From contig NC_092679.1 in assembly GCF_964355755.1 (NCBI RefSeq), forward strand, positions 18,397,432-18,461,431: 64,000 nt of DNA, in the 5' to 3' direction. Source of the stretch: Antedon mediterranea (taxonomy: Eukaryota; Animalia; Echinodermata). How positions within the stretch are numbered: the first letter of the stretch is position 1; the number at the start of each line of letters is the position of its first letter. Positions 1 through 64,000 of the stretch are shown in pieces. The notes beneath the pieces are model-generated. The model was given only the letters and a program-made list of their open reading frames with translations, ran no database searches and was not told the origin of the DNA. The position numbers and the translations under genes are program-made.

Positions 1-154
1 GATAAGTGTACCTTTTTAAAGGATTTGTACCTGAATATGTGTTGACCATATTATAAACTTAGAACAAGGAGGTACCTCCCTGGCCCTGCTTAGAAAGTGT
101 CTGCTGAATAGGGGTGTCCTAAAGCAGGTGCCATACCTGTTCACCTCTACTTAC

Positions 155-549
155 TGGGGTCCATTTTGAAGAACTGCAGTAACTGGGGTATACACCGACA
201 ACCATGTTGACGTCTCCTCTGACAGCTGCTCACTTCTCCTGATAATAATATGACAATGAGCATTAATAATTGAAGTCAGTTTATAGTGTTTACTTTACAC
301 TTTAAATAGTACAGTTTCCATTTGAAAGCATGCGAACACCGCATTCAAATACTCAAATATTTATAGTAATTTGTATTTGTTAACTTACCATTCTGGTAAA
401 CATGTTACCTTTACCCGAACTTCATCGATGCCAGTCTCATCATATGACAACGGTTGAGGTGTTTCTTCTTCAGATATGTTTTTACTGTTAGTAGTAGACT
501 TGGGGTTTGCAAGATACAAGGGAGGAGGTGGTGGAACTGGACTATTCAT
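155..549 (-). CDS. 5' part of an unidentified spliced gene running off the left edge (exons 389-549, 155-238)
   Basis: ATG at 549 opens MNSPVPPPPPLYLANPKSTT...VRVKVTCLPEW with a GTAAGT donor (phase 2). The next AG-flanked exon continues in frame (RSEQLSEETSTWLSVYTPVTAVLQNGP) to another GTAAGT. No family recognised. Confidence 0.5.
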
Positions 550-1675
550 TATATACCAGTAAAGACACCTATGTTTAACCTAGTCTGTCACAGCGTTAGT
601 TTGTAGGTCATTAGTTCGCCTGGGAAGTGCTGCTGTGCCACTTTAAGGAAAGTGCAATATTTGCTACACCAACCGGCCTAGCTTTAACACCATTGTTTAG
701 GCGGTAGTTTCCACATAAATTGCTAGAAACTCCAAACCTGTATTTCTATACCTTTCATAAAGAATGTACAGTTTATTATTTGCCATATAAAAATGTAAAA
801 GTACACTTAAATTTTAAAAAAACGAGCAGGACCGAGGTGGACGTTGGAATGTTCCGCTTGAATGGTTATTATCAAAATACTTTTCTATCTATGGAGCGCC
901 AATTGAAAAAAAATCAATACAGTAATTCAGGTTCAATTAGTCCGTAAATTTATTAATAAATTCTTGCATTAATGCACAAAATTCATTCAAATTCGTTATA
1001 TAATCATTTAAAGTCATTCATATTATTAAATTATTTTTTAAACAGCAATAATATAATTTGTTTTATAATACTAAACAAGCGAATATGCCTAATGCAAATT
1101 TAATAAATATATTGCACATATAAATTATTTAACTAGTCTACACATAGAAGGTTAGACATGTTTCACGCTGAAAGTACAGTATGCATCCTTTTAAAATATT
1201 TTATTCAATAGAATGTTTGCATTACTTTTCAGTGAGTTTTGTATTATTATTGCACATAAACAAATATATACAAATACAGTTGAAAGAAAGTTAAGCATTT
1301 ATAAATATTAATATATTTTTTTAATTATTTATTTTAATTTGATTGTCCCAGCCCATCTGAAGCTTTTACTTTCTGGAATTTCCACCTTAAATTTGCTTAT
1401 ATTACCTGTTTTATTTACTGAGAAAAGAGAAATAAATTTTACTTTGAATTGAAATGTAAAATGACATGCTGTAATAATATTTGTATATTACTACTAAAAT
1501 GATAGTAAACATAATTAAGTGAAAAGAAAACAAATTCTAAACAATTTCTACACATTATATGAGGAATAATAATACAATAATAGAAATAATAAAACAATTG
1601 TACTATGTATATATTCATTGTAACATGAAATGTAAACAAACATTGTAACATAATAAAATATATTGTTATTGTTTT

Positions 1676-4261
1676 TTAACATTCATTGTTAAAATATTGT
1701 TGGTTCTCCGATACTTCAAGCATTACTTCTGCAACAACTTTATCCTACAAGAAAAAAAAAAGAACAGTATTTATATACAGAATGAAATTTCTTTTGCAAT
1801 AACTTTCATAAAACGTCAGTAAATACATTCTCTCGTTATATCATATATCGTGAGTAGTCTAGCAATGTTCTTATATCTTTTTATAAATTTAAGATCTCTT
1901 TTTAAATCTTTTGTATGCATAAGATTTGAATGGATTATTTCTATTGAGTATACTTTTTACCATTTTCATCTGACTTGATATGATCATGTAAACAACCCTT
2001 CTCTTAAGCTCTGTCTACACTATCAAACTAGTTTGACAAAAATGTGTGATATGCCCAAATATGGTAGTGATATCCATATATGGGTACATCACATTTTTTT
2101 GTCACATAAAGTTTGATAGTGTAGACAATGCTTTAGAGTATTTCAGTACATCGGGACATGTATACTAAATATTGGAAGAATCTGAAATGTTAAAACATAC
2201 CTTTTGGGCAATTGCAGCTGCAATTTTCGCAGCCTCTACTTCTTGCTGTAAAGCTTCAAACTGCAACTTCTTTCGCAACCTGTATGCTTTGCTTCTTACT
2301 CGATTTCTTTCTTTCCTTTTTAGTATTTCTTCTGGGGATAGTTCCTTACTTTTTGTTGGATATGGTTGCTATATTGTATTATAAAAAACAAAATCAAAAT
2401 GTTTAATTGACTGTGTAGTTGTTTTTGAAGAATTTTCTTTTTCATGTATCTCTACTATTGGGCAATATTTTTCGACAGTTACCTTAATATATCCCCTGAT
2501 CAAATCAATATATCACCTGAACAAATCAATATATCACCTGAACAAATCAATATATCACCTGAACAAATCAATATATAACCTTATCAAATCAATGTATCAC
2601 CTGATCAAATCAATATATCATCTGATCAAATCAATATATCAATTGTAATAATTACCTACCTATGGTAGAGCCAGGATTTTGAAAAGATTACTCCAGTTGT
2701 CAAAAATATAAAATGAAGTGTTTAAATTAGTGTTTATTGCATTTAATTTAGGGGTTTCTGGGCCCATCTGGTTATCTTATTAAAAGCATTTACATACATT
2801 CCAACATCTGAAGTTAAAAAACAGGAGGTGGTGTTTTTTAGGTCAACAGCAGCCTCTATTTATTATCGAAAACAGGAGTGGTAAGGAGTTCAGTGTGTGA
2901 CGAGCAAGTGGTGGATATGAGGGAATCTAAAAAATGATGACCGCAGTTGGTTGTATAATGGCAACAAAAATTTGCTCGTATGTAAGCCTTTTTGTTATAT
3001 TTTAATACAGAAAACAACACATGTACATAATAAAAATTCAGTTAATCCTGGAAAAATGTGGAAACCCGGGAGCTCGATGTTAGGCTGGGATACGAGTCTA
3101 AAATATTGGCATGTATAATCAACTTACATATCTGAGAGAAGTCATTTCTGATTGGTAGTACTCTGTTTGAAAGTAGACTTTGCCTGGGTTGTTACTAATG
3201 TATGTTGTCAAATCCATGAAATTCTGGTCTGCCAATTGTTCTTGATAACATTGCATTAAATTGTCTTCTTTGTTCCCTTCATTGGCAACATACAGTGAAA
3301 GATCACTAGAAACCTTTGTTTCATGAATATTCAGTTCACCTAGAAATTTAATGAATATTTAATTTGTTCTGACGACAACTATATAATGTATTTCTCCAGG
3401 TATGTATGACAATCTAACAACAGGATACTGAGCTCTGAAGATCAAGGGGTTTACTGTATCTGTGGCTGCGACACGATCAGTTTCACGCCTCTTAACAGAC
3501 ACCTTGCACTGCAGAGATATGCACATTATGTACAGTACTGTTGGTATTTGTCGAAGCCAAGCTCAGTGTCCTGTTCCTGAGAAAAATCTATCAAAAATAG
3601 TCTATCATTCCATAATACAATCTGTTATATTATTTAAATGCTATACTTGTACAATTTTAAAACCATGGTGATGAATAAACAAACAAAACGAACTACCTAT
3701 AATTCCTAAAAATTCATGATCTTCTTCAGTTAATGTTATATTTTGTTTGCAAATAATTTCTGGAGAACTTAGTAAGTTATTGTTACACAGTTCTTGGGAG
3801 TTGGTCTCATAATAAAAATCCATTCTGTTTCTGTAAGATCAAAAAATAAAGTTTAATACTGTATATAAAAAATTCTTCAACTACTTCAACTGCCCATAAA
3901 TAATATTTATAATAGTTTGATCAAGTTTGTTGTAGATCGCACTCCTCAATGGCAGTTTAGGCACTCCTAAAAAGACAAGACCTGTTAGTTACCTCTCATT
4001 TGAGTTGTTTATATTGCCTATGGCAGCAAATCGCGAAGAAGGAGAACAAGTTGGGGTGAGCATCTTCGATGGACTATTTGACTCTATGAATGGAAAGGTT
4101 TCTTGACTGTCTTCCACACTTAACTCGCTTAGAAGACTATCAACTGACTCAGCATGATTGAATGTTGGTACAACCATAACAGTCGCATTCCTGGCTTCAC
4201 TGCAGGCCTTTTTAAGTACATTAGCAAAGTTTAATCTTTTTTCTTCAACTATGCTCATCAT
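1676..4261 (-). CDS. bZIP-like protein with C-terminal basic region (exons ~3993-4261, 3697-3830, 3128-3339, 2201-2368, 1676-1744; probable non-coding first exon ending near 4659)
   Basis: All junctions are GT-AG and phase-compatible. Exon 2201-2368 encodes EEILKRKERNRVRSKAYRLRKKLQFEALQQEVE, matching the bZIP N-x7-R-x9-L signature. Stop TAA at 1676-1678. Confidence 0.7.
2007..2132. mobile_element. Short palindromic MITE family A (Tourist/Harbinger-like), copy 1
   Basis: TIRs AGCTCTGTCTACACTATCAAACT...AGTTTGATAGTGTAGACAATGCT, flanked by TTA on both sides. Four more copies occur in the window. Confidence 0.8.
2495..2641. repeat. 21-bp minisatellite (CCTGAWCAAATCAATATATCA), about 7 copies, intronic
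   Basis: Direct tandem repetition visible in the sequence. Confidence 0.9.
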
Positions 4262-4719
4262 TGGTATGGTACTGTTATCTGTAGAGTAAAACAAACATAC
4301 TACATGTACTTACATGTTAGGCTCCCAGTCTAATATAGGCTTAGGGTAGGCCTAACCTACCTACTACAGTAGTCCGAGATAGGCCTATCTAGGCCTAGGC
4401 CTAGTCAAAATTTAACTTTTCATGTTTATCACTGTTGCAGTATGCCTAGCTAGGCTAGGCCTACTAGTAGTAGGTAAGGTAGGCCTACTACTCTAGGCTA
4501 GGCTAGCCTAAGGCTAGGCTAGTAGTAGCAAGCTAAAGTTAAGTTAATTTAGGCTAATTAGTTAGAGAATCCTAGACCTACTAAAAGTAATTATTTTGTC
4601 AGAGCATGATTTAATGAACATAACTTCAATATAATTAATAACTAAATGCAGAAATTACCCCACTGAATAAGTGAAGTTCTTCTTGTCTTGGTGTTTTTTT
4701 TTCTCTACTCTACACAAAC

Positions 4720-4900
4720 ACCACCACCGCCGGCGGCCCCTAGTGGTGGCGCGCACAGAGCGCACCGCCTGCATAATCACATGATCACGAAGTAAATTGT
4801 GATTGGTCTAAAGTTTAATCGGATTTCCGGTCGCGCAAAAAGTGGGCGTGGAATAAAATAAGGTTGAGATACCAAGAGAGGGCGTCCCATTTTGTAAACA
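4720..4900. promoter_or_regulatory. Bidirectional promoter between the bZIP-like gene and CHURC1
   Basis: CpG-rich patch in an AT-rich background between divergent starts. It has a CTCF-like GCGGCCCCTAGTGG (~4733-4746), an inverted CCAAT (GATTGG 4801), an ETS-like TTCCGG, an E2F-like CGCGCAAA and a GC-box GGGCGTGG. Confidence 0.6.
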
Positions 4901-4992
4901 AATGTTTGTAAATGATTGAACCAGTTGTAACTTGTATACAGTATTATTTTTTGTTTTACCAAAATCGCCTAAACGTTAAAATAAAGATAAAT

Positions 4993-5913
4993 ATGTGTTT
5001 CGATTGTATGAAACAGGCTTTTCCTAACAGGGTAGGTTATTGTTATTATTTTATATTATTTACACGTACTGTAGTTGTTTAGATATCTTGCAATACACAT
5101 TTTTGACTTTTTTAATCCAGCAACCTAGCTAGGCCCTAGATAGCTAGGCCTATATTCCTCACTCGATCACTATATTCCACTGCAAGAGACACTAGGCTAA
5201 TTCCTGATCTCAGTGATGGCTAATTCCGGTTGACTCAGCGACAGAGAGAGGCATCCTAGCCATACGTACGTATATAAAATATGTATGATACAATAAAATG
5301 TATATTGTAAAATTATTTATGATTAAATTAACATTTTCAGGGAGAAACCTGCTTAGACAGTGGCTCATATCTAATGAACTTCCAAGGTTGCAGTGAGTGC
5401 CAGAAAAAAGAGCAAATGAAAGTGCAAGAACGCAGAGTTGAAACAGATGAAGACGATGTAGAAACAATCGTTTATCAACGTATGTAAAATTTTAATTTCA
5501 GTTCAAATTAATTGGTATCAAGCGGTACTGTGTAAGTTGATGATTGTTGTATATACTGCATATCCCACTCACTCTCCACCGGTTTCACAGTACAAATGTC
5601 CATACTTAAGTTTTCGGTGCCCTTATTGCTTATACACAGTTACTGACTCCTATTATAATGATCAATTCATGATCACATGATCTTGCTTTAATATTTATTT
5701 AAAGTTGAAATAATTAATTCTACAATTTTAAACTATTTGTTTTTTATAGATGTATGTGGCAATTGTGGACATTTCATTGCTGAACATAAATATACATTCT
5801 ACGTTGACGAGGACTATCAGGAATATGAGATGTACTGTAGGCTATGTGGTCGTAGTGCCACATCAATTAGCATTATGCCAGTGGACCCTAAAATGCAGTC
5901 GGTACAGTTCTGA
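4993..5913 (+). CDS. CHURC1: Protein Churchill, zinc-binding, 113 aa (exons 4993-5031, 5341-5479, 5750-5913)
   Basis: Spliced product MCFDCMKQAFPNRGETCLDSGSYLMNFQGCSECQKKE...HVCGNCGHFIAEHKYTFYVDEDYQEYEMYCRLCGRSATSISIMPVDPKMQSVQF follows the Churchill Cys/His pattern along its whole length. It is absent from the ORF track. Confidence 0.96.
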
Positions 5914-6384
5914 AGATGTCAAAACAAGCTTGATCAGCATTAGTACACAGCTGCTGTTAATATTTTTACATAACTACATTGACAAAGCCAATACAGTAAT
6001 TTGGATTTCAATTATTTTCTGTAACGGCTATGAGAGCTCACTGGCTAAACCTAGGGGCCCCTGAGCAGTGCCCAGAAGTAAAAACATTCATTCAAATATG
6101 TCAAAAAAGGCTTTAGAGGGCCACTTAGAGTTCCTAAACCAGGGACCTCGGGTTTCTACGTTATGCCACTGCTTCTGTCTCATTCAATACATGCCGATAT
6201 TTTAATGTGTCCAGTATAGTTTTAATGAAATTATTCATATGTTATATTAATATCAGATTGGACACCAACTGGAAAGAAGACTCCAGTAGAAATAACTTAT
6301 ATTATTTGACATGCTGTCAAACAGTTTACTTTGAAATATTAAATTGTAATAAGATATTAATTATTAGTTCTATCTATTTTTTAC

Positions 6385-6525
6385 AAAAATAAACAAACTT
6401 TGTATACAATTGATAAACTTTTTTTTTTCTTGAAAATTTAAAGTTAACAAAAACGGTAAAAATAAACAAACTTTGTATACAATTGATAAACTTTTTTTTT
6501 TCTTGAAAATTTTAAGTTAACAAAA
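6385..6525. repeat. Tandem duplication of about 73 bp containing AATAAA, between the convergent CHURC1 and TRMT6 3' ends
   Basis: AAAAATAAACAAACTTTGTATACAATTGATAAAC...GTTAACAAAA occurs twice in tandem. Confidence 0.8.
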
Positions 6526-6823
6526 TCGGAAGTGACTAATTCCTCAAGTCGGTCATTCTCACTGTTTTCAATATTTACACATATTGTATGCACAATATTC
6601 TTAGACCTTTTTTTTTTATCAATCAAGAGAAAAGTCTTTACGCACAGTAATTGCTCAAGTGATAAATTTTATTTATAAATCAAAGATTTAACTGTAAAGT
6701 TTATTTGATAAATAAATATTAAATAGTTAAAACTTCTCAAATCTCATGAAATTGGATTTTATATGACAAAATATCGGCAATTCTTTCAAGAAATTGTTGT
6801 TATCATTCATTGTTATCACTTCA

Positions 6824-9800
6824 TTAATCTAGTGCTACCGTTGTGCCTGTCAGTAGATATCCACCAGAGGCACTCATCATCATCATTGGATGTGTCCTAT
6901 TGGGAAGAACCTGATACAAAAAAATAAAGTATCAAAAAGTTATTTATATGAAAATGTGCTTTTGGATTGTTTTACCAGGATTTCTAGACCCCAACCCAAT
7001 ACTACAATGCACTCTTAGGTAAAAGGAAACACAATTGTTGAAACACTTGCTAGCAATTAAGTATATAGTAGAACATATCTTAATATGGGTGTCTTCTAAA
7101 TAGCAGCATCCTGAACAAGGATGTGGAGTTGTGGCTTGGTCGTTATGATGCTTGGCTACCACTCCAAGGGTCCTGGGTTCAAGTCCCGTCACATGTCAGG
7201 ATTTTTTCTAAGGACCAAATTACTCCACTCCCAAAGACTTGTAATAAGACTTTGTTTATGTAGAGCATCTTGTGTATATGTTTGTCTTGTGAACCTCTGA
7301 GGGTCCCTAATGATCAGCAATAGCTGGATGTATCACCCTCATTAAATATGGTTGAAAATAATACATATATATATATCCAATCTGCAGACAGTACTGTTTC
7401 GATCTTATTAGATCTCGTCAGTGCAGCTCAGGTTTCGAAATATATATCCACCCAGGCAGCACTTGCCAGCTTTATACTATGACGTTATCCAAATTCCTTC
7501 ACTTGCACTGATGAAGGGCTAGTGTTGCCCGAAAGCTCTGCTAACATTTCTGGCTGTTTACTTTATCGTTTTGATTTAGCTTTTCGCTTTTTATTTTTGT
7601 ATCTCCATTGAGATCCAGCCACTGATACCCACAGCATTGTCATTTTTTCAGTAATTTGCCTTTGGATGGATATATATATACATATTGTCCCTTGTTTATT
7701 TCTCAATAGGTGTCCCTGTATTAAAAAGGTTTTGTACTATACCTGATATTCCCTCAGCCAAGTTTCTGTTATTCTAATATTGAGTATTCCTCCTCGCTCA
7801 CGAAGTTTAGTGTAGCACTCTACTAAAGCCTTAACAAAAAAATACAAAATAATGTTAATATTTATTTCCACAAAAAATAGAGCAAAATACAGAGTGTATT
7901 TTTTATTTTTTTTTTCGGTATATAAAAATATATTACAAAACGACAGTCAAGGACTGAAATAAATTGTATTACAAATAAATAAAAATTAGTTAAAATTGCT
8001 ATAAAAATAGTAACATCTTATTAAAATTAGATATCGTACCATAAAATTAAAAAAAAACTTTTTTAAATTCCCACAAATTATATATTAGTGTAATACATGT
8101 TTTAATGAATATATCGACTTATTTCTTAGACTTTAGATCCCAGACACATTATATTGGTTTAAAAGTAAATATTTACCTCACGAAATGGACTGAAGACTAC
8201 AAATTGTCTTGATGGTAAAAGCAGATCAATGAGTGTCATTAGTAAAGGTTCAGGTTGGAATTTTGAAGCTATGAGAAGGCTTAGGGAAAGAAAAAAGTAC
8301 ATGTATTGTAAAACAATATTTGTTGTCGTTGCATACTAGTTATGCAACCTACACTATCAAACTAGTTTGACAAAAAAAGTGTGATGTGTCCAAATATGGT
8401 AGTGTTATGACACCATCATATCCATATATGGGCACCTCACATAAGGTTTGATAGTGTAGACAGGGCTTAATTCTACACACACAATAGCAAACAGTATAAT
8501 AGCTTGATACTTACACATCCATGTTCTTAGCTTTTAGTAAATTTCTTGTGTTGTTGAGGAGCAGTTTTTTCTGAAGTCTTCTTTCTTGTTCAGTATTCTA
8601 AAAGGTAGAATAAGTAATATACTTTGAGTTTTTAAATTAAGAGAAACTGTAAGAGAATGTACCACATTAGAAAGCTCCTGCACGTCACAATGACCCCCGC
8701 ATGTGTACCATGTCATGTGACCCTAGACACATCACTTCCTGTAAAATTATGTATCTCATCACATTTAATCATTTTTGTTATACCATTTCAGTTTTTGGAT
8801 CATCTCCACCAGGTTTTTCTTCACTTTCATCCATCTTTTCATCGTCAGGTTCTCCCTCAAGTCTTTGCCTTTTGGGTATCCTTTCCACTTCCTCCTCCTC
8901 CTCCTCCTCTTCCCGGAAAACTGTAGAAACCTTGTTCATTGGGAATGTGTGTATTATCTTCTTGTATTCATCCGGAAAGTTGCAAGAGTCCATGACCTGC
9001 CATACTGGAAAATCTTCCGAATGTATTTGAAAGAGGTTTCCATGTCCTGTATATAAAATAATAAAATCATAATTCTTCGTCACATGCTAGCAAAAATTTA
9101 AGTTGATTTTTACTTTAATTTCTATTGAATTTTAATCGTAGGGCAAGGGATACATTATAGTATACTAACAACAAATGAGGATATTATAATAATATGGAGC
9201 TTTCGTTTTGCGTCGACCAAACTACGTCATGTTAGTTCATTGTGCGCATGCATATACAGTGTATGTGTGACCTTATTCCTCACCTAGACACAGTTTTGAT
9301 GGCTTTTAGGTCCAGATGAAGACCGACAACACATCGGTCGTGCATATGACATAAACTTGCAGGCCACATGTGGAAAACCACAGTTCTATTATATATAGGG
9401 GATTATAAATGGATGCTTTATATGTATGTAATTTGTACAACTAGTACATACTATGGGATTATAATTATGCTTCATATGTATATGTAATTTGTAAAACTAA
9501 TAATGGGATTATAAAGGCTTCATATGTATATGTAATTTGTACAACTAGTACATACCAGCCATTCTTTCTAGCACTGCACTCAGTAACAGACCTTGACAGG
9601 TTTCAACAAGCACTACATTTAAACCGCTTTGAACGTTCCCTTGTGTTAAGATCTGGGACATGGTGTCCATTCTTATGTGTCTGCAGAAAGAAACACATCA
9701 CATAATCAAGAGGCAAATTTGGCAGATGAAGGAAGCGACCTCATTCTCCTGAAATGTCCTGAAGGATATCAGTCACTGTACTAGGCAATAGCATTTTAAA

Positions 9801-11489
9801 TTGAGAAATTTTAGAAGTACTGTATTTTAGTGCTTCTTTAGATAGAAGAATGTATTTAATCTACTCCATGAATTATTTGATAAGCGGTTAGCAAAGAGAT
9901 TTCTAATATGTCAGTTTCAATGATGCGCTATGGCTTATTATACTGAAAACTGCTGTCTATGGCACGCCTTCTCAATCCGTCATACTTACAAGCACTTAGA
10001 CGGCCCCTTCATCATATACATATCGCATAGTAACCTTATACTTGGTCTTAGAATTCGGAATCGTAGCATGTGTCTGAAAAATAATCAACCTTTTTATCTG
10101 CATTTAAAGCATTAAACTTGATTTTAAAATCATGTAACCTTCTATAAAATTATAACACAAAACAAAATTGGAAATAACATCAAATATAATTCCTCTAGAT
10201 AGATAAGAGCTTACTTTTTTTTCTTCTTTTTGAGATATTTTTCTTGAGAAAATACTGTTTTACTCTTAAATGTTGCGCTATTTTCCACAATTTGCTCAAC
10301 CAGATCCTAATGTTAAAAAACAAAATGAAAAAGATGACAATATACATTTTACAACATATCTGTTCTGTAATTGCAAATTTACAAGAATTACAACTATGTT
10401 CTCCAGAAATCAATCAATCGCCTTCTCACATTCCCTTTACCTGTCCCTGTACACCTTGTGATTTCATAGCAGCTATGTCATCTCTTGTTAATCGTTGAGA
10501 TGTACCATCGTCAACAAGAGACCTGTTGTCATGGCCACCAGTGGTTCCTTCAGCTGTAAAAAGACAATGAAATAGTTGAATTGGGATGAAATAGATGATG
10601 TTGCCTGGGCAATGACATCAACACCCTCAAAAAGCTTTATTTCTCATCCCTCTTTCCCAACTCATCTCACTAAAAAAAATTGTTTTCACTTGTTTGAATG
10701 CTTGGGTTCAAACAACTTTATGGGGAATTGTAATATATTGCAGTTGAATAGTAATGATATATTTCATGGTGAATATAACGAGAAAGGTGAATGACCTGAT
10801 GCCAATCACCATTATCATCTTCACTTGATTGTTACCTTGTTCCTCTTCATCAGGTTGAACTTGTTTTATAGTTCTGTCAACAACATCCCATAAGGTACCA
10901 TAAGGTTTGCCAATGGCAGGATCAATGCTGAAATTCCTTTTTAAAAGGAAGATATTTCTGTGAAATAGGAAAATATTGGATCAACAAAATTGTGTTGTGT
11001 ATTTTTGGTTTTTTTTTCATTCTGTCATAATGTTGGCAATCCATGGAAAGTATTGTCCTTTAAACTACATTTTTTACGATGACGTTTCTCTATGAATTGG
11101 CATGGTAAAGTTGGCAAAAGGTTGTCAATGTCAGCTACAAACAGTTTTTAAAATTAGATTTCCTGTTGTCTTGGCATAATGACACAAATATAATGGTAGT
11201 ATTATTAGCTCCATATCAGTTCGCCTACAGAATTAAATTAGCACGGAATTGTGAAATTAATGGGATCACTTCCTGTATATTTTGAAAGAGGATGTTTACG
11301 CCTGACTCGTGCATGTCACACCATCTACAAGCCATAAGCGACTCACTACTACTTCTTGTCTCAACCTCTCATACGGTAGGGACTATAATTATTCACCAAC
11401 CTGTTTCTAAAAATCTTCACTAATTTAAGATCATTCCCTCGTTTTAGTATAAGAGAATCACCGGCATTTATAACACTACTGTGATCCAT
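6824..11489 (-). CDS. TRMT6: tRNA (adenine(58)-N1)-methyltransferase non-catalytic subunit (11 exons: 11401-11489, 10836-10957, 10441-10553, 10215-10306, 9990-10073, 9556-9680, 8784-9046, 8515-8597, 8177-8279, 7743-7829, 6824-6910)
   Basis: Phase-consistent GT-AG exons encode Gcd10/TRM6 motifs: IGKPYGT, DNRSLVDDGTSQRLTRDDI, IVENSATFKSKTVFSQEKYLKKKKK, IRMDTMSQIL, ETCQGLLLSAVLERM, LIASKF, ECYTKLRERGG, ETWLREYQVLPNRTHP, GGYLL. Confidence 0.96.
7119..7362 (+). mobile_element. tRNA-derived SINE-like element in the last TRMT6 intron
   Basis: A-box-like TGGCTTGGTCG and B-box GGTTCAAGTCC at tRNA spacing, no intact cloverleaf, about 170 bp of tRNA-unrelated body, and an AT-rich tail. Confidence 0.65.
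7382..7426 (-). ncRNA. Minimal type I hammerhead ribozyme with intact core
   Basis: Reverse complement reads cugca-CUGACGA-gaucu-aaua-agauc-GAA-acag-ua-cugu-C-ugcag. Stems I, II and III are fully paired, all core nucleotides are present, and the cleavage triplet is GUC. Confidence 0.9.
7503..7543 (+). ncRNA. Second minimal type I hammerhead ribozyme (Penelope/retrozyme type), within a ~240-bp element at 7441-7680
   Basis: uugca-CUGAUGA-a-gggc-uaguguu-gccc-GAA-agcu-C-ugcua: conserved core, 4-bp stem II, palindromic AGCU in place of stem III, and one mismatch in stem I. Confidence 0.75.
8348..8468. mobile_element. MITE family A, copy 2 (left TIR truncated)
   Basis: CTACACTATCAAACTAGTTTGACAAAA...GTTTGATAGTGTAGACAGGGCT, colinear with 2007-2132. 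Confidence 0.8.
9398..9555. repeat. Three degenerate ~50-bp tandem copies abutting a TRMT6 splice donor
   Basis: GGGATTATAA...TATGTAATTTGTACAACTA is repeated three times. Confidence 0.75.
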
Positions 11490-13399
11490 TTTCCACAAAA
11501 GCTAGGCCTAAGCCTAACGATAATTAAAAGACCGGAGGAAATTGAAGCGGAAAAACATGTGTTTTGTTGTATGTACAGGAAATCAGTGAAGCGATTTATT
11601 TGGCTATAGCCCCCTCAGCGTTCGGGTTCACGCACTTTATTTTGTGTGCGTACTCTTAGCACGTTCGGAAAAAGACGCTCTGCGTCTTTTTTTCATGAGT
11701 AAACTTTCCAATTCAGCGCATTTAACAAAAACGGAACTGACACACACCGTCATTACAGTTCAAAACAAGGACAATTAGATAATACGTCCCGACTGCATTC
11801 ACGAAGGTTGTTCAATAATTTGTACAGTACTTCAAAACAAATAATGGTAAGAAGGTTTAGTTTATTATTGTGTTGACTTTATATTCTCACCTTTTGTGTT
11901 TCCAGAGCAGAGTGTATAACTTGGCACCCCTTATAATAATAGTCATGTGTGGTTCAATGGCTTATAAGTGTATAGGTATGTTAGCTAGACATGTCTCTAG
12001 GGATAGGCAGGCCCTAGACGTCCTATGGCGATAACTTATTAGGTCAAGTGATCACATTTTAAAGGAAATTGTATTAACCTAATGTTATTCTTAATTTGGT
12101 GATATTTGAACTCTGCCTACAGGCTTGTCAATTATGTTTTATTATGTCAATGTTATGTTACTTAATGTACTGGAACGGTATAGGCCTATAGGGCATAGGC
12201 CTATCTATATTTTGAAAGATTCATTTAGGCCTAGAATAGACAAGAAAGTCAAAGTTTATAAAATCATATTAATTAATGCACATCCATAAGCCAGTCTTTA
12301 TTAACCTTATAGGATATTGTAATTAGTCAGCTAAAATATTCGTACCCTTGTACAAAATGAGTTACGTAACCTGGATTAAACTCAATGCCTTTGCGTAATC
12401 CCGTTACAAAACACAACTCAGCGTTTCCGAAGTTCGCGGCGTGTCTTCAATAGACTCGTATTCAATTGCGTCTGTTTTGTACTTTTTGTCAATCTCTTTG
12501 TCTCTTTTATTAGTGTGTACTTGTATCTATAAATACCGCTATTATTCGTTGCCAGATTGTGTTGTATTAAAACGGGGTGAAGTTGTGTTTTACCGTCTCT
12601 GCTGGTTTATTTTTATTTGTGCATATTATAATCATGACGGTATATTGTAGAATAAATTATATGTTGAGTTGCTATAATTGCTTTGTTAAACATATCGTGA
12701 GTATTGTTGGGTTTGTGTAGGCCTAATTACTTTAGATATAATTATATAGGCCTACATATTGTGAGTAGCATAGCGAGTAGGACTATGGGTTAGAGAATAT
12801 GTCCATATATTTGCAATGTTTTAAAGTCTGTTAGGATTATGTAAACCCTCGCTAAAAAAACTATAGATTTAATTAAAAGTGTTAAGGCCAATTTACACAG
12901 ACGAGCGGTATCAATGGTAAGCGGAAAACCGCGTAGCTTGTCCCACGTAGAATCTATATCTATCATGAGCGGAAACAGTCCGTCCACTCCGCGATGGTCA
13001 TAAGAAATACAATAGTTTCCACGACTTGTTACTGGTTTTTATGTGTACCCACGTTTCGTGAGTAATGTAACACCACCTCTTTGCAATATTATAGATTAGT
13101 AGTGTTAATTGGTCACCACAAAGAGCTTAATGTATGCATATGGCCACAACATATGTCTTACTGTACGTAACTGCTTTTTTTCCCTCAGTTAATGTTATCT
13201 AGCGTTGTATGAGGTAAATCATTGACAATAGAAAGGAATAATAAACAGCAAAAGCATTTAGACAGTGACAGAGAAAAAACAAAATAATCAGTTTTTATTT
13301 GTAACAGAGCGCCGCATCTGCTGATGCATTGTTGAAATGTTATTAAAATACAATAATGGTAATGCGATGTGTTTCCTTGACAGATGGTGACAACAACTG

Positions 13400-14902
13400 A
13401 TGGTGATGAGCGAGTCAGAAAAAGTTTGTAAATCAACGCTGAAGAATTTAGACAATTTGGTTCACGGTTTTGTCGAATCCGTCGCTCACGAACACGAGCA
13501 TCAGATTGACCATCTGAAGGAGACGCCGAGCTTTGCCGCCGGTAATAATGTAATAACTGAATTTACAAATCAGCCTGAATCTACACCTCTCAATCAACTA
13601 CAGACACAAACGCAACAACTCCCGACGTTAAAAGAGAACCAACTACTCGAAGAGACTATTACTACTACCTCTAGATTTAGCGACTTTAGCTTTCTGCCAG
13701 AAAGATCCGTTCTTACAGAATCTGCAAAGTCTTTAATGATTGACTCTTACGAATTGGCTAATGACACTCTAGCCGTAGTTCGAGTGCCGCCGAAGAGTAA
13801 GCGTCTTTTTTCAGCGGCTCTGCTGGTTGCGAATGCAACACATAGATCTGTAAATTCATTGGTGTCGTCTGGTTTTGGATCAGACGATATAATTCCTGAA
13901 AAAGACACTAAAACTTTACCGCTTCCTATCGGTTTCAACGAATCTGCGATTGCAAACGCGCTGCCGACTGCTGTGAATAAACTTAAGAAACAGAAGAAAT
14001 CTCGAGGTACTTCGAGATTGAATGCTGTGTTGAAAGAGACATCAGCAGAAGAAGAAGAAGAAACAATTGACCATCGTTTGAAGATGTTACAACGACGTCT
14101 TGATAGAATTCCAAAAAAAAGACATCAATGCAGAGAGAGCAATAGCGGATGCTCTGTTGATGATCCGTTGATGTTTAACAACTGCACTAAAATGAGCGAA
14201 TCGGTCGTCAGAGATAATCTTAACAATATTATTACTTTAGAGAATCTCAACATTACGCCCAATAAGAGTTACACCGCTGTCGAAATAAACGACAGCGAAA
14301 GTGAAGAAGATGACGAAGAAGTAGTTATACGAAACGAAGATTTTCAAAATGAAGACTATGGCGTTCTGGGTGTTATAATAGAAACAGAAATTACTGATAA
14401 ACAAATTATGAAAAATAAGAAGAAAAAGAAGAATAACGTGCTTCCACTTTCGTTATTCCGTGCAACTGTTAACTCAAATTTGGAAGTCGACATAGAAAAA
14501 AGGGAACGCTTTTTAAAGGAATATATACGGGTCGCCACACTTGCCGAACCTAATGTTGTCGTTTCTTTGTACTGTAGATGGAACCCTCGTCTGTCCGTAG
14601 CATGTGGTCAGACGACAGAATTGATTATGTATACTATGAAAGCCTTCTTTACCACAAATAGCGGTCTACACGTGAATTGGATTCATAGTCCTGAGGAACA
14701 ATTTGAACGATTTCTCGAACGAGGCGCGCGGATGAAATTTCGTAAGAGTAAAGACTATCCGGTAAACGTCACGGCAGTACTGGCTTTATCACGTGACGCA
14801 TCCATATTGCTCAAGAATCCAAACTCAAAACTTTTACGCTCTCTGAGCGAACTTTTGGGAATCAGTAAAAACGAATTAGCAGTTGTTGAGATAAACGTTT
14901 AA
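13400..14902 (+). CDS. Uncharacterised 500-aa protein in a single coding exon, with a disordered/acidic N-terminal part, a poly-Lys NLS-like stretch and a ~155-aa globular C-terminal domain
   Basis: 1.5-kb uninterrupted ORF in AT-rich DNA, splice acceptor TTGACAG at 13383 just upstream, AATAAA at ~15084 downstream, divergent from TRMT6. Confidence 0.75.
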   Translation: MVMSESEKVCKSTLKNLDNLVHGFVESVAHEHEHQIDHLKETPSFAAGNNVITEFTNQPESTPLNQLQTQTQQLPTLKENQLLEETITTTSRFSDFSFLPERSVLTESAKSLMIDSYELANDTLAVVRVPPKSKRLFSAALLVANATHRSVNSLVSSGFGSDDIIPEKDTKTLPLPIGFNESAIANALPTAVNKLKKQKKSRGTSRLNAVLKETSAEEEEETIDHRLKMLQRRLDRIPKKRHQCRESNSGCSVDDPLMFNNCTKMSESVVRDNLNNIITLENLNITPNKSYTAVEINDSESEEDDEEVVIRNEDFQNEDYGVLGVIIETEITDKQIMKNKKKKKNNVLPLSLFRATVNSNLEVDIEKRERFLKEYIRVATLAEPNVVVSLYCRWNPRLSVACGQTTELIMYTMKAFFTTNSGLHVNWIHSPEEQFERFLERGARMKFRKSKDYPVNVTAVLALSRDASILLKNPNSKLLRSLSELLGISKNELAVVEINV

Positions 14903-15668
14903 ATGTTAAACACTAACAAATTTACCGTCAAAGTTTAATTATCGTATGCAAATTATGACTTCAATATTAGAATTAGATTTGTACTTCTTTTAAAGAAATG
15001 TTTTTTAAAGATTTTATTGAGAAAATCAGAAAAGTATATTTTTACAAAATAATATTTTATCAGTTTAGAAAAACATCGTAAAAAATAAATTTAATTTTTA
15101 AGAAAGTATCGCATTAGTTGAATTGTTTTCCTGTTATTAATCGAGTTTAGATTAACCGACTTACATTGACTGAGCTTGTGACGTGCGCGCGAGTAACCCA
15201 AATGAATTCAATGACTAAAATAATTGCGAATTGATTCGATCTGTGTGAAATCGGGAAATGTTGTGATTCTATCACAAATTTATTCACATTTACAAAAGTA
15301 CAGTACATAAAATCGTTATACAGTAGTTCTTACTATCATCGTAAATCGACAACAAATAAATGGAAAAAATAATGTTACACAAAATTATTAAAAATACTAG
15401 ATCTATTTTAAAAACAAGAAAGGTTTATTTCGGTGGATAAAATTATTTAAATACATTCAGATATAGGCCTAAGATATAAACTTGTGTTGTTGCCAAAACT
15501 TATGATATAGAAAGGCTGTTTACAATTATATTTGTTGTTTTCTAATTTTATTGAGAAAAAATGAAAAATAACTTCAGATTTATTGAAATATTGAAAAAAT
15601 AATTTACAGTATCTTAATTATAGTTTTCCAAAACAAAACTGAACAGATCACCAATGTTAAATCGCTTA

Positions 15669-15812
15669 GGCCGGTATTCATGAAAGGGGACTATCTTTAG
15701 TCCTGGACTATCCTTAGTCCTGGACTATGTAGTCCAGGACTAAGGATAATCCTGGACTATCCTTGATATGGTATTCATGAAACCTGGACTAAATAGTCCT
15801 GGATTAAGCCAC
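15669..15812. mobile_element. Terminal fragment of a DNA transposon (Harbinger-like) with AGTCCTGGACT subterminal repeats
   Basis: TTA-GGCCGGTATTCATGAA start, then several direct and inverted AGTCCWGGACT units and a second GGTATTCATGAAA. No partner end found. Confidence 0.5.
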
Positions 15813-16033
15813 GGAAAATTACAGCAGCTAGGTGGTCCATGATGTTTCCTTAGTGCATTTTAAAAATTGTGCTTTAAATTTGGGTTAAAGTAATTCCACA
15901 TCAATTAAAAAATATTTAAAAAATAAAATTAACGTAAATGTTAGCTTAAATAAGAAGACTCTCGTTCTGCTGAATTTGTCGTGGTTGGGTCATAGGTCAT
16001 GACCTCAATTAAACGTCCATACTTTCTTTATTA

Positions 16034-16521
16034 CCGTAAATCTTCTAATTGTAGCCCAGGGTTATTATTCTTTCCGAGGGTTATTATTCTTTGATTGTTT
16101 TTTAGGGTGGGTTACTATTAGAAGGGGGTTACTATTAGAGTAGTGGGTTACTATTACTAATCTCAAATTAGGCACCTGAAAATAGTAACCCACCCCAACT
16201 TTTCCTGTCAGCAAATCATAGCAAAATAATAAAACAGTACCAATAAATAATTTGTTTGAACTCTAAATTTATTTTATAAACTCAAAAACACTCAATCCTC
16301 CCCACTACCGAGATCAATATGCATTATCTCCTTGTTTTCAAAATAAGGCTGGATCATAAACGACCAGTCTTCATAAATGTCATTTTGTGACTCTAATATT
16401 AACCCCCATGGGTTACTATTAGAGTAGTGGGTTATTATTATAGATTGACTTATCTCCAAGGTGGGTTACTATTAGAAGGGGGTTACTATTAGAGTGTGGG
16501 TTACTAATAGAAGATTTATGG
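16034..16521. mobile_element. Tc1/mariner-type MITE
   Basis: TA-CCGTAAATCTTCTA ... TAGAAGATTTATGG-TA inverted termini with TA target duplication and internal GGGTTACTATTAGA repeats. Confidence 0.8.
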
Positions 16522-16619
16522 TAAATATCAACTTAAGCAAGTAAGATACTTTCCTTTAGTCATTAATATCAAGCATTGAATTCTAATATATTTAAAGTTT
16601 TGATTTATTGAATACTATG

Positions 16620-19246
16620 TCACGTTATCTTGATTCCGCCCGCAACCGAAAATGTTGAACTGAGTGACCGAAGACTGATGACCCTTCTACGGTTGAATGG
16701 TCGTAAAACCATTGGAAGTTTGTGTTGGAATGTTACCAATAAAAAGAGTATAAAAACACAAATTAGTAATATATAACCCATGGAAACGGCAAACTCTGGT
16801 TCCTAAAATAAACGAGAAAATATTTCAAAAATGATAATTTTATTATTTAACCACACATTCTATGGAAAACTTTGTCCCATTGGCAGAAGGGGCACTATAA
16901 TTTAGATTCTAGACCGAAATTAGTAAAAAGATTAATATTTCGGCACATATGGCGTTTCATACGAAACGCCGACGGACATAAAAAAAGACTGCCAGGGAAG
17001 TATTATTTATTATTTTCATACCTCAGTTTGATTTAGCTGCCATAGTTCTTATTTTTTTTCTTTTATAAGGCCTTAAGGTCAAGCACAGCATCAATTGAAA
17101 GGTAGGGTCAATCGGTCAGTATTGCTAAAACATTACTCTTGGGTCAAAACCAAGCAATAAAAATATTTAAAGGAATAGGGGGGGACCTATAGAAAATTTA
17201 CTCTACTAAAAAAACTAAAATGCTCAGGCAACATTTTGTTCGTCAAGATTTATCTTCATACTTACTTGTGACATATGAAAGTATTGGTGAATTTGTTCCT
17301 CTTTCCATTTAATAGCATAATTAAAAATGGTCTCATATAATGACATTAGGTTCGATACCGTTTCCTACAAAAATGCAGAAATTAAAAATTTTAATTCAAG
17401 CATTTGAAATGAAAATTTGTTTTGCTTATTAATCAGCGTTTGAGCAAAACATTGACCTACCTGTAATTGGTCATTAGGTGGGTTGAACAGATCAAAGCAT
17501 TGCGCTCCTTTGTGGTCCCCATTTCCCCATATTTCCATTGCATATGAAAATGGTATCTAAAACAAACATAATATATAATAATTCAATTCAATTTATTTCC
17601 ACAATATTATAACATACATACTGGATAATAAATGCAATGAAGTAATCATGTGGGAGGGGGAGAGGGAGAGAGTCATATAAGTCAGACCACCCAAGATATA
17701 ACATTATTAAATACGAATAAGAAAAATAAATAGCGAGTTCCAGTTGAAAGGAAAAGGCACGTTGACTATATGTTTTGTGCTCTCAATAGATGTAAACATA
17801 TATTTAAACATATATATATATATATATAGAAACATATATGGCATTTAACTTTCTTTTGTTCAGAATCCCCTTTGTCTTCCTCCTCTTCCCCAACCCCCAC
17901 ACCTCTTTCCACTAGGCCTTTGTACCTTCTTTATTCCAGACATATAGTCAAATATCGTGCCATCAGCTGGGTAATTATTCAACTTGTAACCTATTCCAAA
18001 ATTGAAATCATCTACAGACGCCCTCGCTATCTTGGAGGCTAGGTGTAGTTGTGCGTCCATGTTGTTGGGAACACGCTTCTCCTCCTTAGAGATGGAATCT
18101 GAAGTTTAATAAAATTAAAAAGTTATTCCAAAAAGGATTATGAGGTGCACATTCAAGTACATGCTTATTTTACTTTGTTTTGCCTGTTTTCTGTCTACAC
18201 TGTCAAACTAGTTTGACAAAAAAAAGTGTGATGTGCTCAAATATGGTAGTGATATGCCAAAATATGGTAGTGATATGACATGATCATGCCCATATATGGG
18301 CACATCACATATTTTGTCAAATTAAGTTTGGGAGCTTAATATATGATATGGGAAATAACTATCTTATATTACCTGCAAATGGAAGATATATTTGTCTAAC
18401 CCCAGAATGCAATGACACAAACATATCAAAGTGAAAACGTCTAGTGAGATCACGAAAAACAAAGCTTTCAGGCTCTATAAACGAAAAAAATGTAAATGCA
18501 TTTTATTGATTGAAAACAAACAAAAAGTACTAAAAAGTAGTATTATGAGATAAAAACCAACATGAACCTGAAAATGGGTGTGGCCCTCGGTACTCTTCAT
18601 CATTTGGATCACCTGAGCTTCCTTTACCGCCAAATTCCCAATCAAAGTTACGATCAAGATCAACGCCAACACTCGTGCCACGCCAACAATAATTATTCGT
18701 TCGCTCTATATGATTTCTCCCATCAGGATTAGCTATTACTATAATAAACAAATCGATGTGCGAAAGGACTTTTCTAGAAAATCCTTCCGTACTGGAGCCT
18801 CGAGCTGTGGCTAATCCGCTGGTGAGATTCGTCAATAAATGAAACATACTCTCGATGGGGAGAAACTCCCTTGCATGCTCTCCAAAAGATAATAAAATTC
18901 TAGGCTTATGGTCAGCAATGGTGTACATGTGCGATGCCATCCTGCTGTCCGAGAAATTGGAAATACGTAGTACGTATTGTGAAGCACCATTTCTAGATTG
19001 GTATTCTTCGTAATGCCTAATGTACCCCTGATTTTTAGTTAATAAGTCTTCAATATGATGTTTTATAGTTGATAGATTGTGATAAAATTTGTAGTCTGGT
19101 GTGTATATCTCGCGTCTTGGCTTAACATCACCAGATATTACAAAAGTTGTTAAAAAAATCCAGATATAGAAAGTTGAGGTCAAGGTGTAGATTGAAAAAT
19201 GAACTGTTTTCATATTTTTACGATACAGTGTCCTGAAAGTCACCAT
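16620..19246 (-). CDS. M14-family zinc metallocarboxypeptidase with N-terminal hydrophobic segment and C-terminal transmembrane anchor (exons 18568-19246, 18373-18474, 17926-18098, 17461-17556, 17266-17364, 16620-16802)
   Basis: Zn ligands in GEHARE and SLHSG, plus NPDGR, CWR, GVDLDRNF, YRGPHPFSEPE, GTIFDY and the catalytic Glu in YAMEIWG. The last exon encodes GYILLICVFILFLLVTF. All splice phases are consistent, but the start codon is uncertain (19246, 19213 or an upstream exon near 19670). Confidence 0.9.
18190..18330. mobile_element. MITE family A, copy 3 (right end degraded)
   Basis: CTGTCTACACTGTCAAACTAGTTTGACAAAA...CCATATATGGGCACATCAC, colinear with copy 1. Confidence 0.75.
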
Positions 19247-20401
19247 CGTTTTAACCGGTTTAAGGTGGTACTTCAAGTCAAATAAAGTGTGTTGATTGTC
19301 TTCACAAACTGAAAAGAAACATATTTTAGTATTAAATTTATTAAGAATGTTCATGGGTTATCTAATCCATTTTATACTCCAGATTTAATGAAAATTATGA
19401 TAAATTATTGAATGTTATTAATTATTAATACATGTTTTGCTATGTATATTTCAGCCAGGTCTAAAACGACTTAAAAATTTAAACGATAAGATAATTGATA
19501 TTAACTATAGTCTAGGCTAGGACTAGGAGGTTTGAATACTGAATTAATGTGTGAATGTAATGCCTCCCATGCATAGAAGAAATTGGAATACGATATGTTA
19601 CACGACAGTTATAATATATATACGTATCATCATTTAGTGTGATTATTATTATTTCCATAATGTACTCACCGTCATACACAAACCCAATGTACTCCTCTGT
19701 ATGTTCACATCTTTTTCTAAAAACAAGATTATCGATTTTCGTTTAAATTAGAGAGTTTTACAGAGAGTATAATTGTTTATACTGCTGGTAGAGTACACGG
19801 ACTTATTTAAAGGTTGAAGGTTAAATTTCACGCACCACTAGTAAACAATAACATCCAGGTGTACTCTCACTAAAATTACACACACTTGGCCGAATTGATT
19901 TATTTGATGGGTATGTGTTAAATTTCAATACCTATTTTCTTCAAAATATTAACAATTGCATTTTTTTCAAATAGAGTACTTTATATTTGCTACATAAGCT
20001 CAAATTGTATATTAGTGCTTCATTTAGGCCTTGTGGTTCCTCACCTTATTTGAACTTTAAACCCAATGTTATGCTGTAGTCTTTCTTATCCACTCGTTTA
20101 TACTTAAACTGATAAAAACAATAATGTAATACTGTTTTATAACAAAACAAGAATATTTTACCTGACGCATATGAGTTTTAGGGACATTGTTATTAATACA
20201 TGTAAGTATTTTCTTTGATAATTTAAAACCAATGAGTTAAATAGATCAAATATAAATCAATAGACGACTGGGAATCAGTCTAGCTAATAATTAACATGTT
20301 GACGTGTTCGTTAGTCGTGAATGCAGAAAATAGTGTTCGTGGGAAGAAGATAGCGGACGCTTCTTCTGATTTTAATGTTTACATTCCACTAAATATCGAA
20401 C

Positions 20402-23400
20402 ATGAAATTAATCACATATCTAAGTTTATCATTATTTTTAATTACCTATGTGTCAACAGCTAAATTATCAGATTTCAGACTGTGTACGGATCCGAAATGT
20501 CAGGGTAAGTTAGGCTCTTCGAAGGACACATCTTGTCCTCCCCCACACCGGCAAACACGGTACATCATCGTGTACACGGTTGAATGATTCCGGAAGTCAA
20601 CTTAGCCTAGGTATGGCCTACAGTATTAGATAGACCCCGGTCAATGACTGGCGGAGTTGTTATTATTTATATTATAAAATGTTATCAAGTAAATTACATG
20701 CTGCTGTTGTTATTATTATTAATCAATAACATAATAGAACATCATGCTTTAAAGATGTATTGTCCCCCTGAAAAAATAATTCTTAAAATTGTTTTTGAAT
20801 ATTCTATTTTAATGTAACATAATAGATGGTTATCCACTTTGACAAAAAATTGGATGAAAAAAAAATGTATTTACCTGAAAAAAATGTAATTTAAAGCAAA
20901 AAATGGTCAAATTGGCTGCCAGCTAATGGATTTTTGATTGAATTTTACCATTTATTTTGTCATTTTATAAGTGAAAACATGATTTTTTCTTTTTTTTCTA
21001 TTGAAGTGATTAACTTGATTAAAGCTATAAAATAACATATTCAAAGTCTGATTTAACTAATCTTCATTTTTCATGTTTTTTGGGGACAATACACCTTTAA
21101 CTATTATTAACTATTATAAATGAATGTTAAATTTGATTTATTTACCCTATTTATATCGTTTATTATTTAAGCCATACATATGTGAAGTGTACTTTTGTTG
21201 TAACAAAAATATTGTAAAAAATAAATGTTTGTTTACAAGTGATATATATCTATCTTTACAACTGCTGCAGTTTTTTTTTTCGATTGGATAGGTGGTCAGA
21301 GCAATTTTTCATTGTTCATCTATGATCTATTAGTATTTTGCCGTGTTTGTGTATTTGGTGATTTCATCTCTCCATCTCCTCTTACTTATTGTCTCACTCT
21401 GCTCCTTTTACCATTTCTTGGTTACTATTCTTTGAGCTTCTTGGTCCATTTATTATCTTGAGAACTCTTGTTACAGTATGTTTCCTGCCCATCTCCATTT
21501 CATTTCTTTGATCTTTTCTATAATATCCTTGATGTTTGTTTTTTGTCTCATTTTGGTGTATTTTGTAGTAAAACACATGACTGCCAGTAAAATTTCTATA
21601 CCATGGCCCTGTAGTCATTGTTTATAATATCATTTCTCCTAATTTAATAGAGCTGTCCCTGAATAGAGCTTGGCCATAGTAAAAGCTCTATCTACACTAT
21701 CTAAACTTTATGTGACAAAAAATGTCATGTCCATATATGCATGTTTTTTTCAAATAAAGTTTGATAGTTTAGACAGAGCTTTAGTTCATGTCATGGGAAA
21801 GTGTCTTTTTGAAGCTTGGATCCCACTAGTTTGCAACACTAGGAGATAAGTGCAATGCAAGGGATTTGACCAATTATCAACATGTGCTTACATCATTGCT
21901 AACGTCATTGCGTTGTGTCCTATAGAGAACCAAGCATGATAGAGGTGTTCCCTGAATATTGTCCCAAATGAGGGGTCCCACGTAGGCTAGAGTATGCTGG
22001 TTATGTTATCAAGCTTGTTTTACTTTCCTCAACAGCACCAATATCAAAAGGCAAAGCCCTGGTGACACACATGTCCGCTGATACTGATTTACTAAGTTTT
22101 GAGAAGGGTGACGATATACTAATTTTTTCAAGAGGTGCTGGAATGAAACCTGATCTATGGGGTGGTCAGGTAAATAGTTTTCATAAATATTTATTAAAAG
22201 TATTATGCCACATTTGTACTGTATACGAAAATAAGTTGTTAAGTAGTGAATAATTCCATCAGAGGAAATCTCAGTTGACAAATTATATATATTTATTTTA
22301 TCTTATATCTAATAGGTTGTGGGAAAAGGAGTATTAGGCTATTTTCCTAAGAATTTTTTCCAAGAAACACAAGTATTTAATAGCAATCCAAAGCATGTAG
22401 TTGCTATAACTGTAAGTGTATTTTTTTGTCCTCATAGGCACAGGTATGATTTTTTGGGTGGGGTTTTGATATAATTATGATACAATAATATTGTTAGCGA
22501 AATAGCTAACAAGCATCAAATATGTTTTACTTTAGCACTCAGTACCTGTGCCTCTGTTATATAATAAGAATGAGAATGAGAAAAAGTCGCCCCAACCGAG
22601 ACTCAGACTCGGACCGCCTGCTTGATATGCAGATGTCCTAACCACTGGGGCTTTCATGGTATTGTTCAAACTCGATTGGATAGCGACTCTTTAACATTCT
22701 CGGCGTGGTACGGCGGAACAGCACTAGTCCTCAGTTGTACGCACGCGCAACAGAGATCAAATTGATACGCCCTCATCTTTCAGTATTTTTATTCACGAGG
22801 CGGGATCTCCGAAGAGATACTTTTATATATATAAACACAGCAGGCAAAGAACATTAATTCTAAACCACCCGGTGATATACTGAAATTTAATTAATTAATT
22901 TGAAACGATAAAGATGAGGAAATCTGTGAGAATGATAAAAAGTCGCCCCAACCAAGATACAGGCAAAGAAAAGTAATTCTACACTGCCCGGTGATACTGA
23001 AATTTAATTAATTAATTTTAAACGATAAAGATGAGGAAATCTGTGAGAATAAGAAAAAGTCTATACATATATTACTGTATTAATATTATTTTCAACACAT
23101 CAAATTACATTTTGCAGTATATGTTTAAGAAATTCTGCATACATTAAAAACATCTGGACTTTTATGACAGCATTGAACTACTGTATTGTAATAAAATTAA
23201 TCACAATTGTAATCAGTATGGCTCTGTTTGTAGTATTCAAATAGATAAAGGATAGCTTTGCAAATGATATAAAATCTGACCAAAAAGAAAACCAATGCAT
23301 CATGTTTAAGAGCCTCTGCTGATAAAATTTAATAAACACTATGTTAAAAAAAGCTTAATGTGCTTTTAAAATCCCATGATATTTCTGGAGCTTTGCCCCA

Positions 23401-26400
23401 TAAACCATGGAGGTATGGGCCTCTCCCCACCCTCGACACTACACTCTATAGCTGGCCTGCAAGATATAACAGTCAGACCCATACAATAGTGGAAACCCCT
23501 GCTTTAGAAGTATGTTATTATAATTATATTTAGGTGGTGTAGTAGTTGGTGTAAGAAGAACAATGAACAATAAAAATGTTTGTTATTTACAGCTTCAAAA
23601 GCCTGACATCCCAGTTGTTAATCAACCACCTAAAGAGATACCGCCCACATCAACTGCTGGTGAGCAACAACCAGAGTTACCAACTGGACAGCCTGTCGTT
23701 ATGGCTGAAGGTCAGCAAAGTGAAAAGACAGCTACACAACAAATACATGCACCACATGTGCAAGGAACTCCCCAACAACATCAGGAAACAGAAACAACAC
23801 AACATACTCAAGAAACACATACACAACAACACACCCAAGAAACACTGAAACCACAACATACTGAAGAAGCAAAAATATTACAACATAACCAAGAACCACA
23901 AGAACCACAACTATCACAGCAGGACAATACCAAACATTCCCAAGATGAAAACGCACAGCAACATATCCAACAAGAACAAATACAAGTGCCACAAAACACC
24001 CAAGAAGTAGAGACACAACAACACATACAAGAGGAACAAACACAACAAAATAGACATGAAGAACCACAACTTACCCCAGAAGCAACACTGGAACAAAATC
24101 AAGATGTGCAAACATTGGAACATAAACAAGATGAACCAGCAGTGCAACAAAATCAGGAAACACCAGAACAAACCCTAGAAACACATAAAACACAACAAAG
24201 TAAAGAAGAAGAAACACAACAGCTTAAACAAGAAGAACAAACGGGGCAGGAAGAAAAAGAAGCACTACAGCCCATCGAAGAAGTTCAAACACCAGAAGAA
24301 CACATGGGGCAGAAAGAAGAACCACTACAGCCTAAAGAAGTAGTTCACACACCTGAAGAACAAACAGGGCAGGAAGAAGAACCACTACAGCCCATCGAAG
24401 CAGTTCACACACCAGAAGAACCAACCGAAGAAATCAAAGAATTAGAAAAGATATCCGAGGTAGAGTCAGAAACTGAAACACAACAATCGGGTGAGGACAG
24501 TCCGCAGACTGTCATTGACCTTGATCAAAAGGATCAAACATCTGACGGTGACAAAGATGTAGAAAGCAAACAAACAAATGAGAAGACTGAAGGTTTACCA
24601 GAAATAGAAGATGAAGTAGAATCATTATCACATAAAATACCAGAATCTCCTTCTGAATTGGCTCTTGAGGTCTTGGAACCAGATGAAATTCCAGTAGCTT
24701 CAGGTATGTCTTTTTTATATTAATATAAAACTAACATTTTCTATTAAGTGTAAAAAAAAACCCATTAAAGCATTTTACTCTATTAAGAGTTTTGAAAAGA
24801 AGCCTTGGAACATGTAGGTTTACAATTAACTGCGTTTGCTACACCGTATTATCATCTAAAACTAAGTGTACATCTTGTTTTTGCTTTACTAACTATTCAT
24901 GCTTAAATATATAGTAATGATTTAGTTGCAGCCAATCCAGCAGCAGATGGTAAAACACAGAGCCAGGAGCCTGATAAGGTAGACACTACAAAACCTGGTA
25001 AAATAAATAAACATTCAGATAATAGTGATGTGTTTGTTTCTGATAATCAGATTGTTAGTAAAGACCATCATCATTCATTGGATGATGGCCAAAGAAATGG
25101 TGACCAAAGAATGGTAGATGATTTCTCAAAGTTTGTTGAACAGAAAACTGCACCTAATAATGTCGTTAATTCTGTTTTACAAAACACTGATGCTCAAAAA
25201 ATTAAGCTGGATACACACACATTTGAAAATGAACAGAACTCGAAAGAACACAGTCCATCTGCTGATGTCACAACTAACCCTTCTGAAATTCATGATCAAA
25301 AAAGTATAATTAATAATAAAGGAGTTTGTTCTAATAGTGTGCTGGAGTTCATTATGAAAATATTCCAATGTAAAGTTGAAGAAGTCTTCACTGAGAAATC
25401 ACTGGTTCGTGAGCCTAACATTAAAAGTGAAATTGACACAGTAACCTCAACAATAGAATTAACAGATGAAAAAGCTCCTGATAAAAATGCTGTTGATGTT
25501 AGTGGACTTCTGGAAATATCGCCTTGTCAGTATGTAAGTTTTGAGTCATTTGTCTTTAAGAAGACAATGCTTCGTAAGCCACTTGCACCTTTATTGAAAA
25601 TCACCACAGACAATACTGATGAATTAAACATTGATTCAGATACTACAGTGTCTTCATATTGCAGTAGTGTTTTAGATGAATGGCTGATGTTAAGAAAGAG
25701 ACCATCTTCAATATGTTTATTGCCTGATACTTTATTAGATAAAAACAAGGAATCACAATCTGATGATAAACCAAAAGTAGAACCAGCTAAAGAGGAACAG
25801 GAACATGTGTCAGTTAAAGAAACAGAATCAGAAGTAGAACCAGCTAAAGAACAGAAACATGTGCCAGTTAAAGAAACAGAAGTAGATTCTGCTAAAGAAC
25901 AGGAACATGTGGCAGTTAAAGAAACAGAATCAGAAGTAGAACCAGCTAAAGAACAGGAACATGTGCCAGTTAAAGAAACAGAATCAGAAGTAGATTCCGC
26001 TAAAGAACAGGAACATGTGGCAGTTAAAGAAACAGAATCAGAAGTAGAACCAGCTAAAGAACAGGAACATGTGGCAGTTAAAGAAACAGAATCAGAAGTA
26101 GAACCAGCTAAAGAACAGGAACATGTGCCAGTTAAAGAAACAGAATCAGAAGTAGATTCCGCTAAAGAACAGGAACATGTGGCAGTTAAAGAAACAGAAT
26201 CAGAAGTAGAACCAGCTAAAGAACAGGAACATGTGTCAGTTAAAGAAACAGAATCAGAAGTAGAACCAGCTAAAGAACAGGAACATGTGCCAGTTAAAGA
26301 AACAGAATCAGAAGTAGAACTAGCTAAAGAACAGAAACATGTGCCAGTTAAAGAAACAGTATCAGAAGTAGATCCAGCTAAAGAATTGGAACATGTTTCA

Positions 26401-29400
26401 GTTAAAGAATCAGAAGTAGATTCAGCTAAAGAACATGAAAATGTGTCATTTAAAGAATCAGAAGTAGATCCAACTAAAGAATTGGAACATTTGTCGAAAT
26501 TAGAAGTAAAAGAATATCCAGAATCAGAAGTAAATAAAACAGAAACCAAACAAGAAGAAGCATTACATAAAGTAAAACAAGAAGTCAAAGAACCAAAAGT
26601 AAAGATAGAACCAAAACCTGATGTGCCTACACAAATTCATAATGGTATATGCCCTAATGATTTTCTTTCTTGGTTAATATCAGCATTTCACTGTGATGTC
26701 TTGGAACATGTTCAGTCTTTTAAGCAGTTAATGAATGGTACCAATTCAAATTCTTCTTTACATTTTTTAGATATTGTTCTTTCAACATGTCCTAGCCATC
26801 ATGACTTTCCACAAGCTGATTTAAATAGTCATTCTTCTGTGATTAGTATTCCTGCACATTTAAGAAAAGAGTTGTCAAAGTATGATCTTTCAAGAAAAGA
26901 TGTTTGTCATTTCTCTTGCTTCCATTATTTTTTACAGTTTATAGGTCGTCAAGATTTGTGCTTCTCTTATGATATTCCACTTCAGATTGATAATAGTCCT
27001 TCCTCTTTCACAAAAACCATCAGTCCAAAACCAATTAGCATGCTAATGACATGTCCCTCTGTCTTGAACCTATTTTATTCAGAAACAAGAATGTGTCCTT
27101 TTGTCAAAAATTATTCAAAATCAGCCAAACAGGAAGTTGTCTATACTACTGTTGGTGATTGTGTCGATTACATGATTGATTTAATCCTTCCGCAAGTTTG
27201 TCTCACTAGAATGTCTGACAAATTTGAATTTTCAACTGATAAGGAAACAGTCGCAGAAACAACAGCAATTTCAGCAGCTAAGTTGAAAGATCCAAATGTT
27301 TGCAAAACTATTGAATTTCAACAGGTTGTAAAAGAGTTGTATCAGCCAGTTTGCTCTGCAGAAATTAAAGTTCAAACTAAATATTTACCCACACTGTTTA
27401 AAGACAACTTAATAAAACCTGATACAATTGGCTCACAAAGTACATGTCCTAATACCGTACTAACAATATTTCAACCAATTGTCCATAAAATGTGTTCTCC
27501 AAAAACTGCAAACATTAGAGAAACTGTTAAAGCAGAGGATACCACACCAACATTGTTAAACAAAATCTTAATCAAATCTGATATTAAATCTATTGCAATT
27601 GGCCCACAAAGGACATGTCCCAACACTGTACTAAAAGTCTTTCAACCAATTGTCCATAAAATGTGTTCTCTGAGAGATCATAACCGTTCAGAAATGGTTA
27701 AACCAAAAGATACTACACACAAATTACAAGACATCTCAATCAAACCTGATACTAAATCTATTGATACCATTGGGTCACAAAATGTGTGTCCCAACACTGT
27801 ACTAAAAGTCTTTCAACCAATTGTCCATAAAATGTGTTCTCTGAGAGATCATAACCGTTCAGAAATGGTTAAACCAAAAGATACTACACACAAATTACAA
27901 GACATCTCAATGAAACCTGATACTAAATCTATTGATACCATTGGGTCACAAAATGTGTGTCCCAACACGGTACTAAAAGTCTTTCAGCCAATTATTGTCC
28001 ATAAAATGTGTTCTCCGAAAGATCTTAACCAATCAGAAACTGTTAAACCAAACAATACTAAACAAATATTGTTAAACAAAACCTTAATCAAATCTGATAC
28101 TAAATCTATTGATACCATTGGGTCACAAAATGTGTGTCTCAACACTGTACTAACAGTCTTTAAATCATTTGTTTATAAAATGTGTTTTCTGAAAGAAAGA
28201 TCTTATCCTAAACAAATTGTTGAACTGAAGGATTACTCTAAACAAGAAATTAAAGCTAATCAAAAAAAATCAGTTTGCCCAAGTGTTATGCTAACCTTTC
28301 TACAGCCATCTAAAAGTTTACAATGTAAAATTCCATTACCAGAAGCACATTTATCACATTGTTGTGTCAAAACATTTTCAAGCAGTATATTAAACATGTT
28401 TCTTCCTCAAAACAAAACAAAATGTAAAGCTAAAGATAGAAAACCAAGTACAAATTTCTATCCCTCTAGTAACTTTGGCTCCTCAATTTCTGTTATTAAC
28501 TTATTTGTACCTAAAAATAAGTTGGTATGTCCAGTTCGTCAACAGAACATGAAAACTAGTGTGGGCATTCCAACTTGCCCTAATATGGTATTAGACATTT
28601 TTATACCAATGCATAAATTAAAGTGCCCAATAAGGACTAACAAGACAGACGACACATTTGATGCTTCCAAAACTCATTCATGTCCAAACACTATGTTAGA
28701 ATTGTTCATGTCCGCAAATAAATTGATATGCAAAAATCTATTTTTTAAGGAACAAAGTCAAACCTATGGATCCACATCTTGTCCAAATTTTGTTTTTGAT
28801 TTGCTACTTCCACTATATAAAATGAAATGTGAAGCAAAGAAAAATATGAAACCTACAGAAGAATCACCATTTTGTACAAATGACGTATTAGAAATTTTAT
28901 TGCCTATGCAAAAATTGAAATGTAAAGTAGTTTCTCCTTTTTCTGGCAATCTTTCAACCAGTTGCCCAAATGAAGTTTTAGAAATCTTGCTTCCATCTCA
29001 CAAACAAAAATGTCTGATTGCATTTATTGACGTGATAAAAGAGAATAGTTGCCCGAATTTTGTTTTAATCATGTTCCTTCCTAATCATAAACTGAAATGC
29101 TTAATACCAAAAGCATCAGAACCAATTGAAGATGTAGACTGCCTCAATTACTTTCTTGAAATGTTTCTTCCATCCCATAAATTAAAATGTTCAATGAGAA
29201 ATTATTTGCCAGAGGTCTCTTGTCAAAATACTGTTCTAGATATGTTTCTTCCAATACACAAATTAAAATGCCTTAAAAAGGTATCTTTGTTAGGAAACTC
29301 TTGTCCAGACACTGTTCTCCAAATGTTTCTTCCATCATCTAAATTAGTTTCCATACCAACAGTAATGTCAAAGGTGGACTTGAACTATTGTCAAAACACT

Positions 29401-32400
29401 GTTCTCCAAATGTTTCTGCCTTCTCATAAATTAGTGTGTAAAACTCCACCCATCCAAGTTTCTCTTTGCAATGATGCAATTTTAGAGATATTCCTTCCAT
29501 TACACAAACAAAAATGTTTAGTTAAACAATCTAATAAGCCTGTATACCAAAATGATAAATGTGTGAACTATATTTTGGCGTTACTTGTGCCTGAAAATAA
29601 ACAAGTCTGCAAGAACAAAGTAATGGCAGAAAATGAGAATCACTCAGATACAGATGAAATTTGTATGAACATCGTTTGGCTTTGGCAACAAATTGCAAAT
29701 TCTAAGCCGATGTGCAATGTAGTACATTCAGACATAGAAATGACAATGCCTGTAAAAAAGAAGACTGAAAATGCAACATCTGTTGCCTCCGCCGTAAAAA
29801 TAGACTTGGCTGATAAAGAGTTTATCAGCAAAGATCCCTCCGCAATGAAAATGGACTTATTAGATGCCTCCGCAGTACAAACAGAGCCTAAAGAAACTTC
29901 ACCTATTGACCAAAATATCTTACCAGTACATCCAAAGACATCAGCGACTAATGGCAAAGATCCCCCGACAATAAAAATAGACTTTGATGCTGGTAAAGAT
30001 TCCTCGGCAGTGCAGACAGAGGCTAAAGAAATATCAACTCCTGGTCAAGATAATCTAACAATACATCAAAAGAAACCAGAGTCTAAAGATCCAAAATCGG
30101 TAGGAAAAGTGAACTTGGATGTGTCAGCAGTAAAGGCAGAGCCTCAAGCAACATCTCTTGTTCAAGATATTGTACCAGTACATTCAAAGACTCCAGAATC
30201 AACCATGTCTAATAATGATGTCTCAGCAGTACCTTCAAAGACTATAGAAGTAGTGTCTGTTGATCAGGATGTCTCAAAACACCATCTAGTAACTGTGGAA
30301 GAAACATCTAACAATCAGGATGGCAAATTAGTTAGTCCAAAGAAAGATAAAAGAACATCCTCTGCTCCATCAGTAAATTCAGAAAGGCGGAAAAAATCTG
30401 TTTGGAAAACCCACGATATCTGTTTAAATACATTTTTAAATATGCTGGATCTAAACCCATATTGTATAGAAACCTTGGAAACTAAACCTTCCAGAAATCA
30501 GATTATGCCACCAACATTTGATGATCTAGATCTTGACAACATGAAGGTATATATTTCTGATCAGTTCAATGATACTGATGTCAATCATCATGAGTTGGTA
30601 GTGACATCACACTATTCCATGCCACCTACATCAAATGCCCTTATTTGGCAATTTGAAAATCCCCAATGTTTACCAAAGAAAAAAATGCTGTACACAAATC
30701 ATAATGTAGTTGTCACTCCTTATATGGAAGACAGACTAAAGCCAAGACATCTCAAGGAACAAACTGCTGTTAAAAATGGTGAAGGAAAGAATGCTGATCG
30801 TGGTAGGAAAATAAACAAATTACAGCTTATTCTACATCACTTTTACATCCCTCTCCATTCCACCATCCAATTTCTTATTTGTTACCCAGCCTCCCTTATC
30901 TGCCTTCCATCTCTCTACCTACAGTACTCACTTGAAAGCATGGTTGTCTATTTTGAACAACTTTTTTTACTTAACTGAAGAATTGCTTTTGTGGCATCAA
31001 TCTTATTTCTGCACTTATAAAATTAAATTTTTAATCTCCCTTGTTTTAGATTGTTTGTAGGACTTTGCAGTGCCTTCTCTCTCATTAAATGCTTTTTTTT
31101 TATTCCAGACAGTTTTACAGCTTTTGCACATATTTTGTGTTTCTAACTTTTTGCCATTTGAAGTTCTAGATCTGTGGTGGTGGTGGATTTAGTATGAAAG
31201 CAAAGCTTGGTTTAAACTATTACTTTACTTGGCCATAGTACTCTCAAACAGGTTCAAAGAGTACCTGGACAATGCATGCTTTTAAACTTGTTCATAATTT
31301 CAATACTGTTGTAATGCTTTCTTTATTACAGGTGTTGTATACATTTCATTTTTCATTTGAAAATTGTTAATGAAATATTTAAATAAACATTTCATTGGAA
31401 CATTTTGTAATGTTGTCTATTGAATTAATCAAACAATAGAGACTTTAGGAATGGTGACACATTTTACCCTTACCTCATATAACAAATAATTTCCAATGAG
31501 GTGTGTATTTAATGTAAATTTATCATTGTTTTGGGTTTGCCTTTGTTAATTGTGCATGTTTTTACAATAACTTCTTTATTATGCTCATAAAAATAGTATA
31601 ATAATTTTAGTTGAGTTATGTTGGTTTATTATTTCATGTTTACTATTTGAATTGATTCATAATTTAATTTTACATCTTTGTATTTGTGGGGTTTGATTGA
31701 TTTTTGTTGAATTGATTTTTTTTTGTTATCAAGAGATAAAATGTTTGATTGATGTAGAAATACGAATACATTTCTTAAAAAATGTAACTATAAATTTAAA
31801 ATGATTTTTTATACAAACAGTTGCATTAATACAGTAACCTAAAATGAGTCTTATTGTTTAAAAACAAAATAATAGAACTCATGTTATTGTGCTATTTTTG
31901 CATCAATTTTAACATTTTATATCTTTTCATAATTTGTTTTAAAGACATTTATTCGATTGCGGTTTGCATATTGTGCAGTCAATTACTTTTTTCATGGTGA
32001 TGGTGTTTTTTATTTATCTATTGTTTCGTGAACTATAGTATGCATTTGTTTCTCTGTAGACTCAGAAGGCCTAGCCAGTGAATCACACCCACTAGAGTCT
32101 GAAGCTGGAATGAAAGGACCACAAGATAAGGTAAGAGATGAGCAATTTGAAAACAATATTCACAAGGAACAGCATGAGGTACAAGGTGGAGCGCATGTTA
32201 CTTTGGGCCATTCAGAAGGTGGTAGTGATATTGGAAATTTACAACCAGGAATTGTTCAAGTAGAGTCTGGTGTACCACCAGCTCTTGATGAAAGTGTTGA
32301 TGATGTTGCAGGAAAGAAAGAAAATGTTGAACAAAATCCAGTTTATGTAAAAGAACAAGATAATGAATTTGTTGACAATAAAGATCAAGAGAGTGAAGAT

Positions 32401-35400
32401 AATGTTGAAATGAAAGATGTTATTAGTGATTTTAGAGAAGAAGAAGTTCTTGATGAACACAAAGAGGCAGAGAATATAGAAGATCCAGCAACTCATCTTC
32501 AAAATGAGGTTTATAGTGAAATTAATGAGAAAGATGGAATAGAACCTGTATCAATAACCTTAAATGATTCTGAGAATCTTTTACACAAAAATGATGATAA
32601 GGATGAAGAAGAAAATAAAAGTTGTGAAGAAGAAAGACGCATCAAAGAAAGAAGGGTTGAAGAAGAAAGGTTAGAAGAAGAAAAAAGAGGTGAAGAAGAA
32701 AGACGAGGAGAAGGAGAAGAAAAACAGGACAAAGACAGACTAGAAATAGAAAAACAGGAGCAAGATAGACTAGAAAGAGAAAGACAAGAGAAATTAAAAC
32801 GTGAAGAAGAAAGACAGAAGCAAGATAAACTAGAAAAAGAAAGACAAGAGCAATTAAGACTGGAAGAAGAAAAACAGAAGCAAGATAAACTAGAAAGTGA
32901 AAGACAAGAGCAATTAAAACGTGAAGAAAAAGAAAGACAGGAGCAATTAATACGTGAAGAAGAAGAAGAAAAACTGGAACAATTAAGACGTGAAGAAGAA
33001 GAAGAAGAAGAAAAACGGGAACAATTACGACGTGAAGAAGAAGAAAGACAGGAGCAATTAAGACGTGAAGAAGAAGAAGAAGAAAGACAAGAGCAATTAA
33101 GACATGAAGCAGAAGAAAGACAGAAGAAATTAAGACGTGAAGAAGAAAGGCTTCTAGAAGAACAAAGATTAGAAGAAGAAAAGAGAATCGAGGAAGCAAG
33201 AATTCTTGAAGAAGAAAGAAGACTTGAGGAGGAAGAGGAATGGTTAAAATCAATGATTGAATCAGTAGATGCAGAGGATGAAAAAAGACTAAATGAGGAA
33301 ATAGCTGAAGAAAATTGGCTAAATTCTATTGTAAGTGAAGGGAACCATGACGAAGATTACGAAGATGAGGAAGAACGGATAAATAAGGAAATGCTTGAAT
33401 ATGCTAAAGAAGAAGCTAGACAAAATGCTGAAGAGATTTTGAGAGAAATGAAAAATATGGAATTTATCAGTGAGTCTGACACAGATGAAGATGACTACAA
33501 CAAAAATGTTGGGGTTACTTCAAATGATCCTGAAGAAAATGAAAAATCAAAAGAAGACATTAGCAAAGAAAGCAGCCAGCCTGACAACAAGATGGAACAA
33601 GCTGCTAAACGTAGACTTGTCAAAAACCTGTTAAAACCAAAGAGACATAAACAAAGACGTAAAGATGATGTTCACAATGCTGGGGATGATGTCAACAATT
33701 CTTTGGAAAGTCAAGTGCACAGCACTGAACAAACAATACAGACTGAAGAGAGTGGTGAACAAAATAGTATGAAAAAAAATGATTTTCAGTTTGGTGTTGG
33801 CTTAAAACAAATACCAGAAGAACAAGAAAAAGAAAACCCAGAGATTGATTTAAGTACCCAACAACAAAAGCAGCAAAAACAAGAAACTGAAGAGAAAATA
33901 GATTTAGTTCCAGAATCCCTACCAGATAAAATTGGAGATATAAATACAAATCAGAAAAATCCTTCTGATTCTTCAAGTAACCAAAATCTTAATTTCGACA
34001 AAATTGAAAAAGAATTTATTGAGTTTAATGAAAGGAAAGACAATATAAAGGAAAAAAATTACATTCTTGAAGATAATGAAGATAAACCTTTGGAGTCTGA
34101 TAGTACAGATGATTTTTACTTTGACTCTGAACAAAAAGAAAATACAGCTGACCAACAAGGAAACTCTAAAAAAGATGTTGATTTGGAATCACATAATTTA
34201 GAAGAAAATCATGCTGAAGAAATTGTTGAAACAGAAGTCAATTTAGATAAAGGAGTAAAAACTAAAACAACTGAGATTTTGGAATCAGATGTTGAAGTTG
34301 AATCAGATGTTGATTTAGAATCAAATGTCGATTTGGAATCAAATGATGATTGGAAATCAGAGGGTGATGACATTGATATTGATAAAGAACCACAAAGTAA
34401 TTCCAAAGAAAATCATGTAAAAGAAATTGTTGAACCAGAAGATGATTTAGCTAAAGGAGTAAAAACTGAAACTGAAATTGTTGAGGAACCAGAAAGACAT
34501 TTCCAACAAGAGGATGTAAAGGAAGTTGAATCAGATTTGGTAAGTGAGGGTTTTGTAGAGGGCCTAAGCGATTCACAAGCTGTTGAAGATCAGGTAGAGC
34601 AAACTAAAAGAGATGAAGACATATATGTGGAACAAGAAGAAAATGAAGTAGATAATGACATGGAAAATGGCAACAGACAGAAAGAGCCAATTCAACCCAA
34701 TATATCAGCAATCCATAGTGTTCCCTTGGAAATCGAAAGAAACACAGCCTCTCCAAAAATACCCGAAGTTCATACTAATAGTGACCCGCTAGTAGTTGCT
34801 CGAGTTGGAGATGTGCTAAAACCAAATCAGAAGAATGTATTGCCAGATGCGACTCCACAGAGGTCATCTCATCAGGGTGATTCTCATGGTCACAGTGGTC
34901 AAGATCTGGAATCTGATACATATGTGGTTCACCGAAAAAGAACTCTTAAGGTGTAGTCTTGATCTCCTGTTCTTTTGGATGTTGCTCTGCCTGATTGCCA
35001 ACGTAATAGTCCTAATTGCTTTTAATCAAACTAACATCAAATATATAAAACAAAAGTCTGATCTGCAAAGAGTTTTAAGTCTGTCAAATGAAATAATTTG
35101 TAAATGATTCTCAGCGAACATTTTCATTTGGAATCTTAAATATTTGAAACATCGTTTCATGCTACTATTTTAGCTACCATTTATGATTTTGTAGCATCAT
35201 TTCACTATGCTACACTTTGTGAAAATGTTCCCTGATTATGTTAATTCTGCATGCATCTGACCATAAATTTAGTTTATGCAACTAAATTAAGGAATTTACC
35301 AAGCAACTAAATTGAATTGCAATAATTAATAATAAATTTGTATTATATGTATACAGTACCAAGCAAACTGTAAAAGCACCTGGCATGCATTACTAATCTA

Positions 35401-38400
35401 TTGTGGCATAATAATGGAAAATGGATGTTTTGTTTTTTATTTTGTGCATTTAGGTTACCACCATACTGGCTATGTTAAAATATAATATTGTACAATATAT
35501 AATGGTCAGTTAATATTGTTCTAATATTTTTTAATTTTCTCATTGGATTTATATATTAACTATCACTGTTATGTAATTTTAATCTTAACGACACTATTAT
35601 CTAAAGGCTCCTACCAATTCTGCGGTCAAGAAAATTCCAAACAAAAATGTTTTCAAAATTTTACATAGGCCTTTTTATTATTATTATAATGTCTATAATT
35701 GTATTTTAAATTAATTTAAATTTGTGCTTAATAATATTCTAAAAGAAATTGATAACATTAGTAATTTATGATATGCTGCAGTGACTGGTAGATATGATTT
35801 TAGATTAAATCTTTTGCATGTACCAATCCATTCAAATTATAATGTATTGTTGTAAAACAGCTGCACACTCCACATGCAATTAACCTGTTTGTACAGTATG
35901 CATGATTAATTAGTATTATGAATATGCATGAACTAAAGTACTTGAATTTAAGTTCTGCTCTGTCGATTTAGAGACTTTAGATTTCTTTAGTAGCATGTTC
36001 TTTAGTTTATTTTTATTTTACATTTTTAGCTGAGAAAAAAGTAACAAAATCAGATAACTAAAATTAGATAGATTTTTGACAACAAAATTAATTTTGCATC
36101 ATAAATGGAAAAGTACTCTAATAATTGCTAAGTATTATTAAGATTTTTTAGTTTTGTTAAACTTTTTTAATTGTCATCCGAAACTAATTATTCTATATTG
36201 CAGTTACTGCAGTAACTACATAATGATTTGCAAAAGAAGGTTAAAGAGTAAATAAACGTTGGACCTGGTTCCTTATTCTTTCCTTCATCATTGCATTCAT
36301 TTCTGCTTTATTTCTAGAAGTCAGTTGAGGAGAACCTAGAAGAAGAGGATGACAACAAACCTGTTGTAAATGATACAACGCTGTATGATGTTTGGTTAGA
36401 GTTGAAAGCTGGTATTCGTCCAGGTGTCCAGAGCTTAGTAGGTCAATTAAACCCTTTACTTGAGCAGGTAAAGTTCCACAATTTGTTCCTATAAGTATCA
36501 CATTGCACTATTGTTTGAAGTTTTAAGTAAAACCTTTTATAAAGGTTTTTTTTCAATTATGTAGTATTTTTTTAGCAGTGGCGTAACAGCTACTTCATGG
36601 ATGGATAAAAAATGTATATAATCTTTGTTATTTAGATGTTATTATTTTCTACATTTTATGATAATCCATTTTTGTTAATTTTTTGTCTTTCAGCTTCCAG
36701 ATGATATGCACAAACAGTTGATTTCACCTGACTTGTGGGGTTATCCATGGATTGCAATACTTTTTGCACAGTCATTTGTTGTATTTATGTTCATAATGTT
36801 GTATGGCTGTGTAAGTACAACTTTTATATGTTTATATTTACACAAACATTCTTGATGCAAAATAATTAACTGTAATCTAAGTTATACAATTTATTAACTT
36901 TGTTTCTTTTATAACACTATAGTGTCTTACTATAATTCACCAAATTTCTGAGTGTCTGTTCCAGCTTTATTCAAAGACTAGAGGTAGCAAACTTGGTGGG
37001 TGGGTGCAGCTCAGTATAAGAATAATCTGTAGATAGTTTGTTTGTCTGACCTTTATCCTTGCTCTTTATCTTTAATATTTATACTACTATGCATCCTAAT
37101 AGTTAATTCTTTTTTACTTCTCAGATGTGTAGATCAAGAGCATCTAGAAGTAAGTATCTTTGCTTAGAAGATTTGCTTTGTTTTAAAAAACTTTACCTAC
37201 AGTATGCCAATATTTTAGCCAGTATGTGGAATAATCAATGCAAATGTTATACTGGTTTAATTAAGACATTGATGGTTTCCATTGTTAATCAATTATTTTA
37301 TGTTTTATTTGTAGAGTTAAAGGTGTTACATGAGGCCGAGTTGTTAAACCAAGAAAATGCCAAAGAAAATTTATATGACGCTTATGAAAACATGGCTTCT
37401 GTGGTAAGTTTTGGTCTTGACATGACTGGGTAGCTATTTAGCATACACTCTTGCAGTGTAGATAGGCCTATACTGTCATTTTCCTCTATACCACATATAT
37501 ATTTTATTTATATTTATTTTTTTTGTAGGCTAAAGAGTACCATCAGAAGTTCAATGACTTAGAAGAAAAAAGTTTGGATTTTGATAATAAAATTAAAGAA
37601 GTTGAGGTTTGTACAAGTTCAATGTAACTGGTTTTTCATCTAATATTTCAAAGAATGAGCATTATAATATTGTAATGAATTCAAGTTGAAAAATAAATTT
37701 ATATATATTTGTTCATCATTTTATTTGCAGAATGAGAAATTGGAAGTGGAGTTAGAACTGAAAACTGTTCGTGAAGAACATTCAGATTTGTACAAGCAAC
37801 ATGAAGATACAGTAGAAGATTTACAACAGCACCAGCAACATATAGCAAAACTACAGAGCGATATTGATTCAGCTTCTAACTTAATTCAAGATCTTAAATC
37901 ATCAATTCAACAGGTAATTTACAACTACCTAGAAACAAGAGAATATAAATTAGCGGACTTTCAATTTGCAATAACCTAGGAACTTGTTACGTCATGTTAA
38001 TTCATTTTGCGCGTGCAGGGATATGGTGACATGCTCCTAGATTCTGTGATACATGTTTTGGCGAATTCTAGTTCCAGACAGTGTCAAAAAACAATAATTA
38101 CGTGCAAATCCTAATTGCCGTGGGTCCGTGGAGGACCTAATCTGAATTTCCTCAGTTTCCAGTTAAGCTTGAGGACAAATATAAATACCTTTACCTTAAT
38201 TGAAACACCCTAACATGCAGGTCCAACGTCCTAGGTCTTCTCAATTCTCAATTACTTCCACCTAACTAAAACCGTTAAATCTATTAAACCGTTAATACTA
38301 TTAAACCGTTATAACTATTAAACCGTTATAACTATTTAGCCGTTAAATCTATTAAACCGTTAAATCTATTAAACTGTTAAACACTATTAAACTATTAAAA

Positions 38401-41400
38401 GCTGTAAAAAATTATTAAACCGTTAAAAACTATTAAACCGTTAAAAACTATTAAACCTTAAAACTATTAAACCGTTAAAAATGATTAAACTGTTAAAAAC
38501 TACTAAACCGTTAAAAGCTATTAAACCGTTAAAAACTATTAAACCGTTTAAAACTATTAAACCATTTAAAACTATTAAACCGTTACACTATTAAACTATT
38601 AAAAGCCGTAAAAAATGATTAAACCGTTAAAAACTATTAAACCGTTAAAAACTATTAAACCGTTAAAAACTATTAAACCGTTAAAAACTATTAAACCGTT
38701 TAAAACTATTAAACCGTTAAATCTACTGGACCGTATAAGTCTATTAAACCGTTAAAAACTATTAAACCGTTTAAAACTATTAAACCATTTAAAACTATTA
38801 AACCGTTAAACACTATTAAACTATTAAAAGCCGTAAAAAATGATTAAACCGTTAAAAACTATTAAACCGTTAAAAACTATTAAACCGTTTAAAACTATTA
38901 AACCATTAAATCTACTGAACCGTATAAGTCTATTAAACCGTTAAAAACTATTAAACTATTATTTTTCTTGTGTATAGCTTGAAGATCAGCTAAAAAATAG
39001 TATAGAAAAAGGGGCTCAACTTGAGCTTGATTTGGGAACTGCTCAAGAACAAAATGAATTATTGGAAGAAACCAAACAGCAGGTATTTTGAAAGAAAATA
39101 TTTCTTTTTTTTTAATGTATCTTATTAAAATATTCTTTTATTTACTTACTTAATTTGATTTTATTATTTCGTAGTATGCACAGGACACGGATGGCTGGAA
39201 ACAAAGGTATGTATTTAAAATATATATATATATATCCAATCTGCAGACAGTACTGTTTCGATCTTATTAGATTTCGTCAGTGTAGCTCCGGTTTCAAAAT
39301 GAAATGTACCGCAGAACTGGCACAATATATAAGCTGAGCCAGGTGTGCGGGACATGGTACACAGATTTATAAACAGTGCACAAGCTCAACGAGCGATATA
39401 TATATATATTTTCCTAAATATTATAACTAAGTTGTATAAATTATTAGAGTATTAATAAAATTGAGAAATTTGAATACACTTTTTGTTTTCTTCTAAAAGA
39501 CATTCTGAAGTTCAAAATGAGATGGATAGGTTGATTGAGCAACAGACAGAATTTAAGGAAACTATCAAAGAAAAAGAAGATGAAAATGAGGTATTGTATA
39601 ATCGGAAATAGAATTGTATATGCCTACTTGAACAAAGCTCGAACCCCGACCTCCAGATAACTAACCTGCCATTCATACTGTCTACACTATCAAACTTGTT
39701 TGACAAAAAAAGTGTGATGTACCCAAATATTATAGTGATATTCCCAAGTATGGTAGTGATGACATCATCATGTCCATATTTGGGCACATCAACTTTTTTT
39801 GTCACATCAAGATTGATAGTGTAGACAGAACGTTAGTTTCAACGGTAAAATAGATTCCTGTATGCAAATACATAAACAAACAGATGTCTATTCTACTCTT
39901 TTTATTTATGCAAATAAATAAACAAACATAATAGAATAGACATCTGTATGCAAATTAATTGTGCATATAATTATGCATAAACAAAACAAGGTATAATCAG
40001 GAATAGAATAAAATCTAAATAGACTATTTAATATTGATTTGAAGACTTTTGAATAATTTAAAACACATTTTTGTTTGTATTTGTAGGTTTTGAAGGACTG
40101 TCTTGTTCAATTAAAAGGCCTTGAAGCTGATGAGGAAGATGGAACAGGTAGGAGAACCAGAGACAAATATATTAAATTATGTCTTGATTTCTGTCATGAT
40201 TTTGTGATTTGCGATAAGAGTTGATTCACAGCTTGTTCCCGCTGGTAAATGCTTTCTCTTGCATTTCAAATAACTAGTTATCTAGTAATAATCGCATATA
40301 TTCTAAAAATTAATTTCCAGAAGGCGATTTAGAAATGAAGATTCAACAGTTAATGGATGTTTCTAAGATCAATACTCGGTTGGCAGCGACAGAAGAAGAG
40401 AGACAGCGGCTGGAGAACAGCCTACAAGAACAAACGTCTCAAAGACAACTTCTAGATAGTAAGATTTTTAAGTTTATTTAGTGTATCAAGTAAAATAGAT
40501 AGATCAATGATATAAGTCAATGAATCAATCATGGCCTAGGTTGTACCATAGAGGTATAAAATCTAATTTTATACCTCCATGGTTGTAATACTATTCACCT
40601 AAGACTGTAATTTCCTAAAAAAAGGCAAGTTTGTTTTATGACACACGAAGAGCTACTCATAAAAAAAAAGTATGAAGTAAGGTAAAGGAGAGTTAAAGTC
40701 GTTAAATATCATGAGCTTCATAAAGTGATACTTAACTCTATCTGGTCTGCAAGCAAGATGATATATAATTATAATCTAGAAAACTGTTTAGAACCCCTGT
40801 CTTATATTACTTTTATGCACCTTTGCCTGCCTCTGTTATCCCACAGACCAAGTAGAAGATTTAAAGCTACAACTGAAAGGATTAACTAGTGAATTTAGCA
40901 AAGTTCAAGGAGCACACAATCAAGCCGAATCAAAACATGAGGTATTACAGCAGTACTGGAAGGAACGAGAGACAGAACTGCAAAGGTATGCTGATAATAT
41001 GTTTATATACTCGTCTTTATTCTACTTCTCATAGAATCATCAAGTTCTTCTGTACTTATTATTTCTTCATTGTTTTCAACAGGAAACTAGGAGTAACCGA
41101 CGCCAAAAATATTGAATTAAATCAACAGTTAGATGATTATAGGAAAAACTCTACAGATGCTCAAGAAGATTCTGCAAACTATAGGTAATTGCATTGGTTT
41201 GTGTACTAGCCTAATGGGCTCCCAAATTTCAATATGTTCTTGCTCAGATAATTATCTTTTTCAAATATTATCTTCATTTTTCTTTTTGATGTCTTGTGTA
41301 AACAATTTTAAATACATGTTGGTCACGTAAAATCCGATATGACATATGTTGATAAACCAAATAGGAAAAACTCTACAGATGCACAAGAAGATTCTGCAAA

Positions 41401-43831
41401 CTATAGATAATTGCCTTGATTTGTTTACTAGCCTAATGGGCTAGTAGAATATAGTGTGTTCTAGCCCACTATTTCTGTAGCCCATAATAACCTGATATTA
41501 AACATCAATGTCTTGTGTTGTTAAATGAGCCTGATTAAGATAATTGTTCCTCCCAAATTTCAGTATGTTCTTGCTCAGACAATTATTTTTTTTCAAATGT
41601 TATCTTCATTTTTCTTTTTGATAATGTCATGTGTAAACAATTTGAAATATGTGGTAATATCTTAATCATACATGTTAATAGATCATAGCATACATCCAAT
41701 TTTCACTAACATATTTTAATATGTCTGCATGACGAGTATTAAATCTTGTTTGAATTTGATTTTCTAGTGATTTTTGATTACATTTTTGTATTTTAGAAAG
41801 CAAGTTAAAAACCTGATGGATGAAATGGAGAAACAAAAGCAGAGTCTCAGTAAAGAGGTAGAGTGTGTTTTAAAATCCACTAATATTTTTAATTTAAACA
41901 TCATATTGCATATTCCATTACAAACTCTGTATTCTCATATGTGTTAATAATTTATTTAATTTATAAACATTTTGATTACCTTAGGTTGCTGCCCAGGAAC
42001 AAAAGGCTCACAACAATTGGGTAAATTATTATTCAATTTATAAATAGTTACGATTTGGCGTTAGCAGATTTATTTATTAAAACATTTTAAAAATATTGCT
42101 TTAAAAAAAACACTTTAAATGATCCATAGACATCTGAGAGTCTCAATGACAAGATATTTATTATTAGAAGAAAAACAGATTTTAATGAAACAATATTCGA
42201 TTTACAGATTGCTGCAAAGAAGTCTGAACGAGAATTACAGGAAGCTAAAAACGATGCAGCTCTTTTACGGCAAAGGTCAGTTGATTCTTTATTAATAAGA
42301 AAGTATTAATTTGATTAAAAAACACATTTTTTTAATTTAAATAATTATACTACACCATTTAAGCATTCTTTTATGATAATTTTTCTTTTCATTTTTAAAA
42401 CTTTTTTTTCAGGTTGACAGAACTTGAAGGACGTAAAGCTCCAAATGAGAACGTTCTAGTAGTTAAACCTTCCCCCTCTGCTCCTTCTCCACATCGTAAG
42501 AATTTTTTCATTTATTCATGTTTCTACATATCAAACCGGTCATTTAAATAAATCGGACACCTGAAGTTTTGAAGTTAACTCTAATAACAACCAGATTTCA
42601 GTAGGGAATCTTTTATTGCATATGCCTTCAAATAATTATTTTATAAGATATATGTTTAAAAACAATAAATAAACAGAATTTTGTTTTAAGTCCAAAACAA
42701 AATTAAAGAATAGATATTTGGGACAAAATGTCTATAACAGAACATTGAACGTTTTTTGTTTATTTTATAGCAACATCAACCGGAAGAGGGGGCCAATCAA
42801 GGTAATGTTATTGTGTCTTTCGTTTGTGTCACTTTTATTTTTGTTCTGGTCTAGTGATTGGATTTTTTATCATGACAAGAAATGCAGTAAAGCAATAACT
42901 ATGAGTAAAAAGAGACTTGTTACATCCTGTCGTATAATTGTTATTGAAAATATTTATATTTACAGTGAACGTGGAAGTACTAGACGTGGGCCAAGCAGGA
43001 ACAGCATCGCAGACATCCCTTCACCTCCATTCTTAGACAACCATCGGCCAGGTTCACCACCAAGACGGCGTACACCTCCAGGAATGTACGGTCCTCCTCC
43101 ACCACTCCATCCGGATGAGTTCCGTGGATTTCCTCCACCATCAGATTACCGCCCTCCACCTCTTGGGCATTTTGATGATTTCGATCCTCATCTAGGCCCA
43201 CGACCAGGATTCCCGGGGGATATGGACATGATGAGGCCTCCATTCCCGGATATGGAATTTGACGGAATGCGTCCACCACTTGGTCCGGATCATCCTGGAA
43301 TGTTTTCACCACTCATGTTTCCTTCTCCAGGGGATCATCGTTTCCCACCTCCTGGTGCAATGCCACCTCCAGGTGGAATACCTCCCCCGGGTGGAATGCC
43401 TCCTCTGGGTGGAATGCCACCTCCAGGTGGAATGCCACACACAGGTGAATATATAGTTAAACTATAAATTTAATTAATACAAATAAAGTAGAACCATCTT
43501 CGGGAACCAAGAAAGTTTCCCCTTAATAGTGGTGTCCCGTTAATAGTAGTTAAAATAACCATGTTAAATCGTCCAATATTAATTCTTTATTTTCAAAAGG
43601 AATGCGTCCACCCTCCGGATTACGACACGGTAATGAAAGATTTGGTAATCAGAGAACGTCATCACCATCGGAGGCAGAACTGATGAAAGTTATACCGCCA
43701 CCAACTGTAAGTATTAATGCACTTGTAATTCATTTATTTTATACATGTGATTGTGATTTTGTTTTGTTCCATAGATTGGCTTTAATTCATAACACAATAT
43801 TCTCTTTTAGGGTTTACCAAAAGGTGTGTGA
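20402..43831 (+). CDS. MIA3: Transport and Golgi organization protein 1 (TANGO1/MIA3 ortholog), about 28 exons
   Basis: Signal peptide plus MIA-type SH3 (LSDFRLCTDPKC, LSFEKGDDILIFSR, DLWGG, GYFPK; exons 20402-20504, 22036-22169, 22316-22411). Long acidic lumenal exons 23593-24703, 24926-(24997 or 30802), 32060-34950 and ~36318-36467. TM exon ~36695-36810 (LWGYPWIAILFAQSFVVFMFIMLYG). Many small coiled-coil exons at 37.1-42.5 kb, including EQKAHNNWIAAKKSEREL. Pro-rich domain 42967-43706 and stop TGA at 43829-43831. Confidence 0.93.
20753..21096. mobile_element. TTAA-flanked MITE (Kolobok-like), copy 1
   Basis: TTAA-AGATGTATTGTCCCC ... GGGGACAATACACCT-TTAA. A second copy lies in opposite orientation at 60938-61382. 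Confidence 0.85.
21340..21570 (-). mobile_element. Decayed 3' fragment of an RTE-type LINE
   Basis: The minus strand reads, with stops and frameshifts, MRQKTNIKDIIEKIKEMKWRWAGNI..DNKWTKKLKE*..PRNGKRSR..RRWRDEI, the typical post-RT tail of RTE-clade ORFs. Confidence 0.7.
21684..21780. mobile_element. MITE family A, copy 4 (internally deleted)
   Basis: AGCTCTATCTACACTATCTAAACT...AGTTTGATAGTTTAGACAGAGCT. Confidence 0.8.
22570..23060 (-). repeat. Decayed tRNA-related repeat with a tandem ~120-bp duplication
   Basis: Minus strand 22585-22650 is tRNA-like (AGTGGTTAGGAC..CTGCATATCAAGCAGG..degenerate B box..T run). 22843-22955 and 22960-23060 are duplicates ending in the same GAGAAT..AAAAAGTC(GCCCCAACC) junction. 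Confidence 0.5.
25774..26490 (+). repeat. Coding 54-bp tandem repeat (EVEPAKEQEHVxVKETES), about 13 copies
   Basis: Near-identical 18-aa units in ORF 25030-30978. Confidence 0.95.
27420..28190 (+). repeat. Coding 171-bp (57-aa) tandem repeat, about 4.5 copies, each with CPNTVLxxFQPIVHKMC
   Basis: TGTCCCAACAC recurs at 27616, 27787 and 27958 (period 171). Confidence 0.9.
32620..33240 (+). repeat. E/R/K-rich coding repeat, a probable single alpha-helix segment in the TANGO1 lumenal region
   Basis: About 200 aa of EEERQEQLRREEE-type units with no Pro. Confidence 0.75.
38265..38960. repeat. Intronic ~18-bp minisatellite (AAAAACTATTAAACCGTT)n
   Basis: Dozens of tandem copies with a larger internal re-duplication. 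It ends about 15 bp before a TANGO1 acceptor. Confidence 0.95.
39241..39285 (-). ncRNA. Decayed copy of the 7382-7426 hammerhead in a (TA)n-flanked element (39221-39410)
   Basis: Identical to 7382-7426 except for two substitutions that create A-C mismatches in stems I and II. The core CUGACGA/GAAA/GUC is retained. Confidence 0.75.
39677..39833. mobile_element. MITE family A, copy 5
   Basis: CTGTCTACACTATCAAACTTGTTTGACAAAA...TTGATAGTGTAGACAG. Confidence 0.8.
41361..41655 (+). pseudogene. Pseudo-exon: duplicate of the 3' half of TANGO1 exon 41083-41184 plus downstream intron, with the donor inactivated
   Basis: 41361-41442 copies 41139-41220 with GTAATT changed to ATAATT. After about 110 extra bp, 41550-41650 copies 41220-41315. 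Confidence 0.85.
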
Positions 43832-44869
43832 ACAAATCCATGCCAGTTATGGAAAATGCTTTAGTTTAACTCAACAAGTGCAATGACAACAGTTTAGAAG
43901 AAAACTGTAATACTTATGTATGCAACACTTTCAGATTAAGGGCTGGCATTCCGTAAAATTAATTAAAATTGCAAGATACTTTAAGTCAGTCAGACTCATC
44001 AGAAACACTGTAACAAATATGTCAAAATTAAACATAATTTTTAATATAATTTATTTTATATGCTTAGATTTTTAAGAATGTTTGTGTTTAGAAAAGGTGC
44101 TTGTAAAATTAACTGCTGCCAATCCAACCCCATCCCCTCAACAACACAATAAGTTTTAGCTGCTTATCTAGGTAAATAATTTTAATGTTAACACAGCAAG
44201 AACTACAGTATATCTGTGAATTTCCAGTATTTACAGTAATTTATAAATGCTGTAAATGTGAATTGTATTCCACACCCTTTGATCATTTGAGGAAGACATA
44301 ATTATAAAGAAATAATTGATTTATTATCACAATTAATTTAAATGTGCAAATGAGATTGAAATTATAAATTCTGTGGTTACTTGGTGTGTTGATCCCTTTG
44401 GAGCTAAAATGTTTGGGTACGGGTAAAGCATCAGAGCCAAAAATTTGACGGCCGGCAAAAGATAGGACATCAAATTAAGCTCATCCCTTCATTCCGCCAC
44501 TTTTATGCCCCCCCCCCCTCCCACACCACTCTACTTCAACATCCTGGATCCGCCACTGGATACATTAAAAACTGGGTTTGGGTAAGTAGTAGGAAACCAA
44601 AGCTTCCGGTTCATATTTTTGAATTAATTAAAATAATTTAATAAATTGTTGGTTGTTATCAAGAGAAGTGTTTGACATTTTTATTTTATTGTTGTACTAT
44701 GTACATTGAGGTTAAAATGTTATTAAGTATATAAAATAATTTGTGTTTAATTTCTTGGTTCGTGATTTGTTTACATCACTTTATATAGGCTATATAAAGT
44801 GATGCTATTTGCACACATTTCTACAATGATACTATTATAGTACAGGATTTTTTTCGTAAAATAGGCAAA

Positions 44870-47800
44870 TTTCGACCTTTTTATTTTTTGCCATAAATGG
44901 TTACTATACGTGTATAAGATAATTATAACGCAATATATGCACATATATAGCAATGTTATTGCATAATAATATTTTTTTTAGTAACCACTTTTTACATAAA
45001 TGGTTACTATAGCATAATAAACATGCGCACAGTCGAATAATGGGTTCTGCGCATGTCCATTGTGCTATAGTAACCAGTTTTATCGAAAAATAAAAAGGTC
45101 GAAAATTGCCAATTTTCGACCCTTTTATTTTTTGACATAAATGGTTACTATAGCATAATAAACATGCGCAGAGTCGAATAATGGGTTCTGCGCATGTCAT
45201 TTGTGCAATAGTAACCACGTTTGACATAAATGGTTACTATAGCATAATAAACATGCACAGAGTCGAATAATGGGTTCTGCGCATGTCCATTGTGCTATAG
45301 TAACCAGTTTTATCGAAAAATAAAAAGGTCGAAAATTGACATTTTTTGAAAAAATTCCTGTACTATAGTACAGGAAAATTTTCGAAAAATGGCCAATTTT
45401 CGACCCTTTTATTTTTTGACATAAATGGTTACTATAGCATAATAAACATGCACAGAGTCGAATAATGGGTTCTGCGCATGTCCATTGTGCTATAGTAACC
45501 AGTTTTATCGAAAATAAAAAGGTCGAAAATTGACATTTTTTGAAAAAATTCCTGTTCTATAATACAGGGAAATTTTCGAAAAATGGCCAATTTTCGACCC
45601 TTTTATTTTTTTGACATAAATGGTTACTATATCATAATAAATATGCGCAGAATCAAATAATGCGTTCTGCGCATGTCAATTGTGCTATAGTAACCACTTT
45701 TGACACAAATGGTTACTATAGCATAATAAACATGCGCACCGTCGAATAATGGGTTCTGCGCATGTCCATTGTGCTATAGTAACCAGTTTTATCGAAAAAT
45801 AAAAAGGTCGAAAATTGACCATTTTTTGAAAAAATTCCTGTACTATAGTACAGTGAAATTTTCGAAAAATGACCAATTCTCGACCCTTTTATTTTTTGAC
45901 ATAAATGGTTACTATAGCATAATAAACATGCGCAGAGTAGAATAATGAGTTCTGCGCATGTCATATTTTGTGCCATAGTAACCACTTTTGACATAAATGG
46001 TTACTATAGCATAATAAACATGCACAGAGTCGAATAATGGGTTCTGCGCATGTCCATTGTGCTATAGTAACCAGTTTTATCGAAAAATAAAAAGGTCGAA
46101 AATTGACCATTTTAAAATTTTTTTTTCAAAAAATGACCAATTTTCGACCCTTTTATTTTTTTATATAAATGGTTACTATAGCATAATAAACATGCGCAGA
46201 GTCGAATAATGGGTTCTGCGCATGTCATTTGTGCAATAGTAACCACTTTTGACATAAATGGTTACTATAGCATAATAAACATGCGCAGAGTCTAATAATG
46301 GGTTCTGCGCATGTCATTTGTGCAATAGTAACCACTTTTGACATAAATGGTTACTATAGCATAATAAACATGCACAGAGTCGAATAATGGGTTCTGCGCA
46401 TGTCCATTGTGCTATAGTAACCAGTTTTATCGAAAATAAAAAGGTCGAAAATTGACATTTTTTGAAAAAATTCCTGTACTTATAGTACAGGGAAATTTTC
46501 GAAAAATTGCCAATTTTCGACCCTTTTATTTTTTGACATAAATGGTTACTATAGCATAATAAATATGCGCAGAATCGAATAATGCGTTCTGCGCATGTCA
46601 ATTGTGCTATAGTAACCACTTTTGACACAAATGGTTACTATAGCATAATAAACATGCGCAGAGTCGAATAATGGGTTCTGCGCATGTCCATTGTGCTATA
46701 GTAACCAGTTTTATCGAAAAATAAAAACGTCGAAAATTGACCATTTTTTGAAAAAATTCTTGTACTATAGTACAGGGAAATTTTCAAAAAATGACCAATT
46801 TTCGACCCTTTTATTTTTTGACATAAATGGTTACTATAGCATAATAAACATGCACAGAGTCGAATAATGGGTTCTGCGCATGTCCATTGTGCTATAGTAA
46901 CCAGTTTTATCGAAAATAAAAAGGTCGAAAATTGACATTTTTTGAAAAAATTCCTGTTCTATAATACAGGGAAATTTTCGAAAAATGGCCAATTTTCGAC
47001 CCTTTATTTTTTTGACATAAATGGTTACAATATCATAATAAATATGCGCAGAATCAAATAATGCGTTCTGCGCATGTCAATTGTGCTATAGTAACCACTT
47101 TTGACACAAATGGTTACTATAGCATAATAAACATGCGCACCGTCGAATAATGGGTTCTGCGCATGTCCATTGTGCTATAGTAACCAGTTTTATCGAAAAA
47201 TAAAAAGGTCGAAAATTGACCATTTTTTGAAAAAATTCCTGTACTATAGTACAGGGAAATTTTCGAAAAATGACCAATTCTCGACCCTTTTATTTTTTGA
47301 CATAAATGGTTACTATAGCATAATAAACATGCGCAGAGTAGAATAATGGGTTCTGCGCATGTCATATTTTGTGCCATAGTAACCACTTTTGACATAAATG
47401 GTTACTATAGCATAATAAACATGCACAGAGTCGGATAATGGGTTCTGCGCATGTCCATTGTGCTATAGTAACCAGTTTTATCGAAAAATAAAAAGGTCGA
47501 AAATTGACCATTTTAAAAAATTTTTTTCGAAAAATGACCAATTTTCGACCCTTTTATTTTTTGATATAAATGGTTACTATAGCATAATAAACATGCGCAG
47601 AGTCGAATAATGGGTTCTGCGCATGTCATTTGTGCAATAGTAACCACTTTTGACATAAATGGTTACTATAGCATAATAAACATGCACAGAGTCGAATAAT
47701 GGGTTCTGCCCATGTCCATTGTGCTATAGTAACCAGTTTTATCGAAAAATAAAAGGGTCGAAAATTGGTCATTTTTCGAAAATTTTCCTGTACTATAATA

Positions 47801-50800
47801 CAGGGAAATTTTCGAAAAATTGCCAATTTTCGACCCTTTTATTTTTTGACATAAATGGTTACTATAGCATAATAAACATGCGCAGAGTCGAATAATGGGT
47901 TCTGCGCATGTCCATTGTGCTATAGTAACCAGTTTTATCGAAAATAAAAAGGTCGAAAATTGACATTTTTTGAAAAAATTCCTGTACTTATAGTACAGGG
48001 AAATTTTCGAAAAATGGCCAATTTTCGACCCTTTTATTTTTTGACATAAATGGTTACTATAGCATAATAAATATGCGCAGAATCGAATAATGCGTTCTGC
48101 GCATGTCAATTGTGCTATAGTAACCACTTTTGACACAAATGGTTACTATAGCATAATAAACATGCGCAGAGTCGAATAATGGGTTCTGCGCATGTCCATT
48201 GTGCTATAGTAACCAGTTTTATCGAAAAATAAAAACGTCGAAAATTGACAGTTTTTGAAAAAATTCTTGTACTATAGTACAGGGAAATTTTCAAAAAATG
48301 ACCAATTTTCGACCCTTTTATTTTTTGACATAAATGGTTACTATAGCATAATAAACATGCGCAGAGTAGAATAATGGGTTCTGCGCATGTCATTTGTACT
48401 ATAGTAACCACTTTTGACATAAATCGTTACTATAGCATAATAAACATGCGCAGAGTCGAATAATGGGTTCTGCGCATTTCCATTGTGCTATAGTAACCAG
48501 TTTTATCGAAAAATAAAAAGGTCGAAAATTGACCATTTAAAAAAAAAATCCCAAAAAAAACGACCAATTTTCGACCCTTTTATTTTTTGATATAAATGGT
48601 TACTATAGCATAATAAACATGCGCAGAGTCGAATAATGGGTTCTGCGCATGTCATTTGTGCAATAGTAACCACTTTTGACATAAATCGTTACTATAGCAT
48701 AATAAACATGCGCAGAGTCGAATAATGGGTTCTGCGCATTTCCATTGTGCTATAGTAACCAGTTTTATCGAAAAATAGAAAGGTTGAAAATCAAAATTTT
48801 TTGAAAAAATCCCTGTACTATAGTACAGGGAAATTTTCGAAAAATGACCAATTTTCGACCCTTTTATTTTTTGATATAAATGGTTACTATAGCATAATAA
48901 CATATCGCAGAGTCGAATAATGGGTTCTGCGCATGTCATTTGTACAATAGTAACCACTTTTGACATAAATGGTTACTATAGCATAATAAACATGCACAGA
49001 GCCGAATAATGGGTTCTGCGCATGTCCATTGTGCTATAGTAACCAGTTTTATCGAAAAATAAAAAGGTCGAAAATTGACATTTTTTGAAAAAATTCCTGT
49101 ACTTATAGTACAGGGAAATTTTCGAAAAATGGCCAATTTTCGACCCTTTTATTTTTTGACATAAATGGTAACTATAGCATAATAAATATGCGCAGAATCG
49201 AATAATGCGTTCTGCGCATGTCAATTGTGCTATAGTAACCACTTTTGACACAAATGGTTACTATAGCATAATAAACATGCGCAGAGTCGAATAATGGGTT
49301 CTGCGCATGTCATTTGTGCAATAGTAACCACTTTTGACATAAATCGTTACTATAGCATAATAAAATTGGTCAATTTTCGACCCTTTTTATTTTTTGACAT
49401 AAATGGTTACTATAGCATAATAAACATGCGCAGAGTCGAATAATGGGTTCTGCGCATGTCATTTGTGCAATAGTAACCACTTTTAACATAAATTGTTACT
49501 ATAGCATAATAAACATGCACAGAGTCGAATAATGGGTTCTGCGCATGTCCATTGTGCTATAGTAACCAGTTTTATCGAAAAATAAAAAGGTCGAAAATTG
49601 ACATTTTTTGAAAAAATTCCTGTACTTATAGTACAGGGAAATTTTCGATTCTTTTATTTTTTGACATAAATGGTTACTATAGCATAATAAACATGCGCAA
49701 AGTCGAATAATGGGTTCTGCGCATGTCCATTGTGCTATAGTAACCAGTTTTATCGAAAAATAAAAAGGTCGAAAATTGACCATTTAAAAAAAAAATCCCT
49801 GTACTATAGTACAGGGAAATTTTCGAAAAATTACCAATTTTCGACCCTTTTATTTTTTGACATAAATGGTTACTATAGCATAATAAACATGCGCAGAGTC
49901 GAATAATGGGTTCTGCGCATGTCCATTGTGCTATAGTAACCAGTTTTATCGAAAAATAAAAAGGTCGAAAATTGACAATTTTTTGAAAAAATTCCTGTAC
50001 TATAGTACAGGAAAATTTTTCGAAAAAATACCAATTTTCGACCCTTTTATTTTTTGACATAAATGGTTACTATAGCATAATAAACATGCGCAGAGTCGAA
50101 TAATGGGTTCTGCGCATGTCATATTTTGTGCCATAGTAACCACTTTTGACATAAATGGTTACTATAGCATAATAAACATGCACAGAGTCGGATAATGGGT
50201 TCTGCGCATGTCCATTGTGCTATAGTAACCAGTTTTATCGAAAAATAAAAAGGTCGAAAATTGACCATTTTAAAATTTTTTTTTCGAAAAATGAACAATT
50301 TTCGACCCTTTTATTTTTTGATATAAATGGTTACTATAGCATAATAAACATGCGCAGATTCAAATAATGGGTTCTGCGCATGTCATTTGTGCAATAGTAA
50401 CCACTTTTGACATAAATGGTTACTATAGCATAATAAACATGCACAGAGTCGAATAATGGGTTCTGCCCATGTCCATTGTGCTATAGTAACCAGTTTTATC
50501 GAAAAATAAAAGGGTCGAAAATTGGTCATTTTTCGAAAATTTCCCTGTACTATAATACAGGGAAATTTTCGAAAAATTGCCAATTTTCGACCCTTTTATT
50601 TTTTGACATAAATGGTTACTATAGCATAATAAACATGCGAAGAGTCGAATAATGGGTTCTGCGCATGTCCATTGTGCTATAGTAACCAGTTTTATCGAAA
50701 AATAAAAACGTCGAAAATTGACAGTTTTTGAAAAAATTCTTGTACTATAGTACAGGGAAATTTTCAAAAAATGACCAATTTTCGACCCTTTTATTTTTTG

Positions 50801-53800
50801 ACATAAATGGTTACTATAGCATAATAAACATGCGCAGAGTAGAATAATGGGTTCTGCGCATGTCATTTGTACTATAGTAACCACTTTTGACATAAATCGT
50901 TACTATAGCATAATAAACATGCGCAGAGTCGAATAATGGGTTCTGCGCATTTCCATTGTGCTATAGTAACCAGTTTTATCGAAAAATAAAAAGGTCGAAA
51001 ATTGACCATTTAAAAAAAAAATCCCCAAAAAAACGACCAATTTTCGACCCTTTTATTTTTTGATATAAATGGTTACTATAGCATAATAAACATGCGCAGA
51101 GTCGAATAATGGGTTCTGCGCATGTCATTTGTGCAATAGTAACCACTTTTGACATAAATCGTTACTATAGCATAATAAACATGCGCAGAGTCGAATAATG
51201 GGTTCTGCGCATGTCCATTGTGCTATAGTAACCAGTTTTATCGAAAAATAAAAACGTCGAAAATTGACAGTTTTTGAAAAAATTCTTGTACTATAGTACA
51301 GGGAAATTTTCAAAAAATGACCAATTTTCGACCCTTTTATTTTTTGACATAAATGGTTACTATAGCATAATAAACATGCGCAGAGTAGAATAATGGGTTC
51401 TGCGCATGTCATTTGTACTATAGTAACCACTTTTGACATAAATCGTTACTATAGCATAATAAACATGCGCAGAGTCGAATAATGGGTTCTGCGCATTTCC
51501 ATTGTGCTATAGTAACCAGTTTTATCGAAAAATAAAAAGGTCGAAAATTGACCATTTAAAAAAAAAATCCCAAAAAAAACGACCAATTTTCGACCCTTTT
51601 ATTTTTTGATATAAATGGTTACTATAGCATAATAAACATGCGCAGAGTCGAATAATGGGTTCTGCGCATGTCATTTGTGCAATAGTAACCACTTTTGACA
51701 TAAATCGTTACTATAGCATAATAAACATGCGCAGAGTCGAATAATGGGTTCTGCGCATTTCCATTGTGCTATAGTAACCAGTTTTATCGAAAAATAGAAA
51801 GGTTGAAAATCAAAATTTTTCGAAAAATGACCAATTTTCGACCCTTTTATTTTTTGATATAAATGGTTACTATAGCATAATAACATATCGCAGAGTCGAA
51901 TAATGGGTTCTGCGCATGTCATTTGTGCAATAGTAACCACTTTTGACATAAATGGTTACTATAGCATAATAAACATGCACAGAGCCGAATAATGGGTTCT
52001 GCGCATGTCCACTGTGCTATAGTAACCAGTTTTATCGAAAAATAAAAAGGTCGAAAATTGACATTTTTTGAAAAAATTCCTGTACTTATAGTACAGGGAA
52101 ATTTTCGAAAAATGGCCAATTTTCGACCCTTTTATTTTTTGACATAAATGGTTACTATAGCATAATAAATATGCGCAGAATCGAATAATGCGTTCTGCGC
52201 ATGTCAATTGTGCTATAGTAACCACTTTTGACACAAATGGTTACTATAGCATAATAAACATGCGCAGAGTCGAATAATGGGTTCTGCGCATGTCATTTGT
52301 GCAATAGTAACCACTTTTGACATAAATCGTTACTATAGCATAATAAAATTGGTCAATTTTCGACCCTTTTTATTTTTTGACATAAATGGTTACTATAGCA
52401 TAATAAACATGCGCAGAGTCGAATAATGGGTTCTGCGCATGTCATTTGTGCAATAGTAACCACTTTTAACATAAATTGTTACTATAGCATAATAAACATG
52501 CACAGAGTCGAATAATGGGTTCTGCGCATGTCCATTGTGCTATAGTAACCAGTTTTATCGAAAAATAAAAAGGTCGAAAATTGACATTTTTTGAAAAAAT
52601 TCCTGTACTTATAGTACAGGGAAATTTTCGATTCTTTTATTTTTTGACATAAATGGTTACTATAGCATAATAAACATGCGCAAAGTCGAATAATGGGTTC
52701 TGCGCATGTCCATTGTGCTATAGTAACCAGTTTTATCGAAAAATAAAAAGGTCGAAAATTGACCATTTAAAAAAAAAATCCCTGTACTATAGTACAGGGA
52801 AATTTTCGAAAAATTACCAATTTTCGACCCTTTTATTTTTTGACATAAATGGTTACTATAGCATAATAAACATGCGCAGAGTCGAATAATGGGTTCTGCG
52901 CATGTCCATTGTGCTATAGTAACCAGTTTTATCGAAAAATAAAAAGGTCGAAAATTGACAATTTTTTGAAAAAATTCCTGTACTATAGTACAGGAAAATT
53001 TTTCGAAAAAATACCAATTTTCGACCCTTTTATTTTTTGACATAAATGGTTACTATAGCATAATAAACATGCGCAGAGTCGAATAATGGGTTCTGCGCAT
53101 GTCATATTTTGTGCCATAGTAACCACTTTTGACATAAATGGTTACTATAGCATAATAAACATGCACAGAGTCGGATAATGGGTTCTGCGCATGTCCATTG
53201 TGCTATAGTAACCAGTTTTATCGAAAAATAAAAAGGTCGAAAATTGACCATTTTAAAATTTTTTTTTCGAAAAATGACCAATTTTCGACCCTTTTATTTT
53301 TTGATATAAATGGTTACTATAGCATAATAAACATGCGCAGAGTCGAATAATGGGTTCTGCGCATGTCATTTGTGCAATAGTAACCACTTTTGACATAAAT
53401 GGTTACTATAGCATAATAAACATGCACAGAGTCGAATAATGGGTTCTGCCCATGTCCATTGTGCTATAGTAACCAGTTTTATCGAAAAATAAAAGGGTCG
53501 AAAATTGGTCATTTTTCGAAAATTTTCCTGTACTATAATACAGGGAAATTTTCGAAAAATTGCCAATTTTCGACCCTTTTATTTTTTGACATAAATGGTT
53601 ACTATAGCATAATAAACATGCGCAGAGTCGAATAATGGGTTCTGCGCATGTCCATTGTGCTATAGTAACCAGTTTTATCGAAAATAAAAAGGTCGAAAAT
53701 TGACATTTTTTGAAAAAATTCCTGTACTTATAGTACAGGGAAATTTTCGAAAAATGGCCAATTTTCGACCCTTTTATTTTTTGACATAAATGGTTACTAT

Positions 53801-56800
53801 AGCATAATAAATATGCGCAGAATCGAATAATGCGTTCTGCGCATGTCAATTGTGCTATAGTAACCACTTTTGACACAAATGGTTACTATAGCATAATAAA
53901 CATGCGCAGAGTCGAATAATGGGTTCTGCGCATGTCCATTGTGCTATAGTAACCAGTTTTATCGAAAAATAAAAACGTCGAAAATTGACAGTTTTTGAAA
54001 AAATTCTTGTACTATAGTACAGGGAAATTTTCAAAAAATGACCAATTTTCGACCCTTTTATTTTTTGACATAAATGGTTACTATAGCATAATAAACATGC
54101 GCAGAGTAGAATAATGGGTTCTGCGCATGTCATTTGTACTATAGTAACCACTTTTGACATAAATCGTTACTATAGCATAATAAACATGCGCAGAGTCGAA
54201 TAATGGGTTCTGCGCATTTCCATTGTGCTATAGTAACCAGTTTTATCGAAAAATAAAAAGGTCGAAAATTGACCATTTAAAAAAAAAATCCCAAAAAAAA
54301 CGACCAATTTTCGACCCTTTTATTTTTTGATATAAATGGTTACTATAGCATAATAAACATGCGCAGAGTCGAATAATGGGTTCTGCGCATGTCATTTGTG
54401 CAATAGTAACCACTTTTGACATAAATCGTTACTATAGCATAATAAACATGCGCAGAGTCGAATAATGGGTTCTGCGCATTTCCATTGTGCTATAGTAACC
54501 AGTTTTATCGAAAAATAGAAAGGTTGAAAATCAAAATTTTTTGAAAAAATCCCTGTACTATAGTACAGGGAAATTTTCGAAAAATGGCCAATTTTCGACC
54601 CTTTTATTTTTTGACATAAATGGTTACTATAGCATAATAAATATGCGCAGAATCGAATAATGCGTTCTGCGCATGTCAATTGTGCTATAGTAACCACTTT
54701 TGACACAAATGGTTACTATAGCATAATAAACATGCGCAGAGTCGAATAATGGGTTCTGCGCATGTCATTTGTGCAATAGTAACCACTTTTGACATAAATC
54801 GTTACTATAGCATAATAAAATTGGTCAATTTTCGACCCTTTTTATTTTTTGACATAAATGGTTACTATAGCATAATAAACATGCGCAGAGTCGAATAATG
54901 GGTTCTGCGCATGTCATTTGTGCAATAGTAACCACTTTTAACATAAATTGTTACTATAGCATAATAAACATGCACAGAGTCGAATAATGGGTTCTGCGCA
55001 TGTCCATTGTGCTATAGTAACCAGTTTTATCGAAAAATAAAAAGGTCGAAAATTGACATTTTTTGAAAAAATTCCTGTACTTATAGTACAGGGAAATTTT
55101 CGATTCTTTTATTTTTTGACATAAATGGTTACTATAGCATAATAAACATGCGCAAAGTCGAATAATGGGTTCTGCGCATGTCCATTGTGCTATAGTAACC
55201 AGTTTTATCGAAAAATAAAAAGGTCGAAAATTGACCATTTAAAAAAAAAATCCCTGTACTATAGTACAGGGAAATTTTCGAAAAATTACCAATTTTCGAC
55301 CCTTTTATTTTTTGACATAAATGGTTACTATAGCATAATAAACATGCGCAGAGTCGAATAATGGGTTCTGCGCATGTCCATTGTGCTATAGTAACCAGTT
55401 TTATCGAAAAATAAAAAGGTCGAAAATTGACAATTTTTTGAAAAAATTCCTGTACTATAGTACAGGAAAATTTTTCGAAAAAATACCAATTTTCGACCCT
55501 TTTATTTTTTGACATAAATGGTTACTATAGCATAATAAACATGCGCAGAGTCGAATAATGGGTTCTGCGCATGTCATATTTTGTGCCATAGTAACCACTT
55601 TTGACATAAATGGTTACTATAGCATAATAAACATGCACAGAGTCGGATAATGGGTTCTGCGCATGTCCATTGTGCTATAGTAACCAGTTTTATCGAAAAA
55701 TAAAAAGGTCGAAAATTGACCATTTTAAAAATTTTTTTTCGAAAAATGACCAATTTTCGACCCTTTTATTTTTTGACATAAATGGTTACTATAGCATAAT
55801 AAACATGCGCAGAGTCGAATAATGGGTTCTGCGCATGTCCATTGTGCTATAGTAACCAGTTTTATCGAAAAATAAAAAGGTCGAAAATTGACAATTTTTT
55901 GAAAAAATTCCTGTACTATAGTACAGGAAAATTTTTCGAAAAAATACCAATTTTCGACCCTTTTATTTTTTGACATAAATGGTTACTATAGCATAATAAA
56001 CATGCGCAGAGTCGAATAATGGGTTCTGCGCATGTCATTTGTGCCATAGTAACCACTTTTGACATAAATCGTTACTATAGCATAATAAACATGCGCAGAG
56101 TCGAATAATGGGTTCTGCGCATTTCCATTGTGCTATAGTAACCAGTTTTATCGAAAAATAAAAAGGTCGAAAATCAACATTTTTTGAAAAAATCCCTGTA
56201 CTATAGTACAGGGAATTTTTCGAAAAATTGCCAATTTTCAACCCTTTTATTTTTTGACATAAATGATTACTATAGCATAATAAACATGCGCAGAATCAAA
56301 TAATGCGTTCTGCGCATATCAATTGTGCAATAGTAACCACTTTTGACATAAATGGTTACTATAGCATAATAAACATGCACAGAGTCGAATAATGGGTTCT
56401 GCGCATGTCCATTGTGCTATAGTAACCAGTTTTATCAAAAAATCAAAAGGTCGAAAATTGACCATTTAAAAAAAAAATCCCTGTACTATAGTACAGGGAA
56501 ATTTTCGAAAAATGACCAATTTTCGACCCTTTTATTTTTTGACATAAATGGTTACTATAGCATAATAAACATGCGCAGAGTCGAATAATGGGTTCTGCGC
56601 ATGTCCATTGTGCTATAGTAACCAGTTTTATCGAAAAATAAAAAGGTCGAAAATTGACAATTTTTTGAAAAAAATCCTGTACTATAGTACAGGAAAATTT
56701 TTCGAAAAAATACCAATTTTCGACCCTTTTATTTTTTGACATAAATGGTTACTATAGCATAATAAACATGCGCAGAGTCGAATAATGGGTTCTGCGCATG

Positions 56801-57900
56801 TCATTTGTGCCATAGTAACCACTTTTGACATAAATCGTTACTATAGCATAATAAACATGCGCAGAGTCGAATAATGGGTTCTTCGCATTTCCATTGTGCT
56901 ATAGTAACCAGTTTTATCGAAAAATAAAAAGGTCGAAAATCAACATTTTTTGAAAAAATCCCTGTTCTATAGTACAGGGAATTTTTCGAAAAATTGCCAA
57001 TTTTCAACCCTTTTATTTTTTGACATAAATGATTACTATAGCATAATAAACATGCGCAGAATCAAATAATGCGTTCTGCGCATGTCAATTGTGCAATAGT
57101 AACCACTTTTGACATAAATGGTTACTATAGCATAATAAACATGCACAGAGTCGAATAATGGGTTCTGCGCATGTCCATTGTGCTATAGTAACCAGTTTTA
57201 TCAAAAAATAAAAAGGTCGAAAATTGACCATTTAAAAAAAAAATCCCTGTACTATAGTACAGGGAAATTTTCGAAAAATGACCAATTTTCGACCCTTTTA
57301 TTTTTTGATATAAATGGTTACTATAGCATAATAAACATGCGCAGAGTCGAATAATGGGTTCTGCGCATGTCATTTGTGCAATAGTAACCACTTTTGACAT
57401 AAATGGTTACTATAGCATAATAAACATGCACAGAGTCGAATAATGGGTTCTGCGCATGTCCATTGTGCTATAGTAACCAGTTTTATCGAAAAATAAAAAG
57501 GTCGAAAATTGACAAATTTTCGACCCTTTTATTTTTTGATATAAATGGTTACTATAGCATAATAAACATGCGCAGAGTCGAATAATGGGTTCTGCGCATG
57601 TCATTTGTGCAATAGTAACCACTTTTGACATAAATGGTTACTATAGCATAATAAACATGCACAGAGTCGAATAATGGGTTCTGCGCATGTCCATTGTGCT
57701 ATAGTAACCAGTTTTATCGAAAAATAAAAAGGTCGAAAAGTGCGTATTTTGGCAATTTGTTGAAAAAATCCTTGTACTATAATAATAGTACAGGCATTTT
57801 TCGAAAAAAAGGAAAATTTCGACCTTTTTATTTTTTGACATAAATGGTTACTATACAGAATAATTATAACGCAATATATGCACATATATAGCAGTAGTAT
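44870..57900. repeat. ~13-kb complex satellite of palindromic modules A (89-bp period) and B (~106 bp), arranged as AB (195 bp) and AAB (284 bp) with higher-order repeats
   Basis: TAACCAGTTTTATCG recurs at 45301 and 45496. The A-A spacing is 89 bp (46251/46340). Matching ORFs recur at offsets of 1401, 2983, 2472, 5740 and 766 bp in the ORF track. Confidence 0.97.
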
Positions 57901-58059
57901 TTCATAATAATATTTTTTTTAAAGTGCGTATTTTGGTAATTTTTTCCAAAAATATGCAAATTTCGACCTTTTTATTTTTGACATAAATCGTTTCTATACG
58001 TCTATAAGATGATGATAAAGCAATATATGGGCATATATAGCAATATTATTGTCCAGGAG

Positions 58060-58367
58060 GCTTTTTTTTTCTATGCAGTTAAGGCAGAAATCATGAATAA
58101 TTCATTGCCTTAATTATTTTCTATTAAAAAGAATTGCAAGATAGTTGATGTACTTCCTAAATATACTAAACCTAACACTCTAAATAATCTCTTTCTTTTA
58201 CGAACATGTTAACAGTGCAATAGGTTAAAGCCTTTACCAAACATTTCTGTTGGCAAACGCTGTATTCTTATATAGCGCCCTCTATAATGTCCCATTCATT
58301 ATGTCATAACTATTCTAATGAATTATTTATGATTTCTGCCTTAATTGCATAGGAAAAAAAATAATGC
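58060..58367. mobile_element. MITE with a 9-bp target-site duplication (Mutator-like)
   Basis: Perfect GTCCAGGAG at 58051-58059 and 58368-58376. TIRs of about 45 bp: CTATGCAGTTAAGGCAGAAATCATGAATAATTCATT / AATGAATTATTTATGATTTCTGCCTTAATTGCATAG. Confidence 0.85.
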
Positions 58368-59532
58368 GTCCAGGAGTCGTCGATTGTGGTATTTCGTGCC
58401 TTTCATATTTAAATTAACAATTGAATGCAATCAATTTTACATAAACCAATCGCGCCTTCTTCTCTAAATAGTCCAGCGGTTTTTATTTGATTTATTTATA
58501 ACGCATGGTATACATGTTATGTTGCTATACAGTAGATATTCAGGGGACATGCTTTTTGAGAGACACTTGCTATGTACAGTACATCAAAGGTGTGACTGTC
58601 CTCTTAGGATTCTATACTGTATTTTGTTCTTACAGATCAACAATAGAAAGATGTAATACACTAACCATGGAGCTATAACGAACAATGAACAAAACAAATA
58701 ATAACCTATAAAATTAAACGCTATAATCTTACTTTGAACAGAAAAGTAGGTCATAACTTTAACACCAAAAAGGGGATATTTTTTTTCTAAAATTTTCATA
58801 CGATATACCACCTTTCATAATCTATTTTGTAATATTACAGAGCCTATGTAAATACGCGAACGTGATTGGTTGAAACTGCATCACATGACTACCACTGCGA
58901 GGATCGTAAATCGTATATATCCTCGAGAACGATGATATTGACTGAGTATTTTTCGCGTAATTATCGTGTCCCCTGTCATTAATCATATAAATTCTCGAGT
59001 ACGATGATATTGACTGTGTAAAGTAATCTACTGGGTCTTGAACTCGCGATGAAATTGTCACCCCATCACAAGACAACGCTTCATGCGCTGCGCCACGGAA
59101 CTTGCTTGAAGAAATTAATCATCTAAACTATTTAAACTATGCATACATAGCGCCCTCATTTATTTTTAGTCCTCCCTAGATGTGATGAAACACCGTTTGT
59201 AATTGGTTAATACTCACAGTAGTAACTGGTACGCGCGCGACGCACTGAACATCCGGTGATTCGGCTCGAAGTAGTATAATGAAGACGAATTATTATTTAT
59301 TCGGCCTAGGCCTACCTGATAATATTATTATTAATGTAGGCTTATTGATGGAAATTCTTCTGTTATTATTTAAACGACCTAGGCTAGTGAATATTTCATT
59401 GCCAAAGGAATCATTACTTACCGTAGTAATTATCTGTAATTATCGAAAGGTAAGGTGTCTGGGCATCTTGAGTTTACATATTACTAGCTACCCGACCCAG
59501 CAGATATTCTACTTGTTGTTGGCTATGTAATA

Positions 59533-59690
59533 TAACAGATATTGCCTTTTATATCGGTAAAATATAAGATTAGACATCCCCTCGGGAATGATATTAAGTT
59601 CTTGGGAATTATATATTCCGTCGAACATATATCATTCCCTCGGGGATGTCTAATCTTATATTTAACCTCTAAGCAGTCAATATCTGTATA
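59533..59690. mobile_element. Foldback/palindromic MITE
   Basis: AATATAAGATTAGACATCCCCTCGGGAATGATAT pairs with ATATCATTCCCTCGGGGATGTCTAATCTTATATT. Outer arms are ACAGATATTG / CAATATCTGT. Confidence 0.75.
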
Positions 59691-59992
59691 ATAACGCATA
59701 GTAAGCACGAATGGTTATAGATATACATTACTGGGATGACTACGGCGTAGTTCATTGTACTGCAGGGATAGTGTCTTTAATTAGGCGTTCCATATTTGAC
59801 CTGAATACGATGTTCGGGTCATACATGGGACGCTGTTGGCGTCATAATTATACTACTTAGGTGCCTTGTCATACCAAACAGAATTAATTCAAACACGTAT
59901 TGATTTTTCAAAACTGTAATAATTAATTTAATTTTCATCTATCAAACAATAAATACAATAAATTAAACAATGAGCATAAGATAAATAGCACT

Positions 59993-60203
59993 GGGGCTCA
60001 GGCCAAAATTATTCTACTGCAGTTACTGCAGTAAGTGCATTTTTTACAGCAGTATAAACGTATGATTATAGTTCGTTTCACTGCAAAAACGGTGTACGAT
60101 TACTCCAAAAAAATCTTGCTAAATAATTGCATAAACAGGTTTAAAGAGTAAAAAAAACGTAGTTACTGCATTAACTGCAGTAGAATAATTTTGCCATGGT
60201 CCC
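59993..60203. mobile_element. MITE with ~40-bp TIRs; related fragment near 36185-36255
   Basis: CAAAATTATTCTACTGCAGTTACTGCAGTAA ... TTACTGCATTAACTGCAGTAGAATAATTTTG. Confidence 0.75.
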
Positions 60204-60937
60204 TTGTTAAATCGAACAAGTTTCCAGAGCACTCATACTCTTAACACGTATCTTGTTACTATTTATACCCCTACATTAACACAATCTCAATTGTGTACGA
60301 GGTGTATGTATGCCGGATGGACTGGGGACAGAAATATATTTTGGGACAAATAGTCTTGTGAAAAACACCATAATACATTTATATAATTATTATTTTTTTT
60401 TGTTTATTTTTAATTTTTTTTAAATTTTATATGCTATTGCACTACTTGTTATTGTGTCTACATTGTTATCAAGCAAGCAAAACTATTACAATAATAAATG
60501 AATTTTCCATATTTTTTTTAACTTTCGATAAAGCTAAAAAATACCTCTTTGAGGTTAGTTCATTATAAGCAAATATACTGTTTGTTGAAGGCTTAATACT
60601 TGAGAATTTGGCTAAGATTCTACATAGCCATGTACATGGACCTCAAGCATAGGAGTTGAAATTATCAGTTATTGTTAAAATATAGGCTCACATATTTACC
60701 TAATTGTTAAGTTATAGTTTGTTTGTTCAACGGTGTAACATAGGGATCACGTAAAAATGATTTTTCTGCAGTTATTCCTGCAAACAATGTATAATTTTAG
60801 TTTTTTCAATGTAGAAGTCTATGAATAGGCTGTCACTGTAACAAACAGTGTACATTACCAAAAAACGTTTGATAAACAATTTTAATAGCAGGTAACGGGT
60901 GAACAAAATGTAGTAAAATAATTTTGACAGTCTTTAA

Positions 60938-61382
60938 AGATGTATTGTCCCCCAAAAACATGAAAAATAAAGATTAATAAAATCAGACTTTGAATATATA
61001 TTATTTTGTAGTTAGTTAATCACCTCCATTTTGGAAAAAAAAACCGGAAACAATTAATGTTTTCACTTTTAAAATGACAAAATAAATGGTTAAATTCAAT
61101 CAAAAACCCATTGTTTGGCAGCCAATTTTTTGCTATATTACAGTTTTTTCCAATCCAATTTTTGGTCAAAGTGTATAACTATTAGGTGACATTAAAATGG
61201 AATATTCAACCAAAAAAATTTTAATAATTGTTTTTTTCAGGGGGACGATACATCTTTTGCTATATTACAGTTTTTTCCAATCCAATTTTTGGTCAAAGTG
61301 GATAACTATTAGGTGACATTAAAATGGAACATTCAACCAAAACAATTTTAATAATTGTTTTTTTCAGGGGGACGATACATCT
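60938..61382. mobile_element. TTAA-flanked Kolobok-like MITE, copy 2, with a tandem duplication of about 129 bp at one end
   Basis: Reverse-orientation homolog of 20753-21096. GGGGGACGATACATCTTT occurs twice (~61240 and ~61367), and TTAA flanks both outer ends. Confidence 0.85.
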
Positions 61383-61999
61383 TTAAGTCTTATAATTTTA
61401 GCTTAGCCACTCTCTGGCAGGAAAATCAATTTTTTTTTTTTTATTGGTTTTAAATTAATTTTTCAATTATTAATGGTTTCTCAAATTCTGTATTATTATA
61501 TTTGTGTACACAATACAAAAATGTCAAATATAATAAAAACGACACTATATTTCAACATACATGGCTAGATAAAAGTTGTTTACACATGTTTCCATGGCAA
61601 CATTCTCTAGTATAATGACTAGCTTTAGCAATCTCTGGCATGGTATTGATATATTATATCAAGTCTATATTAACAAATACATATTATTATATTAAACTAT
61701 CTTATTCTATGCTAGTGGGCTAGTAAGCAAAATGACTGTGCCAATAAGAATCCCCAGTCATTATTTTCATTACCAGTCTTTTATTTATTTTATTAAATTA
61801 TAAAATAAATTATTACTTTATTAGAACTTTAGTTATTGTTGGCTGTGTAGGATTAAAAAAAAAATATTGGTAATAATGATTTCCTACTAAATTTCCTAAA
61901 AGATTTATAAACATATTTAGATACTTTTGTGCAATTATTAGTTCTGTGGAATTTTGGAATTATTTAAAGATACTATTAGAAATGTTTTTATGTTTTATA

Positions 62000-62230
62000 A
62001 GGAGATTGTGAAAAGAAAGTTAGCCTACTTTGGCCACATCATAAGAGGAAAGCGGCATTGCACTAACACTGCAGACATTAGAAGGAAAGGTAGACAGGAA
62101 GAGAAAGAAAAGAACGTCAAAGAATGGACAGGATTGAATTTAGTGCAAACCAAGCTTCTTACTCACAGACCTGCTTGGAAGAAAGAGATAAGATGTGGAC
62201 AGATGGTAGCCAATTGTCAGTATTGACGGC
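62000..62230 (+). mobile_element. Decayed 3' fragment of an RTE-type LINE
   Basis: KRKLAYFGHIIRG...VKEWTGLNL...HRPAWK resembles the RTE ORF C-terminus. Confidence 0.7.
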
Positions 62231-62287
62231 GGCCGAACTTGATGTTTAATTACATGTGGTTGCTATCAATTGACATAGGCTTCTTGG

Positions 62288-62396
62288 CAGTGGCGTAGCG
62301 GCTACGAGTGCTCACTGGTTAAATTCAGGGGTCTCAGAGCTTAAGAGGCCCCATGCAATTACCCATCATTGGAGGGCCCCTTGTGTTACGGCACTG
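62288..62396. mobile_element. Short CAGTGGCGTA-terminated MITE (hAT-like); related pieces at ~6025-6171 and 36577-36595
   Basis: CAGTGGCGTAGC...GTTACGGCACTG termini. The internal GGCTACGAGTGCTCACTGGTTAAATTCAGGGG is shared with 6026-6058. Confidence 0.6.
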
Positions 62397-62943
62397 CTTC
62401 TCTGGAGAATGGCTATAGCAACACAAATATTAAGCAGTGACTCTCCAATAGACTTTCCAGACTACACTTCCAAACATGAATCCACTTGAATCCACTTGGC
62501 CAAGATGTGTTTTAAACAAAAATTCAGAGTATTTTTAATATGATTTTATCTTCTGAATTTACTTGTATTGTTTAGGCATATACCTTGTGTATTGTTTTAT
62601 CTTGTTTTTGATTTAAATGTTTTTATATTGTTGTAAATGTACTTTGATTTATTGGTGACTTATTAAGTAACGGTTCTTTTGAAATGAAAAACTAACATGG
62701 TTAATAACAAAAATAAACTAAAGGCCTTATTATCAGTATAGTATGGTGGGTGGATTGACCGGTAGGAGCTAAAAAAAATTAGTTTATCATACTGTACCAC
62801 ATTCTAAAATTTTACACATATTTAAGAGCATTGTTTGCAATGAAATGCTTAAGATATTTAGCCATTTTAGCGACGTCATTTACACATAGTAACACCAAAA
62901 AGAAATATTTACTAAGGTCAAACTGGAGGTAAAAAATGGAGTA

Positions 62944-63268
62944 CCGTAAATGATAGAACAAGCGCCACCAAGCTTACGATATTTATTCAACTGCCATGTT
63001 TAATTTAATAATGTATTTCCATAACAGACACATGAGCGGTATCATGTCTAGCGACAATAAACATAATGCAGTATCGTGTCTTCTGACAGCAAACTTCATC
63101 CCATACTGTAGTTTTCTGACAGATTATATAGGTTAAGTTCATATTTATGAGTTAGGTGGTATGGTCTTGTCGCAGCTAACACACACAATACATGAGAATC
63201 GGCTAAATTTTTTAATGGTTTTATCATAGTTAATTGTAGGACTTCAGTGTTTGTTCGATCATTTACGA
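62944..63268. mobile_element. Tc1/mariner-type MITE
   Basis: TA-CCGTAAATGATAGAACAA ... TTGTTCGATCATTTACGA-TA. Confidence 0.75.
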
Positions 63269-63839
63269 TATTAGCCCAATGGTGGGTTCAGATTTGTACC
63301 TATTTCTAATATTTTTTTCAAGTATTCTCAATCTTTGTTTTAATTACCATTAATTGTTTTTATGGTATCACTATATATACTACACTGATTTGCTAAAAAG
63401 TGCCAATTAATTCAAAATGTTATTTAAAAAAAATTCTATTTTCAATGGAAATTAAAGACAAAGAATTAATTATTATCACAACATATTGTCAGCTAAGACA
63501 CTTCTTAAAATAAGTAGGACTATATTACATTAAATTATTAATTTAAAAACATGTATAATTAATAATAATAATACTAATAATAGAATAGATTAATAATTTA
63601 AAAATTCCTATCCAAGAACAGGGTACAGGTCTATAAACAGGTTGGGAAAAAATATACAAACATATCAAGATTCAGTTATATTATATTCAATTGAATAATT
63701 CCTATACTATTTTTGTCTTCTATATATATCAAATTAAACAATATCCTAGAATTTCTACGTTATTGAGACAATTATGTGCATTTTCTATAATTTGTCTATT
63801 TCGATCGTCGTCGTATATATATTCAGATACAGTCAGAGG

Positions 63840-63921
63840 TCACAACCCAATCTGAACTTGTTTAAAATACAGTACTGGGCCTTCAGTAAGATTCATATTC
63901 CGAAAGATGTCAATCATATGA
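63840..63921 (-). CDS. Possible terminal coding exon of a gene entering from beyond the right edge
   Basis: TTTGTTTACAG acceptor, then open HMIDIFRNMNLTEGPVLYFKQVQIGL*. It is short and no family is recognised. Confidence 0.35.
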
Positions 63922-64000
63922 CTGTAAACAAATGTCTTTCGTTAACTTCGTATTTTTTTTTTCCTCATAAGGCTAAATATCGGGAAGTCTTTAGTAAACC

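Follow-up and report, generated by a model that had tools for sequence, protein, structure and literature searches.

A 6-kb coding frame within intron 4 of a feather-star TANGO1/MIA3 gene is skipped by spliced RNA and may be a minor terminal exon

An open frame of about 6 kb lies within intron 4 of a TANGO1-like gene of the feather star Antedon mediterranea, in the 64,000-nucleotide stretch of genomic DNA analyzed here (the window, from whose first base all positions are counted). We propose, with a probability of roughly 45%, that this frame is coding and transcribed, that it is skipped by the spliced RNA observed, and that it probably represents a minor alternative exon, in most cases the last of its transcript. 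The features of the locus are shown in Table 1.

Table 1. Features of the TANGO1/MIA3 locus of Antedon mediterranea, with positions within the window.
Feature	Position	Strand	Remarks
TANGO1 exons 1-3	20402-20504, 22036-22169, 22316-22411	+	Signal peptide and MOTH/SH3-like domain with one Cys pair; open model
TANGO1 exon 4	23593..24703	+	Q/E/T-rich lumenal region, phase-1 donor; RNA-like contig (X1 contig 1)
Giant open frame	24907..30978	+	2,023 codons, 63 Cys, in intron 4 of TANGO1/MIA3; TGA stop 30976-78
Candidate tandem in-frame acceptors	exon start 24926 or 24932	+	Six bases apart; splice-matrix score
54-nt (18-aa) acidic tandem repeat	25775..26463	+	12.9 copies
171-nt (57-aa) tandem repeat	27420..28196	+	4.5 copies, one Cys-loop motif in each
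Cys-loop array	27445..29610	+	18 C-x15-C motifs (one x16, one without second Cys) and 2 degenerate units
Candidate phase-1 donor G|GTAGGA	30802..30803	+	Read through unspliced in RNA-like run X1
Tail after 30802	30803..30978	+	58 codons, C/T-rich, weakly hydrophobic, ends at TGA
Candidate poly(A) signals	ATTAAA 31022, ATTAAA 31084, AATAAA 31382	+	Sequence motif
TANGO1 exon 5	32060..34950	+	Big acidic lumenal exon, spliced straight to exon 4 in RNA (GT..AG joint)
Downstream TANGO1 exons	36318..43445	+	TM 36694-36810, coiled coil, Pro-rich domain 42966-43445

The identity of the host gene as TANGO1/MIA3 of the invertebrate type is supported. Like TANGO1/MIA3, it encodes a signal peptide, a probable MOTH/SH3-like domain, a long acidic lumenal region, a transmembrane segment, a coiled coil and a proline-rich tail. 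The model that skips the giant frame has 24 exons and 2,134 codons without a stop; its N-terminus is a hydrophobic signal peptide called by eye (MKLITYLSLSLFLITYVSTA, KD19 1.36), the transmembrane segment reaches a KD19 of 2.22 at residue 1515, exon 37731-37913 gives weak coiled-coil-type Pfam matches, and 31% of the final 159 modelled residues are proline, with eight occurrences of PPP. When the 45-aa SH3 exon, a single exon of the three-exon domain, was compared with PDB, all three matches came from the MIA/TANGO1 family (E 0.05–0.09), the best being human TANGO1 7r3m (E=0.05) and the next two MIA entries; in Pfam the same exon matches SH3_2 below the cut-off (E=0.17). None of nine candidates (80–2,000 aa) matched in a protein search with this exon, and neither a crinoid nor an urchin orthologue was obtained. 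The feather-star gene has the first MOTH cysteine pair alone, as do invertebrate TANGO1 proteins in the available part of their description (PMC10119292), and its lumenal arm after the SH3 domain contains one cysteine, the giant exon aside.

The giant frame has no stop in its 2,023 codons, whereas 200 shuffled versions contain 149 on average and never fewer than 104, and the other five frames over the same span hold 68–233 stops. An earlier note, made from the sequence alone, placed the frame at 25030–30978; the end holds, but position 25030 reads GTG, and the frame is open from 24907 onward with its first ATG at 25111. The landmarks in that note are all correct (donor 24703|GTATGT, AG 24924-25, G|GTAAAA 24997, G|GTAGGA 30802, TGTAG|32060, TGA 30976-78 and AATAAA 31382), and the skip, 72-nt and 5,877-nt versions that it envisaged are all stop-free and in frame.

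By its sequence, the giant frame is protein-coding and under coding selection in its repeats. The main feature of the insert is the cysteine-loop repeat array, which is absent from the earlier note. The repeat units are about 26–35 and 57 aa long, the consensus of the loop is CPNxVLxhFLPxHKLKC, and looser C-x12-16-C units lie at residues 141, 582–816, 1586 and 1839. C-x15-C occurs 17 times, against a mean of 2.0 and a maximum of 8 in 5,000 shuffles. Identity across 12 Cys-loop units is 0.56/0.77/0.44 by codon position, and their pN/pS is 0.45 (p=0.00015, with the Cys columns left out). Indels between repeat copies are multiples of three, and recent repeats stay in frame; these and the codon-position divergence bear out the coding selection that had been read from the openness of the frame. 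Each motif is predicted to form a loop in the oxidizing environment of the ER, closed by a disulfide and enclosing a short hydrophobic helix, and the paired cysteines would suit a lumenal protein. Two AlphaFold models are of low confidence (mean pLDDT 32 and 50), and short helices at the motif cores are their sole consistent element.

The Cys-flanked motif was not matched to any family found. Pfam yielded no family at E<=1 for the whole frame, PDB sequences gave nothing at E<=10 against a repeat profile, an Atlas search returned no usable match, and Foldseek with the pLDDT-50 model gave no matches, a result that is uninformative at such model quality. Residues 820–1620 matched none of 3,785 candidate proteins of 1,112–3,541 aa and none of 692 of 3,542–5,000 aa. 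An exact look-up of three start sequences of the frame was without a match, and none of 121 pattern matches in a metagenome scan was confirmed. A phmmer search of the protein library gave three matches, namely the RefSeq model of the frame itself and nematode and Neospora repeat proteins; the latter two (17% and 23% identity) were rejected as repeat-driven and unrelated. No description of an echinoderm TANGO1 exon of this kind was found in titles and abstract starts of the open-access literature.

The RNA-like evidence comes from the contigs of one run (X1) of one study. Five runs from two studies were found, none of them on record as RNA, and four were compared with the locus; X4, from the same sample as X2, X3 and X5, was left out. 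We treated X1 as RNA because of a GT..AG joint, 24703>32060, which is the sole splice joint among its 17 contigs and demonstrates the skip isoform. Coverage of the frame by X1 contigs reaches 3,921 of 6,047 nt or more (at least 65%), in keeping with the transcription of the 25.0–30.8 kb interval that had been anticipated. One contig, 30481–30914, is unspliced across the donor at 30802, with 322 nt to its left and 112 nt to its right, and ends 64 nt before the stop. No inclusion joint, either 24703>24926/24932 or 30802>32060, is present in the X1 contigs, from which rare joints are dropped. Another contig (24969–25402) crosses the donor at 24997 with 29 nt to its left, less than the 31-nt minimum applied, and was thus not counted against the 72-nt exon. 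Within the isoform set of the earlier note, then, the skip form is confirmed by its joint, the truncated form is favored by the contig reading through 30802, and the 72-nt exon gained no support. The contigs show neither RNA ends, strand nor level, and their depths (61 for the skip contig and about 4–9 for those in the frame, one figure per contig) are not expression levels. X1 contigs also lie in two other introns (35221–35669, depth 4.4; about 37040, depth 2.9), and at this similar depth the contig across 30802 may come from unspliced pre-mRNA or from DNA. Holes in X1 at 24702–24968 and 30915–32057 fit a mature exon; they were not counted as evidence.

Splice sites were scored with a matrix built from the 23 junctions of this TANGO1 model, one of which is off by a base. 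For the acceptor previously put at 24925, the AG and its phase are upheld, although a better choice lies six bases downstream at 24931 in equal phase: exon start 24926 scores −4.8 and TTGCAG|24932 scores 6.6. A branch-point-like CTAAC is seen at 24889, upstream of both. The 60 codons between acceptor and first ATG are all open, as occurs in 82 of 9,104 windows (0.9%), and since this is rare by chance it favors fusion of the frame to exon 4. At the other end, open tails of 58 codons occur in 106 of 9,110 intron windows of the gene (1.2%), and one of the 23 modelled donors reads through open as far, which speaks for a terminal exon. The hydrophobic tail claimed beyond 30802 does end at 30978, but its hydrophobicity is marginal (best 19-residue Kyte-Doolittle mean 1.64, versus 2.22 for the true transmembrane segment). 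A GPI or transmembrane role for this tail appeared weak on inspection by eye.

If the frame is a terminal exon, exon 4 would be spliced to 24932 (or 24926), the donor at 30802 would be passed over, translation would end at 30978, and the RNA would be cleaved at a signal within 31022–31387. The product, of ~2,496 aa, would carry the signal peptide, the MOTH/SH3 cargo domain, acidic spacers and about 18–26 Cys-flanked hydrophobic motifs. It would be without the transmembrane segment, the coiled coils and the Pro-rich COPII-binding tail, and would thus be a MIA2-like lumenal or secreted form. The Cys-loop array might then be a sticky, multivalent arm for holding or chaperoning a bulky cargo, or for buffering it away from full-length TANGO1.

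An unlikely alternative, albeit one compatible with a terminal form, is that 24926/24932–30802 is a giant cassette exon between exons 4 and 5, adding 1,957–1,959 lumenal residues to give a full membrane form exceeding 4,000 aa. Its phase-1 symmetry and open joins are as expected of a cassette, and the rare joints that it calls for are of the kind that assemblers drop. However, the X1 contig is unbroken across 30802, the joint 30802>32060 is absent from the X1 contigs, and, as a weak point, no protein of 3,542–5,000 aa was matched. The donors at 30802 and 24997 look plausible and nothing special: among the 87 phase-1 GTs in the frame, a number high enough for chance alone to supply a symmetric donor, they rank third and fourth, and 29992 and 26644 outscore both. 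The donor at 30802 does score 6.3, inside the range of true donors (median 7.1), and the composition turns C/T-rich directly after it, which resembles the start of an intron and might count against a terminal form. We think it improbable that the frame is instead a separate gene nested in the TANGO1 intron and starting at ATG 25111, as in RefSeq, a reading that the earlier note had named among its refutations. The RefSeq Antedon mediterranea protein XP_071963317.1 is identical to the frame for 953 aa from 25111, so that the first half is indeed modelled as a gene of its own, and no joint to exon 4 is present among the X1 contigs. Yet 68 open codons precede the ATG, reaching back past the in-frame acceptor, and the protein would be rich in paired cysteines without a signal peptide (it starts MVDDFSKF, by eye). 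Furthermore, the RefSeq model ends via a frame-shifting ~52-nt intron (about 27970–28021) inside the 171-nt repeat, which looks like a repeat mis-alignment, and it leaves 3 kb of selected frame unannotated.

We also consider it quite improbable that the frame is a once-functional exon now decaying and present in the run only as unspliced pre-mRNA or DNA. The low-depth contigs in other introns would agree with this, as would a SNP ratio close to neutral: the SNPs listed in the frame, an incomplete set, are 10 nonsynonymous and 2 synonymous (sites 3.8:1), with no amino-acid constraint visible. The similarly incomplete ratio for constitutive exon 5 is 8:1, like that of the frame. Against decay, none of the 12 listed SNPs creates a stop, no indel in the frame is listed in X1 or among 12 of the 20 indel rows, and recent repeats remain in frame. 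Least credible by far is a mobile element or captured viral frame, as might be suggested by a long intron-free frame within an intron. Neither a transposase, RT or integrase domain nor terminal repeats were found, the Pfam search was empty, the 25 longest of 44 inverted-repeat pairs do not frame the ORF, and no related family is seen in the protein library; the earlier note had named a mobile element as a refutation, and the Pfam and inverted-repeat searches indicate that the frame is not one.

The proposed terminal exon has partial parallels among known systems, as far as the available portions of the sources describe them. Human TANGO1L has 1,907 aa, and TANGO1S has 785 aa and is without the lumenal part (PMC7062462), whereas the feather-star gene would gain an optional lumenal exon of ~1,950–2,020 aa with 63 cysteines. 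Human MIA/cTAGE genes give lumen-only, cytosolic and complete forms (PMC7829582, PMC4862334), and at the vertebrate MIA2/cTAGE5/TALI locus lumen-only SH3 forms and complete membrane forms arise from alternative exons, as proposed here. That locus is a vertebrate paralogue for which these sources, in the same parts, describe no giant Cys-repeat terminal exon, unlike the feather-star lumen-only form of ~2,500 aa. A human TANGO1 truncated by exon-8 skipping lacks CC1, CC2 and the PRD, becomes dispersed through the ER and hampers the secretion of collagen I (PMC7062462, as far as available). It offers a model for the possible effect of a truncated feather-star isoform, although, as a disease allele, it is not a selected isoform, has no added domain and ends after exon 7.

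That RefSeq makes half of the frame a separate 'uncharacterized' gene points to an annotation error. A wider reading, which we hold to be doubtful, is that of an ancient, unannotated TANGO1 switch exon of ~6 kb common to crinoids through sea urchins, encoding an array of a new disulfide-looped helix repeat and turning the ER-exit scaffold into a giant soluble cargo chaperone or into a receptor of 4,000 aa for bulky cargo specific to echinoderms. If a homologous exon is truly present in sea urchins, the module would date from before crinoids diverged from the remaining echinoderms. The function of the TANGO1 lumenal arm has been described as still elusive (PMC7829582), and the HSP47 adaptor of vertebrates is missing in invertebrates (PMC10119292), in the available parts of both sources. 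An optional, selected lumenal module of 2,000 residues built from one short repeated motif would offer a concrete, synthesizable unit for cargo-binding tests and, if truly optional, a gene that tunes cargo capture through exon choice.

The candidate giant exon, a stop-free frame (ORF), lies in intron 4 of a gene that we modelled from GT..AG junctions; the model runs through 2,134 codons without a stop. Because these encode, in order, a signal peptide, an MIA/TANGO1-type SH3 domain, a long acidic lumenal region, a transmembrane segment, a coiled coil and a proline-rich tail, the gene has the TANGO1/MIA3 layout, as described in excerpts of PMC7062462. The general features of the region are shown in the table.

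Features of the TANGO1 region and the rest of the window
Position	Strand	Feature
13391-14902	+	ORF without introns, 503 codons; no Pfam families; no exact match to 13403-14899 in the protein collection
18530-19357	-	Zinc carboxypeptidase M14 exon (Pfam E=1.3e-18), head-to-head with TANGO1 (gap about 1 kb)
20402 to beyond 43445	+	TANGO1-like gene, 24-plus exons
24907-30978		Giant open frame (candidate exon); 0 stops, versus about 149 in shuffles
		Acidic 18-aa repeat in giant exon, 12.9 copies
		57-aa repeat in giant exon, 4.5 copies
27445-29610		Cysteine motif, 18 units at iE<1e-5 plus two degenerate
27970-28021		Apparent RefSeq GT..AG intron (~52 nt), frame-shifting, inside 171-nt repeat
34951-36317		Exon 5 read past its donor meets a stop two codons on (34956)
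35221-35669		X1 contig spanning AATAAA at 35331, downstream of exon 5
38269-38961		Microsatellite in TANGO1 intron, 18-nt unit, about 39 copies
41361-41416		Partial duplicate of end of exon 41083-41184; AT in place of donor GT
44900-57900		Long satellite-like array with many near-identical short ORFs on the minus strand

The ORF encodes 63 cysteines, mostly paired, and a repeated motif with consensus CPNxVLxhFLPxHKLKC. The C-x15-C spacing occurs 17 times versus 2.0 in shuffles, one of the 17 being a pair between units. A profile built from 16 units recovered the 18 units and two degenerate ones of the table; its best hits otherwise, in six frames of the window, were three out-of-frame shadows inside the repeat region (iE 0.003-0.02). 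Across 12 diverged units with cysteine columns excluded, identities at codon positions 1-3 are 0.56, 0.77 and 0.44 (permutation p=0.00015) and pN/pS is 0.45, and indels separating repeat copies are multiples of 3; these patterns argue that the ORF evolved as protein, and bear out the selection on coding sequence proposed in the earlier note. Present-day constraint is not apparent among the SNPs listed, 12 of which fall in the ORF (10 nonsynonymous, 2 synonymous, no stops), although constitutive exon 5 likewise gives 8:1 among those listed, which means that substitutions are tolerated all along the lumenal arm. The motif has no match in Pfam or PDB and no usable one in Atlas, and a 1.84-billion-protein library returned only the self model and two repeat-driven matches. 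The predicted fold is of low confidence, with short helices at the motif cores alone.

Five sequencing runs cover the region. Of the four examined, three have contigs over introns as well as exons, as DNA from a single sample would, while X1 behaves as RNA: in one of its contigs, 2,037 nt long, 24703 is spliced to 32060 at GT..AG. This demonstrates the postulated skip form, and is the sole joint among 17 X1 contigs on 24200-32400; no inclusion joint is listed among them, which is not evidence of absence. X1 also covers the ORF: the six pieces listed, out of 17, span no less than 3,921 nt of the 6,047 in 24932-30978, with eight single-base differences and no indels inside the ORF. Pre-mRNA or DNA may be the source of this coverage, because two other introns also carry low-depth X1 contigs. 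As explanations of the ORF, decay or noise we consider improbable, and a mobile element more so; the ORF is real, selected, transcribed and misannotated.

We scored splice sites with a matrix trained on 23 modelled junctions of the same gene. Every site named in the earlier note exists, and each of the three joins keeps the frame. The acceptor at 24925 nevertheless scores poorly (-4.8), whereas TTGCAG at 24931, likewise in frame, scores well (6.6). Of the 87 GTs in phase 1, donors 30802 and 24997 rank only third and fourth, and frame symmetry by itself therefore carries little weight. The postulated 72-nt exon ending at 24997 gained no support, for or against.

A gene nested in the intron is rather unlikely. 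RefSeq XP_071963317.1 (Antedon mediterranea) is identical to the first 953 residues from ATG 25111, but it apparently terminates via a short frame-shifting intron within a tandem repeat, for which X1 lists no joint. Moreover, the 60 codons from the good acceptor to the first ATG are open, as in 0.9% of intron windows, and no signal peptide is encoded within the ORF itself, although its paired cysteines suggest a secretory lumen; together these favour fusion to exon 4. We favour a terminal exon, its frame closed by the stop at 30978 (probability roughly 0.45), over a cassette between exons 4 and 5, which is a weaker candidate, because one X1 contig continues unspliced 112 nt beyond donor 30802 and 58 codons stay open past it (1.2% of intron windows). 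Set against the latter point, one of 23 true donors is followed by as long an open stretch, and the tail after 30802 is C/T-rich. The truncated form of the earlier note is somewhat better supported than the hypothetical optional insert of its headline, although both uses can coexist. A second lumen-only isoform ending after exon 5 is possible, or merely a retained intron.

Such a switch would be of a known kind, since according to excerpts of PMC4862334 and PMC7829582 the single vertebrate MIA2/cTAGE5/TALI locus yields complete products as well as ones confined to the lumen or to the cytosol, and a long and a short form are described for MIA3 (PMC8524724). The literature searched held no description of the giant exon or its cysteine repeat. 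The terminal product would have 2,496 aa, keeping the cargo-recognition domain and losing the transmembrane segment, coiled coils and proline-rich tail. We predict that a disulfide closes each motif into a loop about a short hydrophobic helix; 18 or more such loops, flexibly linked, would give the protein a multivalent binding arm. This arm could serve as an escort for bulky cargo or act as a competitor of full-length TANGO1, for which truncated human TANGO1, which impairs collagen I secretion in the portion of PMC7062462 available, may be an analogue.

Follow-up and report, generated by a model that had tools for sequence, protein, structure and literature searches.

A Cys-paired repeat array in a candidate optional exon of the TANGO1 gene of Antedon mediterranea

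TANGO1 proteins and the host gene in Antedon

TANGO1 acts in the exit of bulky cargo, such as collagen, from the ER. In the accessible parts of the published descriptions, the invertebrate protein has a signal peptide, a MOTH/SH3-like domain, an acidic lumenal region, a membrane segment, coiled coils, and a proline-rich end, and the lumenal part of the human protein has about 1000 residues and is mostly disordered (PMC10119292; bioRxiv 10.1101/2023.09.21.558805). The available sections of two papers (PMC5007089, PMC11034787) distinguish TANGO1L, TANGO1S, and minor variants as isoforms. What the lumenal part does is described as elusive in the portion available of one source (PMC7829582), current models, in the accessible part of the preprint, consider it a featureless disordered tether (bioRxiv 10.1101/2023.09.21.558805), and the accessible text of another lists as an open question the way in which cargo is recognised by invertebrate TANGO1 in the absence of HSP47 (PMC10119292). 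According to the sections available, the vertebrate family also has soluble lumenal products, MIA2 versus TALI, and exon choice at the MIA2/TALI/cTAGE5 locus yields both lumenal-only and membrane-anchored products (PMC4862334, PMC7829582). The same sections do not mention a Cys-paired array, and the locus described here differs further in that the choice would be made within TANGO1 itself and would concern a single giant exon. A literature search confined to papers without their supplements found no account of such a repeat or exon.

The host gene is located on the forward strand of a 64,000-nt stretch of Antedon mediterranea DNA (the window, whose position numbers are used throughout), and its anatomy matches that of TANGO1. 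Splicing was followed in contigs of a single run, X1, which was taken as RNA from its GT..AG joints, as no run is recorded as RNA. The parts of the gene around the repeat are as follows.

20402..20504, + strand: TANGO1 exon 1, with start codon, signal-peptide-like hydrophobic stretch, and first MOTH Cys pair (by eye)
22036..22169, + strand: TANGO1 exon 2, encoding the central part of the SH3-like MOTH domain (PDB sequence matches; weak Pfam SH3_2)
22316..22411, + strand: TANGO1 exon 3, closing part of the MOTH domain (bounded by AG and GT, in continuous frame with its neighbours)
23593..24703, + strand: exon A, Gln/Glu-rich and lumenal, with a phase-1 donor; present in a spliced X1 contig
32060..34950, + strand: exon C, large, acidic, and lumenal, with a phase-1 acceptor; X1 contigs connect it with exon A and with exons further downstream
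36318..43467, + strand: downstream TANGO1 exons, with the membrane segment (hydrophobic, 36694-36810), coiled-coil-like exons, and proline-rich end (X1 joints; domain nature by eye)

The N-terminus encoded from 20402 consists of Met and 19 residues, which are mostly hydrophobic as judged by eye. When exon 2 (44 aa) was compared with PDB sequences, the top three matches were human TANGO1 (7r3m, E 0.049) and MIA (E 0.11 and 0.13), which are individually weak, while the Pfam match to SH3_2 (E 0.14) was below the family cut-off. These matches suggest that the host gene contains a MOTH/SH3-like domain. Exon A has no Cys in 370 aa and 23% Asp/Glu, and exon C has 31% Asp/Glu. The spliced X1 contigs span 23593 to 41983, interrupted at the 33-kb repeat, and contain at least 14 GT..AG joints in the downstream exons, reaching 41983; a joint between exon 3 and exon A is absent among the X1 joints listed. 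The frame stays open from the ATG at 20402 through exon C. Hence, the acidic lumenal region, membrane segment, coiled coils, and proline-rich end that characterize TANGO1 are found together in one spliced mRNA. This form fits the invertebrate layout as far as the accessible descriptions define it, while the locus differs in having an extra Cys-rich, repeat-bearing frame of 1957 codons in the lumenal part.

The Cys-paired repeat and its open frame

The repeat is carried by a plus-strand frame located between exons A and C, which stays open for 2,023 codons from 24907 to 30978 (log10 P about −67). Its features are listed below.

24887..24931, + strand: branch-point consensus and candidate acceptors (predicted; the AG with the highest score ends at 24931 and is in frame, in phase 1)
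24932..30978, + strand: candidate exon B with repeats (open frame; part covered by X1 contigs, skipped in the spliced contig)
25327..27354, + strand: seven looser pairs of Cys separated by 12-17 residues (by eye, mostly below threshold)
25775..26463, + strand: acidic 18-aa tandem repeat, Cys-free (54 bp, 12.9 copies)
27420..28196, + strand: 57-aa units in which the Cys motif occurs five times (171 bp, 4.5 copies)
28276..29715, + strand: dense Cys-paired array of 16 copies (repeat profile and inspection)
30803..30978, + strand: hydrophobic tail of 57 codons, translated only if donor 30802 is read through

Up to the predicted phase-1 donor at 30802 exon B would comprise 5871 nt (1957 codons), and its alternative end is the stop at 30976-30978; it has 61 Cys in 1956 aa. 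The earlier note on this DNA had counted about 25 copies of a Cys-paired motif. The repeat is real and 20 copies are firm, but the looser copies outside the arrays lack statistical support: together with an eighth pair at 30421, only two of eight reach 5 bits (11.1 and 9.1), and the profile domain E-values of three are 8.5-26. The note was close on the dense array, where it saw about 15 copies at 28.27-29.72 kb and 16 were found (15 by the repeat profile, and one C-x16-C copy at 29662), and correct on the five copies in the 57-aa units, which lie at 27445, 27616, 27787, 27958, and 28135. The spacing it described is retained, because exact C-x15-C occurs 17 times versus a mean of 1.9 and a maximum of 9 in 2000 shuffles of the whole frame, and versus 2.1 and a maximum of 8 when only residues 840-1610 were shuffled. 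Leave-one-out scores were 11.9-46.3 bits in all 17 non-redundant copies, while the best score of a shuffled frame was on average 1.4 and at most 15.4 (200 shuffles). All 17 of these copies have hydrophobic residues at positions 6 and 9; Cys17 is kept in 16, Pro11 and Cys1 each in 15, and His13 in just 7. Three copies deviate, one with C-x19-C at residues 1153-1173, one with Ser 1188 in place of Cys1 (Ser in the assembly, Cys in run X1), and one with Ser in place of Cys2 (29302). Off-frame motif copies were rejected, as with the main-array profile they scored no better than codon shuffles.

The comparison of the 12 most regular cores, whose linkers are 9-18 aa long, gave a pS of 0.78 versus a pN of 0.29, in agreement with the earlier view that selection kept the motif while the linkers drifted. 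The identity at codon positions 1, 2, and 3 is 0.61, 0.79, and 0.44 in the cores and 0.30, 0.30, and 0.39 in the flanks. The Cys codons are mixed (TGT/TGC 7:5 and 6:5), and the first and second cores of the 57-aa units differ by four synonymous and two replacement changes. We consider it almost certain that the repeat is coding and under selection as protein. No indel is listed within the frame in three runs, all nine listed being in introns. The variants in the frame comprise nine replacements and two synonymous changes, and since the ratio in exon C (7 to 1) is alike, the variant ratio is no sign of constraint in the frame.

Modelling of one unit from the 18-copy alignment predicted a helix at motif positions 4-9, with a core pLDDT of 88. 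The model of 387 residues folded without alignment was unusable (pLDDT 34.6), and two copies of one unit modelled together scored 0.02, which, as the alignment was not used, is no evidence either way. The unit could be described as a two-turn helix (4-9) that Asn3 caps and Pro11 interrupts, with a hydrophobic patch at positions 5, 6, 8, 9, 10, and 15. Because linkers differ in length but the spacing inside each unit is fixed, pairing within units is favoured, and this spacing together with a lumenal position points to a Cys1-Cys17 disulfide. If the product is lumenal, such intra-unit disulfides are very likely. Of the stapled amphipathic helices proposed earlier, the short core helix and the hydrophobic patch are thus predicted, and the staple would follow from the spacing.

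The repeat was described in the earlier note as unrecognised, and the searches made since then support this. It matched no Pfam family at E<=1 and no PDB sequence at E<=10, the best match in one Atlas search was 0.77 with none in the other, and in a fold search with a 30-aa model, a weak test for so short a model, none of 48161 chains reached Z>=2. No membership in a catalogued repeat or domain family was found in these searches. The 18-copy profile run against 1.84 billion representatives gave three matches. Two were rejected, one being a simple repeat of 10 aa in which each unit has a single Cys and the other a repeated plant PPR-like stretch. The sole true match is a truncated RefSeq model of the Antedon mediterranea locus itself; RefSeq treats the frame as a separate protein, XP_071963317.1, starting from Met69 (25111) and breaking off at residue 1021, and this model relies on an intron of 52 nt within a tandem repeat whose splice sites score poorly (1.2 for the donor, −4.0 for the acceptor). 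No urchin protein among the representatives was matched by the profile. The main array was not found in the candidate sets searched for proteins of 1112-5000 residues, with 0 of 2170 candidates for residues 1120-1610 (proteins of 1112-3541 aa) and 0 of 1258 for residues 840-1610 (proteins of 3542-5000 aa); for the MOTH exon, a search of longer proteins (0 of 3) was uninformative. None of 86 pattern matches in metagenome contigs was confirmed, and the exact look-up of nine Met-to-stop frame products and one neighbouring frame gave 0 of 10. Hence, the protein, profile, and metagenome searches provided no homologue from another species, which is weak evidence, because an unannotated exon would be missing from protein collections.

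Splice sites and RNA contigs

The spliced X1 contig links 24701 to 32058, unbroken at both exon ends, and bypasses the frame, which shows that the repeat frame is not a constitutive lumenal exon of TANGO1. The earlier placement of the repeat inside TANGO1 holds in that the copies lie between two TANGO1 exons on the same strand, but spliced X1 RNA skips them. Among the X1 joints listed, none enters or leaves exon B. Much of the exon B frame is covered by X1 contigs, one of which (30481-30914) runs across donor 30802 unspliced. As X1 contigs are also found on intron DNA (23192-23622 and about 35.2-35.7 kb), this cover may represent unspliced RNA or DNA. The contig depths (61-72 for spliced contigs, 6-9 for exon B, and 4-5 for two intron pieces) were not taken as evidence for the inclusion level, and neither was the lack of X1 cover on the introns flanking exon B.

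The best-scoring local acceptor, from which exon B would start at 24932, has a score of 6.8 bits (the 18 other acceptors of the gene have −0.5 to 14.9), and the frame opens only 8 codons upstream of it, in the phase required by the exon A donor. Use of the AG closest to the branch point, which ends at 24914, would shift the frame and lead to a stop at codon 484. The predicted donor at 30802 has a score of 6.4 (0.7-11.2 for others in the gene) and keeps the frame into exon C. The sequence thus offers candidate splice sites, both phase 1, that would suit an optional TANGO1 exon. All 59 codons between this acceptor and the first Met are open, as seen in 43 of 5804 intron windows of equal length, and they count for an optional exon, because a gene starting at the Met would need none.

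After entry through the acceptor, exon B could be left in two predicted ways. Splicing from the phase-1 donor would give a membrane TANGO1 longer by 1957 residues, while read-through to the stop at 30978 would give a protein of about 2,500 residues without the membrane segment and the cytosolic half. We consider read-through slightly likelier, and both exits may be used. This resembles the IgM heavy chain, in which the use of an internal donor or read-through to a poly(A) site sets the anchored or soluble form, although the likeness is in splicing logic only and the Antedon exits are predicted. The sequence 3′ of the tail contains ATTAAA at 31022 and 31084. The tail was not retained as a membrane helix, because the hydropathy of its best 19-residue window (1.64) is merely borderline.

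Explanations of the repeat frame and their meaning for TANGO1

The frame is probably spliced to the TANGO1 front end. The explanation that we favour, by a modest degree, is that it is an optional exon skipped in the observed TANGO1 mRNA, which when used would provide about 20 disulfide-closed helix-proline loops as cargo stickers. In the ER lumen, the loops would follow the MOTH domain on the cargo-facing side of a rarer form and could hold bulky cargo through weak, multivalent hydrophobic contacts, with exon B perhaps used in a tissue or at a stage that has particular secretory demands. This sticker role is proposed more tentatively than the exon itself. The loops could alternatively be structural, stiffening or cross-linking a secreted or lumenal scaffold by self-association or inter-chain disulfides, with the unanchored form serving as a secreted matrix or granule protein. 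The many copies, variable linkers, and unpaired cysteines would suit such a role, as would the product end, which is not KDEL-like, the donor crossed unspliced by an X1 contig, and the tail open past this donor (open stretches of 57 codons occur in 60 of 5846 intron windows of that length, and the chance from local composition is 0.09). However, the constant intra-unit spacing suits monomeric loops, and the frame-keeping donor suggests an additional membrane form, which makes the structural role rather unlikely.

A nested separate gene in a TANGO1 intron, starting at Met69 (25111), would have no signal peptide, and its cysteines would be cytosolic and reduced, lipidated, or metal-bound. The RefSeq protein begins at this Met, its ATG context is good (purine at −3, G at +4), and the joint to exon A is absent among those listed. 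This explanation is nevertheless improbable, because 59 open codons extend upstream to an in-phase acceptor (chance about 0.01), both frame ends match the TANGO1 phase, and the RefSeq model hinges on the poor 52-nt intron in the tandem repeat. The Cys/His metal sites suggested in the earlier note as another option became less likely on inspection. The H-x3-C end of the most regular copies is similar to zinc-finger ends, but His is found in 7 of 17 copies, each unit has at most three ligands, and the two Cys are 16 apart. The four ligands and the Cys-x2-4-Cys knuckle of a C2H2 or C2HC zinc finger are missing, consistent with the blank Pfam search, and the ER lumen oxidises Cys pairs, so that we give zinc-binding units very little credence. 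An equally slim chance is left to a once-used exon that is now silent and beginning to decay. Its skipping in X1, the predominance of replacements (9 of 11 variants), the Cys lost in some copies, and the frameshifted motif remnants in the 57-aa linkers could be explained in this way. On the other hand, the 2023 codons are free of stops with no indel listed in the frame in two samples, and the variant ratio is equal in exon C.

A broader and rather speculative extension of the optional exon is that echinoderms have kept this giant exon since the split of crinoids and sea urchins, and that it switches TANGO1 between ER-exit-site, giant membrane, and soluble MOTH-fronted forms, with the array as a cargo chaperone for collagenous-tissue or gamete secretions in place of HSP47, which is absent from invertebrates. 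The feature may be restricted to one phylum, and the inclusion of exon B is still a prediction. The locus also offers an uncatalogued type of repeat and possibly a soluble form of TANGO1. With about 20 loops that are under selection and probably folded, an optional exon would provide the lumenal part of TANGO1 with a discrete module testable for cargo binding.

Copies of the repeat and their maintenance

The plus-strand frame 24907-30978, located between the lumenal exons A and C of the TANGO1 candidate gene, is open for 2023 codons (chance log10 P about -67 at its composition) and contains 63 cysteines. Reading of the sequence placed copies of the 17-residue C-x15-C core in two groups:

27445-28185, plus strand: five Cys-paired copies inside 57-aa units
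28276-29715, plus strand: dense array of 16 Cys-paired copies

When the window was scanned with a profile of 18 copies, all 20 strong domains fell in this frame, and no other frame contained anything similar. Because such a search of its own window is partly circular, leave-one-out scoring was added, which gave 11.9-46.3 bits in 17/17 copies; across 200 shuffles, the best score averaged 1.4 and peaked at 15.4. The exact C-x15-C spacing was observed 17 times versus 1.9 in 2000 shuffles. Eight looser Cys pairs outside the arrays appeared related by eye, yet only two reached at least 5 bits. Hence, where the earlier note counted about 25 copies, 20 are firm, one is probable, and the eight looser pairs are unproven.

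In the 12 most regular cores the synonymous sites were near saturation (pS 0.78), while the replacement sites were held (pN 0.29), and the identity at codon positions 1, 2, and 3 was 0.61, 0.79, and 0.44. The ungapped flanks did not have this pattern (0.30, 0.30, 0.39), the linkers between these units varied from 9 to 18 residues, and TGT and TGC were used nearly equally at both core cysteines. The pS/pN contrast, the codon-position identities, and the mixed cysteine codons indicate that the motif is maintained as protein rather than as a DNA repeat, in agreement with the selection proposed earlier. Present-day variants comprised 9 replacement and 2 synonymous changes in the repeat frame, as compared to 7 and 1 for exon C, which is transcribed, and these counts carry little information on constraint. 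All variants in the repeat frame left the core Cys, Pro, and Phe residues in place, and one of them created a Cys at residue 1188, pairing with 1208 in a C-x19-C arrangement as in the neighboring copy. Runs X2 and X5 represent one sample, from which the assembly may have been made.

At 27737-27786, and likewise in each further 57-aa unit, the linker that precedes the core contains an out-of-frame DNA copy of it (36/48 columns identical), with scores as high in 2/5000 codon shuffles and 0/3000 other pieces of the frame. This suggests that a duplication, accompanied by compensating frameshifts, likely gave rise to the 171-bp unit.

Location in the TANGO1 gene and predicted products

The surrounding gene has the anatomy of TANGO1, with a signal-like start, a MOTH-type exon, acidic lumenal exons A and C (containing no and one Cys, respectively), a hydrophobic segment, coiled-coil-like exons, and a proline-rich end. 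The best solved relatives of the MOTH-type exon were TANGO1 (E 0.049) and MIA (E 0.11), each weak singly. Run X1 behaves as RNA, with at least 14 GT..AG joints downstream. One X1 contig joins exon A to exon C (24701 to 32058), bypassing the whole repeat frame, which means that the ordinary TANGO1 of this sample is without the repeat. Thus, the earlier placement inside TANGO1 holds for the position of the frame between exons A and C, but not for the spliced RNA of X1. Separate X1 contigs lie within the repeat frame:

24969-25402: X1 contig
26305-26948: X1 contig
28334-29016: X1 contig
29033-30479: X1 contig
30481-30914: X1 contig

Intron DNA is also covered by X1 contigs, and none of the X1 joints listed leads into or out of the repeat frame.

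Exon A ends and exon C starts in phase 1. When splice sites were scored with a matrix built on the 18 other introns of the gene, the best local acceptor was 24932 (phase 1, 6.8 bits; the frame opens 8 codons earlier), which is 39 bases past a branch-point consensus, the AG nearer to the branch point being out of frame. All 59 codons from this acceptor to the first Met are open, as are 43/5804 intron windows, which argues for splicing from upstream over a nested start. Donor 30802 (phase 1, 6.4 bits), one of two so high in the frame, would keep the frame into exon C, and pyrimidine-rich composition starts directly 3' of it. This donor is crossed unspliced by one X1 contig, 57 further codons are open beyond it (equaled by 60/5846 intron windows; 0.09 by local composition), and ATTAAA occurs 3' of the frame at 31022 and 31084. 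Two products are possible: TANGO1 with 1957 additional lumenal residues, or a 2496-residue protein, which could consist of the signal peptide, the MOTH domain, and the array without the cytosolic half.

Several other features were observed. Exon C contains a charged Glu/Arg/Gln-rich repeat, single-alpha-helix-like by eye (32600-33240), and a TANGO1 intron contains an 18-bp minisatellite of 39 copies (38269-38961). On the minus strand, about 1 kb upstream of TANGO1, an open frame at 18530-19357 matches zinc carboxypeptidase M14 (Pfam, E 1.3e-18). Exons of a Churchill gene are at 5332-5910 (PF06573, E 2.4e-19), an open frame of 503 codons with no Pfam match above cut-off at 13391-14902, and a 12.6-kb satellite, in which 89-bp units are organized into higher-order repeats with periods of 195, 285, and about 480 bp, at 45131-57739.

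Comparison with known proteins

The repeat had no match in Pfam, among PDB sequences, or in the ESM Atlas, and none in a fold search with the unit model, which is a weak test; this is consistent with the earlier view that it belongs to no described family. Among 1.84 billion representatives, the only true match of the repeat profile was XP_071963317.1, labeled Antedon mediterranea and derived from the same locus. It is identical to the repeat frame from Met69 at 958/970 positions, and then exits via a 52-nt GT..AG gap. The piece removed (27970-28021) lies within the tandem repeat, has poor splice sites, and its removal truncates the frame; this intron is probably an annotation artefact. No second species was matched in searches of proteins, with the repeat profile, or of metagenome contigs, a weak result because unannotated exons are absent from protein collections, in which the main array is missing even for Antedon mediterranea.

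Passages of published work describe the lumenal region of human TANGO1 as a stretch of about 1000 residues, for the most part disordered (bioRxiv 10.1101/2023.09.21.558805), the TANGO1 isoforms as L, S, and minor variants (PMC5007089, PMC11034787), and lumenal-only versus anchored products of the MIA2/TALI locus (PMC4862334, PMC7829582). A search of paper listings returned nothing on such an exon. Overall, this is a real, selected, and uncatalogued repeat in what is likely an optional giant exon of crinoid TANGO1.

Putative fold and role of the array

When a single unit was modeled from an alignment of its sister copies, a short helix was predicted at motif positions 4-9 (core pLDDT 88), consistent with the helices proposed earlier. 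A model of 387 residues without an alignment gave no usable fold. Position 3 is Asn, Asp, or Ser in 16/17 copies, positions 6 and 9 are hydrophobic in 17/17, Pro11 is present in 15/17, and Lys14 in 14/17. This pattern fits a two-turn helix with a cap, interrupted by the proline and followed by a strand that returns to a predicted Cys1-Cys17 pair, which would close the loop. Cysteine pairs of this kind become oxidized in the ER lumen. Pairing within units is favored by the fixed inner spacing and free linker length. The Cys/His metal sites suggested as an alternative are unlikely, because His is present in only 7/17 copies.

A unit of this size has six hydrophobic side chains and would not be able to bury them, which could leave a sticky patch exposed on each bead, and twenty such beads on flexible linkers would be expected to bind avidly with low specificity. 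The main alternative to cargo binding is that the array serves in self-association, or has a structural role in a secreted form. As the array would follow a cargo-recognition domain, the simplest partner could be a bulky cargo of a specialized secretory cell type, and we tentatively propose, at somewhat less than even likelihood, that the array may act as a sticker for such cargo.
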